Assembly: GCA_963793425.1 (NCBI GenBank)
Contig: CAWCAG010000005.1
Location: 1,056,001 to 1,120,000 of the forward strand
Source: an uncultured cyanobacterium
GTDB taxonomy: Bacteria > Cyanobacteriota > Cyanobacteriia > Cyanobacteriales > CAWCAG01
Length of the DNA: 64,000 bases
Direction of reading: 5' to 3'
Each line of letters starts with the position of its first letter. Within the stretch, counting starts at the first letter, position 1. Under the pieces are notes generated by a model. The model had not been told where the DNA came from, searched no databases, and saw only the letters and a list, made by a program, of their open reading frames with translations. A program made the position numbers and the translations under genes. This document shows, piece after piece, positions 1 to 64,000 of this stretch.

Positions 1-1
1 T

Positions 2-94
2 TTGCAAGAGCAATATCTTTTAAAAAAACGAGGATTTATTAAAGTTAAAGGTAAAGGGGAAATGCTTACTTATTGGCTTGTGGCTAAAAAATAG
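2..94 (+). CDS. 3' end of a class III adenylate/guanylate cyclase (partial, begins before the window)
   Basis: Manual translation LQEQYLLKKRGFIKVKGKGEMLTYWLVAKK* matches the cyclase C-terminal RGxIxVKGKGxMxTYWL motif, also seen in 38772..39980. Confidence 0.85.
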   Translation: MQEQYLLKKRGFIKVKGKGEMLTYWLVAKK

Positions 95-108
95 CTAATA
101 GCTAATTC

Positions 109-633
109 TCAGTTTTGATTCTTTTTCCTCGAACTCTTTCTTTGGGGTTTCAATAGCAAAACCATAAATTTAGCATACCGCCTGTTTCTTTCTCCAGCTA
201 AACTAACTAATTGTTCAGTAGACATAACAGTACCATCAGGCATTTTTGTACCCCTCAAATTAGCATCGGTTAAATCAGCATCAGTGAGATTAGCCCCCGT
301 CAAATCTGCACCTTGAAGATCCGCTTCCCGCAAATTAGCTGCACATAAATTAGCCTGAGTTAAATCTGCCCCAGCTAAATCTGCTGCCATTAAGTTGATG
401 CTGCTTAAATTAGTACTTCTCAAGTTAGTGTTCGTTAAATTAGCTCCTTCTAAAATTGTCCCTTGTAAATTAGCTTCCTGTAAATCAGCATTTTTTAGGT
501 AAACCCAACTCATAGTTTCTCCGCTGAGGTTAACTTGCCGAAAATCCCTTTCTCCCGCTACATATCTTTTGATAAGTAGTTTAGAAATAACTTGGAGAGA
601 TTGATTATTACAATTTTTTTCGATGGCCATCAT
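109..633 (-). CDS. Pentapeptide repeat protein
   Basis: Tandem A(D/N)LxxA repeats after a RYxAGERDF N-terminal motif. Confidence 0.92.
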   Translation of the reverse strand: MMAIEKNCNNQSLQVISKLLIKRYVAGERDFRQVNLSGETMSWVYLKNADLQEANLQGTILEGANLTNTNLRSTNLSSINLMAADLAGADLTQANLCAANLREADLQGADLTGANLTDADLTDANLRGTKMPDGTVMSTEQLVSLAGERNRRYAKFMVLLLKPQRKSSRKKNQN

Positions 634-911
634 AGGGCATTTCTCAGACTTTAGTTATTTGTCTAGAAATCCATTATCGAATGGGGACATTTGCGATCGC
701 GTCTGCTTAATGTCCATCTTATGTATAACTTAAATTTATCTTTGAAAAGAATATATATCCATATATTTTATATTAACGGCGGAAAAACCAAAATGCCAAG
801 GCCGCTATTACAGAAGATTAATATTTTTTAGAGAATTTTAATAATAATCGTCTTCAACTAAGCAATTAGTTGATTACGATAGTAGGTCATCAAACAGGGA
901 TTTTTTTGACA

Positions 912-2309
912 ATGCAACTTTCAAAATCAACTCCAACCAACACCCATGCTGTAGTCATAGGCGGTAGTATGGCTGGGTTATTATCTGGTCGAGTATTGGC
1001 TGACCACTTTGATAGAGTAACAATTATAGAGAAAGGTTACTTTCCGGAAAAACCAAGTTTCCGCCCAGGAGTACCCCAATCTCCCCATCTCCACTTTCTC
1101 CTCATGCAGGGTCGTATCATCCTTGACAAGCTTTTTCCTGGCTTTACCGAAGATTTAATGGCTGCTGGGGCCCAACTTTTGGATATGACAGCAGATGTTG
1201 CTTGGTTGAAACCTTTTGGCTGGGCAGTGCGCTTTCCCTCAGATTTCAATATTCTCAGCCTCAGTCGGTCTTTATTAGATTGGTATATCCATAAACGTCT
1301 GTTAGCTTTGAAGCTTGTTAACTTCCTAGAAGGAGGTTCTGTTACCGGCTTACTATCCCAAAATGATGGCATAGTAACAGGTGTATCAGTTCGCATTCGC
1401 GATCGCTCCTCACCAGAAAATAGTCGCCAAGAGGAAATCCGGGCAGATTTAGTCGTTGACGCTAGCGGTAGAAATTCTAAAACCCCCCAATGGCTAGAGT
1501 CTTTAGGCTATCAAGCCCCTAAAGAAGCTCTTGTAAATGCCCATCCCGGTTATGCTAGCTGTACTTACCAAATTCCCTCTGGATTCAAAGCCGATTGGAA
1601 AGCTGTCTATTTACAAGGCTCTCCCCCAAAACAACCCCGTGCAGCCATACTTTACCCTATTGAAGGCGATCGCTGGATAGTTAGCACCATGAGTATTGCT
1701 CCTGACTATCCCCCTGGAGATGAAGCTGGCTTTCTAGAATTTCTTAGTAAACTAGAAAGCCCCATCCTCTACGACACATTGAAAAATGCCCAGCCCCTTT
1801 CTCCTGTTGTTACTTACCGCCCCTCTGGAAACCGTCGGCGTTATTATGAACAACTTCCTAAACAACCAGAAGGATTTATTGTTACCGGAGATTCTGTTTG
1901 TACCTTCAGCCCAGTTTATGGCCAAGGTGTGACAGTCTCTGCTCTTGAAGCTATAACTTTAGGGCAATGCTTACAAAATGGTTTAGCGGGTGTAGAGCGG
2001 CGCTTTCAAAAGGAACTCGGTAAGGTGGTTACCGGCCCTTGGCTAGCTGCAACCACTCAAGATGCCCGTTATGACGGAGTAGAAGGCAAGTCCCTAACTT
2101 TCAAAGAGCATTTGCTGCAAGGTTATATGGATAGGGTGGATGAATTGGCTACCACTAATCCTGATATTTGCCTGAAATTGTTTGATGTGATCCACATGAT
2201 TAAGTCTCCCGACAGTTTGTTGGAACCCGCTTTAGCTATGCGAGTTTTGATGCAGGCTTTAGGAAACTTTCGCTTTGAGAAGGGAAGTTTGCAAGAAAAG
2301 CAGGGTTAG
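912..2309 (+). CDS. FAD-dependent oxidoreductase/monooxygenase
   Basis: GGSMAG Rossmann motif, DASG and GD FAD fingerprints; ATG at 912 preferred over TTG at 870. Confidence 0.85.
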   Translation: MQLSKSTPTNTHAVVIGGSMAGLLSGRVLADHFDRVTIIEKGYFPEKPSFRPGVPQSPHLHFLLMQGRIILDKLFPGFTEDLMAAGAQLLDMTADVAWLKPFGWAVRFPSDFNILSLSRSLLDWYIHKRLLALKLVNFLEGGSVTGLLSQNDGIVTGVSVRIRDRSSPENSRQEEIRADLVVDASGRNSKTPQWLESLGYQAPKEALVNAHPGYASCTYQIPSGFKADWKAVYLQGSPPKQPRAAILYPIEGDRWIVSTMSIAPDYPPGDEAGFLEFLSKLESPILYDTLKNAQPLSPVVTYRPSGNRRRYYEQLPKQPEGFIVTGDSVCTFSPVYGQGVTVSALEAITLGQCLQNGLAGVERRFQKELGKVVTGPWLAATTQDARYDGVEGKSLTFKEHLLQGYMDRVDELATTNPDICLKLFDVIHMIKSPDSLLEPALAMRVLMQALGNFRFEKGSLQEKQG

Positions 2310-2332
2310 TTTTGTCGAGGATGTAAGTTTTC

Positions 2333-2398
2333 TTGACATTAATATTCAATAATTATAAACTCATTTGGCACTAGCTTATTGAGAATTTTCTCTAACAA
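2333..2398 (+). promoter_or_regulatory. Putative Fur-type boxes upstream of the multicopper oxidase
   Basis: TTGACATTAATATTCAA (2333) and ATTGAGAATTTTCTCTAAC (2378) are AT-rich imperfect palindromes; a related motif recurs at 3421. Confidence 0.5.
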
Positions 2399-2400
2399 TT

Positions 2401-3408
2401 ATGACCGTAGATAAGAACTGGTCATCACAGCCTTTCAGTCGCCGACAAGTTTTGCAATGGAGTTTGTTGGGGGCTGGTGGGTTAGGAACAATGGCCACTG
2501 TTAGCTATCTTCGCAGTTCCAGTTCATCTTCTGTCAGAATTCCTCTTATTTCCGAAGAGTTATCTGATGCTGGTAATGGAATCAGCCCCCTCCAAATCCT
2601 CAGAGAGTTTGACTGGGGGACTTTGAAGCGAGAAAATGGCCGTACAGTTAGGGAATTCCAAGCTGTTGCTAACAATAGCACCATTTATTTGAACAGTGCT
2701 TTACCTTTTAAAAGTTGGAACATTAATGGTAGAGTGCCGGGACCAACCTTTCGGGCTAAGGCAGGAGAAAGGATACGAGTCATTTTCAATAACCAAGATG
2801 GCCATTCCCATACCATGCACTTTCATGGCATCCACCCAGCAAAATCTGATGGGGTTGAACCTGTTCGTCATGGCAAAATAGCGATTTATGAGTTTGAGGC
2901 TGAACCCTATGGTGTTCAGCTTTACCACTGCCACATAGCCCCCGTTACACGCCATATTGCTAAGGGGCTTTATGGTATGTTCATTATTGATCCCCCAGAA
3001 GGTCGTCCCCCTGCTGATGAAATGGTGATGGTGATGGGAGGATATGATATTGACAATGACGAAAAGAATGAACTTTATGCCTTCAACGGCATTCCCAACT
3101 ATTTTCGTGACCATCCTATTCCTATTTACCAAAACCAGCTTGTTCGCCTTTATGTGCTGAATATGATTGAGTTTGACCCGGCGGTAACTTTTCATATTCA
3201 TGCTAATTTCTTTCAGGTTTATCGTACAGGGCGCTCCCTCACTCCCAATGAAGAAACTGATGTGATCACTATGGGAACCGCAGAACGGCACATACTAGAG
3301 TTTAGCTACCCTTATCCAGGAAAATATATGTTTCATCCCCATCAAGATATTATTGCCGAACATGGTTGCATGGGGATGTTTGAAGTGATTAAGAGCAATA
3401 ACCAATAA
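2401..3408 (+). CDS. Tat-exported two-domain multicopper oxidase
   Basis: SRRQVL twin-arginine signal; HTMHFHG, YHCH..HIAKGL, FHIHA and FHPH copper motifs; the T1 Cys is present only in domain 1. Confidence 0.9.
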   Translation: MTVDKNWSSQPFSRRQVLQWSLLGAGGLGTMATVSYLRSSSSSSVRIPLISEELSDAGNGISPLQILREFDWGTLKRENGRTVREFQAVANNSTIYLNSALPFKSWNINGRVPGPTFRAKAGERIRVIFNNQDGHSHTMHFHGIHPAKSDGVEPVRHGKIAIYEFEAEPYGVQLYHCHIAPVTRHIAKGLYGMFIIDPPEGRPPADEMVMVMGGYDIDNDEKNELYAFNGIPNYFRDHPIPIYQNQLVRLYVLNMIEFDPAVTFHIHANFFQVYRTGRSLTPNEETDVITMGTAERHILEFSYPYPGKYMFHPHQDIIAEHGCMGMFEVIKSNNQ

Positions 3409-3420
3409 AAATTTTTCTAA

Positions 3421-3444
3421 CTTATTGACAATATCTCTTATTAA
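3421..3444 (+). promoter_or_regulatory. Putative Fur-type box upstream of the lipoprotein gene
   Basis: CTTATTGACAATATCTCTTATTAA resembles CTTATTGAGAATTTTCTCTAACAA at 2375. Confidence 0.45.
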
Positions 3445-3494
3445 TTTTACTTTAATTAAAAGTCCTGTTGAAATTATTTTTAAATCTCGAACTC

Positions 3495-4346
3495 ATGAAA
3501 AAACTTAAACCCTTAGAACTGTTCTTAACTGCAAGCTTAGCTGTGAGTTTAACGGCTTGCGGTGGGGCTGATACTCCAGGAGGTGAAGATGGGGGAGTGA
3601 CGGAGGAAATAGAAGAAACCGTTGATGAAGGTGGAGAAGGTGGAGAAGGCGGGGAAGGTGGGGAAGGTGGGGAAGAAGGACACTCTGAACACTCTGCTGC
3701 CAGTAGTAACCCCGACGTTAATTACATGGTTTCTTTAGGGTTAATGAAGGGTCACATGATGGTGGCGAAAGAGTTACTAGATGCAGACAAACCTGAAGAG
3801 GCTGACCCCCATATTGGGCATCCAGTTGAGGAAATTTATGGCGATATTGCAGGAGAATTGGCAGAACGCAACGTTGAGGAATTTAAAGGAACTCTCAATG
3901 AACTCCATGACTTAGTTAAGACAACACCCCAAGCCCCTGAAGTGGGTGAAAAATACCAAGCTGCCATGGAGAAAGTTGATGCTGCGATCTCCGCAATTCC
4001 AGAAGAACAATTGAGTTCTCCTCAATTTGTCTTAGAATCTATCAACGGTATGCTAGCAGTAGCCGCAGAAGAATATGAAGCTTCCCTAGCTGATGGTAAG
4101 TTTGTTGAACTGATCGAGTATCAAGATTCTAGGGGATTTGTACTTTATAGCCAACAACTCTTAGCAACAGTAGATGAGGAACTTTCAGGGCAAGCCCCAG
4201 AAGCACTCCAAACAATCCAAGTATCCCTCAGCGAGTTAACCAAGGCTTGGCCTTCTGTAGATGCCCCAGAAGGCCCTGTGTTAACTCCGGAGAAAGTTTT
4301 TGAATTGGTAGAAGAAATTAAAGCAGCATCTGACGGTGTGAGTTAA
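3495..4346 (+). CDS. Lipoprotein with (EGG)n linker, probable metal-binding protein
   Basis: Lipobox LTAC; EGG x5; His/Glu motifs GH, HIGHPVEE and EYQDSRG; ATG at 3495. Confidence 0.7.
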   Translation: MKKLKPLELFLTASLAVSLTACGGADTPGGEDGGVTEEIEETVDEGGEGGEGGEGGEGGEEGHSEHSAASSNPDVNYMVSLGLMKGHMMVAKELLDADKPEEADPHIGHPVEEIYGDIAGELAERNVEEFKGTLNELHDLVKTTPQAPEVGEKYQAAMEKVDAAISAIPEEQLSSPQFVLESINGMLAVAAEEYEASLADGKFVELIEYQDSRGFVLYSQQLLATVDEELSGQAPEALQTIQVSLSELTKAWPSVDAPEGPVLTPEKVFELVEEIKAASDGVS

Positions 4347-4377
4347 TCGGCAACAATAATCTACCATCCTCTATGAT

Positions 4378-5115
4378 TTAAAGTTCTTGCTGGGTAGGAC
4401 GAATAATTATCTCGTTAACATCAACATCCCCAGGTTGTTCGAGGGCATAAGTAATTGCCCGTGCAATTCCATCAGCATCTATAGCTACGGAATAAAGTTC
4501 ATTAACATTTTTAGCTGTTTCTTGATCAGAAATTGTGTTGGTTAATTCCGTGTCTACTGCCCCAGGAGAGATATTGGTGGAGCGAATTTCCCCATTAGAT
4601 TCCAATCTGATTCCTTCAGAAATTGCTTTAACAGCGAATTTGGTCGCACAATAAACCGTCCCCCCCGGAAAGACTTTATGTCCTGCCACTGAGGAGATGT
4701 TAACGATATGACCAGATTTTTGCTGTCGCATCACTGGCAATACTGCGGCAATCCCGTACAACACCCCTTTGATGTTGACATCGACCATTTTCTCCCATTC
4801 ATCCACCTTAATTTCATCTAAAGGTGATAAGGGCATTAAACCAGCATTATTCACTAAAACATCTATACGGCTATAAGCTTCCTGGGTTGCTTTAGCTAAG
4901 GCTTCTACAGCAGAGCGATCAGTAACATCTGTTAACTGATATTTAGCTGTACCCCCGTCTTTTTCGATGGTAGAAACTAATTCTTTGAGGCGATCTTCCC
5001 GTCTAGCCGCAAGCATTAACTTAGCGCCGTTTTTAGCTAATCTACGGGCAGTAGCTTCACCAAGTCCGCTACTTGCTCCTGTAATAATCACAACTTTATT
5101 TTCAATTTCAGACAT
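4378..5115 (-). CDS. SDR family oxidoreductase
   Basis: TGASSGLG, NNAG and YCATK motifs. Confidence 0.95.
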   Translation of the reverse strand: MSEIENKVVIITGASSGLGEATARRLAKNGAKLMLAARREDRLKELVSTIEKDGGTAKYQLTDVTDRSAVEALAKATQEAYSRIDVLVNNAGLMPLSPLDEIKVDEWEKMVDVNIKGVLYGIAAVLPVMRQQKSGHIVNISSVAGHKVFPGGTVYCATKFAVKAISEGIRLESNGEIRSTNISPGAVDTELTNTISDQETAKNVNELYSVAIDADGIARAITYALEQPGDVDVNEIIIRPTQQEL

Positions 5116-5125
5116 AGTTAATCTT

Positions 5126-5593
5126 TTAAGCGTTAGCTACTAACTGGCGTATTTCATCATTAACCAAAGGATAAAGCAAATCGTATACTTTGTGGTGAGT
5201 ATTCCTGGCTGCAAGCAACAAAGGTGTTTCTCCGGCGCTCCAAGCATTAGCATTAGCACCAAATTCTAGTAAGATTTGTACAACTTCCTCATAACCCTGG
5301 TTAGAAGCCGACATCAAAGCTGTCCAACAATCTTCTTCATAAGCATCAACTTCTGCCCCAGTTTCCAGCAACAAGCGAACAATTTCTTGATGTCCTCCGT
5401 TAGCCGCTTCGTGTAGAGGCAGACAGTTAAAACCATTGTTCACCTTAGCCCCAGCAGCAATTAATTCCTGCACTATTTCTACTAACCCTTGTCTGGCTGC
5501 AACAACTAAAGCTGGTTTCTCATACCAAATGGAAGGATTAACCTTTGCCCCCAACTTAAGCAGGGTTTGCACGGCTTGCAGGTTTTCACTCAT
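5126..5593 (-). CDS. Ankyrin repeat protein (probably 5'-truncated)
   Basis: Repeated TPL/LPLHxAA..G..EIV..LL..GA.VN; the frame stays open upstream to 5659 with another TPL motif but no start codon. Confidence 0.8.
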   Translation of the reverse strand: MSENLQAVQTLLKLGAKVNPSIWYEKPALVVAARQGLVEIVQELIAAGAKVNNGFNCLPLHEAANGGHQEIVRLLLETGAEVDAYEEDCWTALMSASNQGYEEVVQILLEFGANANAWSAGETPLLLAARNTHHKVYDLLYPLVNDEIRQLVANA

Positions 5594-5868
5594 AACCCCA
5601 GCGATGAGGGGTGTGACAGTTTCTGATGTTTCAGTAAAATATTCTTCACTTTGTTTTGATTAAGCCATTGGAACAAAATAAAGAATAAGCGAATTAGTGC
5701 GATCGCAATTGCAGCTTCTGGATTTAGCCAGCTTATCAGGGTAATTGTCGTGATGGCGATCGCTTTTAAAATCGAGGGATGAATTTTAGGTTTCTTGGCT
5801 GGTTGAGGTTGTTTGACAGCAGGAATAACGATTATAATTTTGGTTTCGGGTTGTTTTGTAGGTTTCAT
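5590..5868 (-). CDS. Small putative membrane protein
   Basis: Lys/Pro-rich N-terminus and two hydrophobic segments; divergent from the HTH gene; ATG at 5868. Confidence 0.55.
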   Translation of the reverse strand: MKPTKQPETKIIIVIPAVKQPQPAKKPKIHPSILKAIAITTITLISWLNPEAAIAIALIRLFFILFQWLNQNKVKNILLKHQKLSHPSSLGL

Positions 5869-5954
5869 GAGTTTGTTGGATTTGTGTTTCAACAATTACA
5901 ACGCTACAAGCTTTAAAATTGAGGCGAAAGAGCGAGTAAATGCGAGTAGTTTGT

Positions 5955-6014
5955 TAGGGCGGGTTTATTTGGTTTAATGTTGATCTCACGATTGGACTTC
6001 AAACCCGCCCCTAC
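5955..6014. repeat. REP-like inverted repeat element
   Basis: AGGGCGGGTTT...AAACCCGCCCCT arms. Confidence 0.65.
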
Positions 6015-6108
6015 TGTTGCAACATTTTAGGACTGTCACGCCACTACAAATACTCGCGCACTTATACGCATTGTTTCGTTAAATTAGAGGAAGTTTTACT
6101 GGCTAGCT

Positions 6109-6774
6109 ATGAGTGGAAACAAAAGACGAGGCGGTTATCTGGCGACGGCGGAAGGGGTAAAGAAACTCAAAGAAGCAAAGCGAATCAAAAAGTACACTTA
6201 TGAGCAAATTGCAGAAGAAGCCAAGGAAACAGAGGATAAAGTTAAACGTTTGTTTAATCCTCAATGGGGCAATGGTAAATATAAAGTTGGGGAAGAAGCT
6301 GTTCAAGCTATCTGCAATGTATTGAATTTAAAGCCAGAAGAAATTGTTAGTGATTGGTATCCCTTAGAGATTACTTCAGATGAATCGCAGGTAATTACAA
6401 TAAATCAAAAAAAAACCTATTGGCGTAGTGGGGTGGTTTTGGCAAATGAAGGTAATTTGGCTTTGGTTAAAGCAGACAAGGAAGATAAAATTATTAAAAT
6501 TCGTGTTAGTGGCAAAACCAATACAAGACGCAATCTTTTAACAGCAATTCGTTCCCAGTTTGACTATATTCATGAAACTATTCCTGGTATCGTACCAGTG
6601 GAAAAAGTTCCGTTGATAGAACATCCAGAAATCATTTTGGACTATCAAGAATTATTAGGTTTAGAGGCAATGGGAGAAACAGATTATCCTATCGGTAAAC
6701 TCAGAAAGCGTATACCGTTGAAGCAATTGCTTGATGGTATCGAATCTCTAGGGAATCGCCCTCAAACTTTATAA
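6109..6774 (+). CDS. Chimeric protein: N-terminal HTH-like domain fused to a COR C-terminal subdomain
   Basis: N-terminus [28 protein letters not shown]-terminus [41 protein letters not shown], typical of Roc-COR C-termini. Confidence 0.65.
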
Positions 6775-7932
6775 CAGCCCCACAAAATGCAAAGGCCCTT
6801 GCCCACTTAGTATTTCCAAAACTAAAGCAATGAAACCAACCATTGCTAAACGCCCATTCCAAACCTCTGCTGCTGTTGTCATACCCCATTCCCACTTTTC
6901 GGGGGGATACATCTTCACCTTCTTCTTCATGCGGCTAATTTCGCCGAAGGTGCGAGGAGGAGAATTAACGGCATCTTCTACTAAAGCAGCCAAAGATTCA
7001 ATAAACACAGGATGGGTATCTAGGGCAGGTACACGATAAAAATTCTCTACCCCCGCTTCTTGGGCGATTTCCCGATACTCAATATCAATTTCTTGGAGAG
7101 TTTCAATATGTTCAGAAACAAAGCTGATGGGAACAACTAATAAATTTTTGATGCCCTTTGCCCCTAACTCTTTTAAAGCTTCTTCTGTATAAGGTTGCAG
7201 CCACTCCACCGGACCAACCCTACTTTGATAAGCTAAGGTATGATCATTGGGTCGGTCGAGGGTTTTCATGATTAAGCGAGTGCAATCTTCAATTTCCTTT
7301 TGATAAGGATCACCAGCTTCTTCAACATAACTTACCGGGACACCATGGGCGCTGAAAAAGATATGTCCCTGAGCCGGATTGCTAACTTTGTCTAACTCCT
7401 GAGTAATTAAATCAGCCATGGCTCTTAAATAGTCAGGATGCTGATACCATGAAGGAATAACTGTATATTCCATTTTCCTTAGTTCATGGTCATTTTCCCA
7501 CATCTGCTCTAATAGCCGGAAAGAAGAGCCACTGGTACTAATAGAAAATTGAGGATAAAGAGGTAAGATTACTAACTTTTGAATACGCTCTTTTTTAATC
7601 CGGGCGATCGCTTCTTCTGTGAAAGGATGCCAATAACGCATACCAATGAAAACTGTAGCATTATGCCCTTGATTTTGTAACCTTTCTTCAAGAGCTTCTG
7701 CTTGCTCTTCTGTAATCCTTCTTAAAGGAGAGCCTCCGCCAATTTGCTTATAATTTTCCTCAGATGTGGGTGTGCGTCTAGTGGAAATAAACCAAGCTAA
7801 AGGCTTTTGTAACCAAGGAAAAGGTATACGAATAATTTCAGGGTCGGAAAATAAATTATATAAAAAGGGACGAACATCGTTTAATTCGTCGGGGCCGCCC
7901 AAATTAAGTAATAATACTCCTAAACGACTCAT
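6769..7932 (-). CDS. hemH: Ferrochelatase with C-terminal CAB domain
   Basis: LLNLGGP, SAHG and [13 protein letters not shown] motifs; [12 protein letters not shown] motif. Confidence 0.97.
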
Positions 7933-8043
7933 AATAATAACAATCTTCTAAAAACTTCAAATTCTTTACTAAGTTTAACAATATATCTTTCTTTAAGCTG
8001 AAATCAGCGATCGAAGATACACAACTTAACTGGGGGGGCAAAT

Positions 8044-8775
8044 TTGGCAACTTTTTTACGGCCGTTGAGCTATAAATACCAGGGTCTTTACGATACGATA
8101 TCTCGTTTAGGGGCTTTAAGTGTCGGCGGAGAAAGACGCTTTCGTAACTTAGCTTTACAAGGGCTAAACATAAATCAAGATACTGTGGTACTAGATATGT
8201 GTTGCGGTTCTGGACAAACAACTCAGTTTTTGGTAAAAGATTCTCAACAAGTAACAGGTTTAGATATTTCCCCTTTATCCTTAAAAAGGGCCGCACAAAA
8301 CGTACCTCAAGCCAAGTATGTAGAAGCCAATGCCGAAGATATGCCCTTTCCAGACAATCATTTCGATTTGGTGCATACGAGTGTAGCACTCCATGAGATG
8401 ACTTGGGGAGAACTGCAAGAAATTATTACTGAAGTTTATCGAGTTATTAAGCCAGGGGGCATATTTGCCTTCATCGATTTACACAAACCAACTAACCCGT
8501 TATTTTGGCCCGGTTTAGCTATATTTATGTGGCTATTTGAAACTCATACTGCTTGGAAATTAATCGAAACAGACTTAATTGCTGAGTTAGAAAAAGTTGG
8601 TTTCATAGAAACCAAAAAGACTCTCCATGCCGGAGGAAGCCTTCAAGTTATTCAGGGGATTAAAAACCAACCTACATTCCTAATCAATACCCTTACTTAT
8701 CCAAACGTAAACAACTCCCTTGACAGTTTCTTTACCAGACCTAATAATTTTGACAAACACACACAGCATCTGTAG
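8044..8775 (+). CDS. Class I SAM-dependent methyltransferase
   Basis: LDMCCGSG motif I, GLDIS, FDLV and KPGG. Confidence 0.9.
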   Translation: MATFLRPLSYKYQGLYDTISRLGALSVGGERRFRNLALQGLNINQDTVVLDMCCGSGQTTQFLVKDSQQVTGLDISPLSLKRAAQNVPQAKYVEANAEDMPFPDNHFDLVHTSVALHEMTWGELQEIITEVYRVIKPGGIFAFIDLHKPTNPLFWPGLAIFMWLFETHTAWKLIETDLIAELEKVGFIETKKTLHAGGSLQVIQGIKNQPTFLINTLTYPNVNNSLDSFFTRPNNFDKHTQHL

Positions 8776-8872
8776 GAACACGCGCCGACGAACGAAAGAA
8801 AACAAGTCTAAAATTCATTTATATTTACAGTTAGTTTTGTATTGATTTTAGGCGTACCATTTGATTTTATTG

Positions 8873-9547
8873 ATGAACCAACCAGTTGCCATAACCCTTA
8901 GTTCACTATTTTCCTTTTGGGATAAACTAGATAATGAAATCCAAATAGACGTACTTGCTAAAGGTCAATATATAAGCTTGTCAGCAGGTAACTTCGTCTG
9001 TTTAGAAGGTGAGATGTGTAATCATTTGCCATTAGTAATTTCTGGAAGTGTGCGGATTTACAAAACAGGAGAAAGTGGCAGAGAAGTTACCCTTTATCAT
9101 TTAGAGCAAGGTGATAGCTGTATTCTGACGGCTTCAAGTATTATCAGTCAAAAAGTATTTCCTGCATTTGCCGTTACTGAAACTGAAGTTGAGGCTTTTG
9201 TTATTCCTGCAAATAGCTTAAGAGAATGGGTAATACACGAACCAATTTGGCAAGAATATATCTTTGGACTACTTGCTCAACGGTTAGCTAATGTAATTGA
9301 AATAGTTGAAGAGGTTGCTTTTCGGCGCATGGATAGTCGAATTGCCTCATATCTTTTGAATAATGGCGATAGTAATATCAGAACTTTACGGATAACCCAT
9401 GAAGCGATCGCCCAAGAATTGGGTAGTTCTAGAGAGGTGGTTAGTCGTATTCTCAAAAGTTTTGAGAAACAAGGATTATTATCTTTGTCACGGGGAAAAA
9501 TAGAACTCAAAAGCTGGTCAAACATCGCAAAAATTGCCCAGGAATGA
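8873..9547 (+). CDS. Crp/Fnr family transcriptional regulator
   Basis: cNMP-binding-like beta roll; HTH THEAIAQELGSSREVVSRILK. Confidence 0.92.
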   Translation: MNQPVAITLSSLFSFWDKLDNEIQIDVLAKGQYISLSAGNFVCLEGEMCNHLPLVISGSVRIYKTGESGREVTLYHLEQGDSCILTASSIISQKVFPAFAVTETEVEAFVIPANSLREWVIHEPIWQEYIFGLLAQRLANVIEIVEEVAFRRMDSRIASYLLNNGDSNIRTLRITHEAIAQELGSSREVVSRILKSFEKQGLLSLSRGKIELKSWSNIAKIAQE

Positions 9548-9571
9548 AATTTTTGGTTATAGACTTTGTTG

Positions 9572-9586
9572 TGTGACTTTATCACA
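9572..9586. promoter_or_regulatory. Crp/Fnr-type operator palindrome
   Basis: TGTGA-CTTTA-TCACA between the regulator and the next gene. Confidence 0.6.
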
Positions 9587-9647
9587 GAATAGCTGGAAGT
9601 AAATTGATTACTATTTTCATAGATGATTACTTTTTTAAGAGGTTGTT

Positions 9648-9869
9648 ATGAAAAAGAACTTAGGTAGGTTAGATCGGGTTACTCGCGTCGCAATTGTAGG
9701 TGGTTTACTTTTTCTCGGTTTAGGAGTTTACGGAGGTTCGTCACTAGGAATTGGAATAGCCCTTGTCTCAATTATCCCTTTAATGACTTCATTGTTGGCT
9801 AGTTGCCCTGTGTATAGCTTGCTAGGAATTAGTACTTGTGAAGCTAATCCTCAAATCCACTCTAAATAA
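9648..9869 (+). CDS. DUF2892 (YgaP-like) membrane protein
   Basis: NLGRLDRxxR, two TM helices, CPVYSLLGISTC. Confidence 0.9.
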   Translation: MKKNLGRLDRVTRVAIVGGLLFLGLGVYGGSSLGIGIALVSIIPLMTSLLASCPVYSLLGISTCEANPQIHSK

Positions 9870-9902
9870 TCCTGATCTGAATTAAAAAAGGTAAAAATCG
9901 CT

Positions 9903-10436
9903 ATGGAAGAGAGTCTCCCTTTAGAATATCCTTCAATGTCTCGCCGACAATTACTTAACTTTCTCACTGGAGCAGTTGTGGCGACGACAGCCAGTGCCGC
10001 AGTTTATCCTGCTGCAAAATTCTTTGTTCCCACAGTAGAAGATAATGGTGACGGTTCAATTATTGCTAAAGATCGTCTGGGACATCCCATTCCTGCCAGT
10101 CAGATTTTAGCAGAACCCACGGGAACTCGCGCTTTAGTAGCAGGATTAGCTGGAGAACCAACTTATTTGACAGTCTTAGAAAAAGGTAAGCTAGATACAG
10201 TTGGAATTGTTGATAATTGTACCCATCTCGGTTGTACTTTTCCTTGGAATCCCAACGAAAATCAATTTCAATGTCCCTGTCATGGTTCTCGTTATGCTGC
10301 TGATGGCTCTGTAGTCAAAGGCCCTGCGCCTCTTCCCTTAAAGCTAGTACAAGTCAAAGTAGAAGAAGATAATATCTGGATCTCACCTTGGACAAAAAAC
10401 GATCCCCGTACAGGAAAAAAACCCTGGTGGGTTTAG
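9903..10436 (+). CDS. petC: Cytochrome b6f Rieske Fe-S subunit (alternative PetC2-like paralogue)
   Basis: SRRQLL Tat signal; CTHLGC and CPCHGS; GPAP; not followed by petA. Confidence 0.93.
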   Translation: MEESLPLEYPSMSRRQLLNFLTGAVVATTASAAVYPAAKFFVPTVEDNGDGSIIAKDRLGHPIPASQILAEPTGTRALVAGLAGEPTYLTVLEKGKLDTVGIVDNCTHLGCTFPWNPNENQFQCPCHGSRYAADGSVVKGPAPLPLKLVQVKVEEDNIWISPWTKNDPRTGKKPWWV

Positions 10437-10591
10437 AGCGGCGGTGGACAATTTTAATAAGTTAGCTTACAAGTAAAAACAAAGAGTTTGCCATCGCGAT
10501 CTTCTAAGCAGGCGCAACGAGAAACCACGCTAGTGATTTTTTGTCAACATAAGTATTAATCAACTTCAACTTCAATCTAGATCGAATAATT

Positions 10592-11044
10592 ATGGAAAAT
10601 GTCAACAAGATTAACAAAAACTTAGCCATAGCTACAGAACAATTATCAGCCCAACAATTGCAGCAAGCAGCACGAGAAGGTTATAAATCGGTACTAAATT
10701 TGCGATCGCCCCAAGAAGAGGGATTTTTAGAAGACGAAGAAGAACAAGCAAAAGCTGCGGGACTAGATTACGTTAATATTCCCGTCAAACCCGATAGTAT
10801 AAGCGAAGAACTGGCAGATCTAGTCCTTCAGCAAATCGATCAACTTCCCAAACCTCTATTGGCACACTGTAAAAGCGGATTACGTTCGGCAGCATTTTCT
10901 CTAATGTATATTGCAACCAAAGAGGGAATATCGCCAGACGAAGCGATGGACAAAGGTAAACAGATGGGATTCGATTGCAGTCAGTCTCCCGAAATGAAAG
11001 AGTTTTTCCAGCAATACGTCAGCCAACATCAACCAGCTAAATAA
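10592..11044 (+). CDS. DUF442/Blh-like PTP-fold protein (putative sulfurtransferase or phosphatase)
   Basis: VLNLRSPQE and HCKSGLRS (CX5R) motifs. Confidence 0.8.
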   Translation: MENVNKINKNLAIATEQLSAQQLQQAAREGYKSVLNLRSPQEEGFLEDEEEQAKAAGLDYVNIPVKPDSISEELADLVLQQIDQLPKPLLAHCKSGLRSAAFSLMYIATKEGISPDEAMDKGKQMGFDCSQSPEMKEFFQQYVSQHQPAK

Positions 11045-11114
11045 ATATTACAAAAACCGAGAACTGCGTATCTAACGAACTGCTACTGATGGCAAAAATG
11101 TGGTGATGGATTAT

Positions 11115-13088
11115 CTAAAACCGATGCCCAATACCAAAACCAACTTCAGTTTCTCCTTGATCATTGAAGCCCAAATCAGCCCGTAAAATACCTAAAGGAG
11201 AATTTACCCTCACTCCTGTACCATAACCAAAACCGCTACCAGGTTTATTGCGTGCAACCCCTGGTTCTCCTGGTACTGTATCACTAGAACCAAGATCAGA
11301 AGCAAAATCAGCAAATAAAACCCCGCCAATAGGAAGATTGAAAGCGGAAAGGAGAGGGAAGCGATATTCCGCTGAAGCCAGGACATAACTACGGCTGCTA
11401 GCCACTTCACCATAACCATAACCCCGTACAGAATTCAAGCCCCCTAAGTTGAAAGCTTCGTAAGGAGGTAAATCTCCCACCACAGTTCCCCCCTTAAGAT
11501 TAAAAGCAAGTACCTCTGGGGTTTCTTTCCCTAACAAACTTACGGGGGTGTAATGACTGTAGTTAGCTTGTAAGCGGTTCATAAGAATATTACCCAAACC
11601 CACTGGAATAGATTGTTCTGTCCCTAAGCTAAGATAGGAGCCAGAAGTAGGATTGATGGGGTTATCTCTTTGATCTTTACTAAGATTAGCTGAAATGCTT
11701 ACGAGATCGTCAATGCCTGTATCGCTAAAGGAAAGGGAATTGCCCTGACTATCAAAAGGCGTAACATTACCTTCCTCGTCTCGGATACTAGTACGAGTGT
11801 AATTAACACCAACAGAAGTATTCCAATCTTCAACATCACGGTTAAAACTTACCCCACCGCCAAAACGACCTTCCCTAACCTCATCTCCATTAGCAAGGGT
11901 AATATCATCATCGAAGGTATTAGAGACGCTACGACGGCGAGAAGCATTGACTTGATAGCCTAATTTATCGGGATTATCAGCCCGGTAAGGGCTACCATAT
12001 TTAGTATCAAATTGGAAAGTGCGGCTGCCAAGTTGCAAATCTAAACCCAACTTATTACCTATTCCCCCGACATTCTGATCATTATAATTAACTGTGCCAT
12101 AAACTCCGGTTCTATTGCTATAACCTCCCCCCACATTAATACGGCGAGATTGTAATTCTGTTAGTTCATAAATCACATCTAAGTTATTCGCATCACCATT
12201 GAGGGCTACGTCCACTTTTTGGAACAATCCCAATTGATAAAGCTTACCGACATCTGCTTGGACTTGTTCAATCTGGAATATTTCCCCCGTTTGCAAGCCC
12301 AACTCCGACTCTACTAAGGATTGTTTGGTTCGCCCTTCAGTAACTTCTCCTGTTTCATCCAAGAAGCGAACCTCAATATTACTAACTTTCCCCTCAGCAA
12401 CAGTTAAATTCAAAACCCCATCAGAATTCGGTTGTACCGCCAAAACCTGTGCCAATACATAACCGTTATCTTTATACCATTGATTAAGTTCTGCCACACC
12501 TTGCTGCAAACCAACTAGACTAACGGGTTTACCTAACTGAGGTTGAAAAATTCCCCTCGCAACTTCTGGGGTTAAAACCTCAGCCCCAGAAAGCTGAAGC
12601 GATTCTACAATAGTTGGCTCAACTTGATATACTACATTTATTCCATCGGGGCTAGTATTGGTGTCAACCCTAGCATTTGCAAATAACCCTGTGTTAACAA
12701 TCTCAGCTAAATCTTTCTGTAGTTGATTCTCGCTGGTGTCACCTCCAGTTTTGGTGGTAACAGTGTTGAGAACAATTTGTTGCAATTCCTCACTAACTCC
12801 TTTTACCTCAATACCTGTGACAGTAACTGCCAAATCTGGAGTAAGAGAGGTTCTTTCAGAAAGAGTTTTGGCAAACTCAGGTGCGGCTAAAGTTTCTGGA
12901 GAAGTAACTTGAGTGGAGACAAGATAATCATCTTGTTGTTCTTCCTCTAAAGGAGTAACTTGGGCGGAGATAATGATATTATCTTGCTGTTCTTCTGGGG
13001 CTGTATTAGCCTGGGCAACGGCTTCATAAGCCAACTCTCCAGTTCCTAAAGCAGCTAAAGTATAAATTGTAATAGTTGAAAAACGCAT
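11115..13088 (-). CDS. BamA/TamA (Omp85) family outer membrane protein
   Basis: POTRA-like domains, SVRGY motif, C-terminal FGIGHRF. Confidence 0.92.
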   Translation of the reverse strand: MRFSTITIYTLAALGTGELAYEAVAQANTAPEEQQDNIIISAQVTPLEEEQQDDYLVSTQVTSPETLAAPEFAKTLSERTSLTPDLAVTVTGIEVKGVSEELQQIVLNTVTTKTGGDTSENQLQKDLAEIVNTGLFANARVDTNTSPDGINVVYQVEPTIVESLQLSGAEVLTPEVARGIFQPQLGKPVSLVGLQQGVAELNQWYKDNGYVLAQVLAVQPNSDGVLNLTVAEGKVSNIEVRFLDETGEVTEGRTKQSLVESELGLQTGEIFQIEQVQADVGKLYQLGLFQKVDVALNGDANNLDVIYELTELQSRRINVGGGYSNRTGVYGTVNYNDQNVGGIGNKLGLDLQLGSRTFQFDTKYGSPYRADNPDKLGYQVNASRRRSVSNTFDDDITLANGDEVREGRFGGGVSFNRDVEDWNTSVGVNYTRTSIRDEEGNVTPFDSQGNSLSFSDTGIDDLVSISANLSKDQRDNPINPTSGSYLSLGTEQSIPVGLGNILMNRLQANYSHYTPVSLLGKETPEVLAFNLKGGTVVGDLPPYEAFNLGGLNSVRGYGYGEVASSRSYVLASAEYRFPLLSAFNLPIGGVLFADFASDLGSSDTVPGEPGVARNKPGSGFGYGTGVRVNSPLGILRADLGFNDQGETEVGFGIGHRF

Positions 13089-13238
13089 AGTAATAGCCTG
13101 GGGGCAAGATCAGTTTCTTTATATTTGAGTTGACCGAGATAAATAACTCTAGTTCCTATCAATGTGGCGGCTACAAATCTGGCACAGGTTCTTTGCTAGT
13201 TGCTAGTTGCTAATGGCTAATGGCTAATTACTTGTCTT

Positions 13239-13307
13239 GCCGAGCGTAGCCTTCGGCAACGGCTTCGCCCAACCCTTGCGCCTTACGTCGACGCGGGGTA
13301 TCGGCGC
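13239..13307. repeat. Small dispersed repeat (double-hairpin) element between heptamer repeats
   Basis: GCCTTCGGC-AAC-GGCTTCGCC at 13249-13269; related copies at 26433 and 59725. Confidence 0.6.
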
Positions 13308-13340
13308 TATTACTTATTACTTAATCCCTTAAAAAATATC

Positions 13341-14216
13341 ATGAAAAGGCGAAAATTTTTCTGGTACTCCCTATTATTTCTTACTAGTTGTTCGGCAACA
13401 GTTGAGAGTCCTAAAATCTCTGAGGAAGTAACTAATCAAGGAAGTAAGGAGGATACGTTACGATTTACGGTTACTTATATTCATCAACCAGAAGAGTTGG
13501 AAGAAAAATATGGAGAATTTGCTAACACTTTAACCAAAATAATTGATCTGCCTGTAGAACTTGTTTTAGTAGGAAATCATACAGAAGCAGCATCAGCATT
13601 GCAATTAGCTGAATTGGACTTGGTTTTAGCGGGGGCTTCTGAGTATGTGATTATTGCTTCCCATACCAATGCTATTCCTGTTGTCGCCATTACTGGGTCT
13701 AATAATCGTTCAGTTATAGCGGTAGATGTTAATAGTCAAATTACATCCATAGCACAGTTGAAGAGCAAAAAAATTGCTATGTCTTCTGTCGGTTCCACCA
13801 GTGGTCATCTCGGACCTTTAGAATTACTCTTAGAAGCAGGAATTGACCCAACGAAAGATTTAGAAATACTTTGGTTAGGCAGTGAAGGTAGCAGGGAGGC
13901 AATACAGGAAGGAACAGTTGATGCTTGGGCTGGTTCAACCTTAGATTATGAAAAACTACCACAGAAGTTCAAACTATTGGCCCAAGGAGAACTTTTACCT
14001 GATGATGTTTTCATTGCTAGTAGTCAGCTAGACCCCAAATTAGTCAAGGTTTTGCGGCAACGTATGCTTGAAAATCAGCAAGAGTTAATTGCGGCGATCG
14101 CCAAAACCAAAAATAATCAAGAATACATAAGTTCAGAACTTACCACAGTTAGAGATAGTGATTACGACTCCATTCGCAAAGTTTATAAAGCAATCGGAGA
14201 AGACAAATTTCTTTAG
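13341..14216 (+). CDS. PhnD-like phosphate/phosphonate substrate-binding lipoprotein
   Basis: Lipobox LTSC; GSTSGHLGP motif; DSDYDSIR C-terminus. Confidence 0.85.
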   Translation: MKRRKFFWYSLLFLTSCSATVESPKISEEVTNQGSKEDTLRFTVTYIHQPEELEEKYGEFANTLTKIIDLPVELVLVGNHTEAASALQLAELDLVLAGASEYVIIASHTNAIPVVAITGSNNRSVIAVDVNSQITSIAQLKSKKIAMSSVGSTSGHLGPLELLLEAGIDPTKDLEILWLGSEGSREAIQEGTVDAWAGSTLDYEKLPQKFKLLAQGELLPDDVFIASSQLDPKLVKVLRQRMLENQQELIAAIAKTKNNQEYISSELTTVRDSDYDSIRKVYKAIGEDKFL

Positions 14217-14358
14217 AATTTCTTCTATGAATAAAGTTATCCCATTTTCTCCCAATAGTTTGAGATTTAGTCAAGCAGTTATCAGTTGATAAATTATCAA
14301 TGTTTAATAATAAATAGTATTAGGTCTAGAGTTTGTGTCAGGAGTGTTTCTGTAACCA

Positions 14359-16161
14359 ATGAATCAACTGTTCAAGCAAAATCTCTCTGTTTGGATCAGA
14401 AAATTGCTTCGCCGTCTGAGCATAGCTGAAAAAATTAGCTATGGCTATACCCTCGCGATTGGCATCGGGGTTTTCGGCACAACAGTAGGACTTATTTTAG
14501 GAGAATATTATGAAAGACAAGCTTTGAACACCCTAACTGTGGCAGACAAACAACAAAGTTTGTTATTAGAGTTAGAAAATAGCCTCTTGCAAATGCGTAA
14601 CCACCCCCAAAAATTATTGCCAACTTTGGGTAAAGCAATTAGTTTCGATTTTGAACGTTCTACATTTGTTGGCCACGTTGAAAGAGTTAAAAAGAATATA
14701 TCTGATTTAGTTATATTTGTTAATGAATATCCCCAGCATTCAGCTATTGACTCCAGAGAATTTGAGCAGTTTTTAATTAATTATGAAACCGCCGTTACTT
14801 CTTATACACAATCAATTAATAGTTTATATGAACAAATTGCTCCTCCAGACCTCAAACCAGAAGAAATACAAGGGGCAAGACAAGATTTACTAACTTTTTT
14901 AAGTGAAGATGTTGTCAGCCCAGCAGATAGCGAATTTACGAGTTTATCAGAACAGTTAGTCGCCATTAAGGAAGCAGCAAAAACTCAAGCAGAGGAAGCT
15001 GAGAAAAAGTTAAGAGCTGCTTTGGATTTGCGGATACAGATTATTACTTTTAGTATGTTAGTTAGTGCAGCGATCGCACTTTTATTAGCAGTTCATACCA
15101 GTCGCCATATTGCCAAACCTTTAAAAGCTGTAACTCATTTAGCTCAAAGAGTCACTAAGGAATCTAATTTTAATTTAAGAGCGTCTGTAGTCACAGAAGA
15201 TGAAGTAGGTTCTTTGGCTATTTCTCTTAATCAGTTAATTAAAAGAGTCGGTCAATATACTCAAGAATTAGAAATAAATCGCCAAAGTTTGGAAGAAAGG
15301 GTTCAGGAACGTACCCAAGAATTAACAAAAGCTCTGGGAGAATTAAGAGAAACTCAGTCTCAATTAATTCAAACTGAAAAGATGTCTAGTTTAGGACAAA
15401 TGGTAGGAGGAATTGCTCACGAAATAAATAATCCTGTTAATTTTATTTATGGTAACATTCAGTATACTGAAGAATATACTGAAAGTTTATTAAAATTAGT
15501 TCAGCTTTATCATCAAAAGTATCCTAAACCCGATTCTGAAATTGGTGATTATGTTGAAGAAATTGATTTAGACTTCTTAGCTGAAGATTTACCAAAACTG
15601 ATTGCTTCGATGACTATGGGAGCAGAAAGAATTAGGAAAATTGTTCTTTCTCTCAAGAACTTTTCTCGTCTTGATGAAGCAGAGATGAAAAAGGTTGATA
15701 TCCACGAAGGTATTGATAATACCCTATTAATTTTAAACAGTCGCTTGAAGAAAAATATTCAAGTAGTACAAGACTATGGTGACTTTCCTTTGATTGAATG
15801 TTATCCCGCGCAACTTAATCAGGTTTTTATGAACATTATTGCTAATGCTATTGATGCTCTAGAAGAGCATAATGAAAATGCTAATGGATGTAAAATAAAT
15901 CCGGTGATCACTATTTGTAGCTGCCAAATTGATGTTAATTTAATTAAAATAAGAATTGGTGACAATGGCCCAGGAATTGCTAATCATATTAAGGATAAAT
16001 TATTTGATCCTTTCTTTACCACCAAGCATGTGGGGAAAGGAACTGGTTTAGGTTTATCAATCTGTTATCAAATTGTGGAAAAGCATAAGGGAAAAATTGA
16101 AGTTGATTCCCAAATGGGTAAAGGAACAGAGTTTACTATTACTTTACCTATTGAACGGTGA
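14359..16161 (+). CDS. Membrane sensor histidine kinase with HAMP domain
   Basis: Two TM segments, HAMP (DEVGSLA), H-box AHEINNP, N/G boxes. Confidence 0.93.
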   Translation: MNQLFKQNLSVWIRKLLRRLSIAEKISYGYTLAIGIGVFGTTVGLILGEYYERQALNTLTVADKQQSLLLELENSLLQMRNHPQKLLPTLGKAISFDFERSTFVGHVERVKKNISDLVIFVNEYPQHSAIDSREFEQFLINYETAVTSYTQSINSLYEQIAPPDLKPEEIQGARQDLLTFLSEDVVSPADSEFTSLSEQLVAIKEAAKTQAEEAEKKLRAALDLRIQIITFSMLVSAAIALLLAVHTSRHIAKPLKAVTHLAQRVTKESNFNLRASVVTEDEVGSLAISLNQLIKRVGQYTQELEINRQSLEERVQERTQELTKALGELRETQSQLIQTEKMSSLGQMVGGIAHEINNPVNFIYGNIQYTEEYTESLLKLVQLYHQKYPKPDSEIGDYVEEIDLDFLAEDLPKLIASMTMGAERIRKIVLSLKNFSRLDEAEMKKVDIHEGIDNTLLILNSRLKKNIQVVQDYGDFPLIECYPAQLNQVFMNIIANAIDALEEHNENANGCKINPVITICSCQIDVNLIKIRIGDNGPGIANHIKDKLFDPFFTTKHVGKGTGLGLSICYQIVEKHKGKIEVDSQMGKGTEFTITLPIER

Positions 16162-16190
16162 TTTCATTAAACATTTAAAATTTATCATTT

Positions 16191-16601
16191 ATGTCAAGAA
16201 ATAATTTAGACATTCTTCAACAATTACGTGTAGCGAGTGCTGATCTTCTTTGGATGAGTGAATCTGATTATCCTTTTGAAGTATTTACTTACTCTCAAAA
16301 AGATGTACCAGAAATGAATGAGATAGTTGTTTTGGAAAAGATGGCTAAACAGACCAATACTCCTATTAAAACCGTGGAATTTGAACAGTTTTTTCAGCTA
16401 GCAACTACAGAGAAAGAGTGGCATAATGCTTCAGAAAAAGAAACTGTGAAACAGTATCAAAATTTAGTTTCTACTCTCCAAGAGAATCTTGAAAATCTCC
16501 AAGTTTATCTTATCGGTGAAACTGAAATTGATGTTTATATTTTAGGGAAACTTCCTTCAGGAGATTGGGCGGTTTTATCAACAAAGATGGTGCAAACGTA
16601 A
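16191..16601 (+). CDS. Nuclease A inhibitor (NuiA) family protein
   Basis: LLWMSESDYPFE and IDVYILG..LSTKMVQT motifs. Confidence 0.85.
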   Translation: MSRNNLDILQQLRVASADLLWMSESDYPFEVFTYSQKDVPEMNEIVVLEKMAKQTNTPIKTVEFEQFFQLATTEKEWHNASEKETVKQYQNLVSTLQENLENLQVYLIGETEIDVYILGKLPSGDWAVLSTKMVQT

Positions 16602-16677
16602 ATAATTGCTAGTAGCTAATAGCTAATTCTCTTAAAACCCTTGATCCGTCAATTTTTAATTAACAAACCACTAGATA

Positions 16678-17454
16678 TTATTGATAAAAATCCCTGTCTT
16701 GAATAGCTAAAAGCTTGGAACGTAGTATACGAAGTCTATAATACCACTTGCGTTTTAACTGAGCGGATTGAGGCTCAACTATCTCTTTATGTATATCTTG
16801 ATGTACCAAAGCTGAATTTAGCCTTGTCCAATGTTCATTTTTTTCTACTTCCCAGCCTACATAAGCTGCTGCTAAGCCGAGTATCGCCCCTTCCCCTGCA
16901 CCTAACTTATGAATATCCCAGTAATGGGCTAGCTTTCTCCAGCAAGCCAAAAACTTTTGTTCTTTGCCAGAATCTCGTCTGATCACAAATAAACTTTCTC
17001 CAATCCATCTAATACTATCTAGTTCTAAATCTAGGCGATCGCAGATTTTTTCTAGATGAATAAGAGTCTTAGGATTATATTTTCTTGTATGTTCTACAAG
17101 AGATTCACTCCTACCAGTAATACCGAGTTGCCAATTCTCATTAACTAGAGTTTCAACAGGTTGTAAGAAAGTGATATCAACATCCACTTGAACAACTACA
17201 GAAAATCTTTGTAGTGCTGCATCAATAGCGAATAGTTTGTCATTATAGGGACGGTAGCCAAAGTAATGACGGTGGGGAATAGCAATTACATTATCAAACT
17301 CTTTGAAATAACTTACATTGTCAGTGGCAACAACTAACTTTATACCTGGTGCAAATTCAGTTAAATTTTTTGCTAATTTCCCTGCACAATTCCAATAAGG
17401 TGGACTTAAAGCCAGGGCAGAAAAACAACAGTCATTCTTTGTGTTTAGTGACAT
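16678..17454 (-). CDS. Hypothetical protein, GT-A glycosyltransferase-like
   Basis: VVATD, NDKL and QVDVD (DxD) motifs; full-length ORF. Confidence 0.5.
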   Translation of the reverse strand: MSLNTKNDCCFSALALSPPYWNCAGKLAKNLTEFAPGIKLVVATDNVSYFKEFDNVIAIPHRHYFGYRPYNDKLFAIDAALQRFSVVVQVDVDITFLQPVETLVNENWQLGITGRSESLVEHTRKYNPKTLIHLEKICDRLDLELDSIRWIGESLFVIRRDSGKEQKFLACWRKLAHYWDIHKLGAGEGAILGLAAAYVGWEVEKNEHWTRLNSALVHQDIHKEIVEPQSAQLKRKWYYRLRILRSKLLAIQDRDFYQ

Positions 17455-17456
17455 AA

Positions 17457-17504
17457 ATCAGTTATCAGTGAACAGTTATCAGTTATCAGTTATCAGTTAT
17501 CAGT
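17457..17504. repeat. Heptamer tandem repeat (ATCAGTT)n, STRR-type
   Basis: Direct inspection. Confidence 0.85.
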
Positions 17505-17570
17505 AAATGTAGTTGATAGCTAAGACCATAAATAGTAACTAGCAACTAGCAATTAGCAACTAACCTTAAT

Positions 17571-19085
17571 TTACCCTTCAACCAACTTCAAAACTTCACC
17601 AATAGCAACTTGTTCTTGCTTGTTAGCAGCCAAATCCCTCAACATCACTTTAGCTGCCTTCTCTTCTTGTGAGCCTAAAATTACAGCAAAAGGAATACCT
17701 TGTTTAACAGCATATTGCAAGTTACTAGAAACATTCTTACTTCGTACATCTAGTTCTACTTTTAACCCGCCGTGGCGCAACTTTTCTGCTACTTGGATAC
17801 CGTAACTATATTCTTGGGGAGTCACAGGAATAACTAAAACATCTACAGTTTCTGTGACCTTAGTTGGTAACAAATTTTCCTCTTCTAAAGCTAGTCTTAA
17901 TCTTTCCATACCGAAAGAAAATCCTGTAGCGGGGATATTCTTTTTACCACTTAGGGTAGCAACTAATTCATCATATCTACCACCACCACACAATTGCTGT
18001 CCTTTTCCTGAATCACCGTGATGAATCTCGAAAATTGTCCCAGTGTAGTATTGCAAACCGCGACTCATACCAAAATCCAAGCTAATACTTTCTTGGTTAA
18101 TATCGTAGGATTCTAGGTTTTTAAGAATATCACGCAATTCACCCAAAGCCGAACTATCAACTTCATATGCCTTCAAAACTTTTTCTGCTTGGGGTAAAGC
18201 AGCTTCTGGCTTCCCTTTAATTTGCCCCAATTCTGCCATAAAACCCAAGGCTTTGTTTATAGCTGGGTTTTGATCTTGGTGCTTAATTTTATCTAATAAG
18301 CGTTCAGCAATTTCTTCTGAGGGGCGAGTATCATCTAAATTAATATTCATACTCTCCACCAATTCTAAAATCGCTAACCGCGCTTCTGAGTTGGAGCTAT
18401 GTTGGAAAAGTTGAGTTAATTTATTGGTACTAGGAATATCTTCTACAGCAGCGCCAAAGTAAGGATAAATCTCTTGTAAACTCTTTTCTATGTACTCCCG
18501 ACCTTCTCTGCGTAACACCTCCATATTCGCCAGCAAAAAGCTGCTGAGGCGATTTTCTAAATTTAAACTTCCCAGAAACTTACTTAAAACGTTAATGTGA
18601 CCAATAACCAGGCGATAATTACTTAAACCTAACTTCCCTAAAGCCTTACAAGCAGTTGCGATCGCCTCAGCATCAGCCATAGCCCCCCCCGCCCCAAGCA
18701 TCTCTACTCCCATTTGGGTAAACTGGCGGTATTTACCCCTTTGAGGTTTTTCATAACGAAATACTGGCCCTTGATAATAAAGGCGTAGGGGCAAAGGCTG
18801 CCCTTGTAAATTATCTATATACGCCCTGACAATAGAAGCAGTAAACTCCGGACGCAAGCAAAGGCGACGGTTATAAAAGGTAAAATCGTACATCCGAGAG
18901 ATTAATTCTTCTCCAGATTTACGCAAATAAAGTTCTGTATATTCGAGAATGGGAACATCAATGGGACGATAGCCAAAAGATTGGAAACAGCTACTGAGTT
19001 GTGCCGCAATTTGCTGTTCTACAGTACAAATATCAGGCAAGATGTCATTGACACCCCGGACTCTTTCGATTTTAGTAGTTCGCAT
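17571..19085 (-). CDS. hisS: Histidine--tRNA ligase with long insertion domain
   Basis: LRPEFT, FRYEKPQRGKYRQFTQ, GLQYYTG, GGGRYD, GFSFGMERL and an anticodon-binding domain. Confidence 0.88.
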   Translation of the reverse strand: MRTTKIERVRGVNDILPDICTVEQQIAAQLSSCFQSFGYRPIDVPILEYTELYLRKSGEELISRMYDFTFYNRRLCLRPEFTASIVRAYIDNLQGQPLPLRLYYQGPVFRYEKPQRGKYRQFTQMGVEMLGAGGAMADAEAIATACKALGKLGLSNYRLVIGHINVLSKFLGSLNLENRLSSFLLANMEVLRREGREYIEKSLQEIYPYFGAAVEDIPSTNKLTQLFQHSSNSEARLAILELVESMNINLDDTRPSEEIAERLLDKIKHQDQNPAINKALGFMAELGQIKGKPEAALPQAEKVLKAYEVDSSALGELRDILKNLESYDINQESISLDFGMSRGLQYYTGTIFEIHHGDSGKGQQLCGGGRYDELVATLSGKKNIPATGFSFGMERLRLALEEENLLPTKVTETVDVLVIPVTPQEYSYGIQVAEKLRHGGLKVELDVRSKNVSSNLQYAVKQGIPFAVILGSQEEKAAKVMLRDLAANKQEQVAIGEVLKLVEG

Positions 19086-19131
19086 AGTTTAATTGATTAG
19101 AATATTGCAAGACTTAGGTTTGGCTAGAGTG

Positions 19132-20004
19132 ATGAGATTTATAAACCCTAAAACTGACTACGCCTTTAAGAAAATCTTTGGTTCAGAACAAAGCAAAAAT
19201 ATTCTTATTAGTTTTCTCAATGCCTTGATTTATGAAGGCAATTCTACCATTGAAGACTTAGAAATCATCAATCCTAACTTACCCCCAAGACTAGAAGGCT
19301 TAAAAGATACTTACCTCGATGTCAAAGCGAAACTGAATGATGGCACAATAATTATTATTGAAATGCAAGTTTTAAATGTGCAGTCTTTTGGTAAAAGAGT
19401 CTTGTTCAATGCGGCAAAGACTTACGCCTTTCAACTGCAAAGGGGAGAAGGCTACCGAATGCTGAAACCAGTTATTGCCTTAACCCTGACAGATTTTGAA
19501 ATGTTCCCCCAACGTGATCATTTTACCTCTCGCTTTGTTTATCGAGAAGTGTCCGATGGTTCTCTTTATCGTGAAAACGATATCGAACTGTTGTTTGTGG
19601 AATTGCCAAAATTCACCAAAGAGGAAGCACAACTCGAAACTATTACGGATAAATGGATTTACTTCATTAAGTCTGCGCGATCACTAACTGGTATACCAGA
19701 AAATATGGATGATACTCCTGAACTCCACCAAGCCTTTGAAATCGCCAACCAAGCCAACTTAACCCCTGATGAACTTGATGATTTTGAACGCCGAGAAATG
19801 TTTATTTATGATCAACAAGGGGCCGTTAACCTTGGTAGGGAAGAAGGCATTGAACAGGGCATTGAACAGGGCATTGAACGGGGTAAGGAACAAGAAAAAC
19901 TTGCCATCGCCCGGAAATTACTTAATCAATTGAATGATGAAGTAATCGCACAAACAACAGGATTAAGTATTGAAGCAATTCAAGATTTACGCAAGGAGCA
20001 ATAA
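19132..20004 (+). CDS. Rpn family recombination-promoting nuclease / PD-(D/E)XK putative transposase
   Basis: DYAFKKIFG, LDV..IEMQ, FVELPKF and GIEQ repeats. Confidence 0.9.
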   Translation: MRFINPKTDYAFKKIFGSEQSKNILISFLNALIYEGNSTIEDLEIINPNLPPRLEGLKDTYLDVKAKLNDGTIIIIEMQVLNVQSFGKRVLFNAAKTYAFQLQRGEGYRMLKPVIALTLTDFEMFPQRDHFTSRFVYREVSDGSLYRENDIELLFVELPKFTKEEAQLETITDKWIYFIKSARSLTGIPENMDDTPELHQAFEIANQANLTPDELDDFERREMFIYDQQGAVNLGREEGIEQGIEQGIERGKEQEKLAIARKLLNQLNDEVIAQTTGLSIEAIQDLRKEQ

Positions 20005-20116
20005 GCACAAGATAGAATAAATTCAGAATACTGAATATATATTTGTGTAAATTGGTTAGGCTAGAGTGCAAACTTAGCTAACAATTGGGAAGCAACAGCA
20101 GGAGAAGAAAGCGCCC

Positions 20117-22306
20117 ATGGGCAGAGTAGTCGGCATAGATTTGGGAACAACCAACTCCGTAGTAGCAGTTATGGAAGGTGGCAAGCCAATCGTGATTCCA
20201 AATTCAGAAGGAACACGCACCACTCCTTCTGTGGTTGGTTTTAATAAAGATGGCGAGTTGGTAGTAGGTCAAATGGCCCGTAGGCAGGCTGTTCTTAATC
20301 CTCAGAATACTTTTTATGGGGGCAAACGTCTCATCGGGCGCAAGTATTCAGAATTGACCCCGGAATCGAAGCAGGTTCCTTATACCATTCGTCGGGATGA
20401 AAATGGTAATCCGAAAATTAGGTGTCCTCGCTTGCGCCAAGAATTTTCCCCAGAAGAAATTGCAGCGAAGATTTTGCGGAAGCTAGCCGAAGAAGCTAGT
20501 CGTTATTTGGGGGAAGAAGTTACCGGGGCAGTGATTACGGTTCCTGCTTATTTTAATGATTCCCAAAGGCAAGCAACTAGGGATGCAGGCAAGATTGCTG
20601 GGTTGGAGGTTTTAAGGATTTTTAATGAACCTACTGCTGCTTCTTTGGCCTACGGTTTAGAACAGAAAAGTAATCGTACCATCCTCGTATTTGATGTGGG
20701 AGGAGGAACTTTTGATGTTTCTGTCCTTGAAGTGGGAGATGGAGTATTTGAAGTTCGTTCTACTAGCGGGGATACTCAGTTGGGGGGCAATGATTTTGAT
20801 CGTAAAATTGTTGATTGGTTAGCCGAACAGTTCTTAGAAACAGAAAAAGTGGATTTAAGGCGCGATCGCCAATCCTTGCAAAGATTAATGGAAGCGGCGG
20901 AAAAAGCGAAAATCGAACTTTCTGGAGTATCGGTTACAGAAATTAATTTACCCTTTATCACTGCTACAGAAGAAGGGCCAAAACATATTGAAACTCAGTT
21001 AACTCGTAATCAGTTTGAGGAATTATGTGGGGATTTGGTAAGTCGCTTACGCCGTCCCTTAAAACGGGCTGTGGTGGATGCTGGTTTGACCCCCAGGCAA
21101 ATTGATGACGTGGTACTGGTGGGGGGTTCTACTCGTATTCCGATGGTACAGGAGTTGGTGGAGAGTTTGATTAACCGCGAACCCAACCAAAATGTTAACC
21201 CCGATGAAGTTGTGGCGGTGGGGGCAGCGATTCAAGCGGGGATTGTAGGGGGAGAAATTAAGGATGTTCTCCTTTTGGATGTTACCCCCCTCTCCTTGGG
21301 TTTAGAAACCATTGGTGGAGTGACCAAAAAACTGATCCCTCGCAACACTACTATTCCCGTTCGCCGTTCCGACATCTTTTCTACCGGAGAAAATAACCAA
21401 ACAATGGTAGAAGTTCATGTCCTCCAAGGAGAAAGGGAAATGGCTGCTGATAACAAATCTTTGGGACGTTTCAAACTTACAGGTATTCCTCCTGCCCCTA
21501 GGGGAATCCCCCAAGTTCAAGTCGCTTTTGATATTGATGCTAACGGTATTCTCCAAGTCTCTACTATGGATAAAACCACCGGCAGAGAGCAAACTGTCAC
21601 CGTTCAAGGGTCTTCTACCCTCAGCGAAACAGAAATCAACAAAATGATCCAGGAAGCAGAAGAGTTTTCTCAATTAGATAGGGAACGCCGAGAAAGAATC
21701 GAAAAACGCAATCGCGCCCAAGCTTTGATCGATCAATCCCAAAGACGACTCCGGGAAGTAACCCTAGATTTTGGTAGCCAATTTGCTAGTTATTATCGTC
21801 GTCGCATCGAAGTTTTAATCGCAGAAATGCGTAATAGCTTAGAAAAAAATGACGAAAGGGGTATAGATCGCTCTCAATCTGATTTACAAGATACATTATA
21901 TGAATTAAACAGAGAAATCAGGATGCAATATGAAGACGAAGAAGATGACTTCTTCGGTTCGATTAAACGCACCTTCACCGGGGAAAAAGATCCTGATTAC
22001 GAAGCCCCCTACAATCCTAGAACTTCACCGGGATATGGCGGCGGAAGTAGTTACGATGACTACGAAGAACGTCCTCAACCCCGTTACAAAGATCCTTATA
22101 AGGAACGTCCTCAACCTCGTTACAAAGATTCCTACGACGATGGATACGATAACCGTAGCGATTACGCTCCGCCTACCACCAGAGGTGATCGCCGATACCG
22201 CCGCCCCAAGGACGAAGAATACCAACCTGAACGCAACAGTAAAAATCGCCCCCGACGTTATGAGTATGAAAATGATTGGGATGAAGAAGATGATGATTGG
22301 TTCTAA
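20117..22306 (+). CDS. dnaK: Molecular chaperone DnaK (long-tailed DnaK3-like paralogue)
   Basis: [15 protein letters not shown] and GGGTFD; extended Tyr/Asp/Arg-rich tail ending DDDWF. Confidence 0.97.
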
Positions 22307-22442
22307 TCATTGATCATTAATCATTAATCATTGCTCAATGCAGAGGCGACCCTTTTTCTTATTATTGGCAAGCTAGAGTTTGAATTGAGCCTTTGCCCGT
22401 TGGTTTAGCCTACTATTCTCTGTTCCCTGTTCCCTGTTCCTT

Positions 22443-23438
22443 ATGCAAAACTTCCGCAACTACTACGAAATTCTGGGTATTAGTAAAGATGTCTCAGCAG
22501 AAGAGATTAAACGGGCTTATCGAAAACTAGCCCGGAAGTACCACCCTGATTTAAATCCGGGGGACAAGGTTGCTGAGGAGAAGTTTAAGAATCTTGGGGA
22601 AGCTTACGAAGTTCTCTCTGATGAGGCTAAGCGGTCAGAGTACGACCAGTTTACTCGTTATTGGCAACAGAAAGGCTTTCGTAAAGGGAAGGTGGCTGGT
22701 GGGGTTCGTAATAGCAGTCGTGGTGTAGATTACAGTCAGTATGGCGATTTTAATAGCTTTGTTGACCAGTTGATGGGTAGGCGAAGAGAAACAGGGGTAG
22801 GAGTTAAAAATAGACCGCCTAGTACTAGAATTACTACCAAAGATGCCTACCGTCCCGGAACGACTAAAAGTGCTTATACAGTGGGGGGAAGCGATAATGA
22901 TCGTCCTCCTGTTGCTAAGAAAAGCCGCCGTAATGTCGAAGCTAGGTTAACTCTACCCTTAGAAAAAGCTTACCAGGGCGGGAAAGAACGCATTCGTTTA
23001 GAAGATGGGCGTTCTTTGGAAGTGGAAATGCCTAAAGGGATGGTTGATGAACAAAAAATTCGCTTGCGGGGACAGGGGATTAATGGTGGGGATCTTTATT
23101 TGAAAATCACTGTTAAACCTCATGCCTTTTTTGTTTTACAAGGGAAAAATATTTTTTGCCAAGTTCCCTTAACTCCCACAGAAGCAGTTTTAGGGGGGGC
23201 GGTGGAAGTTCCTACCCTTGATGGTTTGGTGAAGATGAATGTTCCTCAAGGAGTGAAATCAGGTCAAAGATTGCGGCTGGCTAATAAAGGATATCCCGAT
23301 GGAAAAGGGAAACGAGGTGATCAATTGGTGGAGATAGAGGTGATTATCCCCAAAGAAATTAGCCCCGCTGAAAAAGAACTATACGAAAAGTTGCGAGAGG
23401 TAGAAACATTTAAACCCCGGCAAGATTTATTAAAGTAA
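22443..23438 (+). CDS. dnaJ: DnaJ-class co-chaperone (no zinc finger)
   Basis: J domain with HPD plus DnaJ C-terminal domain; directly downstream of dnaK. Confidence 0.92.
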
Positions 23439-23526
23439 AATTACTTTCCTCTACTCCCTTCTCCCTTCTACCTACTCCCCACCTTCACGAATAACCTGTG
23501 CTGCTAAAAAGGATCTAGTATAAATT

Positions 23527-26445
23527 ATGACACTTACACAGGTTTGGGGTTTATTACTTATCCTCATAGTTTGTCCCCTTTTGGGAGGATTACCCCTGAT
23601 TGCTTGGCTAACTTTTGCTTTAACAGGGAAAAATCTCCGGCAACTGGGTACAGGGAATGTTTCTGTTTCTGCTGCTTTTTATCATGGTGGCAAAGTTGTT
23701 GGTATTTTAGGCGTTTTATCAGAAGCTTTTAAAGGTATTGCTGCTGTCTTGTTAGCCCGTTACTTTTTCCCTACTGAAACTGTTTGGGAATTAGTGGCCT
23801 TAATTGCCTTAATCATGGGACGTTTCTGGATGGGGAAAGGGGCCGGAACTACCAATGTTGTTTGGGGTATGGTAGTTCATGATCCGATTACCGCAGCCCT
23901 AGTTTTCTTTTTAGGGGGTATTAGTTTTACCATTCTGCGGCAACGGGAATCTGGCCGCATCAGTGTTTTAATTTTACTACCTTTAGTTTTAGGTTTACGT
24001 CATAGTCATGAACCAGAAAGAATTTGGGGGGCGATCGCCCTTTCTGGTTTAATCTTCTGGATATATCAACAAATTCCTGATGATTTAGATTTGCCGGCTA
24101 CTGAAGGAAAGGTGGAGTCACAGAAGATGTTTCGTTTTTTTAGGGGCGATCGCGCTATTATCTCTCTCAATCAAAAACTTGACCCCGCTAAGGTGGGGGA
24201 AAAAGCTGCTAATTTGTCTCAATTGAAAAGTTGGGGTTATAACGTTCCCCCAGGTTGGGTTTTACTTCCAGGAGATGATTCTCAACCCTTAGTGAGTTTT
24301 TTGCAACCTTCAGAGGGTAATCCTTTGGTAGTTCGTTCTTCTGCCCTTGGTGAAGATTCTGTAGCTGCTTCAGCCGCCGGGCAATATTTATCGGTTTTAA
24401 ATGTGACTGATAAAAGGGCTTTGTCAACAGCTATTCTTAACTGTCTTGCTTCTTATAATATTCCTGCTGCTATTAAGTATCGTGATGATCGCAGTCAAGA
24501 AGATACTTCTATGGCAGTGTTGGTACAAAAACAGATCCAAGGTGTCTTTTCTGGGGTTGCTTTTAGTCGTGATCCAGTAGATCAGCTTAGTCAAGCTGTG
24601 GTGATTGAAGCTTTACCAGGAGATGCAGTCCAAGTGGTTTCCGGGCAGGTAACTCCGCAGCAATATCGAGTTTATCCTCAGAAATTGAATTCCCAGGATA
24701 AAACTAATCAACTAAGGGATTCGGTGATTGAAGGTACAGGAGATGTTCCCCCCAACATACTCCAAAAGGTTGCCAAGGTAGCTAGGGAATTAGAAAAGCG
24801 TTATCACGGTATTCCCCAAGATATTGAGTGGACTTATGATGGCAAAAAACTTTGGTTACTGCAAACACGACCGATAACTACTCTTTATCCGATTTGGACA
24901 CGCAAAATTGCGGCTGAAGTGATACCAGGGGTTATTCGTCCCCTTACTTGGTCAATTAATCGCCCCCTTACCTGTGGAGTTTGGGGAGATATTTTTACTC
25001 TGGTTTTGGGGGATGGGGCTAAAGGTTTAGATTTTAAACGTACAGCAACTCTCCATTACCAAAGGGCTTATTTCAATGCCACTCTCTTAGGAGAAATTTT
25101 CCGCCGCATGGGTTTGCCTCCAGAAAGTTTGGCATTCTTAACTAGAGGAGAAAAGTTTAGTAAACCGCCTTTGAGTTCAACTTTACGCAACTTACCTGGT
25201 TTGCTGCGGTTACTGAAGCGAGAGTTAAGTTTAGAAAAAGACTTTGACCGAGATTATCAACTTGAGTTTGCCCGAATTCTGGTTAAAGTTAACGCTCAAG
25301 ATCCTGATCAGTTGTCTCCTACCCAACTTCTAGAAAGAGTAGATACAATCCTTTTAGCCCTGAAACAAGCAACTTATTACAGCATTTTAGCTCCTTTAAG
25401 TTTAGCCATCAGACAAGGATTGTTCAAGGTCGATCCAGGGCAATTGGATAATAGCAGTACCCCAGAAGTAGAGGCGGTTAATAGTTTGGCAACTTTAGCT
25501 GCTAACACTCGTAATTTGCTGCCCATGAAACGCTTAGCTTCTGATAGTTGCCCTGCCCTATTTGCCCAGATTGCTGAAATGACTGATGGAACTAGCATTT
25601 TAGAACAGTTCGATCAATGGTTGGAACGCTACGGTTATCTGAGTGAAGCAGCAACGGATATTGCGATTCCCCGTTGGCAAGAAGATCCTCGACCTGTTAG
25701 AGAGTTATTTGCTAGATTTTTATTGAGTGGTGATGAGGGAAGAGAATCTCAGCCTTCCGGGTCAAAGAACTGGCGAGTTAAATTAGTACAAAGAAGACTT
25801 GATCTTAAAAGTTTAGTCACAGAGATTTATAGCCAATTATTAGCCCATTTACGTTTTTGTTTTGTGGCTATAGAAAAACAGTGGTTAACAACAGAATTGC
25901 TGGCAGTTAAAGGAGATATCTTTTTTCTCAAAATTGGCGAAATTCGTCGTTTAATTACGGAAGAAAACTCTGAATTGAGGGGGCGAATTCCTCAGTTAAT
26001 TGCCCAGAGGCGATCCCAATTTAAAGCAGACAAGAAGCTAGCAACTGTTCCTTACCTCGTCTACGGCAACACTCCAGCATCTTCATTTATTCCTCCTACC
26101 TCCACCTCTCCTGGTCAAAGATTGCAAGGCATCGGCGCAAGTCCAGGTAGATTTGTAGGAAGAGTCAGAGTGGCGCGAAATTTGCAAAATATAGGTGAGG
26201 TTGATAAAGAAACTGTTTTAGTAGTTCCTTACACAGACTCTGGTTGGTCACTTTTGCTTTCTCAAGCAGGAGGTTTAATTGCAGAAGTAGGAGGTCGTCT
26301 TTCCCACGGGGCTATTGTCGCCCGTGAGTATGGCATTCCTGCGGTGATGGATATTCATGATGCTACCCAAATATTCCAAGATGGCCAGCAGGTGTTGATT
26401 GATGGACAATCAGGAATAGTGGAGACAATGAACAATGATGCCTAA
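23527..26445 (+). CDS. Fusion of a PlsY-like membrane domain with a PPDK-type ATP-grasp domain and a PEP-utilising His-swivel domain
   Basis: GTGNVS/EAFKG/GKGAG in the N-terminal TM region; GEKAANL, VRSSA.GED..SAAGQY, DIEW..LLQTRPIT; SHGAIVAREYGIPAV. Confidence 0.85.
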   Translation: MTLTQVWGLLLILIVCPLLGGLPLIAWLTFALTGKNLRQLGTGNVSVSAAFYHGGKVVGILGVLSEAFKGIAAVLLARYFFPTETVWELVALIALIMGRFWMGKGAGTTNVVWGMVVHDPITAALVFFLGGISFTILRQRESGRISVLILLPLVLGLRHSHEPERIWGAIALSGLIFWIYQQIPDDLDLPATEGKVESQKMFRFFRGDRAIISLNQKLDPAKVGEKAANLSQLKSWGYNVPPGWVLLPGDDSQPLVSFLQPSEGNPLVVRSSALGEDSVAASAAGQYLSVLNVTDKRALSTAILNCLASYNIPAAIKYRDDRSQEDTSMAVLVQKQIQGVFSGVAFSRDPVDQLSQAVVIEALPGDAVQVVSGQVTPQQYRVYPQKLNSQDKTNQLRDSVIEGTGDVPPNILQKVAKVARELEKRYHGIPQDIEWTYDGKKLWLLQTRPITTLYPIWTRKIAAEVIPGVIRPLTWSINRPLTCGVWGDIFTLVLGDGAKGLDFKRTATLHYQRAYFNATLLGEIFRRMGLPPESLAFLTRGEKFSKPPLSSTLRNLPGLLRLLKRELSLEKDFDRDYQLEFARILVKVNAQDPDQLSPTQLLERVDTILLALKQATYYSILAPLSLAIRQGLFKVDPGQLDNSSTPEVEAVNSLATLAANTRNLLPMKRLASDSCPALFAQIAEMTDGTSILEQFDQWLERYGYLSEAATDIAIPRWQEDPRPVRELFARFLLSGDEGRESQPSGSKNWRVKLVQRRLDLKSLVTEIYSQLLAHLRFCFVAIEKQWLTTELLAVKGDIFFLKIGEIRRLITEENSELRGRIPQLIAQRRSQFKADKKLATVPYLVYGNTPASSFIPPTSTSPGQRLQGIGASPGRFVGRVRVARNLQNIGEVDKETVLVVPYTDSGWSLLLSQAGGLIAEVGGRLSHGAIVAREYGIPAVMDIHDATQIFQDGQQVLIDGQSGIVETMNNDA

Positions 26446-26466
26446 CGGCAACGGCAAAGCCGAACA
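26433..26466 (+). repeat. Small dispersed repeat overlapping the stop codon of the upstream gene
   Basis: CAATGATGCCTAACGGCAACGGCAAAGCCGAACA; near-identical copy at 59725-59757 on the minus strand. Confidence 0.75.
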
Positions 26467-26848
26467 GTTATCAGTGAACAGCGTCGGGTCAAAAGTAATA
26501 AGTAATAAATTTGACTATCAACGATGAACCTATCCCACTAACAGTTATATAAACATCTCCATAGGCTTTTTTGTTCAGGACTTACACACTCAGCGCCTGT
26601 AACCCTCTCCTCCCTACTCCCTTCTTTTAAGATTTTTAATTTTCAGATACAAAAAGCAACAAAACTTTAATCAATTTCTCGATTACTGCATAAGAATTGC
26701 ACAAAGACCTTGGTTGAATGGTTCTAGTCCGAAAGCTACTGAATTACTGACCACAAATTAATTGTTTCTGATTGTTGAGTTTATTAGAAACCAATTTTAT
26801 AAAGTTAGGTTTTTCAGTGTTTCTCAGAAAAATTTAGGAGAAGATTTA

Positions 26849-27367
26849 ATGTTAGACGCATTTACAAAAGTTGTTTCTCAGGCAGATGCCAGAGGCGAAT
26901 ACTTATCCGGCGATCAGTTAGATGCTCTTAGCCAAATGGTTAGCGAGAGCAACAAGCGCATGGATACTGTTAACCGCATCACCAGTAACTCTTCGGCTAT
27001 CGTTACCGATGCAGCTCGTGCTTTATTTGCTGAGCAGCCTCAGCTAATTGCTCCTGGTGGAAATGCTTACACCAGTCGTCGTATGGCAGCTTGCTTACGT
27101 GACATGGAAATTATCCTTCGTTATGTAACCTACGCCATCTTCTCTGGTGACGCTAGTGTTTTAGAAGACCGTTGCTTAAATGGTTTACGTGAAACCTACC
27201 AAGCTTTAGGAACTCCTGGAAGTTCTGTAGCAGTAGGCGTTAACAAAATGAAGGATGCTGCTGTTGCGATCGCTAACGACAAAAACGGCGTGACATCTGG
27301 TGATTGTAGTTCTTTAATGTCTGAAGTAGGCAGCTACTTTGACCGTGCAGCTTCTGCTGTTAGCTAA
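26849..27367 (+). CDS. cpcB: C-phycocyanin beta subunit
   Basis: [22 protein letters not shown] and GDCSSL; AGGAG RBS before ATG 26849. Confidence 0.98.
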
Positions 27368-27430
27368 CTTCTTATCTAGATACAGCTCATTAAAATTATC
27401 AACTTTTTTGTAATACAAGGTATATAACCC

Positions 27431-27919
27431 ATGAAAACTCCCCTTACTGAAGCAGTATCCACAGCAGACGCTCAAGGTCGCTTCTTAAGCAGCAGCGAAA
27501 TTCAAGTTGCTTTTGGTCGTTTCCGCCAAGCTAGCGCTAGCTTAGAAGCTGCTAAAGGTCTAACCAGCAAAGCTGATAGCCTCGTTAGCAGTGCAGCACA
27601 AGCTGTTTACAAGAAGTTTCCTTACACCACCCAAATGGATGGTGCTAACTACGCTGCTGACCAACGTGGTAAAGATAAGTGCGCTCGTGACATCGGTTAC
27701 TACCTCCGCATGGTAACTTACTGCTTGGTTGCTGGTGGTACAGGCCCCATGGATGAGTATTTAATCGCTGGTATTGCTGAAATCAACAGCACCTTCGACC
27801 TATCTCCTAGCTGGTATGTAGAAGCTCTCAAAAGCATCAAAGCTAATCACGGTTTAAGTGGTGACCCTGCTGTCGAAGCTAACTCCTACATCGACTACGC
27901 TATTAATGCTCTTAGCTAG
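27431..27919 (+). CDS. cpcA: C-phycocyanin alpha subunit
   Basis: [18 protein letters not shown] and DYAINALS. Confidence 0.98.
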
Positions 27920-27932
27920 ATAAATTCTAGTA

Positions 27933-28006
27933 GCTCGGAATTGTAGGTGACTATTAAGCAGACAGTTACTGTTTGATGGTTTCCCATAATTCCGAGCAGT
28001 TTTTTT
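27933..28006 (+). terminator. Long stem-loop/attenuating terminator after cpcBA
   Basis: GCTCGGAATT...AATTCCGAGC followed by a T tract. Confidence 0.8.
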
Positions 28007-28039
28007 AATAACAGTATTAAGCAAAATGGAGTATAGCCA

Positions 28040-28864
28040 ATGGCCATCACAACAGCCGCATCTCGTTTAGGAGTCTCTGCTTTTAGCGAGACAAATTCTG
28101 TAGAGTTACGTCCTCATTGGACTCAGGAAGATGCCCAAGTTGCCATTAGTACAGTTTATAGACAAGTACTAGGCAATGACTACATCATGGAGTCAGAGCG
28201 TCTTACTAGTGCAGAATCTTTACTTTGCAATGGCTCAATTTCTGTACGGGAATTTGTCAGAGCGGTAGCTAAATCAGAATTATATAGAAACAAATTTTTC
28301 TATAACAACTATCATCCTCGCACCATTGAACTGAACTTTAAGCATTTACTTGGTCGCGCCCCTTACGATGAAGCTGAGATTATTGAGCATCTCGATATTT
28401 ATCAAAATGAAGGATTTGATGCAGATATTGATTCCTACATCGATTCTGAGGAGTATACCTCTAACTTTGGCGATAATATCGTACCCTACTACAGAGGTTT
28501 TTCGACCCAAAATGGTCAAAAAACCACTGGGTTCACTCGTATCTTCCAACTTTATCAAGGTTATGCTAACAGCGATCGCGCCCAAAGCAACACAGGCAGC
28601 CCTCGCTTAACCTACGATCTAGCTCGTAATATCACCAGCCCAATTCGTAATTCGGCTGTAGGACAAAATCTTACTGGTGCAACCACAACAGAGCGAGGAC
28701 AAACTTACCGCCTGCGGGTTTCCCAAGGTGCGCGAGGACGTGCGCCTCAATTACGGCGTAGCATCAAAGAATATGTCGTTCCTTACGAAAGACTTTCCCC
28801 AACCTTAAAAAAACTTAATCAGCTTGGCTGTCAGGTTTTAAGCATTACCAATGCTTCAAATTAA
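28040..28864 (+). CDS. cpcC: Phycocyanin-associated rod linker (CpcC2-like)
   Basis: Linker domain [15 protein letters not shown] plus a CpcD-like C-terminus. Confidence 0.93.
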
Positions 28865-28887
28865 CATCAATGAGGAGAAATATTTAA

Positions 28888-29742
28888 GTGGCAATTACAA
28901 ACGCAGCTTCCCGTCTTGGGGTTTCGGCTTTCAATGATAGCCAGCCGGTGGAATTACGTCCTAACCCGAATCAAGACGATGTTAAAGCTGTAATTAGAGC
29001 TGTTTATCGCCAGGTGCTTGGTAACGACTATGTTATGGCTTCTGAGCGTCTTACAGCGACGGAATCATTACTTTCCAATGGCTCAATTACAGTGCGAGAC
29101 TTCGTTAGGGCTGTAGCTAAATCAGAACTATATAAGTCAAAGTTCCTTTATAATAGTTTCCAAACTAGAGTTATTGAGTTAAATCTCAAACATCTACTTG
29201 GTCGCGCTCCTTATGATGAATCAGAGGTAGTTTATCACCTCGATCTTTATCAAGAACAGGGTTTTGAAGCAGATATCGATTCCTACATTGATTCTGTAGA
29301 ATATGACGAAAACTTTGGTGACAACATTGTTCCTTACTATCGTTTTACTACCCAACCTCGACAAAAAACTGTTGGTTTTACCCGGATGTTTCAACTCTAC
29401 CGGGGTTATGCCAATAGCGATCGCAGCCAAATTGGCGGGACAGAATCCCGTCTGGCTAAAGAATTAGCGATGAATAGTTCTTCTGCGGTAGTAGGGCCTT
29501 CTGGAGGTAATGAAGGTTGGGCTTATCAAGCTTCCAAGCAAGGTACAACCCCTAACAAAACCTTTAAAACCCCTAATGCTGAACGTATCTATCGGGTGGA
29601 AATAGCGGGGATGAATTTACCACGATATCCCAAAGTGCGTCGTATTAATAAAGCCCTTTTAGTTCCCTATGACAAGCTCTCAGAAACCCTCCAGAAAGTT
29701 AATAAAATGGGTGGTAAGGTTGCTAGTATAACTGTGGCTTAA
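28888..29742 (+). CDS. cpcC: Phycocyanin-associated rod linker (CpcC1-like)
   Basis: Same linker motifs; GTG start with GAGGAG RBS. Confidence 0.93.
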
Positions 29743-29874
29743 AAGCTAGGTAATAGGTAATGGGTAATGGGAAAAGAATATTGTTACTTTGATTAAGTGT
29801 TCTTTGTTCTCTGTTGCCTGTTCCCTATTTCCTTTTTTTAAAGGGAAATTTATTTGTAGTAGGAGATAGGAAAA

Positions 29875-30141
29875 ATGTTAGGAAAATCAGTTATTGGTGG
29901 TAGAGGTGGTTCTTCGTTAAGTAATCGTACCTTTGTGTATGAAGTAACTGGATTAAGACAAAACAATCAAAACGATAGCAATAGTTATTCTTTTCGTAGT
30001 AGTAGCAGCGTCTTTATTCAGGTTCCCTATAATCGCATGAATGAAGAGATGCAGCGCATTACTCGTATGGGAGGAAAAATTGTTAATATTCGTCCGTCCG
30101 ATATGTCCGACAGTTCAAGCAAAAAAGATAGTTCTAAATAA
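29875..30141 (+). CDS. cpcD: Rod-capping linker
   Basis: FVYEVTGLRQ and VPYNRMNEEMQRITRMGGKIVNI. Confidence 0.95.
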   Translation: MLGKSVIGGRGGSSLSNRTFVYEVTGLRQNNQNDSNSYSFRSSSSVFIQVPYNRMNEEMQRITRMGGKIVNIRPSDMSDSSSKKDSSK

Positions 30142-30239
30142 TTAGTTACTTTCTTGAATGGTAAGGAGGAAAAGTCACTTCCTCCTACCCCTAAAAGTTT
30201 ATTAAAATCAAAATATTAAAATTACTAGGAAGAGAGTTA

Positions 30240-30977
30240 ATGGTTACTACAGATCAGTCCTCTCTTAGAGAAAGTCAACATATTCTCATTCGTGATTTAG
30301 CTAATTGTATTGAGGAGAGTTGGGAACGTTACTTAGAATTATCTCCCTACGAAATACCAGAGGATCTTGGTTATGTGGAAGGAAATTTAGAAGGGGAAAA
30401 GCTAGTTATTGAAAATCGCTGTTATCAAACCCCTCAGTTTCGCAAACTACATTTAGAATTAGCAAGGGTTGGCGATCGCTTAGATATTCTCCACTGTGTG
30501 ATGTTTCCGCGTCCGAATTATCCTCTACCCATCTTTGGTGCTGATTTGGTGGGAACTCAAGGTGGAATTGGGGCAGCTATTGTTGATTTATCCCCTGCTA
30601 ATCAGGATCGCGTTTTAGGGGAAAATTACGGCCAGGAGTTAGCAAATCTAGATGCAGTGGAGTTTTCCCAACCTCGTGATTTACCAGCTTGGGGAGATAT
30701 TTTTTCTCAATTTTGTTTGTTTGTACGTCCTACAGATGCTTCTGAGGAAAGGCTTTTTCTGAACCGAGTTCAGCAATTTCTTAGTCTACACTGTCAAATT
30801 GCTATTGCTACACCTCCTGTCTCTTCTGGGCTTCAGGAAGCAGAGATATTACAAGGACAGCGTTATTATTGCCAAAAGCAGCAACAGAATGATAAGACAC
30901 GGCGAGTATTAGAGAAGTCTTTAGGGGAAGCTTGGACTGAGCGTTATATGACAACAATGCTCTTTGATGTTGCTTAA
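30240..30977 (+). CDS. pcyA: Phycocyanobilin:ferredoxin oxidoreductase
   Basis: [20 protein letters not shown] and [11 protein letters not shown]. Confidence 0.95.
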
Positions 30978-31066
30978 AATGCTCTTACTCTGTGATTAAA
31001 TCAATTAACTTTTTTGGTGTTTCTTCAACTAAATTAAAGGCAGCTTCTTCAGAATTAGAATGAAGA

Positions 31067-31173
31067 TATAGCAATTCTTAGCCACATGAGGTACATAGCT
31101 TTTCCTCATTCTCCCTACTCCCTGCTCCCTCAAACCAGGAATTTAGTACCTCACAAGTAAGAGAATTGCCATA
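31067..31173. mobile_element. MITE-like element with imperfect terminal inverted repeats
   Basis: Left end TATAGCAATTCTTAGCCACATGAGGTAC versus reverse complement of right end TATGGCAATTCTCTTACTTGTGAGGTAC; non-coding interior. Confidence 0.6.
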
Positions 31174-31644
31174 TAAGACTTACTTTCTCTCACGAAATGG
31201 CGATTTTGTCAAAGAGCGATACAATGCTTAACAAAAAAGAAGTGTTAGCAAGGCAATTGTATTAAAGCAATACAAGCTTTTTGATGCTGTTATATTTACG
31301 AACGGATAAGGGTTTGAGACGATATGCCTTAGCTTCAGACTTTTTTTTCATAAGAATGGCCAGTATAGCAGTATTTAATAACTTGTTCTCAAGCATACTA
31401 TAGAGGAAAAGCCTACGAATAGGTTGTTGAGCTAAGCTTCATATCAGTTAACAAAAGCTCAGAAAAGTTGCTTGGTTTAAATAATTGTTTGGATAACCAG
31501 AATAAATAAAAGTTTTGCTTATGAGTACTTAGAGCAAATCTAAAATCGGAAGCATCTCAGTTTTGCCAAAATAAAGAAATCAGGAAAAATAGAAGCTGAA
31601 GTTTCCTGAAAAAAGAAATAGCATCAATATGTTCATATGAGTCT

Positions 31645-32373
31645 TTAGGATTCAGCCCAATAGTCTTGTTGGTCACCGCTTTCCTCATTTTCGTTGCTAT
31701 AGGTTTTAAGTTTTTCGCGAAGCAAATTTAATTCATATTCAAATAAGCTATCTTCTTCTGGAGTTGTCAAGGAGACAAGCTCATCAACTTCAACTTCTTC
31801 TGGAGTTGAAAAAGAGACAAGCCCATTAACTTCCTCCTCTTCTGGAGTTGAAAAAGAGATAAATGCTTCAAAATCATCCTCCTTTTTAGTGGTAAACTTG
31901 AAAGCTGCTTTACTTGGAAACCTTATAACTATTTCACCCTGAATAACCTTGCCTTCATAAAGCTTTTTACGGCATTCACAGTCTATTGCTTGTCCAAATT
32001 CACTAAAGTTATCAGAAAAGTAATGAGAAGCCGGATCATAGTGGTTTTTATTTGCTATACGTAGAATACAAGTATCGTTGTATGCTCGATATGTAATAAC
32101 AGTGTAACTGCGCGAATAAATAGTATCACAAGGAATGAATAAGGGGCTTATTATGGGGCTTTTAACCTTTTCAATTTCACCGTGATAAGTTTCTCCTATT
32201 TCAAGCGCTACGGGAGAATAAACTAAAATTCTGTCAGAATTAACTTCCAAACCTTCTACAGTTAGCTGTTCTAGTTCTACCCCAACTTTACTAACAATAT
32301 AATCTTTACCAATTTTCTTAATAACTTGAAAGTATCCTACTAAGCCTGTGTGAAGCATCATTTTATAAATCAA
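31645..32373 (-). CDS. Hypothetical protein with acidic 14-aa C-terminal repeats
   Basis: 242-aa ORF; STPEE/TTPEE repeat with 42-bp period. Confidence 0.55.
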   Translation of the reverse strand: MIYKMMLHTGLVGYFQVIKKIGKDYIVSKVGVELEQLTVEGLEVNSDRILVYSPVALEIGETYHGEIEKVKSPIISPLFIPCDTIYSRSYTVITYRAYNDTCILRIANKNHYDPASHYFSDNFSEFGQAIDCECRKKLYEGKVIQGEIVIRFPSKAAFKFTTKKEDDFEAFISFSTPEEEEVNGLVSFSTPEEVEVDELVSLTTPEEDSLFEYELNLLREKLKTYSNENEESGDQQDYWAES

Positions 32374-32452
32374 GTGTTTATACGTTCATTACAGTATAAA
32401 TACTTCTTTCTCCATAGGCAAACTTCTCATATAAAAGTTTATTACAGTAATA

Positions 32453-33253
32453 TCACTTAGTGGCGACTACTGCTAAATTCCAACACATACGACGCAGATA
32501 AGGAAGCTTTTTAAAAACTTGGTCTAGTTTTTCTAATTTTTGATAGACGGGTTTTAATCTTGCTTGTTCAATAATGATCTTCTTCCAATACCTTTCTTGA
32601 TTAGGATTAATCCTTTCAATTAAGTAGAAACGCAAAAAGATCCACAGAGTCGCTAACCAAAAGGTATCGTATTGAAGTTGAGAAAAAAGGGATTCCAAGT
32701 CTTCAACAATACCAATATCCAAAGGATGTTCATTTTCTGTACGCACTTCTGTAGCCAGCCGACGATAGATATTGATGATGGGATTATGCTTCAATGGGTC
32801 CCAAAAACAAGCTTTTCCCCCTGGTTTAAGGACACGGTGCATCTCTCGCAGAGCTAGTTGAGGATCACTGATATGATGTAATAAGTTAGCGGCGTAAACA
32901 ATATCAAAAGTTTCATCAGGAAACTCCAAAGCCATAGCATTAGCAGTACAACCTGCAATTTCTACTCCATTAGTTGCAGCTAATTTAAGGGCAACTTCCA
33001 CCATACCCTCAGACCAATCTGCGGCTAAACATTTAGCCCCTTGACGGGCAAAATAGACGCTATTTTCTCCTGCACCGCAACCTAAATCCAAAAGGTATTT
33101 CCCTTTAACATCCCCTAAATGTTTAAGTATGAAGCGGTTTTCTGGGGCTGTACAAGCTTCAAAATAGTCTCTTACTTGAATACCTTCAACATCAATAGCC
33201 GCAGCCCAAGCATCGTGAAATTGTCGCTCTTTTTTCAGGGATTCGTTGTTCAT
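32453..33253 (-). CDS. Class I SAM-dependent methyltransferase
   Basis: LDLGCGAG, FDIV and RVLKPGG. Confidence 0.92.
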   Translation of the reverse strand: MNNESLKKERQFHDAWAAAIDVEGIQVRDYFEACTAPENRFILKHLGDVKGKYLLDLGCGAGENSVYFARQGAKCLAADWSEGMVEVALKLAATNGVEIAGCTANAMALEFPDETFDIVYAANLLHHISDPQLALREMHRVLKPGGKACFWDPLKHNPIINIYRRLATEVRTENEHPLDIGIVEDLESLFSQLQYDTFWLATLWIFLRFYLIERINPNQERYWKKIIIEQARLKPVYQKLEKLDQVFKKLPYLRRMCWNLAVVATK

Positions 33254-33342
33254 TTAGGTACTAGTTAATGAAGAAACCGGACAGACTTGCATCTTTACAA
33301 TATAAGCCACCGGTTTCTAATCGAGAACTAACAAACCCAAAT

Positions 33343-33678
33343 TTATGATTTGCTGAATCCCAAGTCGTGTTCTTCAGCATAGCGTTCCATAAAGCGCATA
33401 AAACGATCCCATTCCTGTTGAGATTTCATCAAATGAATAGCTTCTAGTCCTTGGGGTTGCCCGTTGACAAATTTACCTTTAACTTCTCTAGTAACAATTT
33501 CTCCTTCTTCATCAATCAAATACATACCAGTAATTTCTTCAGTACTCTCAGCACTAAAAGCTTTAGGGTTAGTAAAATAAAAAGTGGCTGTACCGCTTTC
33601 GCCATCACGGGCGCGGGTGAGGCGTACATCAGGTACAACATCTTCAGCAATTCCTTTAGAAAACTGGATCTCTGCCAT
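33343..33678 (-). CDS. psb28: Photosystem II assembly protein Psb28
   Basis: [34 protein letters not shown]. Confidence 0.96.
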
Positions 33679-33784
33679 AATTTAATCTTTGCTTTTTCTT
33701 AAAAATCAACTATTATCCATCTTCCCATAAAGCAAGAATTTGACATAATCCAGCCTCTATTAAAAAACTGCATTTGGTTAACTA

Positions 33785-33955
33785 ATGGCACATCAACATT
33801 CCCAGTCTCATTTACCTCAAAAAATTTGTCCTGTTTGTAATCGCCCTTTCACTTGGCGCAAAAAATGGGAAAAATGTTGGCAAGAAGTTAAATACTGTTC
33901 GGAACGTTGTCGTCGTCGTAAATCTCAAGTGAAGGTTAAAACTAAAATAAAATAG
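33785..33955 (+). CDS. DUF2256 small Cys-rich protein (56 aa; absent from the ORF track)
   Basis: Manual translation [46 protein letters not shown]... Confidence 0.9.
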
Positions 33956-33988
33956 CGATGCTGTGAAAACAGTGTCGCTACCGATAAT

Positions 33989-34336
33989 TTATTGTTCTGC
34001 GGAATTACGATTTAATTCCCAACGCTCTTCATCCCGTTGTTCTAACTTAGATTTCATTTGTACAGCTTCTACATCACTCATTTCTACCCCCGCTGAAACT
34101 GCCATTTCATCTATATTATTCTGTGCTGGAGTTGGAGTTGTACCGCCGATAGCTTCTTCCCCAACCACAGAAGCTTGGTATTGATTCGTATCTAAATCCC
34201 CTCCCGTAGTAGATTTACCGATAGTGGGATTTTCTTCTATCTCTTCTAATACTTCCCCTATACCCGTGTTGCGATCGCTTATTCCTGTGGTTTCTCTAAT
34301 TGTTTCTTCTCCAGGCAGATTATCTTCATTATTCAA
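33989..34336 (-). CDS. Acidic conserved cyanobacterial protein (DUF6335-like)
   Basis: TGGDLD..VGEEAIGGTTPTPxQN.IDE..RD..RWEL. Confidence 0.75.
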   Translation of the reverse strand: MNNEDNLPGEETIRETTGISDRNTGIGEVLEEIEENPTIGKSTTGGDLDTNQYQASVVGEEAIGGTTPTPAQNNIDEMAVSAGVEMSDVEAVQMKSKLEQRDEERWELNRNSAEQ

Positions 34337-34382
34337 AGTTGTTTCCCCTTAACTGATTATCAATTTTACAACCTACAAAACA

Positions 34383-34410
34383 AAGTAAGGAGCTTAAAGA
34401 CTCCTTACTT
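34383..34410. terminator. Hairpin downstream of the CsbD gene
   Basis: AAGTAAGGAG-loop-CTCCTTACTT, a perfect 10-bp stem. Confidence 0.7.
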
Positions 34411-34431
34411 GACTTTTCTCTTTAAAAGCAA

Positions 34432-34614
34432 TTAATCAATAGCTTTTTTGAGCTTATCTTTAACATTTTCTACGGAATGCTCAATTTCTGCTTCAGCTTG
34501 TTTGGCTTGCCCTTCTGCTTTATCTTCAGGATCTCCTGTGACTTCTCCTATCGCTTCTTGCACTTTACCTTCAATATTTTTGGCTGTTGCTTTGGCCCTA
34601 TCTTCAATACTCAT
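34432..34614 (-). CDS. CsbD family stress protein
   Basis: EGKVQEAIGEVTGD..AEGQAKQ. Confidence 0.9.
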   Translation of the reverse strand: MSIEDRAKATAKNIEGKVQEAIGEVTGDPEDKAEGQAKQAEAEIEHSVENVKDKLKKAID

Positions 34615-34856
34615 GATATTCGCTCCTTAAATCTGTTAGTTGTTTAAGTTACTACCTTAAATTTTAGTAATTTTCACTCTCATAATTCTTCTATCTGGCG
34701 ATGTATCAAGCCAAATAATTTTAACCTAGTTAGCTTCATCTAAGGTTAGATAAACTCTGGCAATAAGTACTGATTAAGTTATACGGCTAGTAAATTATTT
34801 CTGAGAAAACCTATATCTATAGTCTGATTTAGCTAAGTTGCTCTGAATTTGTCTAC

Positions 34857-36773
34857 TCAAACAACTGGTAAACAAACAGTAAAAGTAGTACATCCTGGTT
34901 GACTCTCAAAAGTAATTTCTCCTTGGTGCTTATCAACAATTTTACTAACAATATCTAACCCTAAACCACTACCTTCTCCGGGAGGTTTGGTAGTGAAAAA
35001 AGGTTTAAATATTCTGCTCTTTATTTCTTCTGATATCCCTTTGCCAGTATCAGTAAAACTAACTTTAGCTTGATTTTCTTCCTTAACAACATCAATGATT
35101 AAGTCTCCCTGATTTTCCATGGCTTGAAGAGCATTATGAATCAAATTAGTCCAGACTTGATTAAGTTCGTCAGGATAACATAAAATTGACGGAATTTCTG
35201 TATAGTTGCGTTGGACTTTGACCCCTTGCTTTAATTGATTATGATAAAGAGTTAAAACTGTTTCAATACCTTGAATCAAATCAGCTTGTATTTTTGTTCC
35301 TGAGTGATCATAACGAGCATAACTCTTTAAAGCGAAAACAACTTTTGCTGCTCTTTCAGTGGCAGTAGTAATGATAGTTGAACTCTTTTTCAAATTAGCT
35401 AAATCATAAGCAGTATCTAAAATCATTTCACCTCTACTATCTTGTAACAAAGGTAAGTAAGCTGATACATTGTCTTCTACACCAATATTAACTAATGTAT
35501 TCGCAACATTAGCATAATTGGCAACTTGATACTCTTCTAACTGATGGGCTATTTGTTTTTTCAATCGACGTTTTTCACGAGAAGAAAGAGGAATTTTATT
35601 TTGCTTCGACTTCTTTAACAAAGAAATAAAGACTTCATAATATTCTGGAGGAATTTGTTGACAAAAACTCGGTATCTTCTCTAAATTTTCAATCAAAAAC
35701 TTTTCAATATACTCTCCTGAAGAACGTATAGCGGCTAAAGGAGTATTAACTTCATGGGCTACCCCAGCTACTAATTGTCCAAGAGCAGCCATTTTTTCAG
35801 TTTGAATTAATTCTTCTTGGGTAGTGCGTAGCTCTTTTAAGGTTGTAGCTAACTGCTCATTTTTTTGTTCTAGCTCTAAAGTCCTTTCTTTAACCTGAGT
35901 TTCTAAAGTTTGATTATATTCTGCTAATACTTTCTCAGCTTTTTTCCTTTGACTAATATCTTGAAAAACAGCCATAGCATAAACAACTTTTCTGCGTTTA
36001 TCATAAATAGGAGTACTACAGGTTTCCAGGGGAATAACTTTACTGCCTTGATGAACTTCTATATCACTATCAACAACACTCTCCCCTCGTAAAGCTCTAA
36101 TAATTGGTAATTCTGTTGGCGAACAAGGAAAATTAGTATTAGCTTTATAAAGTTGATAAACTGCTGGTATTTGTTCAGTTTTAGTGGTGGGTAAAGCTCC
36201 TTTCCCCAGTAACTCCTGCGCTTTTTGGTTAGCATAATAAGGTTGCCCTTTACTATCCAAAATAGCAACTCCCACCGGCATTCCTTCTAAAAATTGATTT
36301 AAACGACTTTCATTTTCCCGCAGTCGAGCAATTAAAGCTTTTTGCTGCCGACTTAACCTTTCTAATTGTTTTTTCTGGAAATAGCTATTAAGTGCCTCGT
36401 TAACCGTCATAGTTAAATCGTCAATTTGCCAAGGCTTAGAAATGTAGCGATATAGCTTAGCATTATTGACAGCATTACCAACCTCATCAGCATTGGCTTG
36501 TCCTGTGAGCATGATTTTCAAAGTTTGAGGATGTTGTTGCTGAATTTCCTGTAAAAGTTCGTCTCCTTTCATTTCTGGCATAATTTGGTCAGAAATAATT
36601 ACCGGGACTTCAATCCCTTCTTCAGTTAATTCTGCGAAAATTTCTAAAGCTTCTTCACCACTTTCGGCTAGTTCTATTTCATAGTTATCCCCTAGATTGT
36701 GAGCTAGTTGATCTCGCAGACTTACTAAGACAACTTTCTCATCATCTACGCAGATAATCACAGGTTTACTCAT
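34857..36773 (-). CDS. Hybrid receiver-PAS-histidine kinase
   Basis: REC (CVDDE, SDQIMP, KPW), PAS, AHEVNTP and HATPase. Confidence 0.93.
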   Translation of the reverse strand: MSKPVIICVDDEKVVLVSLRDQLAHNLGDNYEIELAESGEEALEIFAELTEEGIEVPVIISDQIMPEMKGDELLQEIQQQHPQTLKIMLTGQANADEVGNAVNNAKLYRYISKPWQIDDLTMTVNEALNSYFQKKQLERLSRQQKALIARLRENESRLNQFLEGMPVGVAILDSKGQPYYANQKAQELLGKGALPTTKTEQIPAVYQLYKANTNFPCSPTELPIIRALRGESVVDSDIEVHQGSKVIPLETCSTPIYDKRRKVVYAMAVFQDISQRKKAEKVLAEYNQTLETQVKERTLELEQKNEQLATTLKELRTTQEELIQTEKMAALGQLVAGVAHEVNTPLAAIRSSGEYIEKFLIENLEKIPSFCQQIPPEYYEVFISLLKKSKQNKIPLSSREKRRLKKQIAHQLEEYQVANYANVANTLVNIGVEDNVSAYLPLLQDSRGEMILDTAYDLANLKKSSTIITTATERAAKVVFALKSYARYDHSGTKIQADLIQGIETVLTLYHNQLKQGVKVQRNYTEIPSILCYPDELNQVWTNLIHNALQAMENQGDLIIDVVKEENQAKVSFTDTGKGISEEIKSRIFKPFFTTKPPGEGSGLGLDIVSKIVDKHQGEITFESQPGCTTFTVCLPVV

Positions 36774-36803
36774 GGTTTTATCCCTCTAGAAGTTAAGTTG
36801 TCT

Positions 36804-38282
36804 TTAGCTAATCGGCAACCAAACCTTAAACGTAGTACATCCTGTCTTGCTTTCTACTTCAATTTTACCTTGATGCTTATCAATAATCTTACTAACAATA
36901 TCCAATCCTAAACCACTGCCTTCCCCAGCAGATTTAGTAGTAAAAAAGGGCTTAAAGATATTTTCCTTAATTTGGGGAGGGATGCCACAGCCAGAATCAG
37001 TTATTTGCACAACAATATAACCATTATTTTCTAGAGCCGTAATTCCTAGTCTCCCTTTATTATTCATAGCTTGAATCGCATTATGAATTAAATTAGTCCA
37101 AACCTGATTCAATTCTTCAGGATAACAAAGTATTGGGGGGATATCTTGATAGTTTTCAGTAACATCTATACCCCTTTTGAGTTGATTGTGATAAATTGTC
37201 AGCACTAAATCTATTCCTTCTATCACCTGAGATCTAATTTTTTCTCCAGTTTGTCCTTGGCGAGCATAACTTTTCAAAGCGAAAACAATTTTAGAAGCTC
37301 TATCTACTGCCAACTTAATATTTTCACTATTGCTTTGCTGCATAGACAAATTATAGGCATTGTGCAAAATCTCTGATTGATAAGGAGACTTTAATAAAGA
37401 CAAAAAAGGAGCAAGTTCTTGCCTAAAACCAATTTTCACTAAATTGGCTGCTACGGTATCAGCATCTTGAATATTTTGCTCTTGCAGTTCTTGTCTATAA
37501 GCACGCTTAATCTTACGCTCTGCTCGAAAAGAAAGAGGTTCAATATTATTTTGACTAGCAGCAATTAAAGCAAAAAAATCTTCCTGTTCTTGTTGAGAAA
37601 GCTGAGTTAATAATTGAGGTAGTTGTTGTAATGATTTAGCTAAAGCATTAGCAATATTGCTAATAGAAGCCTTAATCGCTCCCAAAGGAGTATTGATTTC
37701 GTGGGCAACCCCGGCAATAAGTTGACCAAGAGCAGCCATTTTTTCTGATTGAATCAATTCTTGTTGAGTCGCTTGTAGTTCTTGTAAAGTTTGAGCTAAC
37801 TCTTGATTTTTTTGTTGAAGTTCTGTAGTACGTTCTTCTACTTTTTTTTCTAAAGTACGACTATATTCAGCTAACTTTTTCTTTTGTTCATAACTATTCA
37901 GAGCTTCTTTAACCGTTAATTTCAAATCTTCTGCTTGCCAGGGTTTAGTAATATAGCGATAGAGATTAGCCTGATTAACTGCCTTTCCCACAGCTTCAGC
38001 ACTAGCTTGTCCTGTCAGCATAATCTTCAAAGTTTGGGGATGTTGATTCTGAATTACTACCAACAAATCATCTCCTTTCATCCCCGGCATAATTTGGTCA
38101 GAAATAATTAAAGGAACTTCAACTTTCTCTTCAGTTAATTCTGCAAAAACTTCTAAAGCTTCTTCACCACTTTCTGCCAATTCTATATCATATTCATTGC
38201 CTAAATGTTGAGTAAGCTGATCTCGCAAACTGACTAGAACAATTCTTTCATCATCAACACAAATAATAGCTGGTTTACTCAT
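36804..38282 (-). CDS. Hybrid receiver-histidine kinase
   Basis: REC, AHEINTP and HATPase. Confidence 0.93.
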   Translation of the reverse strand: MSKPAIICVDDERIVLVSLRDQLTQHLGNEYDIELAESGEEALEVFAELTEEKVEVPLIISDQIMPGMKGDDLLVVIQNQHPQTLKIMLTGQASAEAVGKAVNQANLYRYITKPWQAEDLKLTVKEALNSYEQKKKLAEYSRTLEKKVEERTTELQQKNQELAQTLQELQATQQELIQSEKMAALGQLIAGVAHEINTPLGAIKASISNIANALAKSLQQLPQLLTQLSQQEQEDFFALIAASQNNIEPLSFRAERKIKRAYRQELQEQNIQDADTVAANLVKIGFRQELAPFLSLLKSPYQSEILHNAYNLSMQQSNSENIKLAVDRASKIVFALKSYARQGQTGEKIRSQVIEGIDLVLTIYHNQLKRGIDVTENYQDIPPILCYPEELNQVWTNLIHNAIQAMNNKGRLGITALENNGYIVVQITDSGCGIPPQIKENIFKPFFTTKSAGEGSGLGLDIVSKIIDKHQGKIEVESKTGCTTFKVWLPIS

Positions 38283-38676
38283 CTTTCTGCCCCAAACCGG
38301 ACTCTAAAACATCTATTAAAGTATTTTCATCCCAAGGTTTGGGTAAATAACGATGAAGGTTAGCTAATTGTTCAGTTCGTTTAATTGCTTCATCATCAGC
38401 TTGCCCCGTAAGCAGCACTTTAACAATTTCAGGAAAGCGTTGATGGACTTTAATCAGAAATTCATCTCCTTTCATTTCCGGCATCAGCCAATCAGAAACA
38501 ATCATCAAAATTTCGCTACCATCTTCATTCAACTCCTCAATTACTTCCAAAGCCTCTTCCACACTTTCAGCAAACTCATATTGATAACGCTTGCCAAAAT
38601 GATTGGTGAGTTGATCACGCAAACTCGTGAGAATAATCCTTTCATCATCAACACAAAGAATGGTTTTCTTGGGCAT
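38275..38676 (-). CDS. Single-domain response regulator
   Basis: CVDDE, SDWLMP, TG and KPW. Confidence 0.93.
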   Translation of the reverse strand: MPKKTILCVDDERIILTSLRDQLTNHFGKRYQYEFAESVEEALEVIEELNEDGSEILMIVSDWLMPEMKGDEFLIKVHQRFPEIVKVLLTGQADDEAIKRTEQLANLHRYLPKPWDENTLIDVLESGLGQKDE

Positions 38677-38771
38677 AATTTTTTAGTTAGGAATAAACAA
38701 TTTTTCTTTTGTCTGGGCTAAAGCTGACGTGGAATTGCACCATAACTTAGCTATTAGCTATTAGCTAAAGC

Positions 38772-39980
38772 TCATTTCTTTCTCACTAGCCAATAGGTCA
38801 TCATATTCCCTTTACCCTTAATAGCAATTTTCCCCCTCGGCTCCAAAAGGTATTTATCTTTCAATTTCTGGTACGTAGATGTAGTTACTTGAATTTTACC
38901 AGGAATTCCTGATGACTCCATGCGAGAAGCAATATTAACCGCATCTCCCCAAAGATCGTAGCTAAATCTTCTTAATCCAATTACTCCTGCCACAACCTTA
39001 CCTGTATTTATGCCTATGCGAATTTGTAAAGGTGAATTGTCTAAGCCCGGATAGTTACTAACCACCTTACCCATAGCTAAGGCCATTTCTGCGATCGCTT
39101 CTACAGCATTTTCTTGAGGGACTGGTACTCCTCCCACTACCATATATTCATCGCCGATAGTTTTGATTTTTTCCAAACCATGCTTATCTGCTAATTCGTC
39201 AAACTCAGAGAAAATGTTATTGAGTAAATCAACCAATTCAATGGGTTTAACAAAAGCTGCCATGCGAGTAAAATCCACCAAATCGGCAAAAAGGATCGTT
39301 GCTTCATCAAATTGTTCAGCAACAATACTCTGACCCTGCTTTAATTTCTCCGCTATCTTAGCAGGTAAGATATTAAGAATTAAATTATCAGACCTTTGCC
39401 GTGCCAAACGTAAGGCGGTTTCTGCCATTTGTCGTTCAGCAATTCTTTGTTCTAACTTAACGTTAGCTCTTCTTAATTCTTGGGTACGCTCAGCAATTTT
39501 TTCTTCTAAGGAACTATTAAGCTGTTGAAGCTGACTATTAAGCCTTTGTAATTCTGCATTTTGTTCTAGTAACTGTTGATTTTGGCGATAACTGCGTAGG
39601 GCTTCTTTAACTGTTAAAATCAGATCAGTTTCTTCCCAAGGCTTATCTAAATAACGATATAAATTCGCTTTATTAACTACATTACCCACTGCTTTAGCAT
39701 CAGCCTGCCCCGTCAACATAATTTTGATAATTTGCGGATAGAGTTGCTCTGCCTTAATCAAAAATTCATCCCCTTTCATTCCTGGCATAATTTGGTCAGA
39801 AATAATCAGAGCAACTTCAATACCCTCTTCCTTTAATTCCTCAAGAATTTCTAAAGCTTCTTCTGCACTTTCTGCGGTTTCCAATTCATCAACTTCTCTC
39901 AAATTACGCTTTAGCTGTTCTTTGAGACTATCTAAAATGACTTTTTGGTCATCAACGCAGAGGATCGCTAGGTGGCTCAT
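38772..39980 (-). CDS. Receiver-adenylate cyclase (class III)
   Basis: REC plus FADLVDFT, KIKTIGD and YDLWGDAVNIASRMES (K/D ATP-specificity pair). Confidence 0.92.
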   Translation of the reverse strand: MSHLAILCVDDQKVILDSLKEQLKRNLREVDELETAESAEEALEILEELKEEGIEVALIISDQIMPGMKGDEFLIKAEQLYPQIIKIMLTGQADAKAVGNVVNKANLYRYLDKPWEETDLILTVKEALRSYRQNQQLLEQNAELQRLNSQLQQLNSSLEEKIAERTQELRRANVKLEQRIAERQMAETALRLARQRSDNLILNILPAKIAEKLKQGQSIVAEQFDEATILFADLVDFTRMAAFVKPIELVDLLNNIFSEFDELADKHGLEKIKTIGDEYMVVGGVPVPQENAVEAIAEMALAMGKVVSNYPGLDNSPLQIRIGINTGKVVAGVIGLRRFSYDLWGDAVNIASRMESSGIPGKIQVTTSTYQKLKDKYLLEPRGKIAIKGKGNMMTYWLVRKK

Positions 39981-40371
39981 ACATCTCCAATGCTGAGGTC
40001 AGTACGTCAGTTAATTCTGCTTCACTCCAAGGTTTTTGCAAACAATAAAACAGATTAGCATCTTTTTTAGCTCTCTCAACAGCCGACTCATCAGCTTGAC
40101 CCGTCAACATTATATTAGTAACACCAGGAAACTTCTGATGTACTTTAATCAGAAATTCATCACCTTTCATTTCTGGCATTAACCAGTCCGAAACCACAAT
40201 CACAATCTGTAAATTTTCTAAGCTTAATTCTTCAATAATTTCCCATCCTTCCTCTGCACTATCAGCAACCTCGTAGAGATATTTGTTGCCAAATTTCCTT
40301 TTCAGTTGCTCTTTGATGCTTTCAAGAACAACCTCATCATCATCAACACATAGGATTACGGTGTCAGTCAT
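39952..40371 (-). CDS. Single-domain response regulator
   Basis: CVDDD, SDWLMP and KPW. Confidence 0.92.
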   Translation of the reverse strand: MTDTVILCVDDDEVVLESIKEQLKRKFGNKYLYEVADSAEEGWEIIEELSLENLQIVIVVSDWLMPEMKGDEFLIKVHQKFPGVTNIMLTGQADESAVERAKKDANLFYCLQKPWSEAELTDVLTSALEMYEPPSDPLR

Positions 40372-40379
40372 ATTAAGCA

Positions 40380-40407
40380 GGGAGTAGGGAGTAGGGAGTA
40401 GGGAGTA
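40380..40407. repeat. Heptamer tandem repeat (GGGAGTA)4
   Basis: Direct inspection. Confidence 0.9.
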
Positions 40408-40412
40408 GTTGT

Positions 40413-43031
40413 TTAGCTGGGTAGGAAAACACTGAAAGTAGTTTCTCCTGGCTGACTGTTGACTTCGATGCGCCCTTGATGCTTGTCTATAATTTTACGT
40501 ACAATATCTAATCCTAAACCACTTCCTTCCCCAATGGGTTTAGTCGTGAAAAATGGTTCAAAAATTCGCTGTTGTATTTCTGGGGAAATCCCACTACCAG
40601 AATCACTCACTTTGACAACAAGCTCCCCTGCTTGTTCAACCACCCCAATTGTTAACTTTCCCTGACCTTCCATCGCTTGGATCGCATTGTGAATTAAATT
40701 AGTCCACACTTGCACCAACTCATCAGGATAGCACCAGATTAATGGTAGAGATTGAGCATCGTATTCTTGAATAACTTCAACACCTCTTTTAAGTTGGTTG
40801 TAGTACAATTCTAAAACCATCTCAATGTTATCAGTAATCTTGATTTGCTTTTTCTGGCCGCTTTGATCGTAACGGGCATAACTTTTGAGGGCAAAAACTA
40901 TCTTAGAAGCCCTTTCTACTGCGGTAATAATGTTGCGGGAGTTACTCTTTAAACGAACTAAATTATAGGCAAGATCGAGAGTCCAATCCGCCTCAGATTC
41001 TTGTAACAAAGGTAAAAAGCGGTCAATATCTTCCCCAACTCCCATATCTATCAAGGTATCGGCCATACGTCTAGGTTCGTTGATCTCCGTTGCTTGGAGT
41101 TGTGTGGTTAAGGTTCGCTTTAACTGACGTTTTTCTTTGGAACTCATTTGTAGATGGCTGTGCCAAGCATGATCAACTAAGGCAAAGAAGTTAGTTTGCT
41201 GTTGGCTAGAGAGCTTCTCATTGAGTTGAGGTATTTTTTCCAAAGCGGCTTCTAGGGCATTGGCCGTATTGCTAGAAGAAGCTCTAATTGCCCCTAACGG
41301 AGTGTTAATCTCATGGGCCACTCCTGCAATCAATTGTCCTAAAGCAGCCATCTTCTCCGACTGTACAAGTTCATCTTGAGTCGTTTTAAGCTGTTGCAAG
41401 GTAAAGGTTAGTTCCTCATTTTTATGTTGCAGTGCTTCTTCTGCTAGCTTGCGGTAATGAGATTCTACGGCTAAAGCAGCCATATAAGCTAAGTAACTAA
41501 CAAAGTTCTGTTCCCCAATTGTCCAATTCCTTCCTTCTGCCCCGGTATGTTCTAAGCAGACAACCCCTATTTTTTCACCTTTCAGGAAAATAGCGACATC
41601 AAGCATAGAGACAATATTTAGGGGTTTAAAGTAAAAATCATGAAAATCTGTTAATCGAAAGTCTTGATAAACGTCATCAGCAGCAATCACCCTTGCTCGT
41701 TCCAAAGCTTGAAAATAATTTGGGCAATCAGCTAAGGTAATTTTTTGACCTTCACTGTGATGATGGAGGGATTTTTCGTAGAGATCAACACAATCAATAG
41801 CTGATTGATCATCATTAAAAAACCAAACACTAGTCCTTTCCACATCAAGAACACGACTAGCTAATTGAGTAATTTGGGCGATCGCAGCATTAATCTCTCC
41901 TGTATATAAATTCTCGCTGGTAGCTAATTCCACCAATCCTGCTTGCTGTCTCCGCAAGCGGCTTTCTACTTCTTTTAAAGCAGATTCAGCCGCAATTCTT
42001 TCTTCTATTTCCGTTTCCAGGGTATGATTCGCCTTAACTAAATCCGCAGTACGCTCTTGCACCCTTATGTCCAACTCATCATAAGCTTGACGTAAAGCCA
42101 ATTCAGCAGCTTGGCGTTGCAATTCTGCTGCTGCCCTAGCTGCGAAGATCAACATAATTGCTTCGGCAGTTTCGGGATCTGCCAAGGGAGCATTGTTATT
42201 AATACACAAAGTACCAATAATCTCTTGATTACCATCCAACAAAGGTACTCCCAAATAACTTTGGGCCCCCATCGCTTTTAACCCTGTCGCTTCGGGAAAA
42301 AGTTTTTGTACACCTTGAGGATAGTAACAAGGTTTACCTGAGCGAAAAATTGGTTCGCAGGGAGTACCAGCAAGGCCATATTCAAAATTTTCTCCCATTT
42401 CCTTTTCTGCCCAAAAAGCCAGACTTGCTAACTTTTCTGCTTTTGTGTCAACCACTTGGGCAACAAAAGCATAACGAATATCCAAGGCTTTAGCCAAATT
42501 TTCTACTAACGCCAAAAAGAATTCTTCTCCTGTGGCCGAAGCAGTCCCTTCCACAACGTTTTTCAAAATCTGTTCAGCTTTCTGTTGTTCTTTTCTGGCT
42601 GCCTCGCCAATCTCAATCTGCTTTGCTAATTCTCGATTAATCTCTTCTAATTCTTGAGGAGTTTTTAAAGACAGAAATTGAGGCAACAAAGTTGTCATCC
42701 TAAAAGCGGTATAACAAGAAACTAACGCAGTCATTCCTTGTTCTATACCTGATAACCAATAAGCCGGATGCCAAAGAGTCCAAACCTCCAACAAATGCCC
42801 AATGCCACAGAGAATAATAAAAGCGCCAAACAAGTAAAAGATCCTCATAAAAGGAACATCTTGCCGTTTGGAAACAAAATAAATTAGCAATATGGGAATA
42901 GAGAAGTAGGCATAGGCGATAAGTAAATCGCTAACAAGGTGGAGCAAAACCAAAGGAGGCTGCCACAAATAGCAGTTGCCATGGGGCATATACTGACTAG
43001 GGGAGAAAATTTCTTTAAGATAGTCCCACAC
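40413..43031 (-). CDS. Sensor histidine kinase with ETR1-like ethylene-binding TM domain and two GAF domains
   Basis: SDLLIAYAYFSIP and FIILCGIGH helices; two GAF domains; AHEINTP; HATPase. Confidence 0.88.
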   Translation of the reverse strand: MWDYLKEIFSPSQYMPHGNCYLWQPPLVLLHLVSDLLIAYAYFSIPILLIYFVSKRQDVPFMRIFYLFGAFIILCGIGHLLEVWTLWHPAYWLSGIEQGMTALVSCYTAFRMTTLLPQFLSLKTPQELEEINRELAKQIEIGEAARKEQQKAEQILKNVVEGTASATGEEFFLALVENLAKALDIRYAFVAQVVDTKAEKLASLAFWAEKEMGENFEYGLAGTPCEPIFRSGKPCYYPQGVQKLFPEATGLKAMGAQSYLGVPLLDGNQEIIGTLCINNNAPLADPETAEAIMLIFAARAAAELQRQAAELALRQAYDELDIRVQERTADLVKANHTLETEIEERIAAESALKEVESRLRRQQAGLVELATSENLYTGEINAAIAQITQLASRVLDVERTSVWFFNDDQSAIDCVDLYEKSLHHHSEGQKITLADCPNYFQALERARVIAADDVYQDFRLTDFHDFYFKPLNIVSMLDVAIFLKGEKIGVVCLEHTGAEGRNWTIGEQNFVSYLAYMAALAVESHYRKLAEEALQHKNEELTFTLQQLKTTQDELVQSEKMAALGQLIAGVAHEINTPLGAIRASSSNTANALEAALEKIPQLNEKLSSQQQTNFFALVDHAWHSHLQMSSKEKRQLKRTLTTQLQATEINEPRRMADTLIDMGVGEDIDRFLPLLQESEADWTLDLAYNLVRLKSNSRNIITAVERASKIVFALKSYARYDQSGQKKQIKITDNIEMVLELYYNQLKRGVEVIQEYDAQSLPLIWCYPDELVQVWTNLIHNAIQAMEGQGKLTIGVVEQAGELVVKVSDSGSGISPEIQQRIFEPFFTTKPIGEGSGLGLDIVRKIIDKHQGRIEVNSQPGETTFSVFLPS

Positions 43032-43346
43032 GATATTTTTCTATTAAGGAGTAATATTTTTCGAGCTTACGGAGTAGAAACAATCAGCCCTATTTTATTG
43101 AATAGTCTGATTTTAAGAGCTATTTAATGAAGAACGAGTATAGATAGTAACTATTTTTTATTATAGAAGAATCTGTATTTAATAATTTATATTCTGCAAA
43201 AAAGTATTGTGATAGTTGCATCTGCGATCGCCATCAAACCAACTATCCCTTTAAGCCATTTACCTTAAGCAATTTGGCGCTTGTTAACTATTCAATTGTC
43301 CCTTAAATTTATAGTTATAGAAGTCTAGCATTTTGGTACAAACCCA

Positions 43347-43715
43347 ATGGAAACAAAGTTTTATCAAGCTCTGGCATTACTCAATGCCGGACAAACCCAA
43401 CAACAAGTTGCTGTAGAACTTAATATTGGTGTTTCTACCCTCCAACAATGGTTCCAAGATGAGGCTTTTCAACAAGAACAGATAAAGCAACAAAAGTGTC
43501 TTATTTTAGCTTCCATTGATGACTTAGTTACAAAAATGCCCGATTTGACTAGTGAACTTGTCAATATTATTTTGGGTCAAGGTTATTCGATACGGGAAAA
43601 AATAGCTGCCTACAATGCTATTCTAAATGGAGATTTTAATTTACCTCAAATTGAACTTGACTACCTTTTAGTTGAACTTAAAGCTCAAATTCAAGAACAA
43701 GCTGTGTTTAATTGA
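43347..43715 (+). CDS. Helix-turn-helix protein
   Basis: GQTQQQVAVELNIGVSTLQQW HTH pattern. Confidence 0.7.
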   Translation: METKFYQALALLNAGQTQQQVAVELNIGVSTLQQWFQDEAFQQEQIKQQKCLILASIDDLVTKMPDLTSELVNIILGQGYSIREKIAAYNAILNGDFNLPQIELDYLLVELKAQIQEQAVFN

Positions 43716-43802
43716 TATAGAGCGGTTTAGTTAATTGCTAATTGCTAGTGGCTAATGGCTAATCGTGCAAGAGAAGAGGGGGTAGGCAACAGTAGATTCT
43801 TG

Positions 43803-43871
43803 ACTTATTACTTATTACTTATTACTTATTACTTATTACTTATTACTTATTACTTATTACTTATTACTTAT
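43803..43871. repeat. Heptamer tandem repeat (ACTTATT), about 10 copies
   Basis: Direct inspection; perfect units, no spacers. Confidence 0.95.
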
Positions 43872-43918
43872 GAATGGTTGACTACATAGTTGCTCATCCC
43901 AATTAAAGAAGAATGATA

Positions 43919-44614
43919 TCAGACAAGTCCTTCAGCCCGTCGTCGATCTAAAGAAGCTTTAAGGATACGCACATAATCAAGCCTTGCTTCGTCTTTTTGC
44001 TTAATACCTTTATTAGCTGAATGCAAGCGTCGTTTTGCCACTAATTTTGGTAAGGTTAGAGTTTTTAAACCTGACTCTACTGCCCGAACATACCAAGCAG
44101 CAAATTCTCCAGATTTCCATTTAGACTCAAACTCACCGATTTGGAAAAAAGAATCTTTTTTAACTAGCATTGCCGAAGGAATATATCCCGGCATCAATTC
44201 AGAATTACAGTAAATTTTTGCTTTTAATTCTTCTGCCAAATCTGGACTGTGAAACTGTTGCACTTGTCCAAAAACTAAATGAAGTTCAGGATCATTTTTA
44301 AATGCTTCTAGTTGAACTTCTAATTTATCTTCAACCCAAAGATCGTCGGCATCCAGAAAAGCCAAAAAGCTACCTTGGGCTAATTCTATACCATGATTAC
44401 GAGCAGTAGCGCTACCGCCATTATTTTGATAGCAGTATGTTACTTTTGAACCAAAGCTTTTAGCTACTTCTGCTGTTTTATCCGTTGAACCATCATCAAT
44501 AATAATAATTTCAAAAGATGTATAGTTCTGACTTAGTATGCTTTCAACGGCTTCTGCTAAATAGAGATCACTGTTATAGGCAGGAATAATAACACTTACT
44601 AAAGGATTATTCAT
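43919..44614 (-). CDS. Glycosyltransferase family 2
   Basis: VSVIIPAYN, DDGSTD, ARN.G and FLDADD. Confidence 0.93.
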   Translation of the reverse strand: MNNPLVSVIIPAYNSDLYLAEAVESILSQNYTSFEIIIIDDGSTDKTAEVAKSFGSKVTYCYQNNGGSATARNHGIELAQGSFLAFLDADDLWVEDKLEVQLEAFKNDPELHLVFGQVQQFHSPDLAEELKAKIYCNSELMPGYIPSAMLVKKDSFFQIGEFESKWKSGEFAAWYVRAVESGLKTLTLPKLVAKRRLHSANKGIKQKDEARLDYVRILKASLDRRRAEGLV

Positions 44615-44632
44615 TAAAAATACTATTTTCAG

Positions 44633-45385
44633 TTAAAGATTTGATTGAGATTGATATATTTTAAATAATTCTGACAACTGAGGTGCTGTGGTGTTACCAT
44701 TCTTGCGCCTTGGGTCTAAAGATTTCTTCAAAACTTTAATAAAATCAAGGGTGTGTATATTTCTTCCATTGGTCATATTACTGTTATGTTTGCGATAGAG
44801 TAACATCACCTCTTCTAAAACAATCATTGAGACTTTATCTTCCCAGGCTCGCATAAACCAATCAACATCTTCACTATAACGAAGAGATTCATCAAATAGA
44901 CCGATTCTCTCAAATACTGATTTTCTAAAAATAGCACCACCTAAATTAAAAGAAACACCAATATCATATAAAGTTCGATAAATACTAGATTGTTGGCTTT
45001 CAGCATCTATTTGTAGATGTTGAATTTTCCCTTGAACAATTTCTACATGAGAATTTTTAGCCAAACATTCTAATTGACTTTTAAGCTTATTCTCTGGCCA
45101 TAAATCATCAACATCCAGAAAAGTAATTACATTCCCTTGAGCAATTTCTATACCTCGATTACGGGCTGCTGAAGGGCCGCTATTAGCTTGATAAATGTAG
45201 TGAACAACTTCTTGATACTGAGCGGCAATTTTAGCAGTTTGATCCGTTGAGCCATCATCAACAATAATAATTTCTAAAGGTTGATGTCCTTGTTGTTGAA
45301 TATTGGCAATAGCTTCTGCTAAAAATGCTTCCCCGTTGTAAACAGGGATAATTACGCTGACAAAAAACTTATTTAGTTGGCTCAT
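44633..45385 (-). CDS. Glycosyltransferase family 2
   Basis: VSVIIPVYN, DDGSTD, FLDVDD and ED. Confidence 0.93.
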   Translation of the reverse strand: MSQLNKFFVSVIIPVYNGEAFLAEAIANIQQQGHQPLEIIIVDDGSTDQTAKIAAQYQEVVHYIYQANSGPSAARNRGIEIAQGNVITFLDVDDLWPENKLKSQLECLAKNSHVEIVQGKIQHLQIDAESQQSSIYRTLYDIGVSFNLGGAIFRKSVFERIGLFDESLRYSEDVDWFMRAWEDKVSMIVLEEVMLLYRKHNSNMTNGRNIHTLDFIKVLKKSLDPRRKNGNTTAPQLSELFKIYQSQSNL

Positions 45386-45390
45386 TAATT

Positions 45391-46485
45391 TTACTGGCTA
45401 AGAAAATCGAAAATAACTTCAGGTATTTGTTTAATCTCAGTTCCTAAATTAAGATAATAACAAGGAACTTTTTGGGCAGATTCGGTCATGATTTGACAAG
45501 CTTCTTTCCCTGCATTGGGTAGTTGTTTGATAGTACTAGGAACTAAGGCTGATAACCCTGCTACGGAGGAAGTTTTACTTAAACTTGTCTCAACTTTCCC
45601 GGTAACACGAGGAACGAAAATTGCTTTTAAAGGGAAGCCGGAGATAATTTTTTCTGGAAAGTGTTGGTGTAAAAAATAAAGCGCCTTTTCACTATCTAAG
45701 CGATCGCGGTTACTGATGATGGATTTGAGGAAGGGCAACCTGTCAATATCATCGGGCCTTTTCTTGCCAGTGTTATAGATGCTATGAACTTGTGGTGTCG
45801 GTTGGGAGGCAAGCAAAACATAATCATCACTGGCATAAAATAAATCTGAGTTTAAGCAACATAAAGCCGTTGTCGATTTTCCCGAACCACCTTTACCAGC
45901 TAACAAAACTCCACCAGAAGGCAAACCTACAGCCCCAGCATGAACCATTTGTACACCGCGTTTACCTAACCATATATGCAGAATTGTTCGCAAGGGAGAG
46001 CCACTTTCCCAATAAGGGAGCAACTTTGCATCGTTCACCCAATATAAACCCAAGTTGCGTAGGCGAAGCCCACCGTAGGTATCGCTATCCAACATACTTA
46101 AGGTGTTAGCACCCCACTGGAAGGTTGTATGGATGCGTTCATTATTAAATCCTAAAATCTCCCCCCGTTGCTGTAATTGTGCGCCTTGCCAAGGTGGAGG
46201 AGGCATTTTAGTCTTAGTAGAAGCACTATCCCATAAACAGATGGTGAGGTTTGGCTTTGGGGTTGATTGAGTAGCTAGATGGGCAAAAGCAGGAGTCAGA
46301 TACCCAACTAAGGCTTCTCCTGCAAAACACAGTTTGATAGTAAAGTCACCTAAGTTATAAAATCTTTCTATCAGACTGCCCGTAGCAGTTTCTGCTTGTT
46401 GATAAGCAGCATAAACTTCATTGAAAAATTCTAAGGGATTGGCTTTAGCAATTAATTCAGAAGCAGGGACTTGCTCAATATTCAC
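45391..46485 (-). CDS. HPr-kinase-like serine kinase (RiPP/lasso-associated type)
   Basis: VHAGAV, P-loop GKGGSGKST and SDD; GTG at 46485 is the likely start. Confidence 0.8.
   Translation of the reverse strand: MNIEQVPASELIAKANPLEFFNEVYAAYQQAETATGSLIERFYNLGDFTIKLCFAGEALVGYLTPAFAHLATQSTPKPNLTICLWDSASTKTKMPPPPWQGAQLQQRGEILGFNNERIHTTFQWGANTLSMLDSDTYGGLRLRNLGLYWVNDAKLLPYWESGSPLRTILHIWLGKRGVQMVHAGAVGLPSGGVLLAGKGGSGKSTTALCCLNSDLFYASDDYVLLASQPTPQVHSIYNTGKKRPDDIDRLPFLKSIISNRDRLDSEKALYFLHQHFPEKIISGFPLKAIFVPRVTGKVETSLSKTSSVAGLSALVPSTIKQLPNAGKEACQIMTESAQKVPCYYLNLGTEIKQIPEVIFDFLSQ
46060..46080. mobile_element. 21-nt SDR5-like element inserted in a HIP1 site inside the kinase gene
   Basis: GCG|TAGGCGAAGCCCACCGTAGGT|ATCGC; removing the insert restores GCGATCGC and keeps the frame. 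Confidence 0.85.
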
Positions 46486-46518
46486 GCTAGTAGTTATTTT
46501 AAAGGTAGCAAAATCAAG

Positions 46519-46570
46519 TTTGTCGGTTGAATCAAATGGGCAAAGTGACTCCACTTCCCAACCGAACAAA
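46519..46570 (-). terminator. Intergenic stem-loop 3' of the PqqD/RRE gene
   Basis: Minus strand TTTGTTCGGTTG...CAACCGACAAA with an inner AAGTG/CACTT stem. Confidence 0.6.
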
Positions 46571-46585
46571 AGTTAGTCAAGAAGC

Positions 46586-47032
46586 TCAAACTTTCTCCTC
46601 TAGTTTGGCATTAGGCCAACCCATTTCGTCAACCTCGTGAATAGGATCTAAACCTAACAATTCTTCCATGTCAGTGTACTTGCCTAACTTGGGTTCTTCA
46701 AAAGGAAGTTTTTCTCCTGGAGTTTCTTCATTTTGATTAATACTGCTAGCTTCACTATTGGTATTAGGAACAATAATTCCTTCTTGCTGTAACTGTTGGA
46801 GTAAAGTGTTGACAGAATTGGCAATAGTTTCGGAATTAGCCTCATAGCGCTGGCTAAGATTACTAATCAATTCACTTTGGGACATACCTTGTTCAATGCC
46901 TGCCCAAACATCAGCACCCGCATTCACCAAACTGTAGTAATCTCCCTTTTGAAGGTTGACAATTACTACTTCACCATCAATAGTTTCTTGGACTACACCA
47001 GGAGTATTCAGTCTAAAACGCACTGCTGTCAT
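46586..47032 (-). CDS. PqqD-family RiPP recognition element with a C-terminal leader/core-like extension
   Basis: ETIDGEVVIVNL..GDYYSL..AGADVW..LQQEGII (RRE), a linker, then FEEPKLGKYTDMEELLGLDPIHEVDEMGWP; TAAGGAG RBS. Confidence 0.88.
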   Translation of the reverse strand: MTAVRFRLNTPGVVQETIDGEVVIVNLQKGDYYSLVNAGADVWAGIEQGMSQSELISNLSQRYEANSETIANSVNTLLQQLQQEGIIVPNTNSEASSINQNEETPGEKLPFEEPKLGKYTDMEELLGLDPIHEVDEMGWPNAKLEEKV

Positions 47033-47251
47033 GGATTAGCTCCTTATAAGTTAATTTTAGTTTAAGGTTTAATTAATTCTTGCCTAAAACCACTGGAGTC
47101 CAGAATAGTCTACCTTAAGAGAGAAGACAAGAGACATAAGTTTAATTAGCAAACTTTTAATCAACTCTTCACAAAAACTTTATTTCTGCCTTAACAAAAA
47201 AATTACTTGTATTCTTTCCCTAACAATAGGGTTCCCTTCTATTACTCCAAT

Positions 47252-48361
47252 CTAGGAGATGATTTTTTTCGCTCCCCGAACCACAGTATGATAGGGAAGT
47301 TGCCATAAGCTATTTAAGCCCCAAACTCTTTGTAAATATTTAGGGAAACCGAGAATACCTGATTCAGATTGATTACGTTTAGCTAACCTTAAATATTGTA
47401 AATATCTCTTGGTTAAGCTTCCTATAAGCGGAAGAGGGTTGCTATTGACGAGACGATACTCTGTGCTATCAAACCAAGAGACGGGAAGAGATTGTATTTC
47501 TTTTAGCTGTGTGGGAGGTATTGTCTTAGGAAAGACCGTTTCTATGAAAGTTAGCAGATTTTTTAAAGGGATAGTCAATTTATATTTTTGTGCATCTTCT
47601 AATAATAGATTCCAGTTAATCGCTTCTCGATGTTGCTCAATAATCAACTTACCATCAGCTAACCAACAAGGTTGCAAATTCGGGTAGGCTAAGGCAATTT
47701 GTTGACAAATATACAGTAGTTGCTGGGTAGGAGTTAAAATCCGAGTTGATAAGTCATTAATATTTATAGTGACTGTTGGTAGTGAAGGATTCTCTACCAA
47801 GGAATTACTCCAAATTTGCCAGTTGAGATGCAGTAATTGTCCTTCCTGATTCCACAAACCAATTTTAGGATACAAAGCAATAAATTCTTTTGTTAAATCG
47901 GCTTTTGCTTGCCAACCTAACTTTTTTAGTACATCTATAGCAGCAAAAGCATTTTGAGGGGCAACAAAAATATCAAGATGATTAATGGGACGCAAACCAA
48001 TATTTTGATAATAATTAACTAAAGCTCCATCTTTTAATAAAACAGTTTCGAGATTAACAGCAGCAGCAAGGCTATTTAAGATAGTAGTAATTTCTTTAAT
48101 AAAAATTTGGTTATTATACCAGTTGCGGCGATAAACACCTTTAAGTCTAACCATCTCAGCATCTTCTACTTGATAGCGAGATAAGTTGTTATAGAGCAAT
48201 GGTAATAAATGATATGATTCTGAATTAAGGTCTTCGATATCAACCTTTCCTCTCCAAGTTTGCCAAGCATTAAGAGCTATTTTTCTCTCTTCAAGGGATG
48301 ATTGCAAAAGCAATTGTTGCTCTTTAGTCGGTAGGTTATCCTGGGGATAATCTGCACTCAT
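47252..48361 (-). CDS. Nucleotidyltransferase family protein (NTP_transf_5-like) with degenerate motifs
   Basis: LLKDGAL..YQNIGLRPINHLDIFV and LHLNW; similar layout to 48383..49618. Confidence 0.75.
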   Translation of the reverse strand: MSADYPQDNLPTKEQQLLLQSSLEERKIALNAWQTWRGKVDIEDLNSESYHLLPLLYNNLSRYQVEDAEMVRLKGVYRRNWYNNQIFIKEITTILNSLAAAVNLETVLLKDGALVNYYQNIGLRPINHLDIFVAPQNAFAAIDVLKKLGWQAKADLTKEFIALYPKIGLWNQEGQLLHLNWQIWSNSLVENPSLPTVTININDLSTRILTPTQQLLYICQQIALAYPNLQPCWLADGKLIIEQHREAINWNLLLEDAQKYKLTIPLKNLLTFIETVFPKTIPPTQLKEIQSLPVSWFDSTEYRLVNSNPLPLIGSLTKRYLQYLRLAKRNQSESGILGFPKYLQRVWGLNSLWQLPYHTVVRGAKKIIS

Positions 48362-48382
48362 GTTAAGACCTCACAAATATCT

Positions 48383-49618
48383 ATGATTCAAACAATAGCC
48401 TCAAAAGAAGCTCGAAATCCCTCAATAATAGCAGGAGATTGTCGGGAAATTGATTTACTTCTCTGTTGTAGCAGAACCTGTTTAGAAGCACCAGTTAAAG
48501 AACAAATAAAAGCTTTAGTCAAACAAGATATTGACTGGTCTAGATTAATTACTATAGCTGAACAACATGGAGTTAAACCTCTTTTATATCAAAGCCTTAA
48601 TCAAGTTTGTGCAAATGCTATTCCGCCAAATATTTTAAATCAACTCAAAAAAGATTTTCGTACTAACGCAGTACGCAACCTTTATTTAACTAGAGAGTTG
48701 CTTAAATTGCTCAAATTATTTACTAGTCATGATATACCTGTTCTTTGTATAAAAGGTCCTGCATTAGCAACTTTAGCCTATGGGGATCTTTCTTTAAGGC
48801 AATTTAGCGATTTAGATATTTTAATTTATGAAAAAGACATTATTAAAAGTAAAGATTTAATACTCTCCCAAGGATTTAAAATGCGCTTTCATGTTATTGA
48901 ATTAACTGAACAAGAAGAAAGTGCTTTTATGGAGTCCCAAAACATTCATAAGTTTGTGCGAGAAGGTGCTTATGAAATGGAATATCAAGGGGGAAAAGTA
49001 GTATTAGAGATACACTGGGAAGTAATTCCTAATTATTTTTCTTTCTCTCTCCAAGCTGATTATTTATGGGCTAATGCTCAGTCTGTTTCTCTACTTGGTC
49101 AAAAAGTATCTCACCTTTGTGTAGAAGACACTTTATTATTACTCTGCGGCCATGGTACGAAAGATTGTTGGGATAAATTGAACCGAGTTTGCGATATTGC
49201 GGAACTACTGCACAACCATCCCCAATTAAACTGGAAAAAAGTCAGAACAGAGGCGAAAAAAAGAGGAGGAGATCGCTTACTACTCCACAGTTTGTTATTA
49301 ACTCACAATCTTTTAGGGATAAGTTTACCTGAAGCTATTTGGCATGAAATTAATCAGGATCAGACAATTAGTGCGATCGCAAATCAAGCTCAAGAATGGC
49401 TTTTCTGTTCCTCTGCTAAACGACCTAAACCATTACAACAGTTTTTGTTTATTTTGAAAACCAAGGAACACCTACGGGATAAACTTAGCTATGCTCTCAG
49501 TATTGCCACAACCCCAACTCTTTCTGACTGGGCTTTATTGCCTCAATCTGACTTACCTCCTGTTTACTACTATTTACTGCGATCTTGGCGTATTTTAAGG
49601 AATACATTGCAGAGATAG
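48383..49618 (+). CDS. Nucleotidyltransferase family protein (NTP_transf_5-like)
   Basis: IKGPALA..YGDLSLRQFSDLDIL, EIHW and HGTKDCW. Confidence 0.88.
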   Translation: MIQTIASKEARNPSIIAGDCREIDLLLCCSRTCLEAPVKEQIKALVKQDIDWSRLITIAEQHGVKPLLYQSLNQVCANAIPPNILNQLKKDFRTNAVRNLYLTRELLKLLKLFTSHDIPVLCIKGPALATLAYGDLSLRQFSDLDILIYEKDIIKSKDLILSQGFKMRFHVIELTEQEESAFMESQNIHKFVREGAYEMEYQGGKVVLEIHWEVIPNYFSFSLQADYLWANAQSVSLLGQKVSHLCVEDTLLLLCGHGTKDCWDKLNRVCDIAELLHNHPQLNWKKVRTEAKKRGGDRLLLHSLLLTHNLLGISLPEAIWHEINQDQTISAIANQAQEWLFCSSAKRPKPLQQFLFILKTKEHLRDKLSYALSIATTPTLSDWALLPQSDLPPVYYYLLRSWRILRNTLQR

Positions 49619-50018
49619 CTTAGCTGTTCGGGTAACAGGGAGGGCATTTAGTAAATAATGCCCTACTCCAAATCTCTTCAGCCTTTTTCTATGCCTACTG
49701 CTGGCATATCTTTGATTCGTGCATCCACTTTGAAACGCTCTAGCAATACGTGGAACATACGTGTCTGTTCCTCAACACTAAGTTGAGCAATCTGCTCAGC
49801 CAATGGCAGTGAAAGAGAACAGGTATTAGACCTCAATTCCCCATATGTAGATTTGCCTTGACTAAAGAGGCTTCGGCACAGAGTAAGTAAATTGTGTAAA
49901 GCTCCACTGGTGAGAGTATAGAGTCGTTGTCCAATAGTTTACTGTTGGTTTGCAGCAAAACTCAACCTTTCAGAATATTTGCTTAGTCTGTAATTGATTT
50001 GATGAAAACCCCATTTTG

Positions 50019-50060
50019 GTATATTTTGTATCTATTTTAATAATCTTCTTTGATTATCAT
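50019..50060 (+). promoter_or_regulatory. Putative NtcA-activated promoter of glnN
   Basis: GTA-N8-ATC (imperfect NtcA box), then exactly 22 nt, then a TATCAT -10 element. Confidence 0.6.
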
Positions 50061-50087
50061 GGTTCGGTAAAACCTTAATAAAAATAT

Positions 50088-52262
50088 ATGAGTGGAAATG
50101 AAGCCCGTCTCCAGGCAGTTCATCAGATCACTAATCAAGAGATGATGCCGCCTAACCCTCCTGAACCCTTAGAAAAGATTTGGGCAGAGAACGTCTTTGA
50201 TTTGAGTAAAATGCAGATGAGTCTCCCCAAAGCTGTCTTCAAATCGATTAAAAAAACCATCGCTACCGGTGAAAAGCTCGACCATTCCATTGCCGATGCC
50301 GTTGCCAATGCCATGAAAGACTGGGCAACATCCAAAGGGGCCCTTTATTACGCCCACGTCTTTTACCCCATGACAAACTTAACCGCAGAAAAGCACGACG
50401 GCTTTATCTCGGTACAAGGAGACGGCAAGGCTATTTCGGAATTTTCCGGTAAATTGTTGGTGCAAGGAGAGCCAGATGGCTCTTCATTCCCCAATGGTGG
50501 TATCCGAGGGACTTCTGAAGCACGGGGCTATACAGCTTGGGATGTTACCAGTCCTGCTTACATCATGGAAACCGACCACGGTTCCACATTCTGCATTCCT
50601 ACGGTTTTTGTCTCTTGGACAGGGGAAGCACTAGATAAAAAAGTGCCACTTTTGCGCTCCATCGCCGCTATGGATAAAGCCGCCAAGAAAGTTCTCAAGC
50701 TATTGGGACACGAAGATGTTGCCCGTGTCAACTCTAGCTGTGGCGCTGAGCAAGAATATTTCTTAGTTGATGCTAATTTTGCTAGGAAACGTCCTGACCT
50801 TCTTGTCGCAGGAAGAACCCTTTTTGGTAAAGCTCCTGCCAAAGGTCAAGAGTTTGACGACCATTACTTTGGGGCAATTCCCGATCGAGTTTTGGTTTTC
50901 ATGCAAGATGTTGAAGAAACCATGTACAAACTCGGTATCCCGGCAAAAACCCGACATAACGAAGTTGCCCCCGGTCAATTTGAAATCGCACCCTTCTTTG
51001 AAGCAGCAAACGTGGCGAGTGATCATCAACAACTCACCATGACCATTCTCAAGCGCACTGCCAAAAAGCACGGCTTTGTTTGCTTACTCCATGAAAAACC
51101 CTTTGCTGGTATCAATGGCTCTGGTAAGCACGTTAACTGGTCTGTGGGCAATGCAACCCAAGGAAACTTACTTGATCCAGGAGATTCTCCCCATGAAAAT
51201 GCTCAGTTCTTGGTTTTCTGTGGTGCAGTCATTCGAGGTGTTCACAAATATGCACCTCTCATGCGTGCTGTCATTGCTAGCAGTAGCAACGACCACCGGT
51301 TAGGAGCAAATGAAGCACCTCCTGCAATTATGTCTGTATATTTGGGGACACAATTAGAAGAAGTCTTCGAGCAGATTAAAAATGGCTCGGTTAGCGGCTC
51401 CAAGAAAAAAGGTGTAATTGATCTGGGGATTGATGTTTTGCCTCCCCTCACCAAAGATGCTGGGGACAGAAACCGCACCTCTCCCTTTGCCTTCACCGGT
51501 AATCGCTTTGAATTCCGTGCTGTAGGTTCAAATCAATCAGTATCAGGACCCTTAGTTGCTCTCAACACCATCTTGGCAGAGTCTCTTGATTGGGTTGGTA
51601 ATCGCTTAGAAAGTGAATTATCTAAGGAAGAGGATCTCAATACTGCTATCGTCACAGTCCTTAAAGAAGTGATGGAAGACCATGGTGCAGTTATTTTTGG
51701 CGGCGATGGTTATTCTGAAGAATGGCACAAAATGGCCGTTGAAGAGCGTGGTTTACCCAACTTACCTACCACAGCAGATGCTTTGCCAGCCCTCAAAGCA
51801 GAATATATTGAAGACTTGTTTAAGAAAACAGGAGTTTTGACACCTGTTGAGCTTGACAGCCGCTTTGAAGTTTATGCAGAGCAGTATATTCTTTCTATTG
51901 AAGTTGAAGCCAAGCTGGTAGTTAACATGGCGAAGACAGTTATTTATCCCACAGCAGTGGCATATTTATCAGAGCTTTCTTCTACCATTGCTAGTTTGAC
52001 TGGTTTGGGAATTGACCTGGAAAAGGATAGTGCCAAAAAAGTGGCAAGCCTAACCAATTCTCTGGTTGAAGCAACTGGCAAGCTGAGTGCAGCCATGGAA
52101 AAACATGACTTCCCCTCAACTGAAGAGCATATGAACTATTGCGCCCAGACAATTCGCTCTTTAATGGATGAAGTTCGTGGCTATGCTGATGCCCTAGAAG
52201 GTGAAGTTGCTGATAGCTTCTGGCCATTGCCAACTTACCAAGAAATGCTATTCATCAAGTAA
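50088..52262 (+). CDS. glnN: Glutamine synthetase type III
   Basis: 724 aa; [45 protein letters not shown] and WPLPTY. Confidence 0.96.
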
Positions 52263-52423
52263 GAGTAAACCCACTCATTCTATCCTCACTTTCTCCTAAA
52301 GGTTAAAACTCAAAAAGTTGAAACTAAAAGGAGAAAAAGGACAGGGGCATCTTTTCATTGAACATTGAACATTTATCATTAAACATTGAAGAATTTTTGT
52401 TCCATAAACGTTTTAAACAAATA

Positions 52424-53365
52424 CTATTCTAAATTAGCTAAATTTATTTCTGATTTTTCGCCGTTGTGGATAGTTTTACTGCCTTTTAATTTAGATAATA
52501 ATTCCTCAGTTAATTTCGCAAAAGCTTTAGAACCTACAGAGTTAGGGCTAGTTAAAACAACAGGTCTAAAGGCATCCACCGCTTTGGCTACGTTGACATC
52601 CATAGGAATGCGAACATCAAAAATTTGGCTGGGGCTGAAGTCTTCAGAAACTCTCCGCATCACCTGGCGATAGTAGCGCCCAACTAAACGACCTCCGGAA
52701 AGAATAAAAACAATACCCAATAGTTTTAAATCAAAAGGATTATCTTGACTGTGATTTTCTTTTAGTTTGGCAACACGTCTTTCTAATAGTTGAATGCCCA
52801 CCAAAGATAAAGGCTCAGGACGGGCAGGAAGTAAATAAAAGTCGCTAGCAGCAATACCACTTCGGGTTAAAAGATTATAGCCAGGGGCGCAGTCCATAAT
52901 AATAAAATCATACTGCTTAATTACTGGTTCGAGGATTTTTCTAATTAAATTACTTTCTAAACTATTCCAAACTTGATTGAAATTAAGCCCATTTTGAGAA
53001 CTAGCTTTTTCATGGAGCATTTCCGAGACTAAATATTCATCATAAAGTTCAATGTCCCCCGGCAACAAATCCATTCCTTTGACACTACAAATATAGGGAC
53101 AAATCAGATCCTGGGTAGAAAACTTTTTTTTAGTATTCGGTTTAATATATTGAGCAATTAAATTATTTAAAGTGCGCCTTTCTTTCCTCACTTTGGCAAA
53201 ATCATGGGGCGACATTAAGCTTAAGGTAGCGCTGATTTGCGAATCTAGGTCAACTACTAAGACTCGCTTGTTATGATTTCTGGCTAAACAAGTGGCTAAA
53301 TTAACCGTTAAAGTCGTCTTCCCGACACCACCTTTCATATTAACCGTACTAATGACAAATCCCAT
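52424..53365 (-). CDS. ParA family ATPase
   Basis: KGGVGKTT, DLDSQ and DCAPG. Confidence 0.92.
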   Translation of the reverse strand: MGFVISTVNMKGGVGKTTLTVNLATCLARNHNKRVLVVDLDSQISATLSLMSPHDFAKVRKERRTLNNLIAQYIKPNTKKKFSTQDLICPYICSVKGMDLLPGDIELYDEYLVSEMLHEKASSQNGLNFNQVWNSLESNLIRKILEPVIKQYDFIIMDCAPGYNLLTRSGIAASDFYLLPARPEPLSLVGIQLLERRVAKLKENHSQDNPFDLKLLGIVFILSGGRLVGRYYRQVMRRVSEDFSPSQIFDVRIPMDVNVAKAVDAFRPVVLTSPNSVGSKAFAKLTEELLSKLKGSKTIHNGEKSEINLANLE

Positions 53366-53748
53366 GGGCAGAATCCAATCCCTTTAAATAAAAGCGTTAG
53401 CCAACATTATAGATTAGCCAAAATCCCATTTTAGTCTTTCGTTGTTGAGGAACTCACCCTTCTTTAGGGGAAGAACAAGATTTGAAACTATCCTTCATAA
53501 ACGCAAGGGCTACAGTATACTCAGTTCTGCTAAAATTCAGGGGTCGAAGTCATATCCTATAATTATTATAACCTTTGGGGTCGCCCTTGACGGGAATTAA
53601 AGGTAGGGCAGGCGACCCGATGTAATCAGTTTTCAACTCTCCAAGTTAATGAAAACGGGTCGCCTCTACAGAGAATGTTGGTTTTCAGGCTAAGGATGTT
53701 TTTACAAATATGAGATGCACCCGGTGATTTCGTAGTGGATAAGTTAAT

Positions 53749-54537
53749 TCAGTAACGAATTAGTAGAATGGGGTGTACCAAAAGAAGACATCGTTTTAGC
53801 CTATTATGCTCCTTATAAACGCCCATATACTGGATTTGCTGTTGATTGATATTAAGCTTTGGAGCCATTTTTGTGGCATGACCTCTGGAATTAAACAGAA
53901 TACCAATTAAATCAATTTGAGTGCGATCGCTCTTTTTCAATTGTTGTATTCTACCTTCTAATATACCAACACCAATAACAGATAAGGGTTCGGGTTTAGC
54001 AGGGACAAGATAGAAGTCGCTGGCGAGGATGCCGCTACGGGTGAGTAAATGATCTCCTGGGGGAAAGTCTAGCAAGATGAAATCATATTCATCTATTACT
54101 GGTTTGAGAATTTTCTTGATTAACTCATCTTCAAATTTTTGCCAATTACGTTCAAATTCTTGCAGATTGCCTTGAGATTGGGAATAAATAACTGCTGCTA
54201 TGTAAAAGTCATTATAAAGTTCAATATCTCCTGGTAACAAATCAAAACCAGGAATCTGACAAATCTCGCGCTTGATGACTTCTTGGGTAGAGAGATGATT
54301 TTGATTAATCGGTTGAATAATTTGGTTAATTAAGGTTCTTAAGGTGAATTTCTCTTTCTTTAATTTGGTGAAATATACAGGCGGTAACAGACTTAGGGTG
54401 GCGTTGATTTGCATATCTAAATCTACTACCAAGACTTTTTTATTAAAATCTTTAGCTAAACAGGTGGCTAAGTTAACCGTAACGGTAGTTTTGCCTACGC
54501 CGCCTTTCATATTAACGATAGAAACTACATATCCCAT
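53749..54537 (-). pseudogene. Second ParA family ATPase, C-terminally truncated
   Basis: KGGVGKTT and DFPPG; similarity to the neighbouring ParA ends near 53855 and the tail is the antisense of the xisI fragment. Confidence 0.75.
53751..53849 (+). pseudogene. XisI-family 3' fragment
   Basis: Manual translation SNELVEWGVPKEDIVLAYYAPYKRPYTGFAVD*; no start codon. Confidence 0.8.
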
Positions 54538-55023
54538 AAAATCATTTTAAGCTGATTTTCTCACTGATTGAGAGGATTTTTACTTTTAGGGAAGTTTGCG
54601 ATCGCAATTCAGCTTAGTTGCCTAATTTGTCTTGCTGTTTTCTCCCTTGAAATGATATTATGTATATTGTGAAAAAGGTGCGCTCTTAGAAACGCTTTTT
54701 CAAAGGTATTTTTTAATTCTTTTCAGTTAAGAATTTTTTTATTTATTGGCGCTGATTTTATGGTATTCTTTTTTTTAAAGAAAAACTTTTATAATGGGAA
54801 TATAAGCATCTGTATTTTTAAGCCACCATTCCCATTATGATACTCAAAATTAACTTTATCATAAAATTGCGCCTTTAGTTCGTTTAAATTCTTCTTTACT
54901 CAAAGGGACTTCCCCCGCCATCTTTTGTGGAAAGATTTTCTTTTGCTGCTGTAGGCTTTTTTTTATATAGTTAGGATGGTAAGAAATAGTACTATTGCCA
55001 ATATCTCAACTATCCTGAAAACA

Positions 55024-57891
55024 GTGACAGAAGCTAAAAGTTACAAAGAAACCGTCAATTTGCCCCAAACCAAATTTAATATGCGGGCTAACGCTGTTAA
55101 GCGGGAGCCTGAACTGCAAAAGTTTTGGTCAGACAATCAAATTTACGAAAAACTGTCCCAGGATAATCCCGGAGATATTTTTGTTTTGCATGACGGACCT
55201 CCCTATGCTAACGGTGACTTGCATATGGGTCATGCCTTAAATAAAGTACTTAAAGATATTATCAACAAATATAAATTGTTGCGGGGTTACAAAGCTCGTT
55301 ACGTTCCTGGTTGGGACTGTCACGGTTTGCCCATTGAATTGAAAGTCCTGCAAAAAATGAAATCTGAGGTGAGGAAGAATCTTACTCCCTTGAAATTGCG
55401 CTACAAGGCTAGGGATTTTGCCTTAAAGACCATTGAGAAACAAAAGGTTGGTTTTAAACGCTTTGGTATTTGGGGAGAATGGGAAACCCCTTACTTAACC
55501 TTGTCTCCAGAATACGAAGCCGCCCAAATTGGTGTCTTTGGACAGATGGCTTTGAAAGGTTATATTTATCGGGGTTTAAAACCAGTACATTGGAGTCCTA
55601 GTTCCCGCACTGCCCTAGCCGAAGCAGAGTTAGAATATCCTGAAGGGCATACCTCCCGGAGTATTTACGTTGCCTTCCCAGTAACGAAGTTGGGAGAGGG
55701 TGCAAAAAAAGTTTTAGGTGAATTTTTACCTAACCTCAATGTTGCCATTTGGACAACCACTCCTTGGACAATCCCCGCTAACTTAGGGGTTGCAGCTAAC
55801 CCTAAGCTTACCTACGCAGTGGTTGAGAATGGAAACCGAAAGCATTTTATTGTGGCCGCAGATTTAGTTGAACAGTTGGCTGCAACCTTAGAAACTAGTT
55901 TAACGGTGAAAGCAACCCTCTCCGGAGAAGCCTTAGAACATACGAAATATCGCCATCCTTTGTTTGATCGGGAAAGCGAAGTTCTCATCGGTGGTGATTA
56001 TGTTACCACAGCCTCCGGTACAGGTTTGGTACATACAGCCCCCGGCCATGGTAGCGATGACTATCTTGTGGGGCAACGTTATGGTTTGCCTGTACTTTCT
56101 CCTGTAGATGATGCCGGGAACTTTACTGATGAAGCAGGGCAGTTTGCTGGGTTGAATGTGCTTAAGGATGCTAACGGTGCAATTATCGCTGCTTTAACCG
56201 AAGCAGGGGCTTTATTGAAAGAAGAAGCCTACAGTCATAAATATCCCTATGATTGGCGTACTAAAAAACCTACCATTTTCCGGGCAACAGAACAGTGGTT
56301 TGCATCGGTGGCTGAGTTTAGGGATACGGCTTTAGAGGAGATTGCGAAAATTAATTGGATTCCGGCGAAGGGAGAGAAACGCATTACACCAATGGTTGCA
56401 GATCGTTCTGATTGGTGTATTTCTCGGCAACGTAGTTGGGGTGTTCCCATTCCCGTTTTTTATGACGAGGAAAGCAACGAAGCTTTATTAAACCAAGAGA
56501 CAATCTCCCACATTCAAGAAATTGTGGCAGAGAAAGGTTCTGATGCTTGGTGGCAACTCTCTGTAGAGGAACTTTTGCCAGAAAAATATCGTAACAATGG
56601 ACGCAGTTACCGCAAAGGCACAGATACCATGGATGTTTGGTTTGATTCTGGTTCATCTTGGGCTTCAGTGGTTAAACAAAGGGACAATTTAACCTACCCC
56701 GCAGATATTTATTTAGAAGGTACTGATCAGCATCGGGGTTGGTTTCAATCTAGCTTACTAACCAGCGTTGCCGTGAATGATTGCGCTCCCTACAAAACTG
56801 TTTTAACCCACGGTTTTACCTTGGATGAAAAGGGTGTGAAAATGAGTAAATCTCAAGGTAATGGTATTGATCCTTTAGTGATTATCAACGGGGGCAAAAA
56901 CCAGAAAAAAGAACCTGCTTACGGTGCAGATGTGATGCGGCTGTGGGTTTCTTCTACAGATTACTCTTCTGATGTCACCTTCGGCCCCAACATTGTTAAG
57001 CAATTAGCGGATGTCTATCGTAAGATTCGCAACACAGCCAGATTTCTTTTAGGTAACTTACATGATTTTGATCCGGCAAGCAATTCAGTTGCTTATGCAG
57101 ACTTGCCAGAATTAGATCAATATATGTTGCATCGCATCACAGAAGTATTTACCGATGTCACCGAAGCTTTTGAAACGTTCCAATTCTTCCGCTTCTTCCA
57201 AACCGTACAAAACTTTTGTGTTGTTGATCTTTCCAACTTCTACCTTGATATTGCTAAAGATCGTTTATACATCTCCTACCCCGACTCTCCCCGTCGCCGC
57301 AGTTGCCAAACAGTTTTAGCTGTTGCTTTAGAAAATTTAGCCTCTGCGATCGCACCAGTGATGTGTCATATGGCAGAAGATATTTGGCAAGCTTTCCCTT
57401 ACCAAACTCCTACCAAATCAGTGTTTGCTGCTGGTTGGATAGAGTTAAAAGAAGAATGGCACAAACCGGAATTAGCACAAACTTGGACAACCTTAAGAGA
57501 AATTCGCAACGAGGTTAACAAAGTGATGGAACAAGCTAGGATAGAAAAAAAGATTGGATCTTCATTGGAAGCTAAGGTTTTATTGTACATTGCTGATGAA
57601 GAATTACGGAATCGCCTTGCTACATTCAATCCCAATGACAGTTTAGGAGAAAATCGCATTGATGCCTTACGTTATCTCCTCCTTGCTTCCCAAGTAGAGT
57701 TATTAGATAACCCTAAAAAGGCAGAAGCAGCTAAGTACAATGCCCAGGCAGAAGGAATGACGATCGGGATTGTTAACGCTGATGGGGAAAAGTGCGATCG
57801 CTGTTGGAATTATTCAAGCCAGGTGGGACAAATCACAGAACATCCTACTATTTGTGAACGTTGCGATGCTGCATTAAAAGAGAAGTTTTAA
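55024..57891 (+). CDS. ileS: Isoleucine--tRNA ligase
   Basis: HDGPPYANG.LHMGH, GWDCHGLPIE, KMSKS and a C-terminal CDRC..CERC zinc motif; GTG 55024 is the likely start. Confidence 0.97.
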   Translation: MTEAKSYKETVNLPQTKFNMRANAVKREPELQKFWSDNQIYEKLSQDNPGDIFVLHDGPPYANGDLHMGHALNKVLKDIINKYKLLRGYKARYVPGWDCHGLPIELKVLQKMKSEVRKNLTPLKLRYKARDFALKTIEKQKVGFKRFGIWGEWETPYLTLSPEYEAAQIGVFGQMALKGYIYRGLKPVHWSPSSRTALAEAELEYPEGHTSRSIYVAFPVTKLGEGAKKVLGEFLPNLNVAIWTTTPWTIPANLGVAANPKLTYAVVENGNRKHFIVAADLVEQLAATLETSLTVKATLSGEALEHTKYRHPLFDRESEVLIGGDYVTTASGTGLVHTAPGHGSDDYLVGQRYGLPVLSPVDDAGNFTDEAGQFAGLNVLKDANGAIIAALTEAGALLKEEAYSHKYPYDWRTKKPTIFRATEQWFASVAEFRDTALEEIAKINWIPAKGEKRITPMVADRSDWCISRQRSWGVPIPVFYDEESNEALLNQETISHIQEIVAEKGSDAWWQLSVEELLPEKYRNNGRSYRKGTDTMDVWFDSGSSWASVVKQRDNLTYPADIYLEGTDQHRGWFQSSLLTSVAVNDCAPYKTVLTHGFTLDEKGVKMSKSQGNGIDPLVIINGGKNQKKEPAYGADVMRLWVSSTDYSSDVTFGPNIVKQLADVYRKIRNTARFLLGNLHDFDPASNSVAYADLPELDQYMLHRITEVFTDVTEAFETFQFFRFFQTVQNFCVVDLSNFYLDIAKDRLYISYPDSPRRRSCQTVLAVALENLASAIAPVMCHMAEDIWQAFPYQTPTKSVFAAGWIELKEEWHKPELAQTWTTLREIRNEVNKVMEQARIEKKIGSSLEAKVLLYIADEELRNRLATFNPNDSLGENRIDALRYLLLASQVELLDNPKKAEAAKYNAQAEGMTIGIVNADGEKCDRCWNYSSQVGQITEHPTICERCDAALKEKF

Positions 57892-58032
57892 TAGGATTCT
57901 GCTAATGGCTAATGGCTAATCGTGACAAGTTAAGGTTTTGTGTAATTCGGTAGGGTGGGCAAGCTGACGGGGTGACAGAGGAGTTAAAAGGAAGACTATA
58001 TATAACATGAAACGCCTAAAATGCTGTAATCT

Positions 58033-58061
58033 TAGGGTGTGTTAGCGCAGCGTAACGCACC
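58033..58061. repeat. REP-like hairpin
   Basis: GGTGTGTTA-GCGCAGCG-TAACGCACC. Confidence 0.6.
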
Positions 58062-58144
58062 TTTGACTCTATATGTGGTGTATAGAAATTGCTATAATGA
58101 CTGTTGTGAGTAAAAATGTTTTAATGCTTAATGTTCAATAAGCA

Positions 58145-59092
58145 ATGACACAAGAATTAGCCATAGAAACTCGTGGACTTACTAAGCAATTTGATCGCCA
58201 TGTTGCTGTTCGGGAAATGGATCTGCAAATAGCTTGCGGTGAAGTTTATGGTTTAATTGGCCCTAATGGGGCAGGAAAAACCACTTTAATTCGGATGTTA
58301 GCTGCAGCAGAAGAACCAACAAATGGGGAAATTTATCTCAATGGCGATCGCCTCACCAGAGATGATAGCAACCTAACTCTTAAACAACGTTTAGGTTATC
58401 TTCCTGACGACTTCCCTTTATATGAAGATTTAACAGTTTGGGATTATCTTGACTATTTTGCCCGGTTGTATCGCCTCAAGCAACCTCAACGCCATCGTAG
58501 GTTGTACGAAGTGTTGGAACTAGTACAGTTAGGGAATAAGCGCCGTAGCGTTATTTCTACTTTATCACGGGGGATGAAACAGCGTCTCAGTTTGGCTCGA
58601 ACTATTATCCACGAACCGATTTTACTGCTTTTAGATGAACCTGTTTCCGGCTTAGATCCTATCGCGAGAATGCAGTTTCGTGACATCATTAAAGTATTGC
58701 AAGAAGCCGGGATGACAATCTTAATTTCTTCCCATGTCCTTAGTGATTTAGCCGAATTATGTACCTCAGTGGGGATTATGGAGTTAGGTTACTTAGTAGA
58801 AAATGCTTCATTGCCAGAACTTTATCAACGTTTAAGCCAAAAGCAAATTACTATTTCCACCTTAGATAAATTAGACTTATTACAAGCCCAGTTAAGCAAC
58901 AATCCTTTAGTACAAGAGTGGCAAGTTTTTGGGAAAAATAGTTTGCGAGTTAACTTTTCTGGAGGAACTCAAGATAGTGTAAATTTGTTGCGATCGCTAG
59001 TAAAATTAGATATTCCCCTGACAGGCTTCCATTGTACTGAAGAGGATTTAGAAAGTATTTTTCTCAAACTAGGACATCAACAAGCCATCTAA
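58145..59092 (+). CDS. ABC transporter ATP-binding protein (ABC-2 type)
   Basis: GPNGAGKT, LSRGMKQR, LLDEP and SSH. Confidence 0.95.
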   Translation: MTQELAIETRGLTKQFDRHVAVREMDLQIACGEVYGLIGPNGAGKTTLIRMLAAAEEPTNGEIYLNGDRLTRDDSNLTLKQRLGYLPDDFPLYEDLTVWDYLDYFARLYRLKQPQRHRRLYEVLELVQLGNKRRSVISTLSRGMKQRLSLARTIIHEPILLLLDEPVSGLDPIARMQFRDIIKVLQEAGMTILISSHVLSDLAELCTSVGIMELGYLVENASLPELYQRLSQKQITISTLDKLDLLQAQLSNNPLVQEWQVFGKNSLRVNFSGGTQDSVNLLRSLVKLDIPLTGFHCTEEDLESIFLKLGHQQAI

Positions 59093-59114
59093 TTTTTGAT
59101 TTTCAACTTGTATT

Positions 59115-59720
59115 ATGAGTCAATCTAGCTTGGATAGAACTATCTCTTTATTCGGTTTAATTGTCGCCATCGCCGGACTTGCTGCTGTGGTAGCAACAGA
59201 TGAAGTCAGGTGTATTATGGGCTTAGAATTAGAATGTGAATCCCCTTTATTTTCTTCTCCACCAGCCTCTGTTGCCCCTTCCCAAACCAATACCAATACT
59301 TCTGTACCTGCCCCTACTCCCCAAGCAAAGCCCATTCCGGCGGTTGAACCTTCCCCTACTCCAGAAGCAAAACCTTCTCCTACTTCTATTCCAGAAGAAT
59401 CTCTACCCCTAACTCCTTCTCCTTCCCCTTATACTTTAGCTAAAAGCCAAGCCCAAAGCGCTGCCTCAATTTCTCAAACAGCTAAAACCCCCCAAGAGTG
59501 GCAAACAGCAGCTAATCAATGGCAAGAAGCTATAAATTTGCTGAAGTCTGTACCCAATTCTAGTCCTAATTACGAGGCTGCCCAAAGGGAAATTGGTGTT
59601 TACCAAGCAAGTTGGGAAAATGCCACAGCAAAGGCAAAAGTTAAGGTGAAGGAAGAGGAAATTCCCCTCAAAAAAGAAACAAAAACCCAAGAAACAGAAT
59701 CAGTGATCATTGATAATTGA
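59115..59720 (+). CDS. Hypothetical membrane-anchored Pro-rich protein
   Basis: N-terminal TM, PTP/PSP linker, helical WQ.AA..WQEAI.LL..VP segment. Confidence 0.7.
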   Translation: MSQSSLDRTISLFGLIVAIAGLAAVVATDEVRCIMGLELECESPLFSSPPASVAPSQTNTNTSVPAPTPQAKPIPAVEPSPTPEAKPSPTSIPEESLPLTPSPSPYTLAKSQAQSAASISQTAKTPQEWQTAANQWQEAINLLKSVPNSSPNYEAAQREIGVYQASWENATAKAKVKVKEEEIPLKKETKTQETESVIIDN

Positions 59721-59744
59721 TAATTGTACGGCTTGCCGTTGCCG

Positions 59745-61388
59745 TTAGGCATCATTGATTGTTGATGCAATTTTGATCCCGTATTCCTCTTCAAAAACCA
59801 CTTTTTTATCCTCCACACTCCATAACTCTGAACTACAATCATCTTCAGCATAAGTTGGGGTAATGCTTAAAAGTAGTTCTTTTTTCTTCGAGTTATATTC
59901 ACACTTTACTTGAGAAACAGCACCAATTTTACGCCGATCTAAAGCTGTGGCAAGACGCAACATAGGGCTTATTTGACTTACTATCAAGCGATATTTATCA
60001 TTGAGAAAATCGTTGTAGGGTTGATGCTTCTTTTTCGGCTTGCTTTTACGATAATAACGGGCTAAATTAGCGATCGCCTCCAATTCCATTTCGGTATAAC
60101 CTAAAAGTTCTCCGTTACGAATTAGGTAGTAAGAATGTTTATGATGGGAACTATGGCTAACATATAAGCCACAATTGTGTAACATTGCCGCTGCCCAAAG
60201 TAATTCCCTTTCTTCTTCTGTCCATTCGTGAAGTACATTTTGGGTTTGATCAAAAATACTTAAAGCTAAGTTTGCTACCCTTTCTGCATAGGAAAGATCC
60301 ACTTGATATTTACGGGCAATTTTAATCACACTACGTTCGCGTATTTCACTTTGGTAACGTAGACGATTCTCAATTAATTTGTGGGTTAACATCCAATCAA
60401 CAATCACCCCTTCCCGCAAAGCCCTTTCGCAAATACGAATAGATTTAACTTGCAGCATCTTCATTGCTTCTAAAAGAATCATTGCCCCCGGAACAATAAT
60501 TTCTGCCCGCTTTTCCTGCATTCCTGATACTTCTAGACGTTTTTTATAGTCTTTTTTAGCTAAATCTTCTACTAACTCTTCTAAATCTTTGCGGCTGAAA
60601 GTGTAACCATTAAGAGGATCGGGAGTGTAACCAAGTTTATCTTTAGCATGGATGGTTGCTAAGGCTTCAATGGTTCCGGAAGTTCCCACTAACTTCAGCT
60701 CCTCCCCCGCCAGATCAACATCAAGTAATTCAGTGATGGGGCGTTCTAACCTACCTTGGATATAAGCTTGTAAGTAAAGAAAATCTTGGTCTGTGAGGGG
60801 ATCATTTTTAACTAATTTTTGGCTTAAGCGTACCGCACCAATTTTAACACTAGTGAGAAAATTAGCTGCATGACCATCCCCAAGAATTAATTCTGTGGAA
60901 CCACCGCCAATGTCAATAATAGCATGGGGACGGTTATCAAACTCCATCCCCGATAAAACCCCTAAATAAATACGCCTTGCTTCTTCTTGTCCAGAAATAA
61001 GGTTAATAGCTAAACCCAATTTCTCCTTCACCTCATTAATAAAATCTTGCCCATTAGGGGCTTCTCTAACGGCACTAGTAGCCACGGCAATAACTTTTAT
61101 GGCTTGGAGGCTTTCAGCTAAATCTTGACAGCGTTTCAGGGTTGCTAAGGCTCTTTTAATGCCATCTGGGGTTAAATTACCAGTTTTCGGGTCACGGTTC
61201 CCTAATCTAACTGTATCCTTTTCTTTAGCAATAATTGTAAAAGCTGGCAAGGTCAAATCTACTTTAACCGCTACCATATGGATAGAATTTGTACCAATAT
61301 CAATGGCGGCGATAACACAGTTTTCTTGGGAAATAGACACAGGAATATTAGAATTATTAGCTTTCACTGAGAGAATAGAATTAACCAT
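59745..61388 (-). CDS. ppx: Exopolyphosphatase Ppx/GppA
   Basis: IDIGTNS, ATSAVREA, DIGGGSTE, ALREG and an HD-like C-terminus. Confidence 0.95.
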   Translation of the reverse strand: MVNSILSVKANNSNIPVSISQENCVIAAIDIGTNSIHMVAVKVDLTLPAFTIIAKEKDTVRLGNRDPKTGNLTPDGIKRALATLKRCQDLAESLQAIKVIAVATSAVREAPNGQDFINEVKEKLGLAINLISGQEEARRIYLGVLSGMEFDNRPHAIIDIGGGSTELILGDGHAANFLTSVKIGAVRLSQKLVKNDPLTDQDFLYLQAYIQGRLERPITELLDVDLAGEELKLVGTSGTIEALATIHAKDKLGYTPDPLNGYTFSRKDLEELVEDLAKKDYKKRLEVSGMQEKRAEIIVPGAMILLEAMKMLQVKSIRICERALREGVIVDWMLTHKLIENRLRYQSEIRERSVIKIARKYQVDLSYAERVANLALSIFDQTQNVLHEWTEEERELLWAAAMLHNCGLYVSHSSHHKHSYYLIRNGELLGYTEMELEAIANLARYYRKSKPKKKHQPYNDFLNDKYRLIVSQISPMLRLATALDRRKIGAVSQVKCEYNSKKKELLLSITPTYAEDDCSSELWSVEDKKVVFEEEYGIKIASTINDA

Positions 61389-61462
61389 CAGCTTTTTTTA
61401 ATATATACAAAACGACAAATACGAACCCAGATTTACTGATTGTAATTTACTGTCTAAAAATT

Positions 61463-62332
61463 ATGGAAACTCAATATCAACAAGAATCAATTTGGTTAAC
61501 CATCGTCCGTTTATTGCGCTGGGATAAACCCGCAGGAAGACTAATTTTGATGTTGCCTGCTTTGTGGGCTGTTTTCTTAGCGGCTGGGGGCAAACCTCCT
61601 TTAACTTTAGTAGGAGTGGTTATTTTAGGTAGTTTAGCTACAAGTGCAGCCGGTTGTACTGTTAACGATCTTTGGGATCGTGATATTGATCCTCAAGTAG
61701 AAAGAACAAAAACTCGTCCTCTCGCTTCTAAGGCTTTATCTGTCAAAGTGGGTATTGTGATTGCTTTAGTCGCTTTTGGTTGTGCGGCTATCTTAGCAAC
61801 CTATCTTAATCCTCTCAGTTTTTTGCTCTGTGTGATCGCAACTCCCATAATTATTTGTTATCCCCTGGCGAAACGTTTTTTCCCCATACCTCAATTGGTT
61901 TTATCCCTCGCCTGGGGTTTTGCTGTTTTAATTAGCTGGAGTGCCGTAACTCCTCAATTAACCACAGCAACTTGGTTACTTTGGGGGGCAACTGTTTTTT
62001 GGACATTAGGATTTGATACTGTTTACGCCATGGCAGATAAAGAAGATGATGCTAAATTAGGCATCAATTCTAGCGCCCTCTTTTTTGGTAAATATGCCCC
62101 TGAATCTGTCGGTATTTTCTTCGCTATTACCGCCAGTTTATTAGCGTATCTGGGTATAGTTATGAGCTTACAATTAAGCTTTTGGCTAGCTTTAATCGCC
62201 GCAACTATAGGTTGGACTTGGCAATATTTACAATTAAGCAAAGCAGAAACTCCTAGCCCTTTATACGGCAAAATTTTTCAACAAAATGTTTGGTTAGGCT
62301 TTATTTTATTAGCCGGAATGATTTTTGCTTAA
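61463..62332 (+). CDS. plqA: 4-hydroxybenzoate solanesyltransferase (UbiA family)
   Basis: RWDKPAG, NDLWDRDID..RT..RPLAS and FDTVYAMADKEDD. Confidence 0.88.
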   Translation: METQYQQESIWLTIVRLLRWDKPAGRLILMLPALWAVFLAAGGKPPLTLVGVVILGSLATSAAGCTVNDLWDRDIDPQVERTKTRPLASKALSVKVGIVIALVAFGCAAILATYLNPLSFLLCVIATPIIICYPLAKRFFPIPQLVLSLAWGFAVLISWSAVTPQLTTATWLLWGATVFWTLGFDTVYAMADKEDDAKLGINSSALFFGKYAPESVGIFFAITASLLAYLGIVMSLQLSFWLALIAATIGWTWQYLQLSKAETPSPLYGKIFQQNVWLGFILLAGMIFA

Positions 62333-62357
62333 CTTGTCACCCATTACTTATTACCTA

Positions 62358-62713
62358 ATGATTGCCCAGCTTCAAACTCAACCAATGAGTCCCCAAGAAT
62401 ATCTTAAATGGGAGGAACAACAACCCCTTAAATATGAATATATTAACGGGGAAATTTATGCCATGACAGGAGGGACTATCCCTCATAATGATATTGCTCT
62501 TAATTTAGCTTCCGCTTTGAAAAATCACTTACAAGGTAAAGGTTGTAAAGTACAAATAGCAGATGCTAAAGTTGGTATTTCAACTAGTGGCCCTTTTCAT
62601 TATCCTGATGTTATGGTGAGTTGCGATTCACAGGATAGAAAAGCGAGAAAAATCATTCACCATCCTTAATCTATGAAAATGTAGTTTTTCCTCAAGATGA
62701 TGATCCAGAATAA
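62358..62713 (+). pseudogene. Uma2 family endonuclease with an internal deletion
   Basis: YEYINGEIYAMTGG..H and YPDVMV, then a stop at 62669; the C-terminal LIYENVVF..* lies out of frame at 62666-62713. Confidence 0.8.
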
Positions 62714-62948
62714 AAAAATAGCTGAGGAAAGCAAAAATATGTTATAATTATTCTGTCAGATAAAATTCAATCTCAACCAGAAAAAAATATTTTGTTGGAG
62801 TGGGGCTGGGAGCTTTCTTTAAATAGGCAAAGAAGGTAAACATCTACCCTGAAAAGTTTTTACAAGATGCCTAACAACTCATTACTCATACCAAATCTGG
62901 TATCAATTGCTGTAACACCAAAAAATAAAGTGCGATCGCAACTAATTC

Positions 62949-63436
62949 ATGAAGACGATTATTGGCATTATGGGGCAGGAAAAAATGCCTTACCCATTGA
63001 CTTAGAAAATGCTTATCAACTAGGTAAATTAATAGCTAAACAAGGCTGGGTTTTGCTGACGGGCGGCAGGAAAGCTGGGGTAATGGAAGCGGCTAATCAG
63101 GGTGCAAAAGCTGCCGACGGATTGACTATTGGTATTCTTCCTGGCAATGATTATCAAGGTGTTTCTGAGGCTGTGGATATTGCCATTATTACTGATATGG
63201 GTAACGGGAGAAATAATATCAATGTCCTTTCTAGCCAGGTAGTAGTTGCTTGCGGCATGGGTGCAGGGACTGCTTCAGAAATTGCTTTAGCATTGAAAGC
63301 AAATAAACCCGTTATTTTGTTGCCTAATCAACCAGAAAGTTACCAGTTTTTCCAAAGTTTAAGTCAAGATAATCTTTACCTTGTTGAAGATGTGGAGAGT
63401 GCGATCGCTAAAATTAAAGCAATTACTGATTGGTGA
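62949..63436 (+). pseudogene. TIGR00725/LOG-like (SLOG) protein with a frameshift
   Basis: MKTIIGIMG from ATG 62949 is out of frame with the body (LTGG..GVMEAA..GA, GNGRN, GTASE); the shift is at a G4 run, 62972-62975. Confidence 0.7.
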
Positions 63437-63537
63437 GGAAGATTATCACTATTTCTTTAGCTAAGAAGCTAGTGAAGAGTAAAAACCTGTTTGAAGACCG
63501 CTTTTATGAACGCACCTTTTCCACCATATACATAATA

Positions 63538-63999
63538 TCATGTCAAGGGAAAAATAGGAATTAATTCATCAATTTCTGCCATTATCTTTTTGGTTTCAGT
63601 GAGGGCAATGACAATTTTTTGATAGTGTAGTACATCATCAAAAGATAATGAACGTTTGGCTTTTTGACGATCTTTAAGCCATTTATTCAAAACTTGATAA
63701 CCACCAATCTTAAATTCCCAAATTTCAGGGGGAATGTCTGCAAAGTAACGAGTTTTGTTAATGTAAACCTGTTGCTTTTCAGGGTTATAGGTAACTTTAG
63801 TAACCTCATCATCACCATCGCCGCCTACTTTGGTGATTAATTTGTTGAGCTTTTTCGATTTCATCAAGTGTAATTCTACTAATTCTTGACCTTTTTTACC
63901 TAAGTCTTTGAATAGTTGATCATTGCTCGTTAAAGGGAGGCGGGGAAAGTCAATTTTAAGGAATTCCGCATAACGTTGGCGATAAGTGGGGCTATGGAA
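63538..63999 (-). CDS. C-terminal part of a type ISP (IIG-like) restriction-modification enzyme (partial, begins beyond the window)
   Basis: HSPTYRQRYAEFLKIDFPRLP and WEFKIGGYQVLNKWLKDR motifs. Confidence 0.85.
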   Translation of the reverse strand, partial: FHSPTYRQRYAEFLKIDFPRLPLTSNDQLFKDLGKKGQELVELHLMKSKKLNKLITKVGGDGDDEVTKVTYNPEKQQVYINKTRYFADIPPEIWEFKIGGYQVLNKWLKDRQKAKRSLSFDDVLHYQKIVIALTETKKIMAEIDELIPIFPLT

Positions 64000-64000
64000 G

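Follow-up and report, generated by a model that had tools for sequence, protein, structure and literature searches.

A gene from an uncultured cyanobacterium joins an RRE, a leader-like recognition motif and a near-invariant C-terminal tail of about 23-30 residues in one polypeptide, with the tail carried on a floppy linker behind the RRE. The usual view of RREs is that of catalytic adaptors passing separate precursors on to enzymes, and genome mining seeks an adjacent small precursor gene. We found no separate precursor gene here, and the RRE-tail gene lies in a cassette with genes for an HprK/PEPCK-fold kinase, two GT2 glycosyltransferases and NTP_transf_5 proteins. Our leading explanation, to which we give slightly less than an even chance, is that this cassette is a self-leadered version of the LPP/paeninodin/pseudomycoidin phospho/glycosyl tailoring set, with the RRE protein as its own substrate or carrier. 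A preliminary description of the window (the whole stretch of 64,000 nucleotides that was analysed) had pointed out the fusion and proposed that the leader docks in cis and presents the tail to the neighbouring enzymes. The observation is confirmed, but the interpretation is supported only in part.

The open reading frame at 46586..47032 on the minus strand runs from an ATG for 148 amino acids and a stop, and a Shine-Dalgarno sequence, AAGGAG, can be read 6 nt upstream of the ATG. Its translation contains the RRE of ~88 aa, the linker and the KLPFEEPKL...EEKV tail that had been described. Residues 1-88 (46769..47032, minus strand) form a PqqD/RRE winged-helix domain of the lasso-B1 type, as identified by Pfam, AlphaFold2 (AF2), Foldseek and a profile match. 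Residues 89-107 (46712..46768, minus strand) are a linker, both variable and disordered, with many S, T, N, E and A residues; its residues 90-107 read NTNSEASSINQNEETPGE. The remainder, residues 108-148, reads KLPFEEPKL...EEKV. It comprises a leader-like recognition segment at residues 108-120 (46673..46711, minus strand; K108..F111xxP114xL116xK118-Y119-T120) and a hyperconserved distal tail at residues 121-143 (46604..46672, minus strand; D121-M-E-E-L-L-x-L-D129-P-I-H132-E-V-D-E-x-G138-W139-P140..K143).

What kind of RRE does this protein carry? The Pfam family PqqD (PF05402) matches residues 21-87 with 54.2 bits, above the gathering threshold of 23.4. AF2 and Foldseek both give a winged helix, with three strands (residues 13-18, 21-26 and 31-35) followed by three helices (37-47, 52-62 and 67-83), modelled at pLDDT 90-96. 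The best Foldseek matches are the leader complexes of TbiB1 and TfuB1, with an E-value of 7.5e-6 and a TM score of 0.90, normalised to the target, for 5v1v_A (TbiB1). A profile from a 117-sequence alignment (A2) matches TbiB1 at 3.3e-16 and PbaB1 at 1.9e-12; the same profile reaches LppB at an E-value of only 0.005, against 3e-16 for TbiB1. The domain stays below the cut-offs of the lasso B1 chaperone models NF033536/NF033530 (lasso_PqqD_Bac, 56.2 bits vs 80; 35.8 bits vs 70) and of the PqqD model TIGR03859 (17 bits vs 46). We conclude that the domain belongs with the lasso-B1 RREs, which have partners with a (Y/W)xxPxL motif. The earlier recognition of a lasso-type leader motif beside this RRE agrees with the kinship seen in the A2 profile and in Foldseek.

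The tail is the most conserved part of the protein. Of 319 candidates, 307 proved to be homologues; among the 120 listed, BLAST query coverage was 93-100% and lengths were mostly 144-162 aa, with three proteins at 174-202 aa. Residues 108-140 hold 19 of the 28 invariant columns in a 28-sequence alignment (A1) and 13 of the 17 in A2, and in both alignments the conservation of the tail exceeds that of the RRE itself. The linker has no majority residue at any column of A1 or A2, and its length has a median of 22 residues and a range of 3-27 across 300 sequences. In the same 300 sequences, position 111 is F in 273 and Y in 17, P114 is kept in 284 and L116 in 272, and the distal residues D121 (300/300), G138 (300/300) and W139 (299/300) hardly vary. 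FxxPxL is thus less conserved than the distal motif, and it is degenerate in actinobacterial, alphaproteobacterial and picocyanobacterial members. The distal tail is kept across phyla in all 80 related loci except L079, where the tail region is masked. In K118-P140 (34 loci, 782 codons), synonymous differences affect 360 codons and non-synonymous ones 106, with differences at 430 of 782 third-position sites and at 145 of 1564 sites in positions 1 and 2. Since synonymous and third-position changes dominate, the tail is conserved at the protein level and not as DNA. Judged by sequence, the RRE-linker-motif-tail pattern is far beyond chance. The preliminary description had forecast a variable linker and a conserved FxxPxL..YxDM..DPIH..GWP tail, and homologue alignments show both in full; the tail, on whose conservation that account hung, is conserved in A1, A2, the 80 loci and the 300 sequences.

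Does the motif dock on its own RRE? An RRE takes up its recognition peptide in the cleft formed by strand 3 and helix 3. AF2 models residues 111-120 with confidence (mean pLDDT 87) and places strands at 109-110 and 117-119. The linker has a pLDDT of about 52, with stretches below 50. The distal tail, with a short helix at 122-127 and residues 121-148 unpacked, reaches a pLDDT of only 56-59, and therefore the AF2 model does not pack the tail on the RRE. When RRE residues 1-92 and tail residues 105-148 were modelled as two chains, the score was 0.35 and the best of 3 controls scored 0.01. The pass mark of this test lets through 116 of 157 solved complexes along with 2 of 215 mismatched pairs, and passes at <=0.60 comprise only 18 of the 157 solved complexes plus both passing mismatches. 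The runs took a purpose-made alignment as input, shared at least 82% of contacts and had a partner pLDDT of at least 52. The pass may owe something to likeness to the lasso B1:leader complexes already solved. The score is rated as weak support for the predicted docking of the tail on the RRE. Charge covariation between E84 and K118 gave a Fisher p of 9e-15, but it was not significant in a phylogeny-aware analysis (treekit; 6 independent pairs, about 2 concordant, median p 0.5). The top MI/APC pairs between RRE and tail, D31-E123 and D31-G127, are explained by clades. The docking in cis that had been proposed is consistent with the AF2 model of residues 111-120 and weakly supported by the two-chain score, but not by covariation.

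The RRE-tail gene is the first of an operon that continues with the kinase gene and two GT2 genes. The P-loop kinase-like gene (45391..46569, minus strand, 392 aa) starts 16 nt past the RRE-tail stop; the first GT2 glycosyltransferase gene (44633..45385, minus strand, 250 aa; PF00535, 118 bits) lies 5 nt past the kinase gene, and the second (43919..44614, minus strand, 231 aa; PF00535, 122 bits) 18 nt past the first. An NTP_transf_5 paralogue (47252..48361, minus strand, 369 aa; PF14907, 94 bits), in which the DxD motif reads HLD, is found 219 nt upstream of the RRE-tail gene. Beyond it, a divergent gene (48383..49618, plus strand, 411 aa; PF14907, 214 bits) has an intact DLD; this protein is an NTP_transf_5 by both Pfam score and DxD motif, unlike its paralogue with HLD. 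The DxD is retained in 27 of 27 sequences of the 48383..49618 type, judged at the motif columns, and the catalytic residues of PsmN are D134 and D136, according to the available text on pseudomycoidin (PMC6993621).

The kinase has a Walker A motif, GKGGSGKST, and the family-invariant residues H210, G230, K231 and K295 (the first three in 53 sequences). Its AF2 model (pLDDT 90.6) matches the fold of ATP-PEPCK over the whole length (VIA, Z 17.5 over residues 43-392) and that of HprK/P over residues 205-392 (VIA, Z 13.9, rmsd 2.4, 130 aligned). The P-loop catalytic domain, the Walker A motif and an upstream His place it in the HprK/PEPCK fold, with scores below the curated HprK cut-offs (TIGR00679, 17.3 vs 240; TIGR04355, HprK_rel_B, 27.4 vs 200; PF07475, 16.5 vs 33.3 bits). 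Protein Ser kinase activity of the gene product is putative.

This gene neighbourhood is widely kept. Of 80 related loci, 78 have the kinase gene, and in 74 of those 78 it comes immediately downstream of the RRE-tail gene; GT2 genes are present in 76 of 80, and the second GT2 has orthologues in related loci at E-values down to 1e-101. NTP_transf_5 genes occur in 60 of 80 loci, many of the remaining loci being on cut contigs. Both GT2s match the MftF model under its cut-off, at E-values of 1.6e-22 and 7.2e-18. Single ORFs in L048 (615 aa), L067 (803 aa), L051 and L053 (both larger) match kinase and GT2, which suggests kinase-GT2 fusions; in L048, the one candidate whose domains were checked, Pfam places GT2 at residues 371-496. 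The cassettes sit amid further GT2, GT4 and TPR-GT genes, and the L048 cassette adjoins an Amj flippase homologue. Cyanobacterial loci add genes for an SDR oxidoreductase and an SMP-30/gluconolactonase-like protein, neither of which is in the window's own cluster. Searches of PDB sequences with the NTP_transf_5 and the kinase gave nothing useful, Rfam had no match in 43000-50200, and a promoter/terminator scan gave nothing reliable above shuffled expectation. No RNA data set was listed for 43900-48400, and the four DNA data sets stem from a single study.

Could a precursor be encoded separately? The preliminary description had seen no separate precursor ORF nearby, and this absence holds in the window at 38000-54000, where no plausible YxxPxL ORF was found, and across the 80 loci, where 866 small ORFs formed no family wider than 7 loci. 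The 7-locus cluster was rejected as a precursor, as it consists of GT2 fragments. Neither the ORFs at 34857-57891 of the window nor 40 neighbours in 7 related loci include an SpI-type leader peptidase or an MsbA-type exporter, and no radical SAM, other oxidative maturase or peptidase was conserved by Pfam among those 40 neighbours and the window neighbours. The source genome, 98.6% complete, encodes a single PqqD domain, and neither the genome nor the cassette neighbours have a PF13471 B2 peptidase or a match to NF033561, the one cyclase model tried. With one PqqD domain, no B2 peptidase and no NF033561 match, the RRE-tail cassette is not a lasso system.

The closest described relatives are the linear polyphosphorylated peptide (LPP) clusters of Bacillota (Popov et al., Nat Commun 2026, PMC13381572). 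In the sections of that report available to us, LppK polyphosphorylates Ser3 of LppA, and the LPP core consists of an RRE, an HprK-like kinase and an NTP transferase, for which an NTP_transf_5 domain is listed in Supplementary file 2. The RRE-tail cassette shares with these clusters a lasso-B1-descended RRE, an HprK-like kinase and NTP_transf_5 together, without a lasso cyclase. Also common to both are a [Y/W/F]xxPx[L/V] recognition motif, the F-3-P-2-L spacing of the cassette being that of the lasso/LPP [Y/W]xxPx[L/V] (PMC13381572), a setting among glycosyltransferase genes and a patchy phyletic distribution. As far as the LPP clusters are described in those sections, there are also differences. 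LPP has a separate LppA, whereas here motif and presumed substrate are fused to the RRE; the LPP core includes an SpI-type leader peptidase and an MsbA-type exporter, which the RRE-tail cassette lacks, and the latter, unlike LPP, has GT2 genes in its conserved core. The LPP precursor reads YxxPxVLxHQxIxFETxxS with a phosphorylated Ser, but the RRE-tail protein has FxxPxL only, in cis, and no conserved Ser. The region past the motif is hypervariable in LPP and invariant here, and LPP occurs only in Bacillota, in contrast to the many phyla of the RRE-tail system.

Paeninodin (PadeK) and pseudomycoidin (PsmK/PsmN) provide the second precedent, again in the available part of the source (PMC6993621): the RRE-bound peptide is worked on by a kinase of the HprK family and by an 'uncharacterised NTP transferase', gaining a phosphate first and then a hexose on that phosphate, and PsmN is required to add one or two hexoses to phosphorylated pseudomycoidin. 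Unlike those systems, as far as they are described there, the RRE-tail system is without a precursor gene, a cyclase and a B2 peptidase, both in the cassette and in the genome, and where their acceptor is a C-terminal Ser, the RRE-tail protein ends in a variable ...KLEEKV. The type II spliceotide precursor RhaA naturally incorporates an element for which other systems use a separate protein, the RRE-like Y protein; RhaA differs, in the accessible text, in using a radical SAM splicease, in that a Y-like helix inside its leader activates the enzyme, and in having no complete RRE domain that binds a motif in cis (PMC11414181). The lasso B1:leader complexes TbiB1-TbiA (5V1V/5V1U), TfuB1 (6JX3) and PbaB1 (9X90) share the fold, the closest RRE sequence kinship and the motif spacing. 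They are made of two chains, whereas the RRE-tail protein holds its partner on a tether of some 20 residues, and their leader aromatic is Tyr or Trp, whereas the RRE-tail family has Phe (273/300). PqqA/PqqD and MftA/MftB likewise pair a PqqD-family chaperone with a short, very conserved peptide, and the GT2 MftF decorates the mycofactocin product. In the PQQ and mycofactocin systems, chaperone and peptide are separate genes and the partner is a radical SAM enzyme (PqqE or MftC); the RRE-tail cassette has no radical SAM enzyme among its annotated neighbours.

How might a self-leadered protein work? FxxPxL would occupy the peptide-binding cleft of its own RRE, the disordered linker would loop out and the distal tail would project free, an arrangement that the models support weakly. 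Gene linkage and precedent suggest that the co-encoded enzymes would recognise the RRE:leader unit, that the HprK/PEPCK-fold kinase would phosphorylate the RRE-tail protein, and that the active NTP_transf_5, a relative of PsmN/LppN, would then put a sugar on the phosphate for the GT2s to extend. Because the cassette has no leader peptidase or exporter, nothing would be cut off or exported. What is absent from the cassette also points to the RRE-tail protein being a stoichiometric, single-use substrate or carrier and not a catalytic chaperone.

Which residue would take the phosphate? The tail has no universal Ser, Thr or Tyr in 300 sequences. Residue 120 is T in 263/300, S in 15/300 and A in 11/300; the picocyanobacterial variant has N there, and some lineages have A, N, R or D in place of T. 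Residue 119 is Y in 270/300, F in 24/300 and H in 5/300, and L059 (H-A) and L060 (H-D) have no hydroxyl at 119 and 120. The linker has 19% S+T vs 11% in the RRE and was rejected as acceptor, as 13 of 300 linkers are without any Ser or Thr. From the alignment, T/S120 is the best candidate acceptor in most lineages, though not universal. In the described part of the LPP work, LppK accepted only Ser (PMC13381572).

The same pattern of residues can be read differently. RiPP cores are usually variable, and for this reason a role in docking or interaction accounts for the invariance of the distal tail no less well than a role as substrate. The protein would then be an unmodified adaptor, with its tail a short linear motif that plugs into the kinase, NTP_transf_5 or GT2 and joins these enzymes in one complex. 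The true substrate would be another molecule, for example a sugar, a glycan linked to a lipid or a protein encoded elsewhere. We consider this explanation unlikely. A tail more conserved than both the RRE and FxxPxL is what would be seen at an interface shared with conserved enzymes, and the lack of a universal hydroxyl acceptor, the unpacked residues 121-148 (AF2 pLDDT 56-59), the location among GT2, GT4 and TPR-GT genes, beside an Amj flippase homologue in L048, and the hint of multi-enzyme assembly in the kinase+GT2 ORFs (L048, L051, L053, L067) are all consistent with it. However, an adaptor leaves unexplained why most lineages retain a peptide-binding RRE along with the FxxPxL that matches it, and the characterised RRE/kinase/NTP_transf_5 trios, in the available parts of the two reports, all act on an RRE-bound peptide (PMC13381572; PMC6993621).

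A scaffold for a small molecule or cofactor, like PqqA, MftA or pearlin, would account for a short peptide that is near-invariant across phyla, which is typical of cofactor precursors such as PqqA and MftA; invariant tail residues (e.g. D121, D129, H132, W139) would be converted and the product excised, the rest being a disposable carrier. We judge this improbable. The sub-threshold matches of both GT2s to MftF and the SDR oxidoreductase and SMP-30/gluconolactonase-like genes of cyanobacterial loci speak for it, but the SDR and SMP-30 genes are missing from the window's own cluster, and no radical SAM, oxidative maturase or peptidase is conserved among the 40 neighbours of 7 loci or the window neighbours. 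Least probable, with a very small chance in our view, is an autoinhibitory pseudo-leader, in which the cis FxxPxL latches the RRE cleft until an unlinked precursor displaces it and the tail is regulatory. A precursor gene can lie apart from its cluster, and a weak two-chain docking score and a linker length that spans 3 to 27 residues would suit such a latch. Yet no small ORF is conserved in 80 loci, the genome has one PqqD domain and no lasso enzymes, and a latch does not need an invariant distal motif of 23 residues.

Why would a self-leadered tailoring set matter? If it exists, RRE, recognition sequence and substrate can share one polypeptide, and such a fusion would explain 'orphan' PqqD/kinase/nucleotidyltransferase operons without a precursor. 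To our knowledge, no more than two peptide systems use phosphate-then-sugar chemistry, and an RRE-tail protein that was itself the end product would be a new kind of bacterial protein glycosylation. A more specific proposal, which we hold to be doubtful, is that the protein is a self-presenting glycan carrier, with RiPP machinery used for protein-primed phosphoglycosylation: the protein, cytoplasmic and of 15 kDa, would be phosphorylated on its invariant tail, and this phosphate would prime oligo- or polysaccharide synthesis by the GT2s. In bacteria, such a carrier would amount to a 'glycogenin-like' or proteophosphoglycan-like module, found in many phyla and plasmid-borne. Were the tail a docking motif only, it would be a compact, very conserved peptide tag that recruits three enzyme families.

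The tail motif and the RRE-tail fusion were not found in the searchable literature. The preliminary description had suggested that similar RRE/YxxP fusions appear in bioinformatic RRE surveys; the available text of the two RRE-Finder papers mentions only RRE-enzyme fusions and unexplained long PF05402 proteins (PMC7470986, PMC12710340), though such proteins may figure among the 'novel architectures' in the supplement of PMC7470986 (Figs S6 and S7) or in that of PMC12710340. A protein atlas search with residues 105-148 gave no usable match, and the best match of the tail to PDB sequences was a designed repeat protein (E 0.19), with nothing else. A tail-only phmmer search returned 1351 cluster representatives at E<=0.001 (clusters at 50% identity), from at least a dozen phyla. 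Its top match, P0121, is a repeat artefact in a 1290-aa protein; among the 150 matches listed, the full-length proteins, of about 140-230 aa, have the tail at their C-terminal end. Short matches of 43-80 aa exist, and the ten looked up were all single-contig records. One of the short matches, P0225, was discarded as a stand-alone tail peptide because it is a 149-aa member truncated at an internal Met, and another short-match cluster contained an unrelated 378-aa protein. In cyanobacteria, the tail occurs in 20 of 401 genomes at 21 places, with open frames of 149-228 aa and two places interrupted by a stop within the match. Crinalium epipsammum PCC 9333 has a plasmid-borne copy of the cassette (NC_019735.1, 5896-11857). 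The tail is also matched in small cyanobacterial genomes of marine size and on a mobilizable plasmid from a cultured strain.

The gene at 46586..47032 on the reverse strand is an ATG-initiated open reading frame of 148 aa, and a ribosome-binding site (AAGGAG) can be read 6 nt 5' of the start. The RRE, the linker, and the FEEPKL-bearing tail quoted in the preliminary description are all present in its translation. Matches to Pfam and NCBIfam define an RRE of about 88 residues, a linker of 18-19 residues, and a 41-residue C-terminal extension without family assignment. The PqqD match in Pfam (PF05402) spans residues 21-87 and scores 54.2 bits (cut-off 23.4), and the top NCBIfam models are two lasso-peptide PqqD chaperone families, both under their cut-offs (56.2 vs 80 and 35.8 vs 70 bits). 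A profile of the family matches the lasso B1 proteins TbiB1 (3.3e-16), PbaB1 (1.9e-12), and TfuB1 (4.9e-6), as well as LppB (0.005), the discrete RRE of the linear polyphosphorylated peptide (LPP) clusters. The AF2 model (117-row alignment, mean pLDDT 79.6) is confident for the RRE (90-96) and for residues 111-120 (87), and places short strands at 109-110 and 117-119; the linker scores about 52 and the distal tail, with a single short helix, 56-59. When the model was compared with the PDB by Foldseek, the top matches were lasso B1 proteins with their leaders, TbiB1 (5V1V, 5V1U) and TfuB1 (6JX3).

How widely is the tail conserved? Of 319 candidates from a word-indexed search, 307 proved homologous. 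The 120 matches listed are mostly 144-162 aa long, with three at 174-202 aa, and align over 93-100% of the query. When the window protein was aligned with 27 homologues, K108-P140 held 19 of the 28 invariant columns and the linker had no consensus. The second alignment added to the window protein all of the 120 matches except one near-identical sequence (P0001) and three with long extensions, 116 in total; here the tail held 13 of 17. Scanning a single genome for each species gave 116 pattern matches, of which 81 were confirmed and 80 loci kept. These loci span Cyanobacteria, Chloroflexota, Acidobacteriota, Myxococcota, Desulfobacterota-type lineages, an anammox planctomycete, Bacteroidota, Actinomycetota, Alpha- and Gammaproteobacteria, and several candidate phyla. 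Except at L079, whose tail is masked, every locus keeps [Y/F/H]-x-D-[M/L]-x-[D/E]-h-L-x-L-D-P-[I/V]-H-[E/D]-V ... G-W-P. The tail alone (42 residues) gave 1351 phmmer matches at E<=0.001 among 1.84 billion cluster representatives; among the 150 listed, full-length proteins (~140-230 aa) have the matching segment at their C-terminus. The top match was a repeat artefact.

Across 300 non-identical sequences, column 111 is F in 273 and Y in 17, P114 is kept in 284, L116 in 272, and Y119 in 270; residue 120 is T in 263, S in 15, and A in 11. Distally, D121 and G138 are kept in all 300, W139 in 299, and P140 in 297. This set was pre-filtered for DP[IV][HY], so the filter itself makes D129, P130, and H132 invariant in it, and the case for their invariance rests on the two alignments and the comparison of tails across loci. 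Conservation of the tail acts at the protein level; 782 codons from 34 loci show 360 synonymous vs 106 non-synonymous differences. Among cyanobacteria the distribution is patchy, with the tail in 20 of 401 genomes (the window's own among these) and 16 of 156 genera. All 21 cyanobacterial tail places have an open frame of 149-228 aa, and two have a stop within the match. In some genomes the cassette occurs as two paralogues, both with a fused tail of their own, as at locus L057 (1438-4416 and 7917-13199) and at two places on contig C1 of genome G230, and at L077 a copy of the gene is frameshifted and visible as two overlapping ORFs.

F111xxP114xL116 has the spacing of the lasso and LPP recognition motif. 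This spacing and the model's confidence at residues 111-120 argue for a tail that would dock on its own RRE. Two-chain prediction of the RRE (1-92) against the tail (105-148), run with alignments, lends weak support, at 0.35, 0.35, and 0.32 vs 0.00, 0.00, and 0.01 for controls, with at least 82% of contacts in agreement between runs and partner pLDDT of at least 52. Of 157 solved complexes 116 attain the mark for a pass, as do 2 of 215 mismatches, and passing scores of 0.60 or less come from just 18 of the 157 together with both mismatches. The pass may reflect likeness, since similar complexes are already solved. Charge pairing between E84 and K118 gave striking raw counts of 261, 18, 4, and 17, and a phylogeny-aware test found only six independent pairs (median p 0.5), so that covariation between these sequence positions does not settle the matter of docking.

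Spacers of 16, 5, and 18 nt separate the RRE-tail gene, the gene for a 392-aa P-loop protein, a GT2 gene, and a second GT2 gene, which follow one another downstream in this order. By profile, a homologue of the P-loop protein is present in 78 of the 80 related loci and lies directly downstream of the RRE-tail gene in 74 of these 78; GT2 is found in 76 of 80 and NTP_transf_5 (PF14907) in 60 of 80, many of the remaining loci being on truncated contigs. The P-loop protein has a kinase-like fold (AF2 pLDDT 90.6) that resembles ATP-dependent PEPCK over its whole length (Z 17.5, rmsd 4.5, 301 residues) and the HprK/P catalytic domain at residues 205-392 (Z 13.9, rmsd 2.4, 130 residues). Among 53 sequences, no variation occurs in the Walker A motif or at H210, G230, K231, and K295, and none of the curated HprK family cut-offs in Pfam and NCBIfam is reached. 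Single long ORFs matching both kinase and GT2 occur at L048 (8415-10262), L067 (8399-10810), L051 (5034-8660), and L053 (11272-13989); in L048, where the domains were checked, Pfam places GT2 at residues 371-496. These ORFs suggest fusions that would link phosphorylation and glycosylation functionally. Some match to the kinase-like protein is present in 55 of 401 cyanobacterial genomes. Weaker paralogues (290-370 aa, E 1e-10 to 1e-21; L110-L112 and others) are common in cyanobacteria, some adjoining ORFs judged by eye to be ABC-exporter-like or methyltransferase-like, and their loci may be sister systems.

Two NTP_transf_5 genes lie just upstream of the RRE-tail gene, their annotated starts 21 nt apart. 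The upstream copy (47252-48361, reverse strand) reads HLD at the DxD position, and the divergent copy (48383-49618, forward strand) keeps DLD. DxD is retained in all 27 sequences of the divergent type; in other two-copy cyanobacterial loci the first Asp of the HLD-type copy is often absent, and single-copy lineages retain DxD. One paralogue may be active and the other inactive.

Among characterised systems, those nearest to the cassette are the LPP clusters of Bacillota and kinase-bearing lasso clusters. In the former, the discrete RRE LppB binds YxxPxV.. of LppA, the HprK-like LppK loads Ser3 with several phosphates, and the core is freed by an SpI-type peptidase; no role is assigned to the NTP transferase LppN, and its domain is called NTP_transf_5 in Supplementary file 2 (PMC13381572). 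For pseudomycoidin, the C-terminal Ser is reported to be phosphorylated by PsmK, with PsmN required for the phosphate to receive one or two hexoses (PMC6993621). The window cassette shares with these clusters the trio of RRE, HprK-like kinase, and NTP_transf_5. It also has conserved GT2s, lacks a peptidase, an exporter, and a separate precursor, and carries the recognition motif on the RRE protein itself. The flanks (signalling genes, a type III glutamine synthetase, ParA-like ATPases, and IleRS) contain no protease or exporter, and a Pfam scan of 40 neighbours from seven loci found no peptidase or transporter. Variable extra genes include SDR with SMP-30-like genes in many cyanobacteria, GT4, TPR-GT, a methyltransferase, and an Amj homologue.

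What might be modified? Because the trio recurs with GT2s, with no peptidase, exporter, or separate precursor, and with the motif in cis, the most economical reading is that the RRE-tail protein would be a self-leadered, stoichiometric substrate or carrier, phosphorylated first and glycosylated next; we hold this tentatively, at somewhat less than an even chance. Its main weakness is that no hydroxyl is universal; some lineages have A, N, R, or D at residue 120. Among the lineages without T/S at this position is a divergent cassette in small cyanobacterial genomes (L098-L109; 1.7-2.5 Mb, family code f35), ordered as an upstream ORF, a kinase-like protein, a 156-157-aa PqqD+tail protein, and GT2. 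Its tail reads ..EYNDAQELLLADPIHE[VI]K.ETGW[TS]P.., with N at residue 120 and a degenerate FxxPxL; its kinase-like protein is 382 aa in L101 and ~500 aa in the others, and the C-terminal half alone matches the profile (E ~1e-30).

The distal tail, moreover, is the most conserved part and resembles an enzyme-docking motif as much as a core, which also counts against a substrate or carrier. Between 38000 and 54000 of the window, no convincing small ORF with [YWF]xxPx[LVIFAM] was found outside known genes. The 80 cassette regions yielded 866 small ORFs; no family of these reached more than seven loci, the widest being GT2 fragments, and the other families were common to close relatives only. The source genome (98.6% complete) encodes one PqqD domain; a B2 peptidase domain is absent, as is any match to the single lasso-cyclase-type model used. 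A pure adaptor, with the RRE-tail protein not itself the substrate, is unlikely in our estimation. That the protein serves as a scaffold for a small molecule seems improbable, and that the tail acts as an autoinhibitory latch on the RRE more improbable still.

We rate the cassette as a variant of the known tailoring set of RRE, HprK-like kinase, and NTP_transf_5. Searching the full texts of articles turned up no paper with the tail motif or the fused RRE-tail architecture. Where it treats fusions, the text of the RRE-Finder paper mentions RRE-enzyme ones only, and its 2025 follow-up reports that 21% of PF05402-only proteins are larger than a discrete RRE and have no other annotation. In concept, the fusion has a precedent in RhaA, a type II spliceotide precursor described as having a Y-protein-like element within its leader (PMC11414181).

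In cultured Crinalium epipsammum PCC 9333 the cassette is carried on the 44-kb mobilizable (MOBP) plasmid pCRI9333.04 (NC_019735.1, 1-13351), in the annotated order PqqD-tail (a 'PqqD family protein'), nucleotidyltransferase, 'HPr kinase', FkbM methyltransferase, and GT-A, and adjoins a group II intron. This location hints at horizontal spread and makes the plasmid cassette a handy experimental source.

Just downstream of the last GT2 gene in the window are a perfect ACTTATT x 9.9 heptamer array (43803-43871) and a TAATGGC x 4.6 array (43732-43763); a 44-aa 'LITYYLL' ORF (43755-43889) was rejected as a spurious product of the former. Beside the cassette lies a signalling array (34857-43031, reverse strand) with an 872-aa ETR1_N-type (ethylene-receptor-like) GAF histidine kinase, two single-domain response regulators, a receiver-adenylate/guanylate cyclase fusion, and two receiver-histidine-kinase hybrids.
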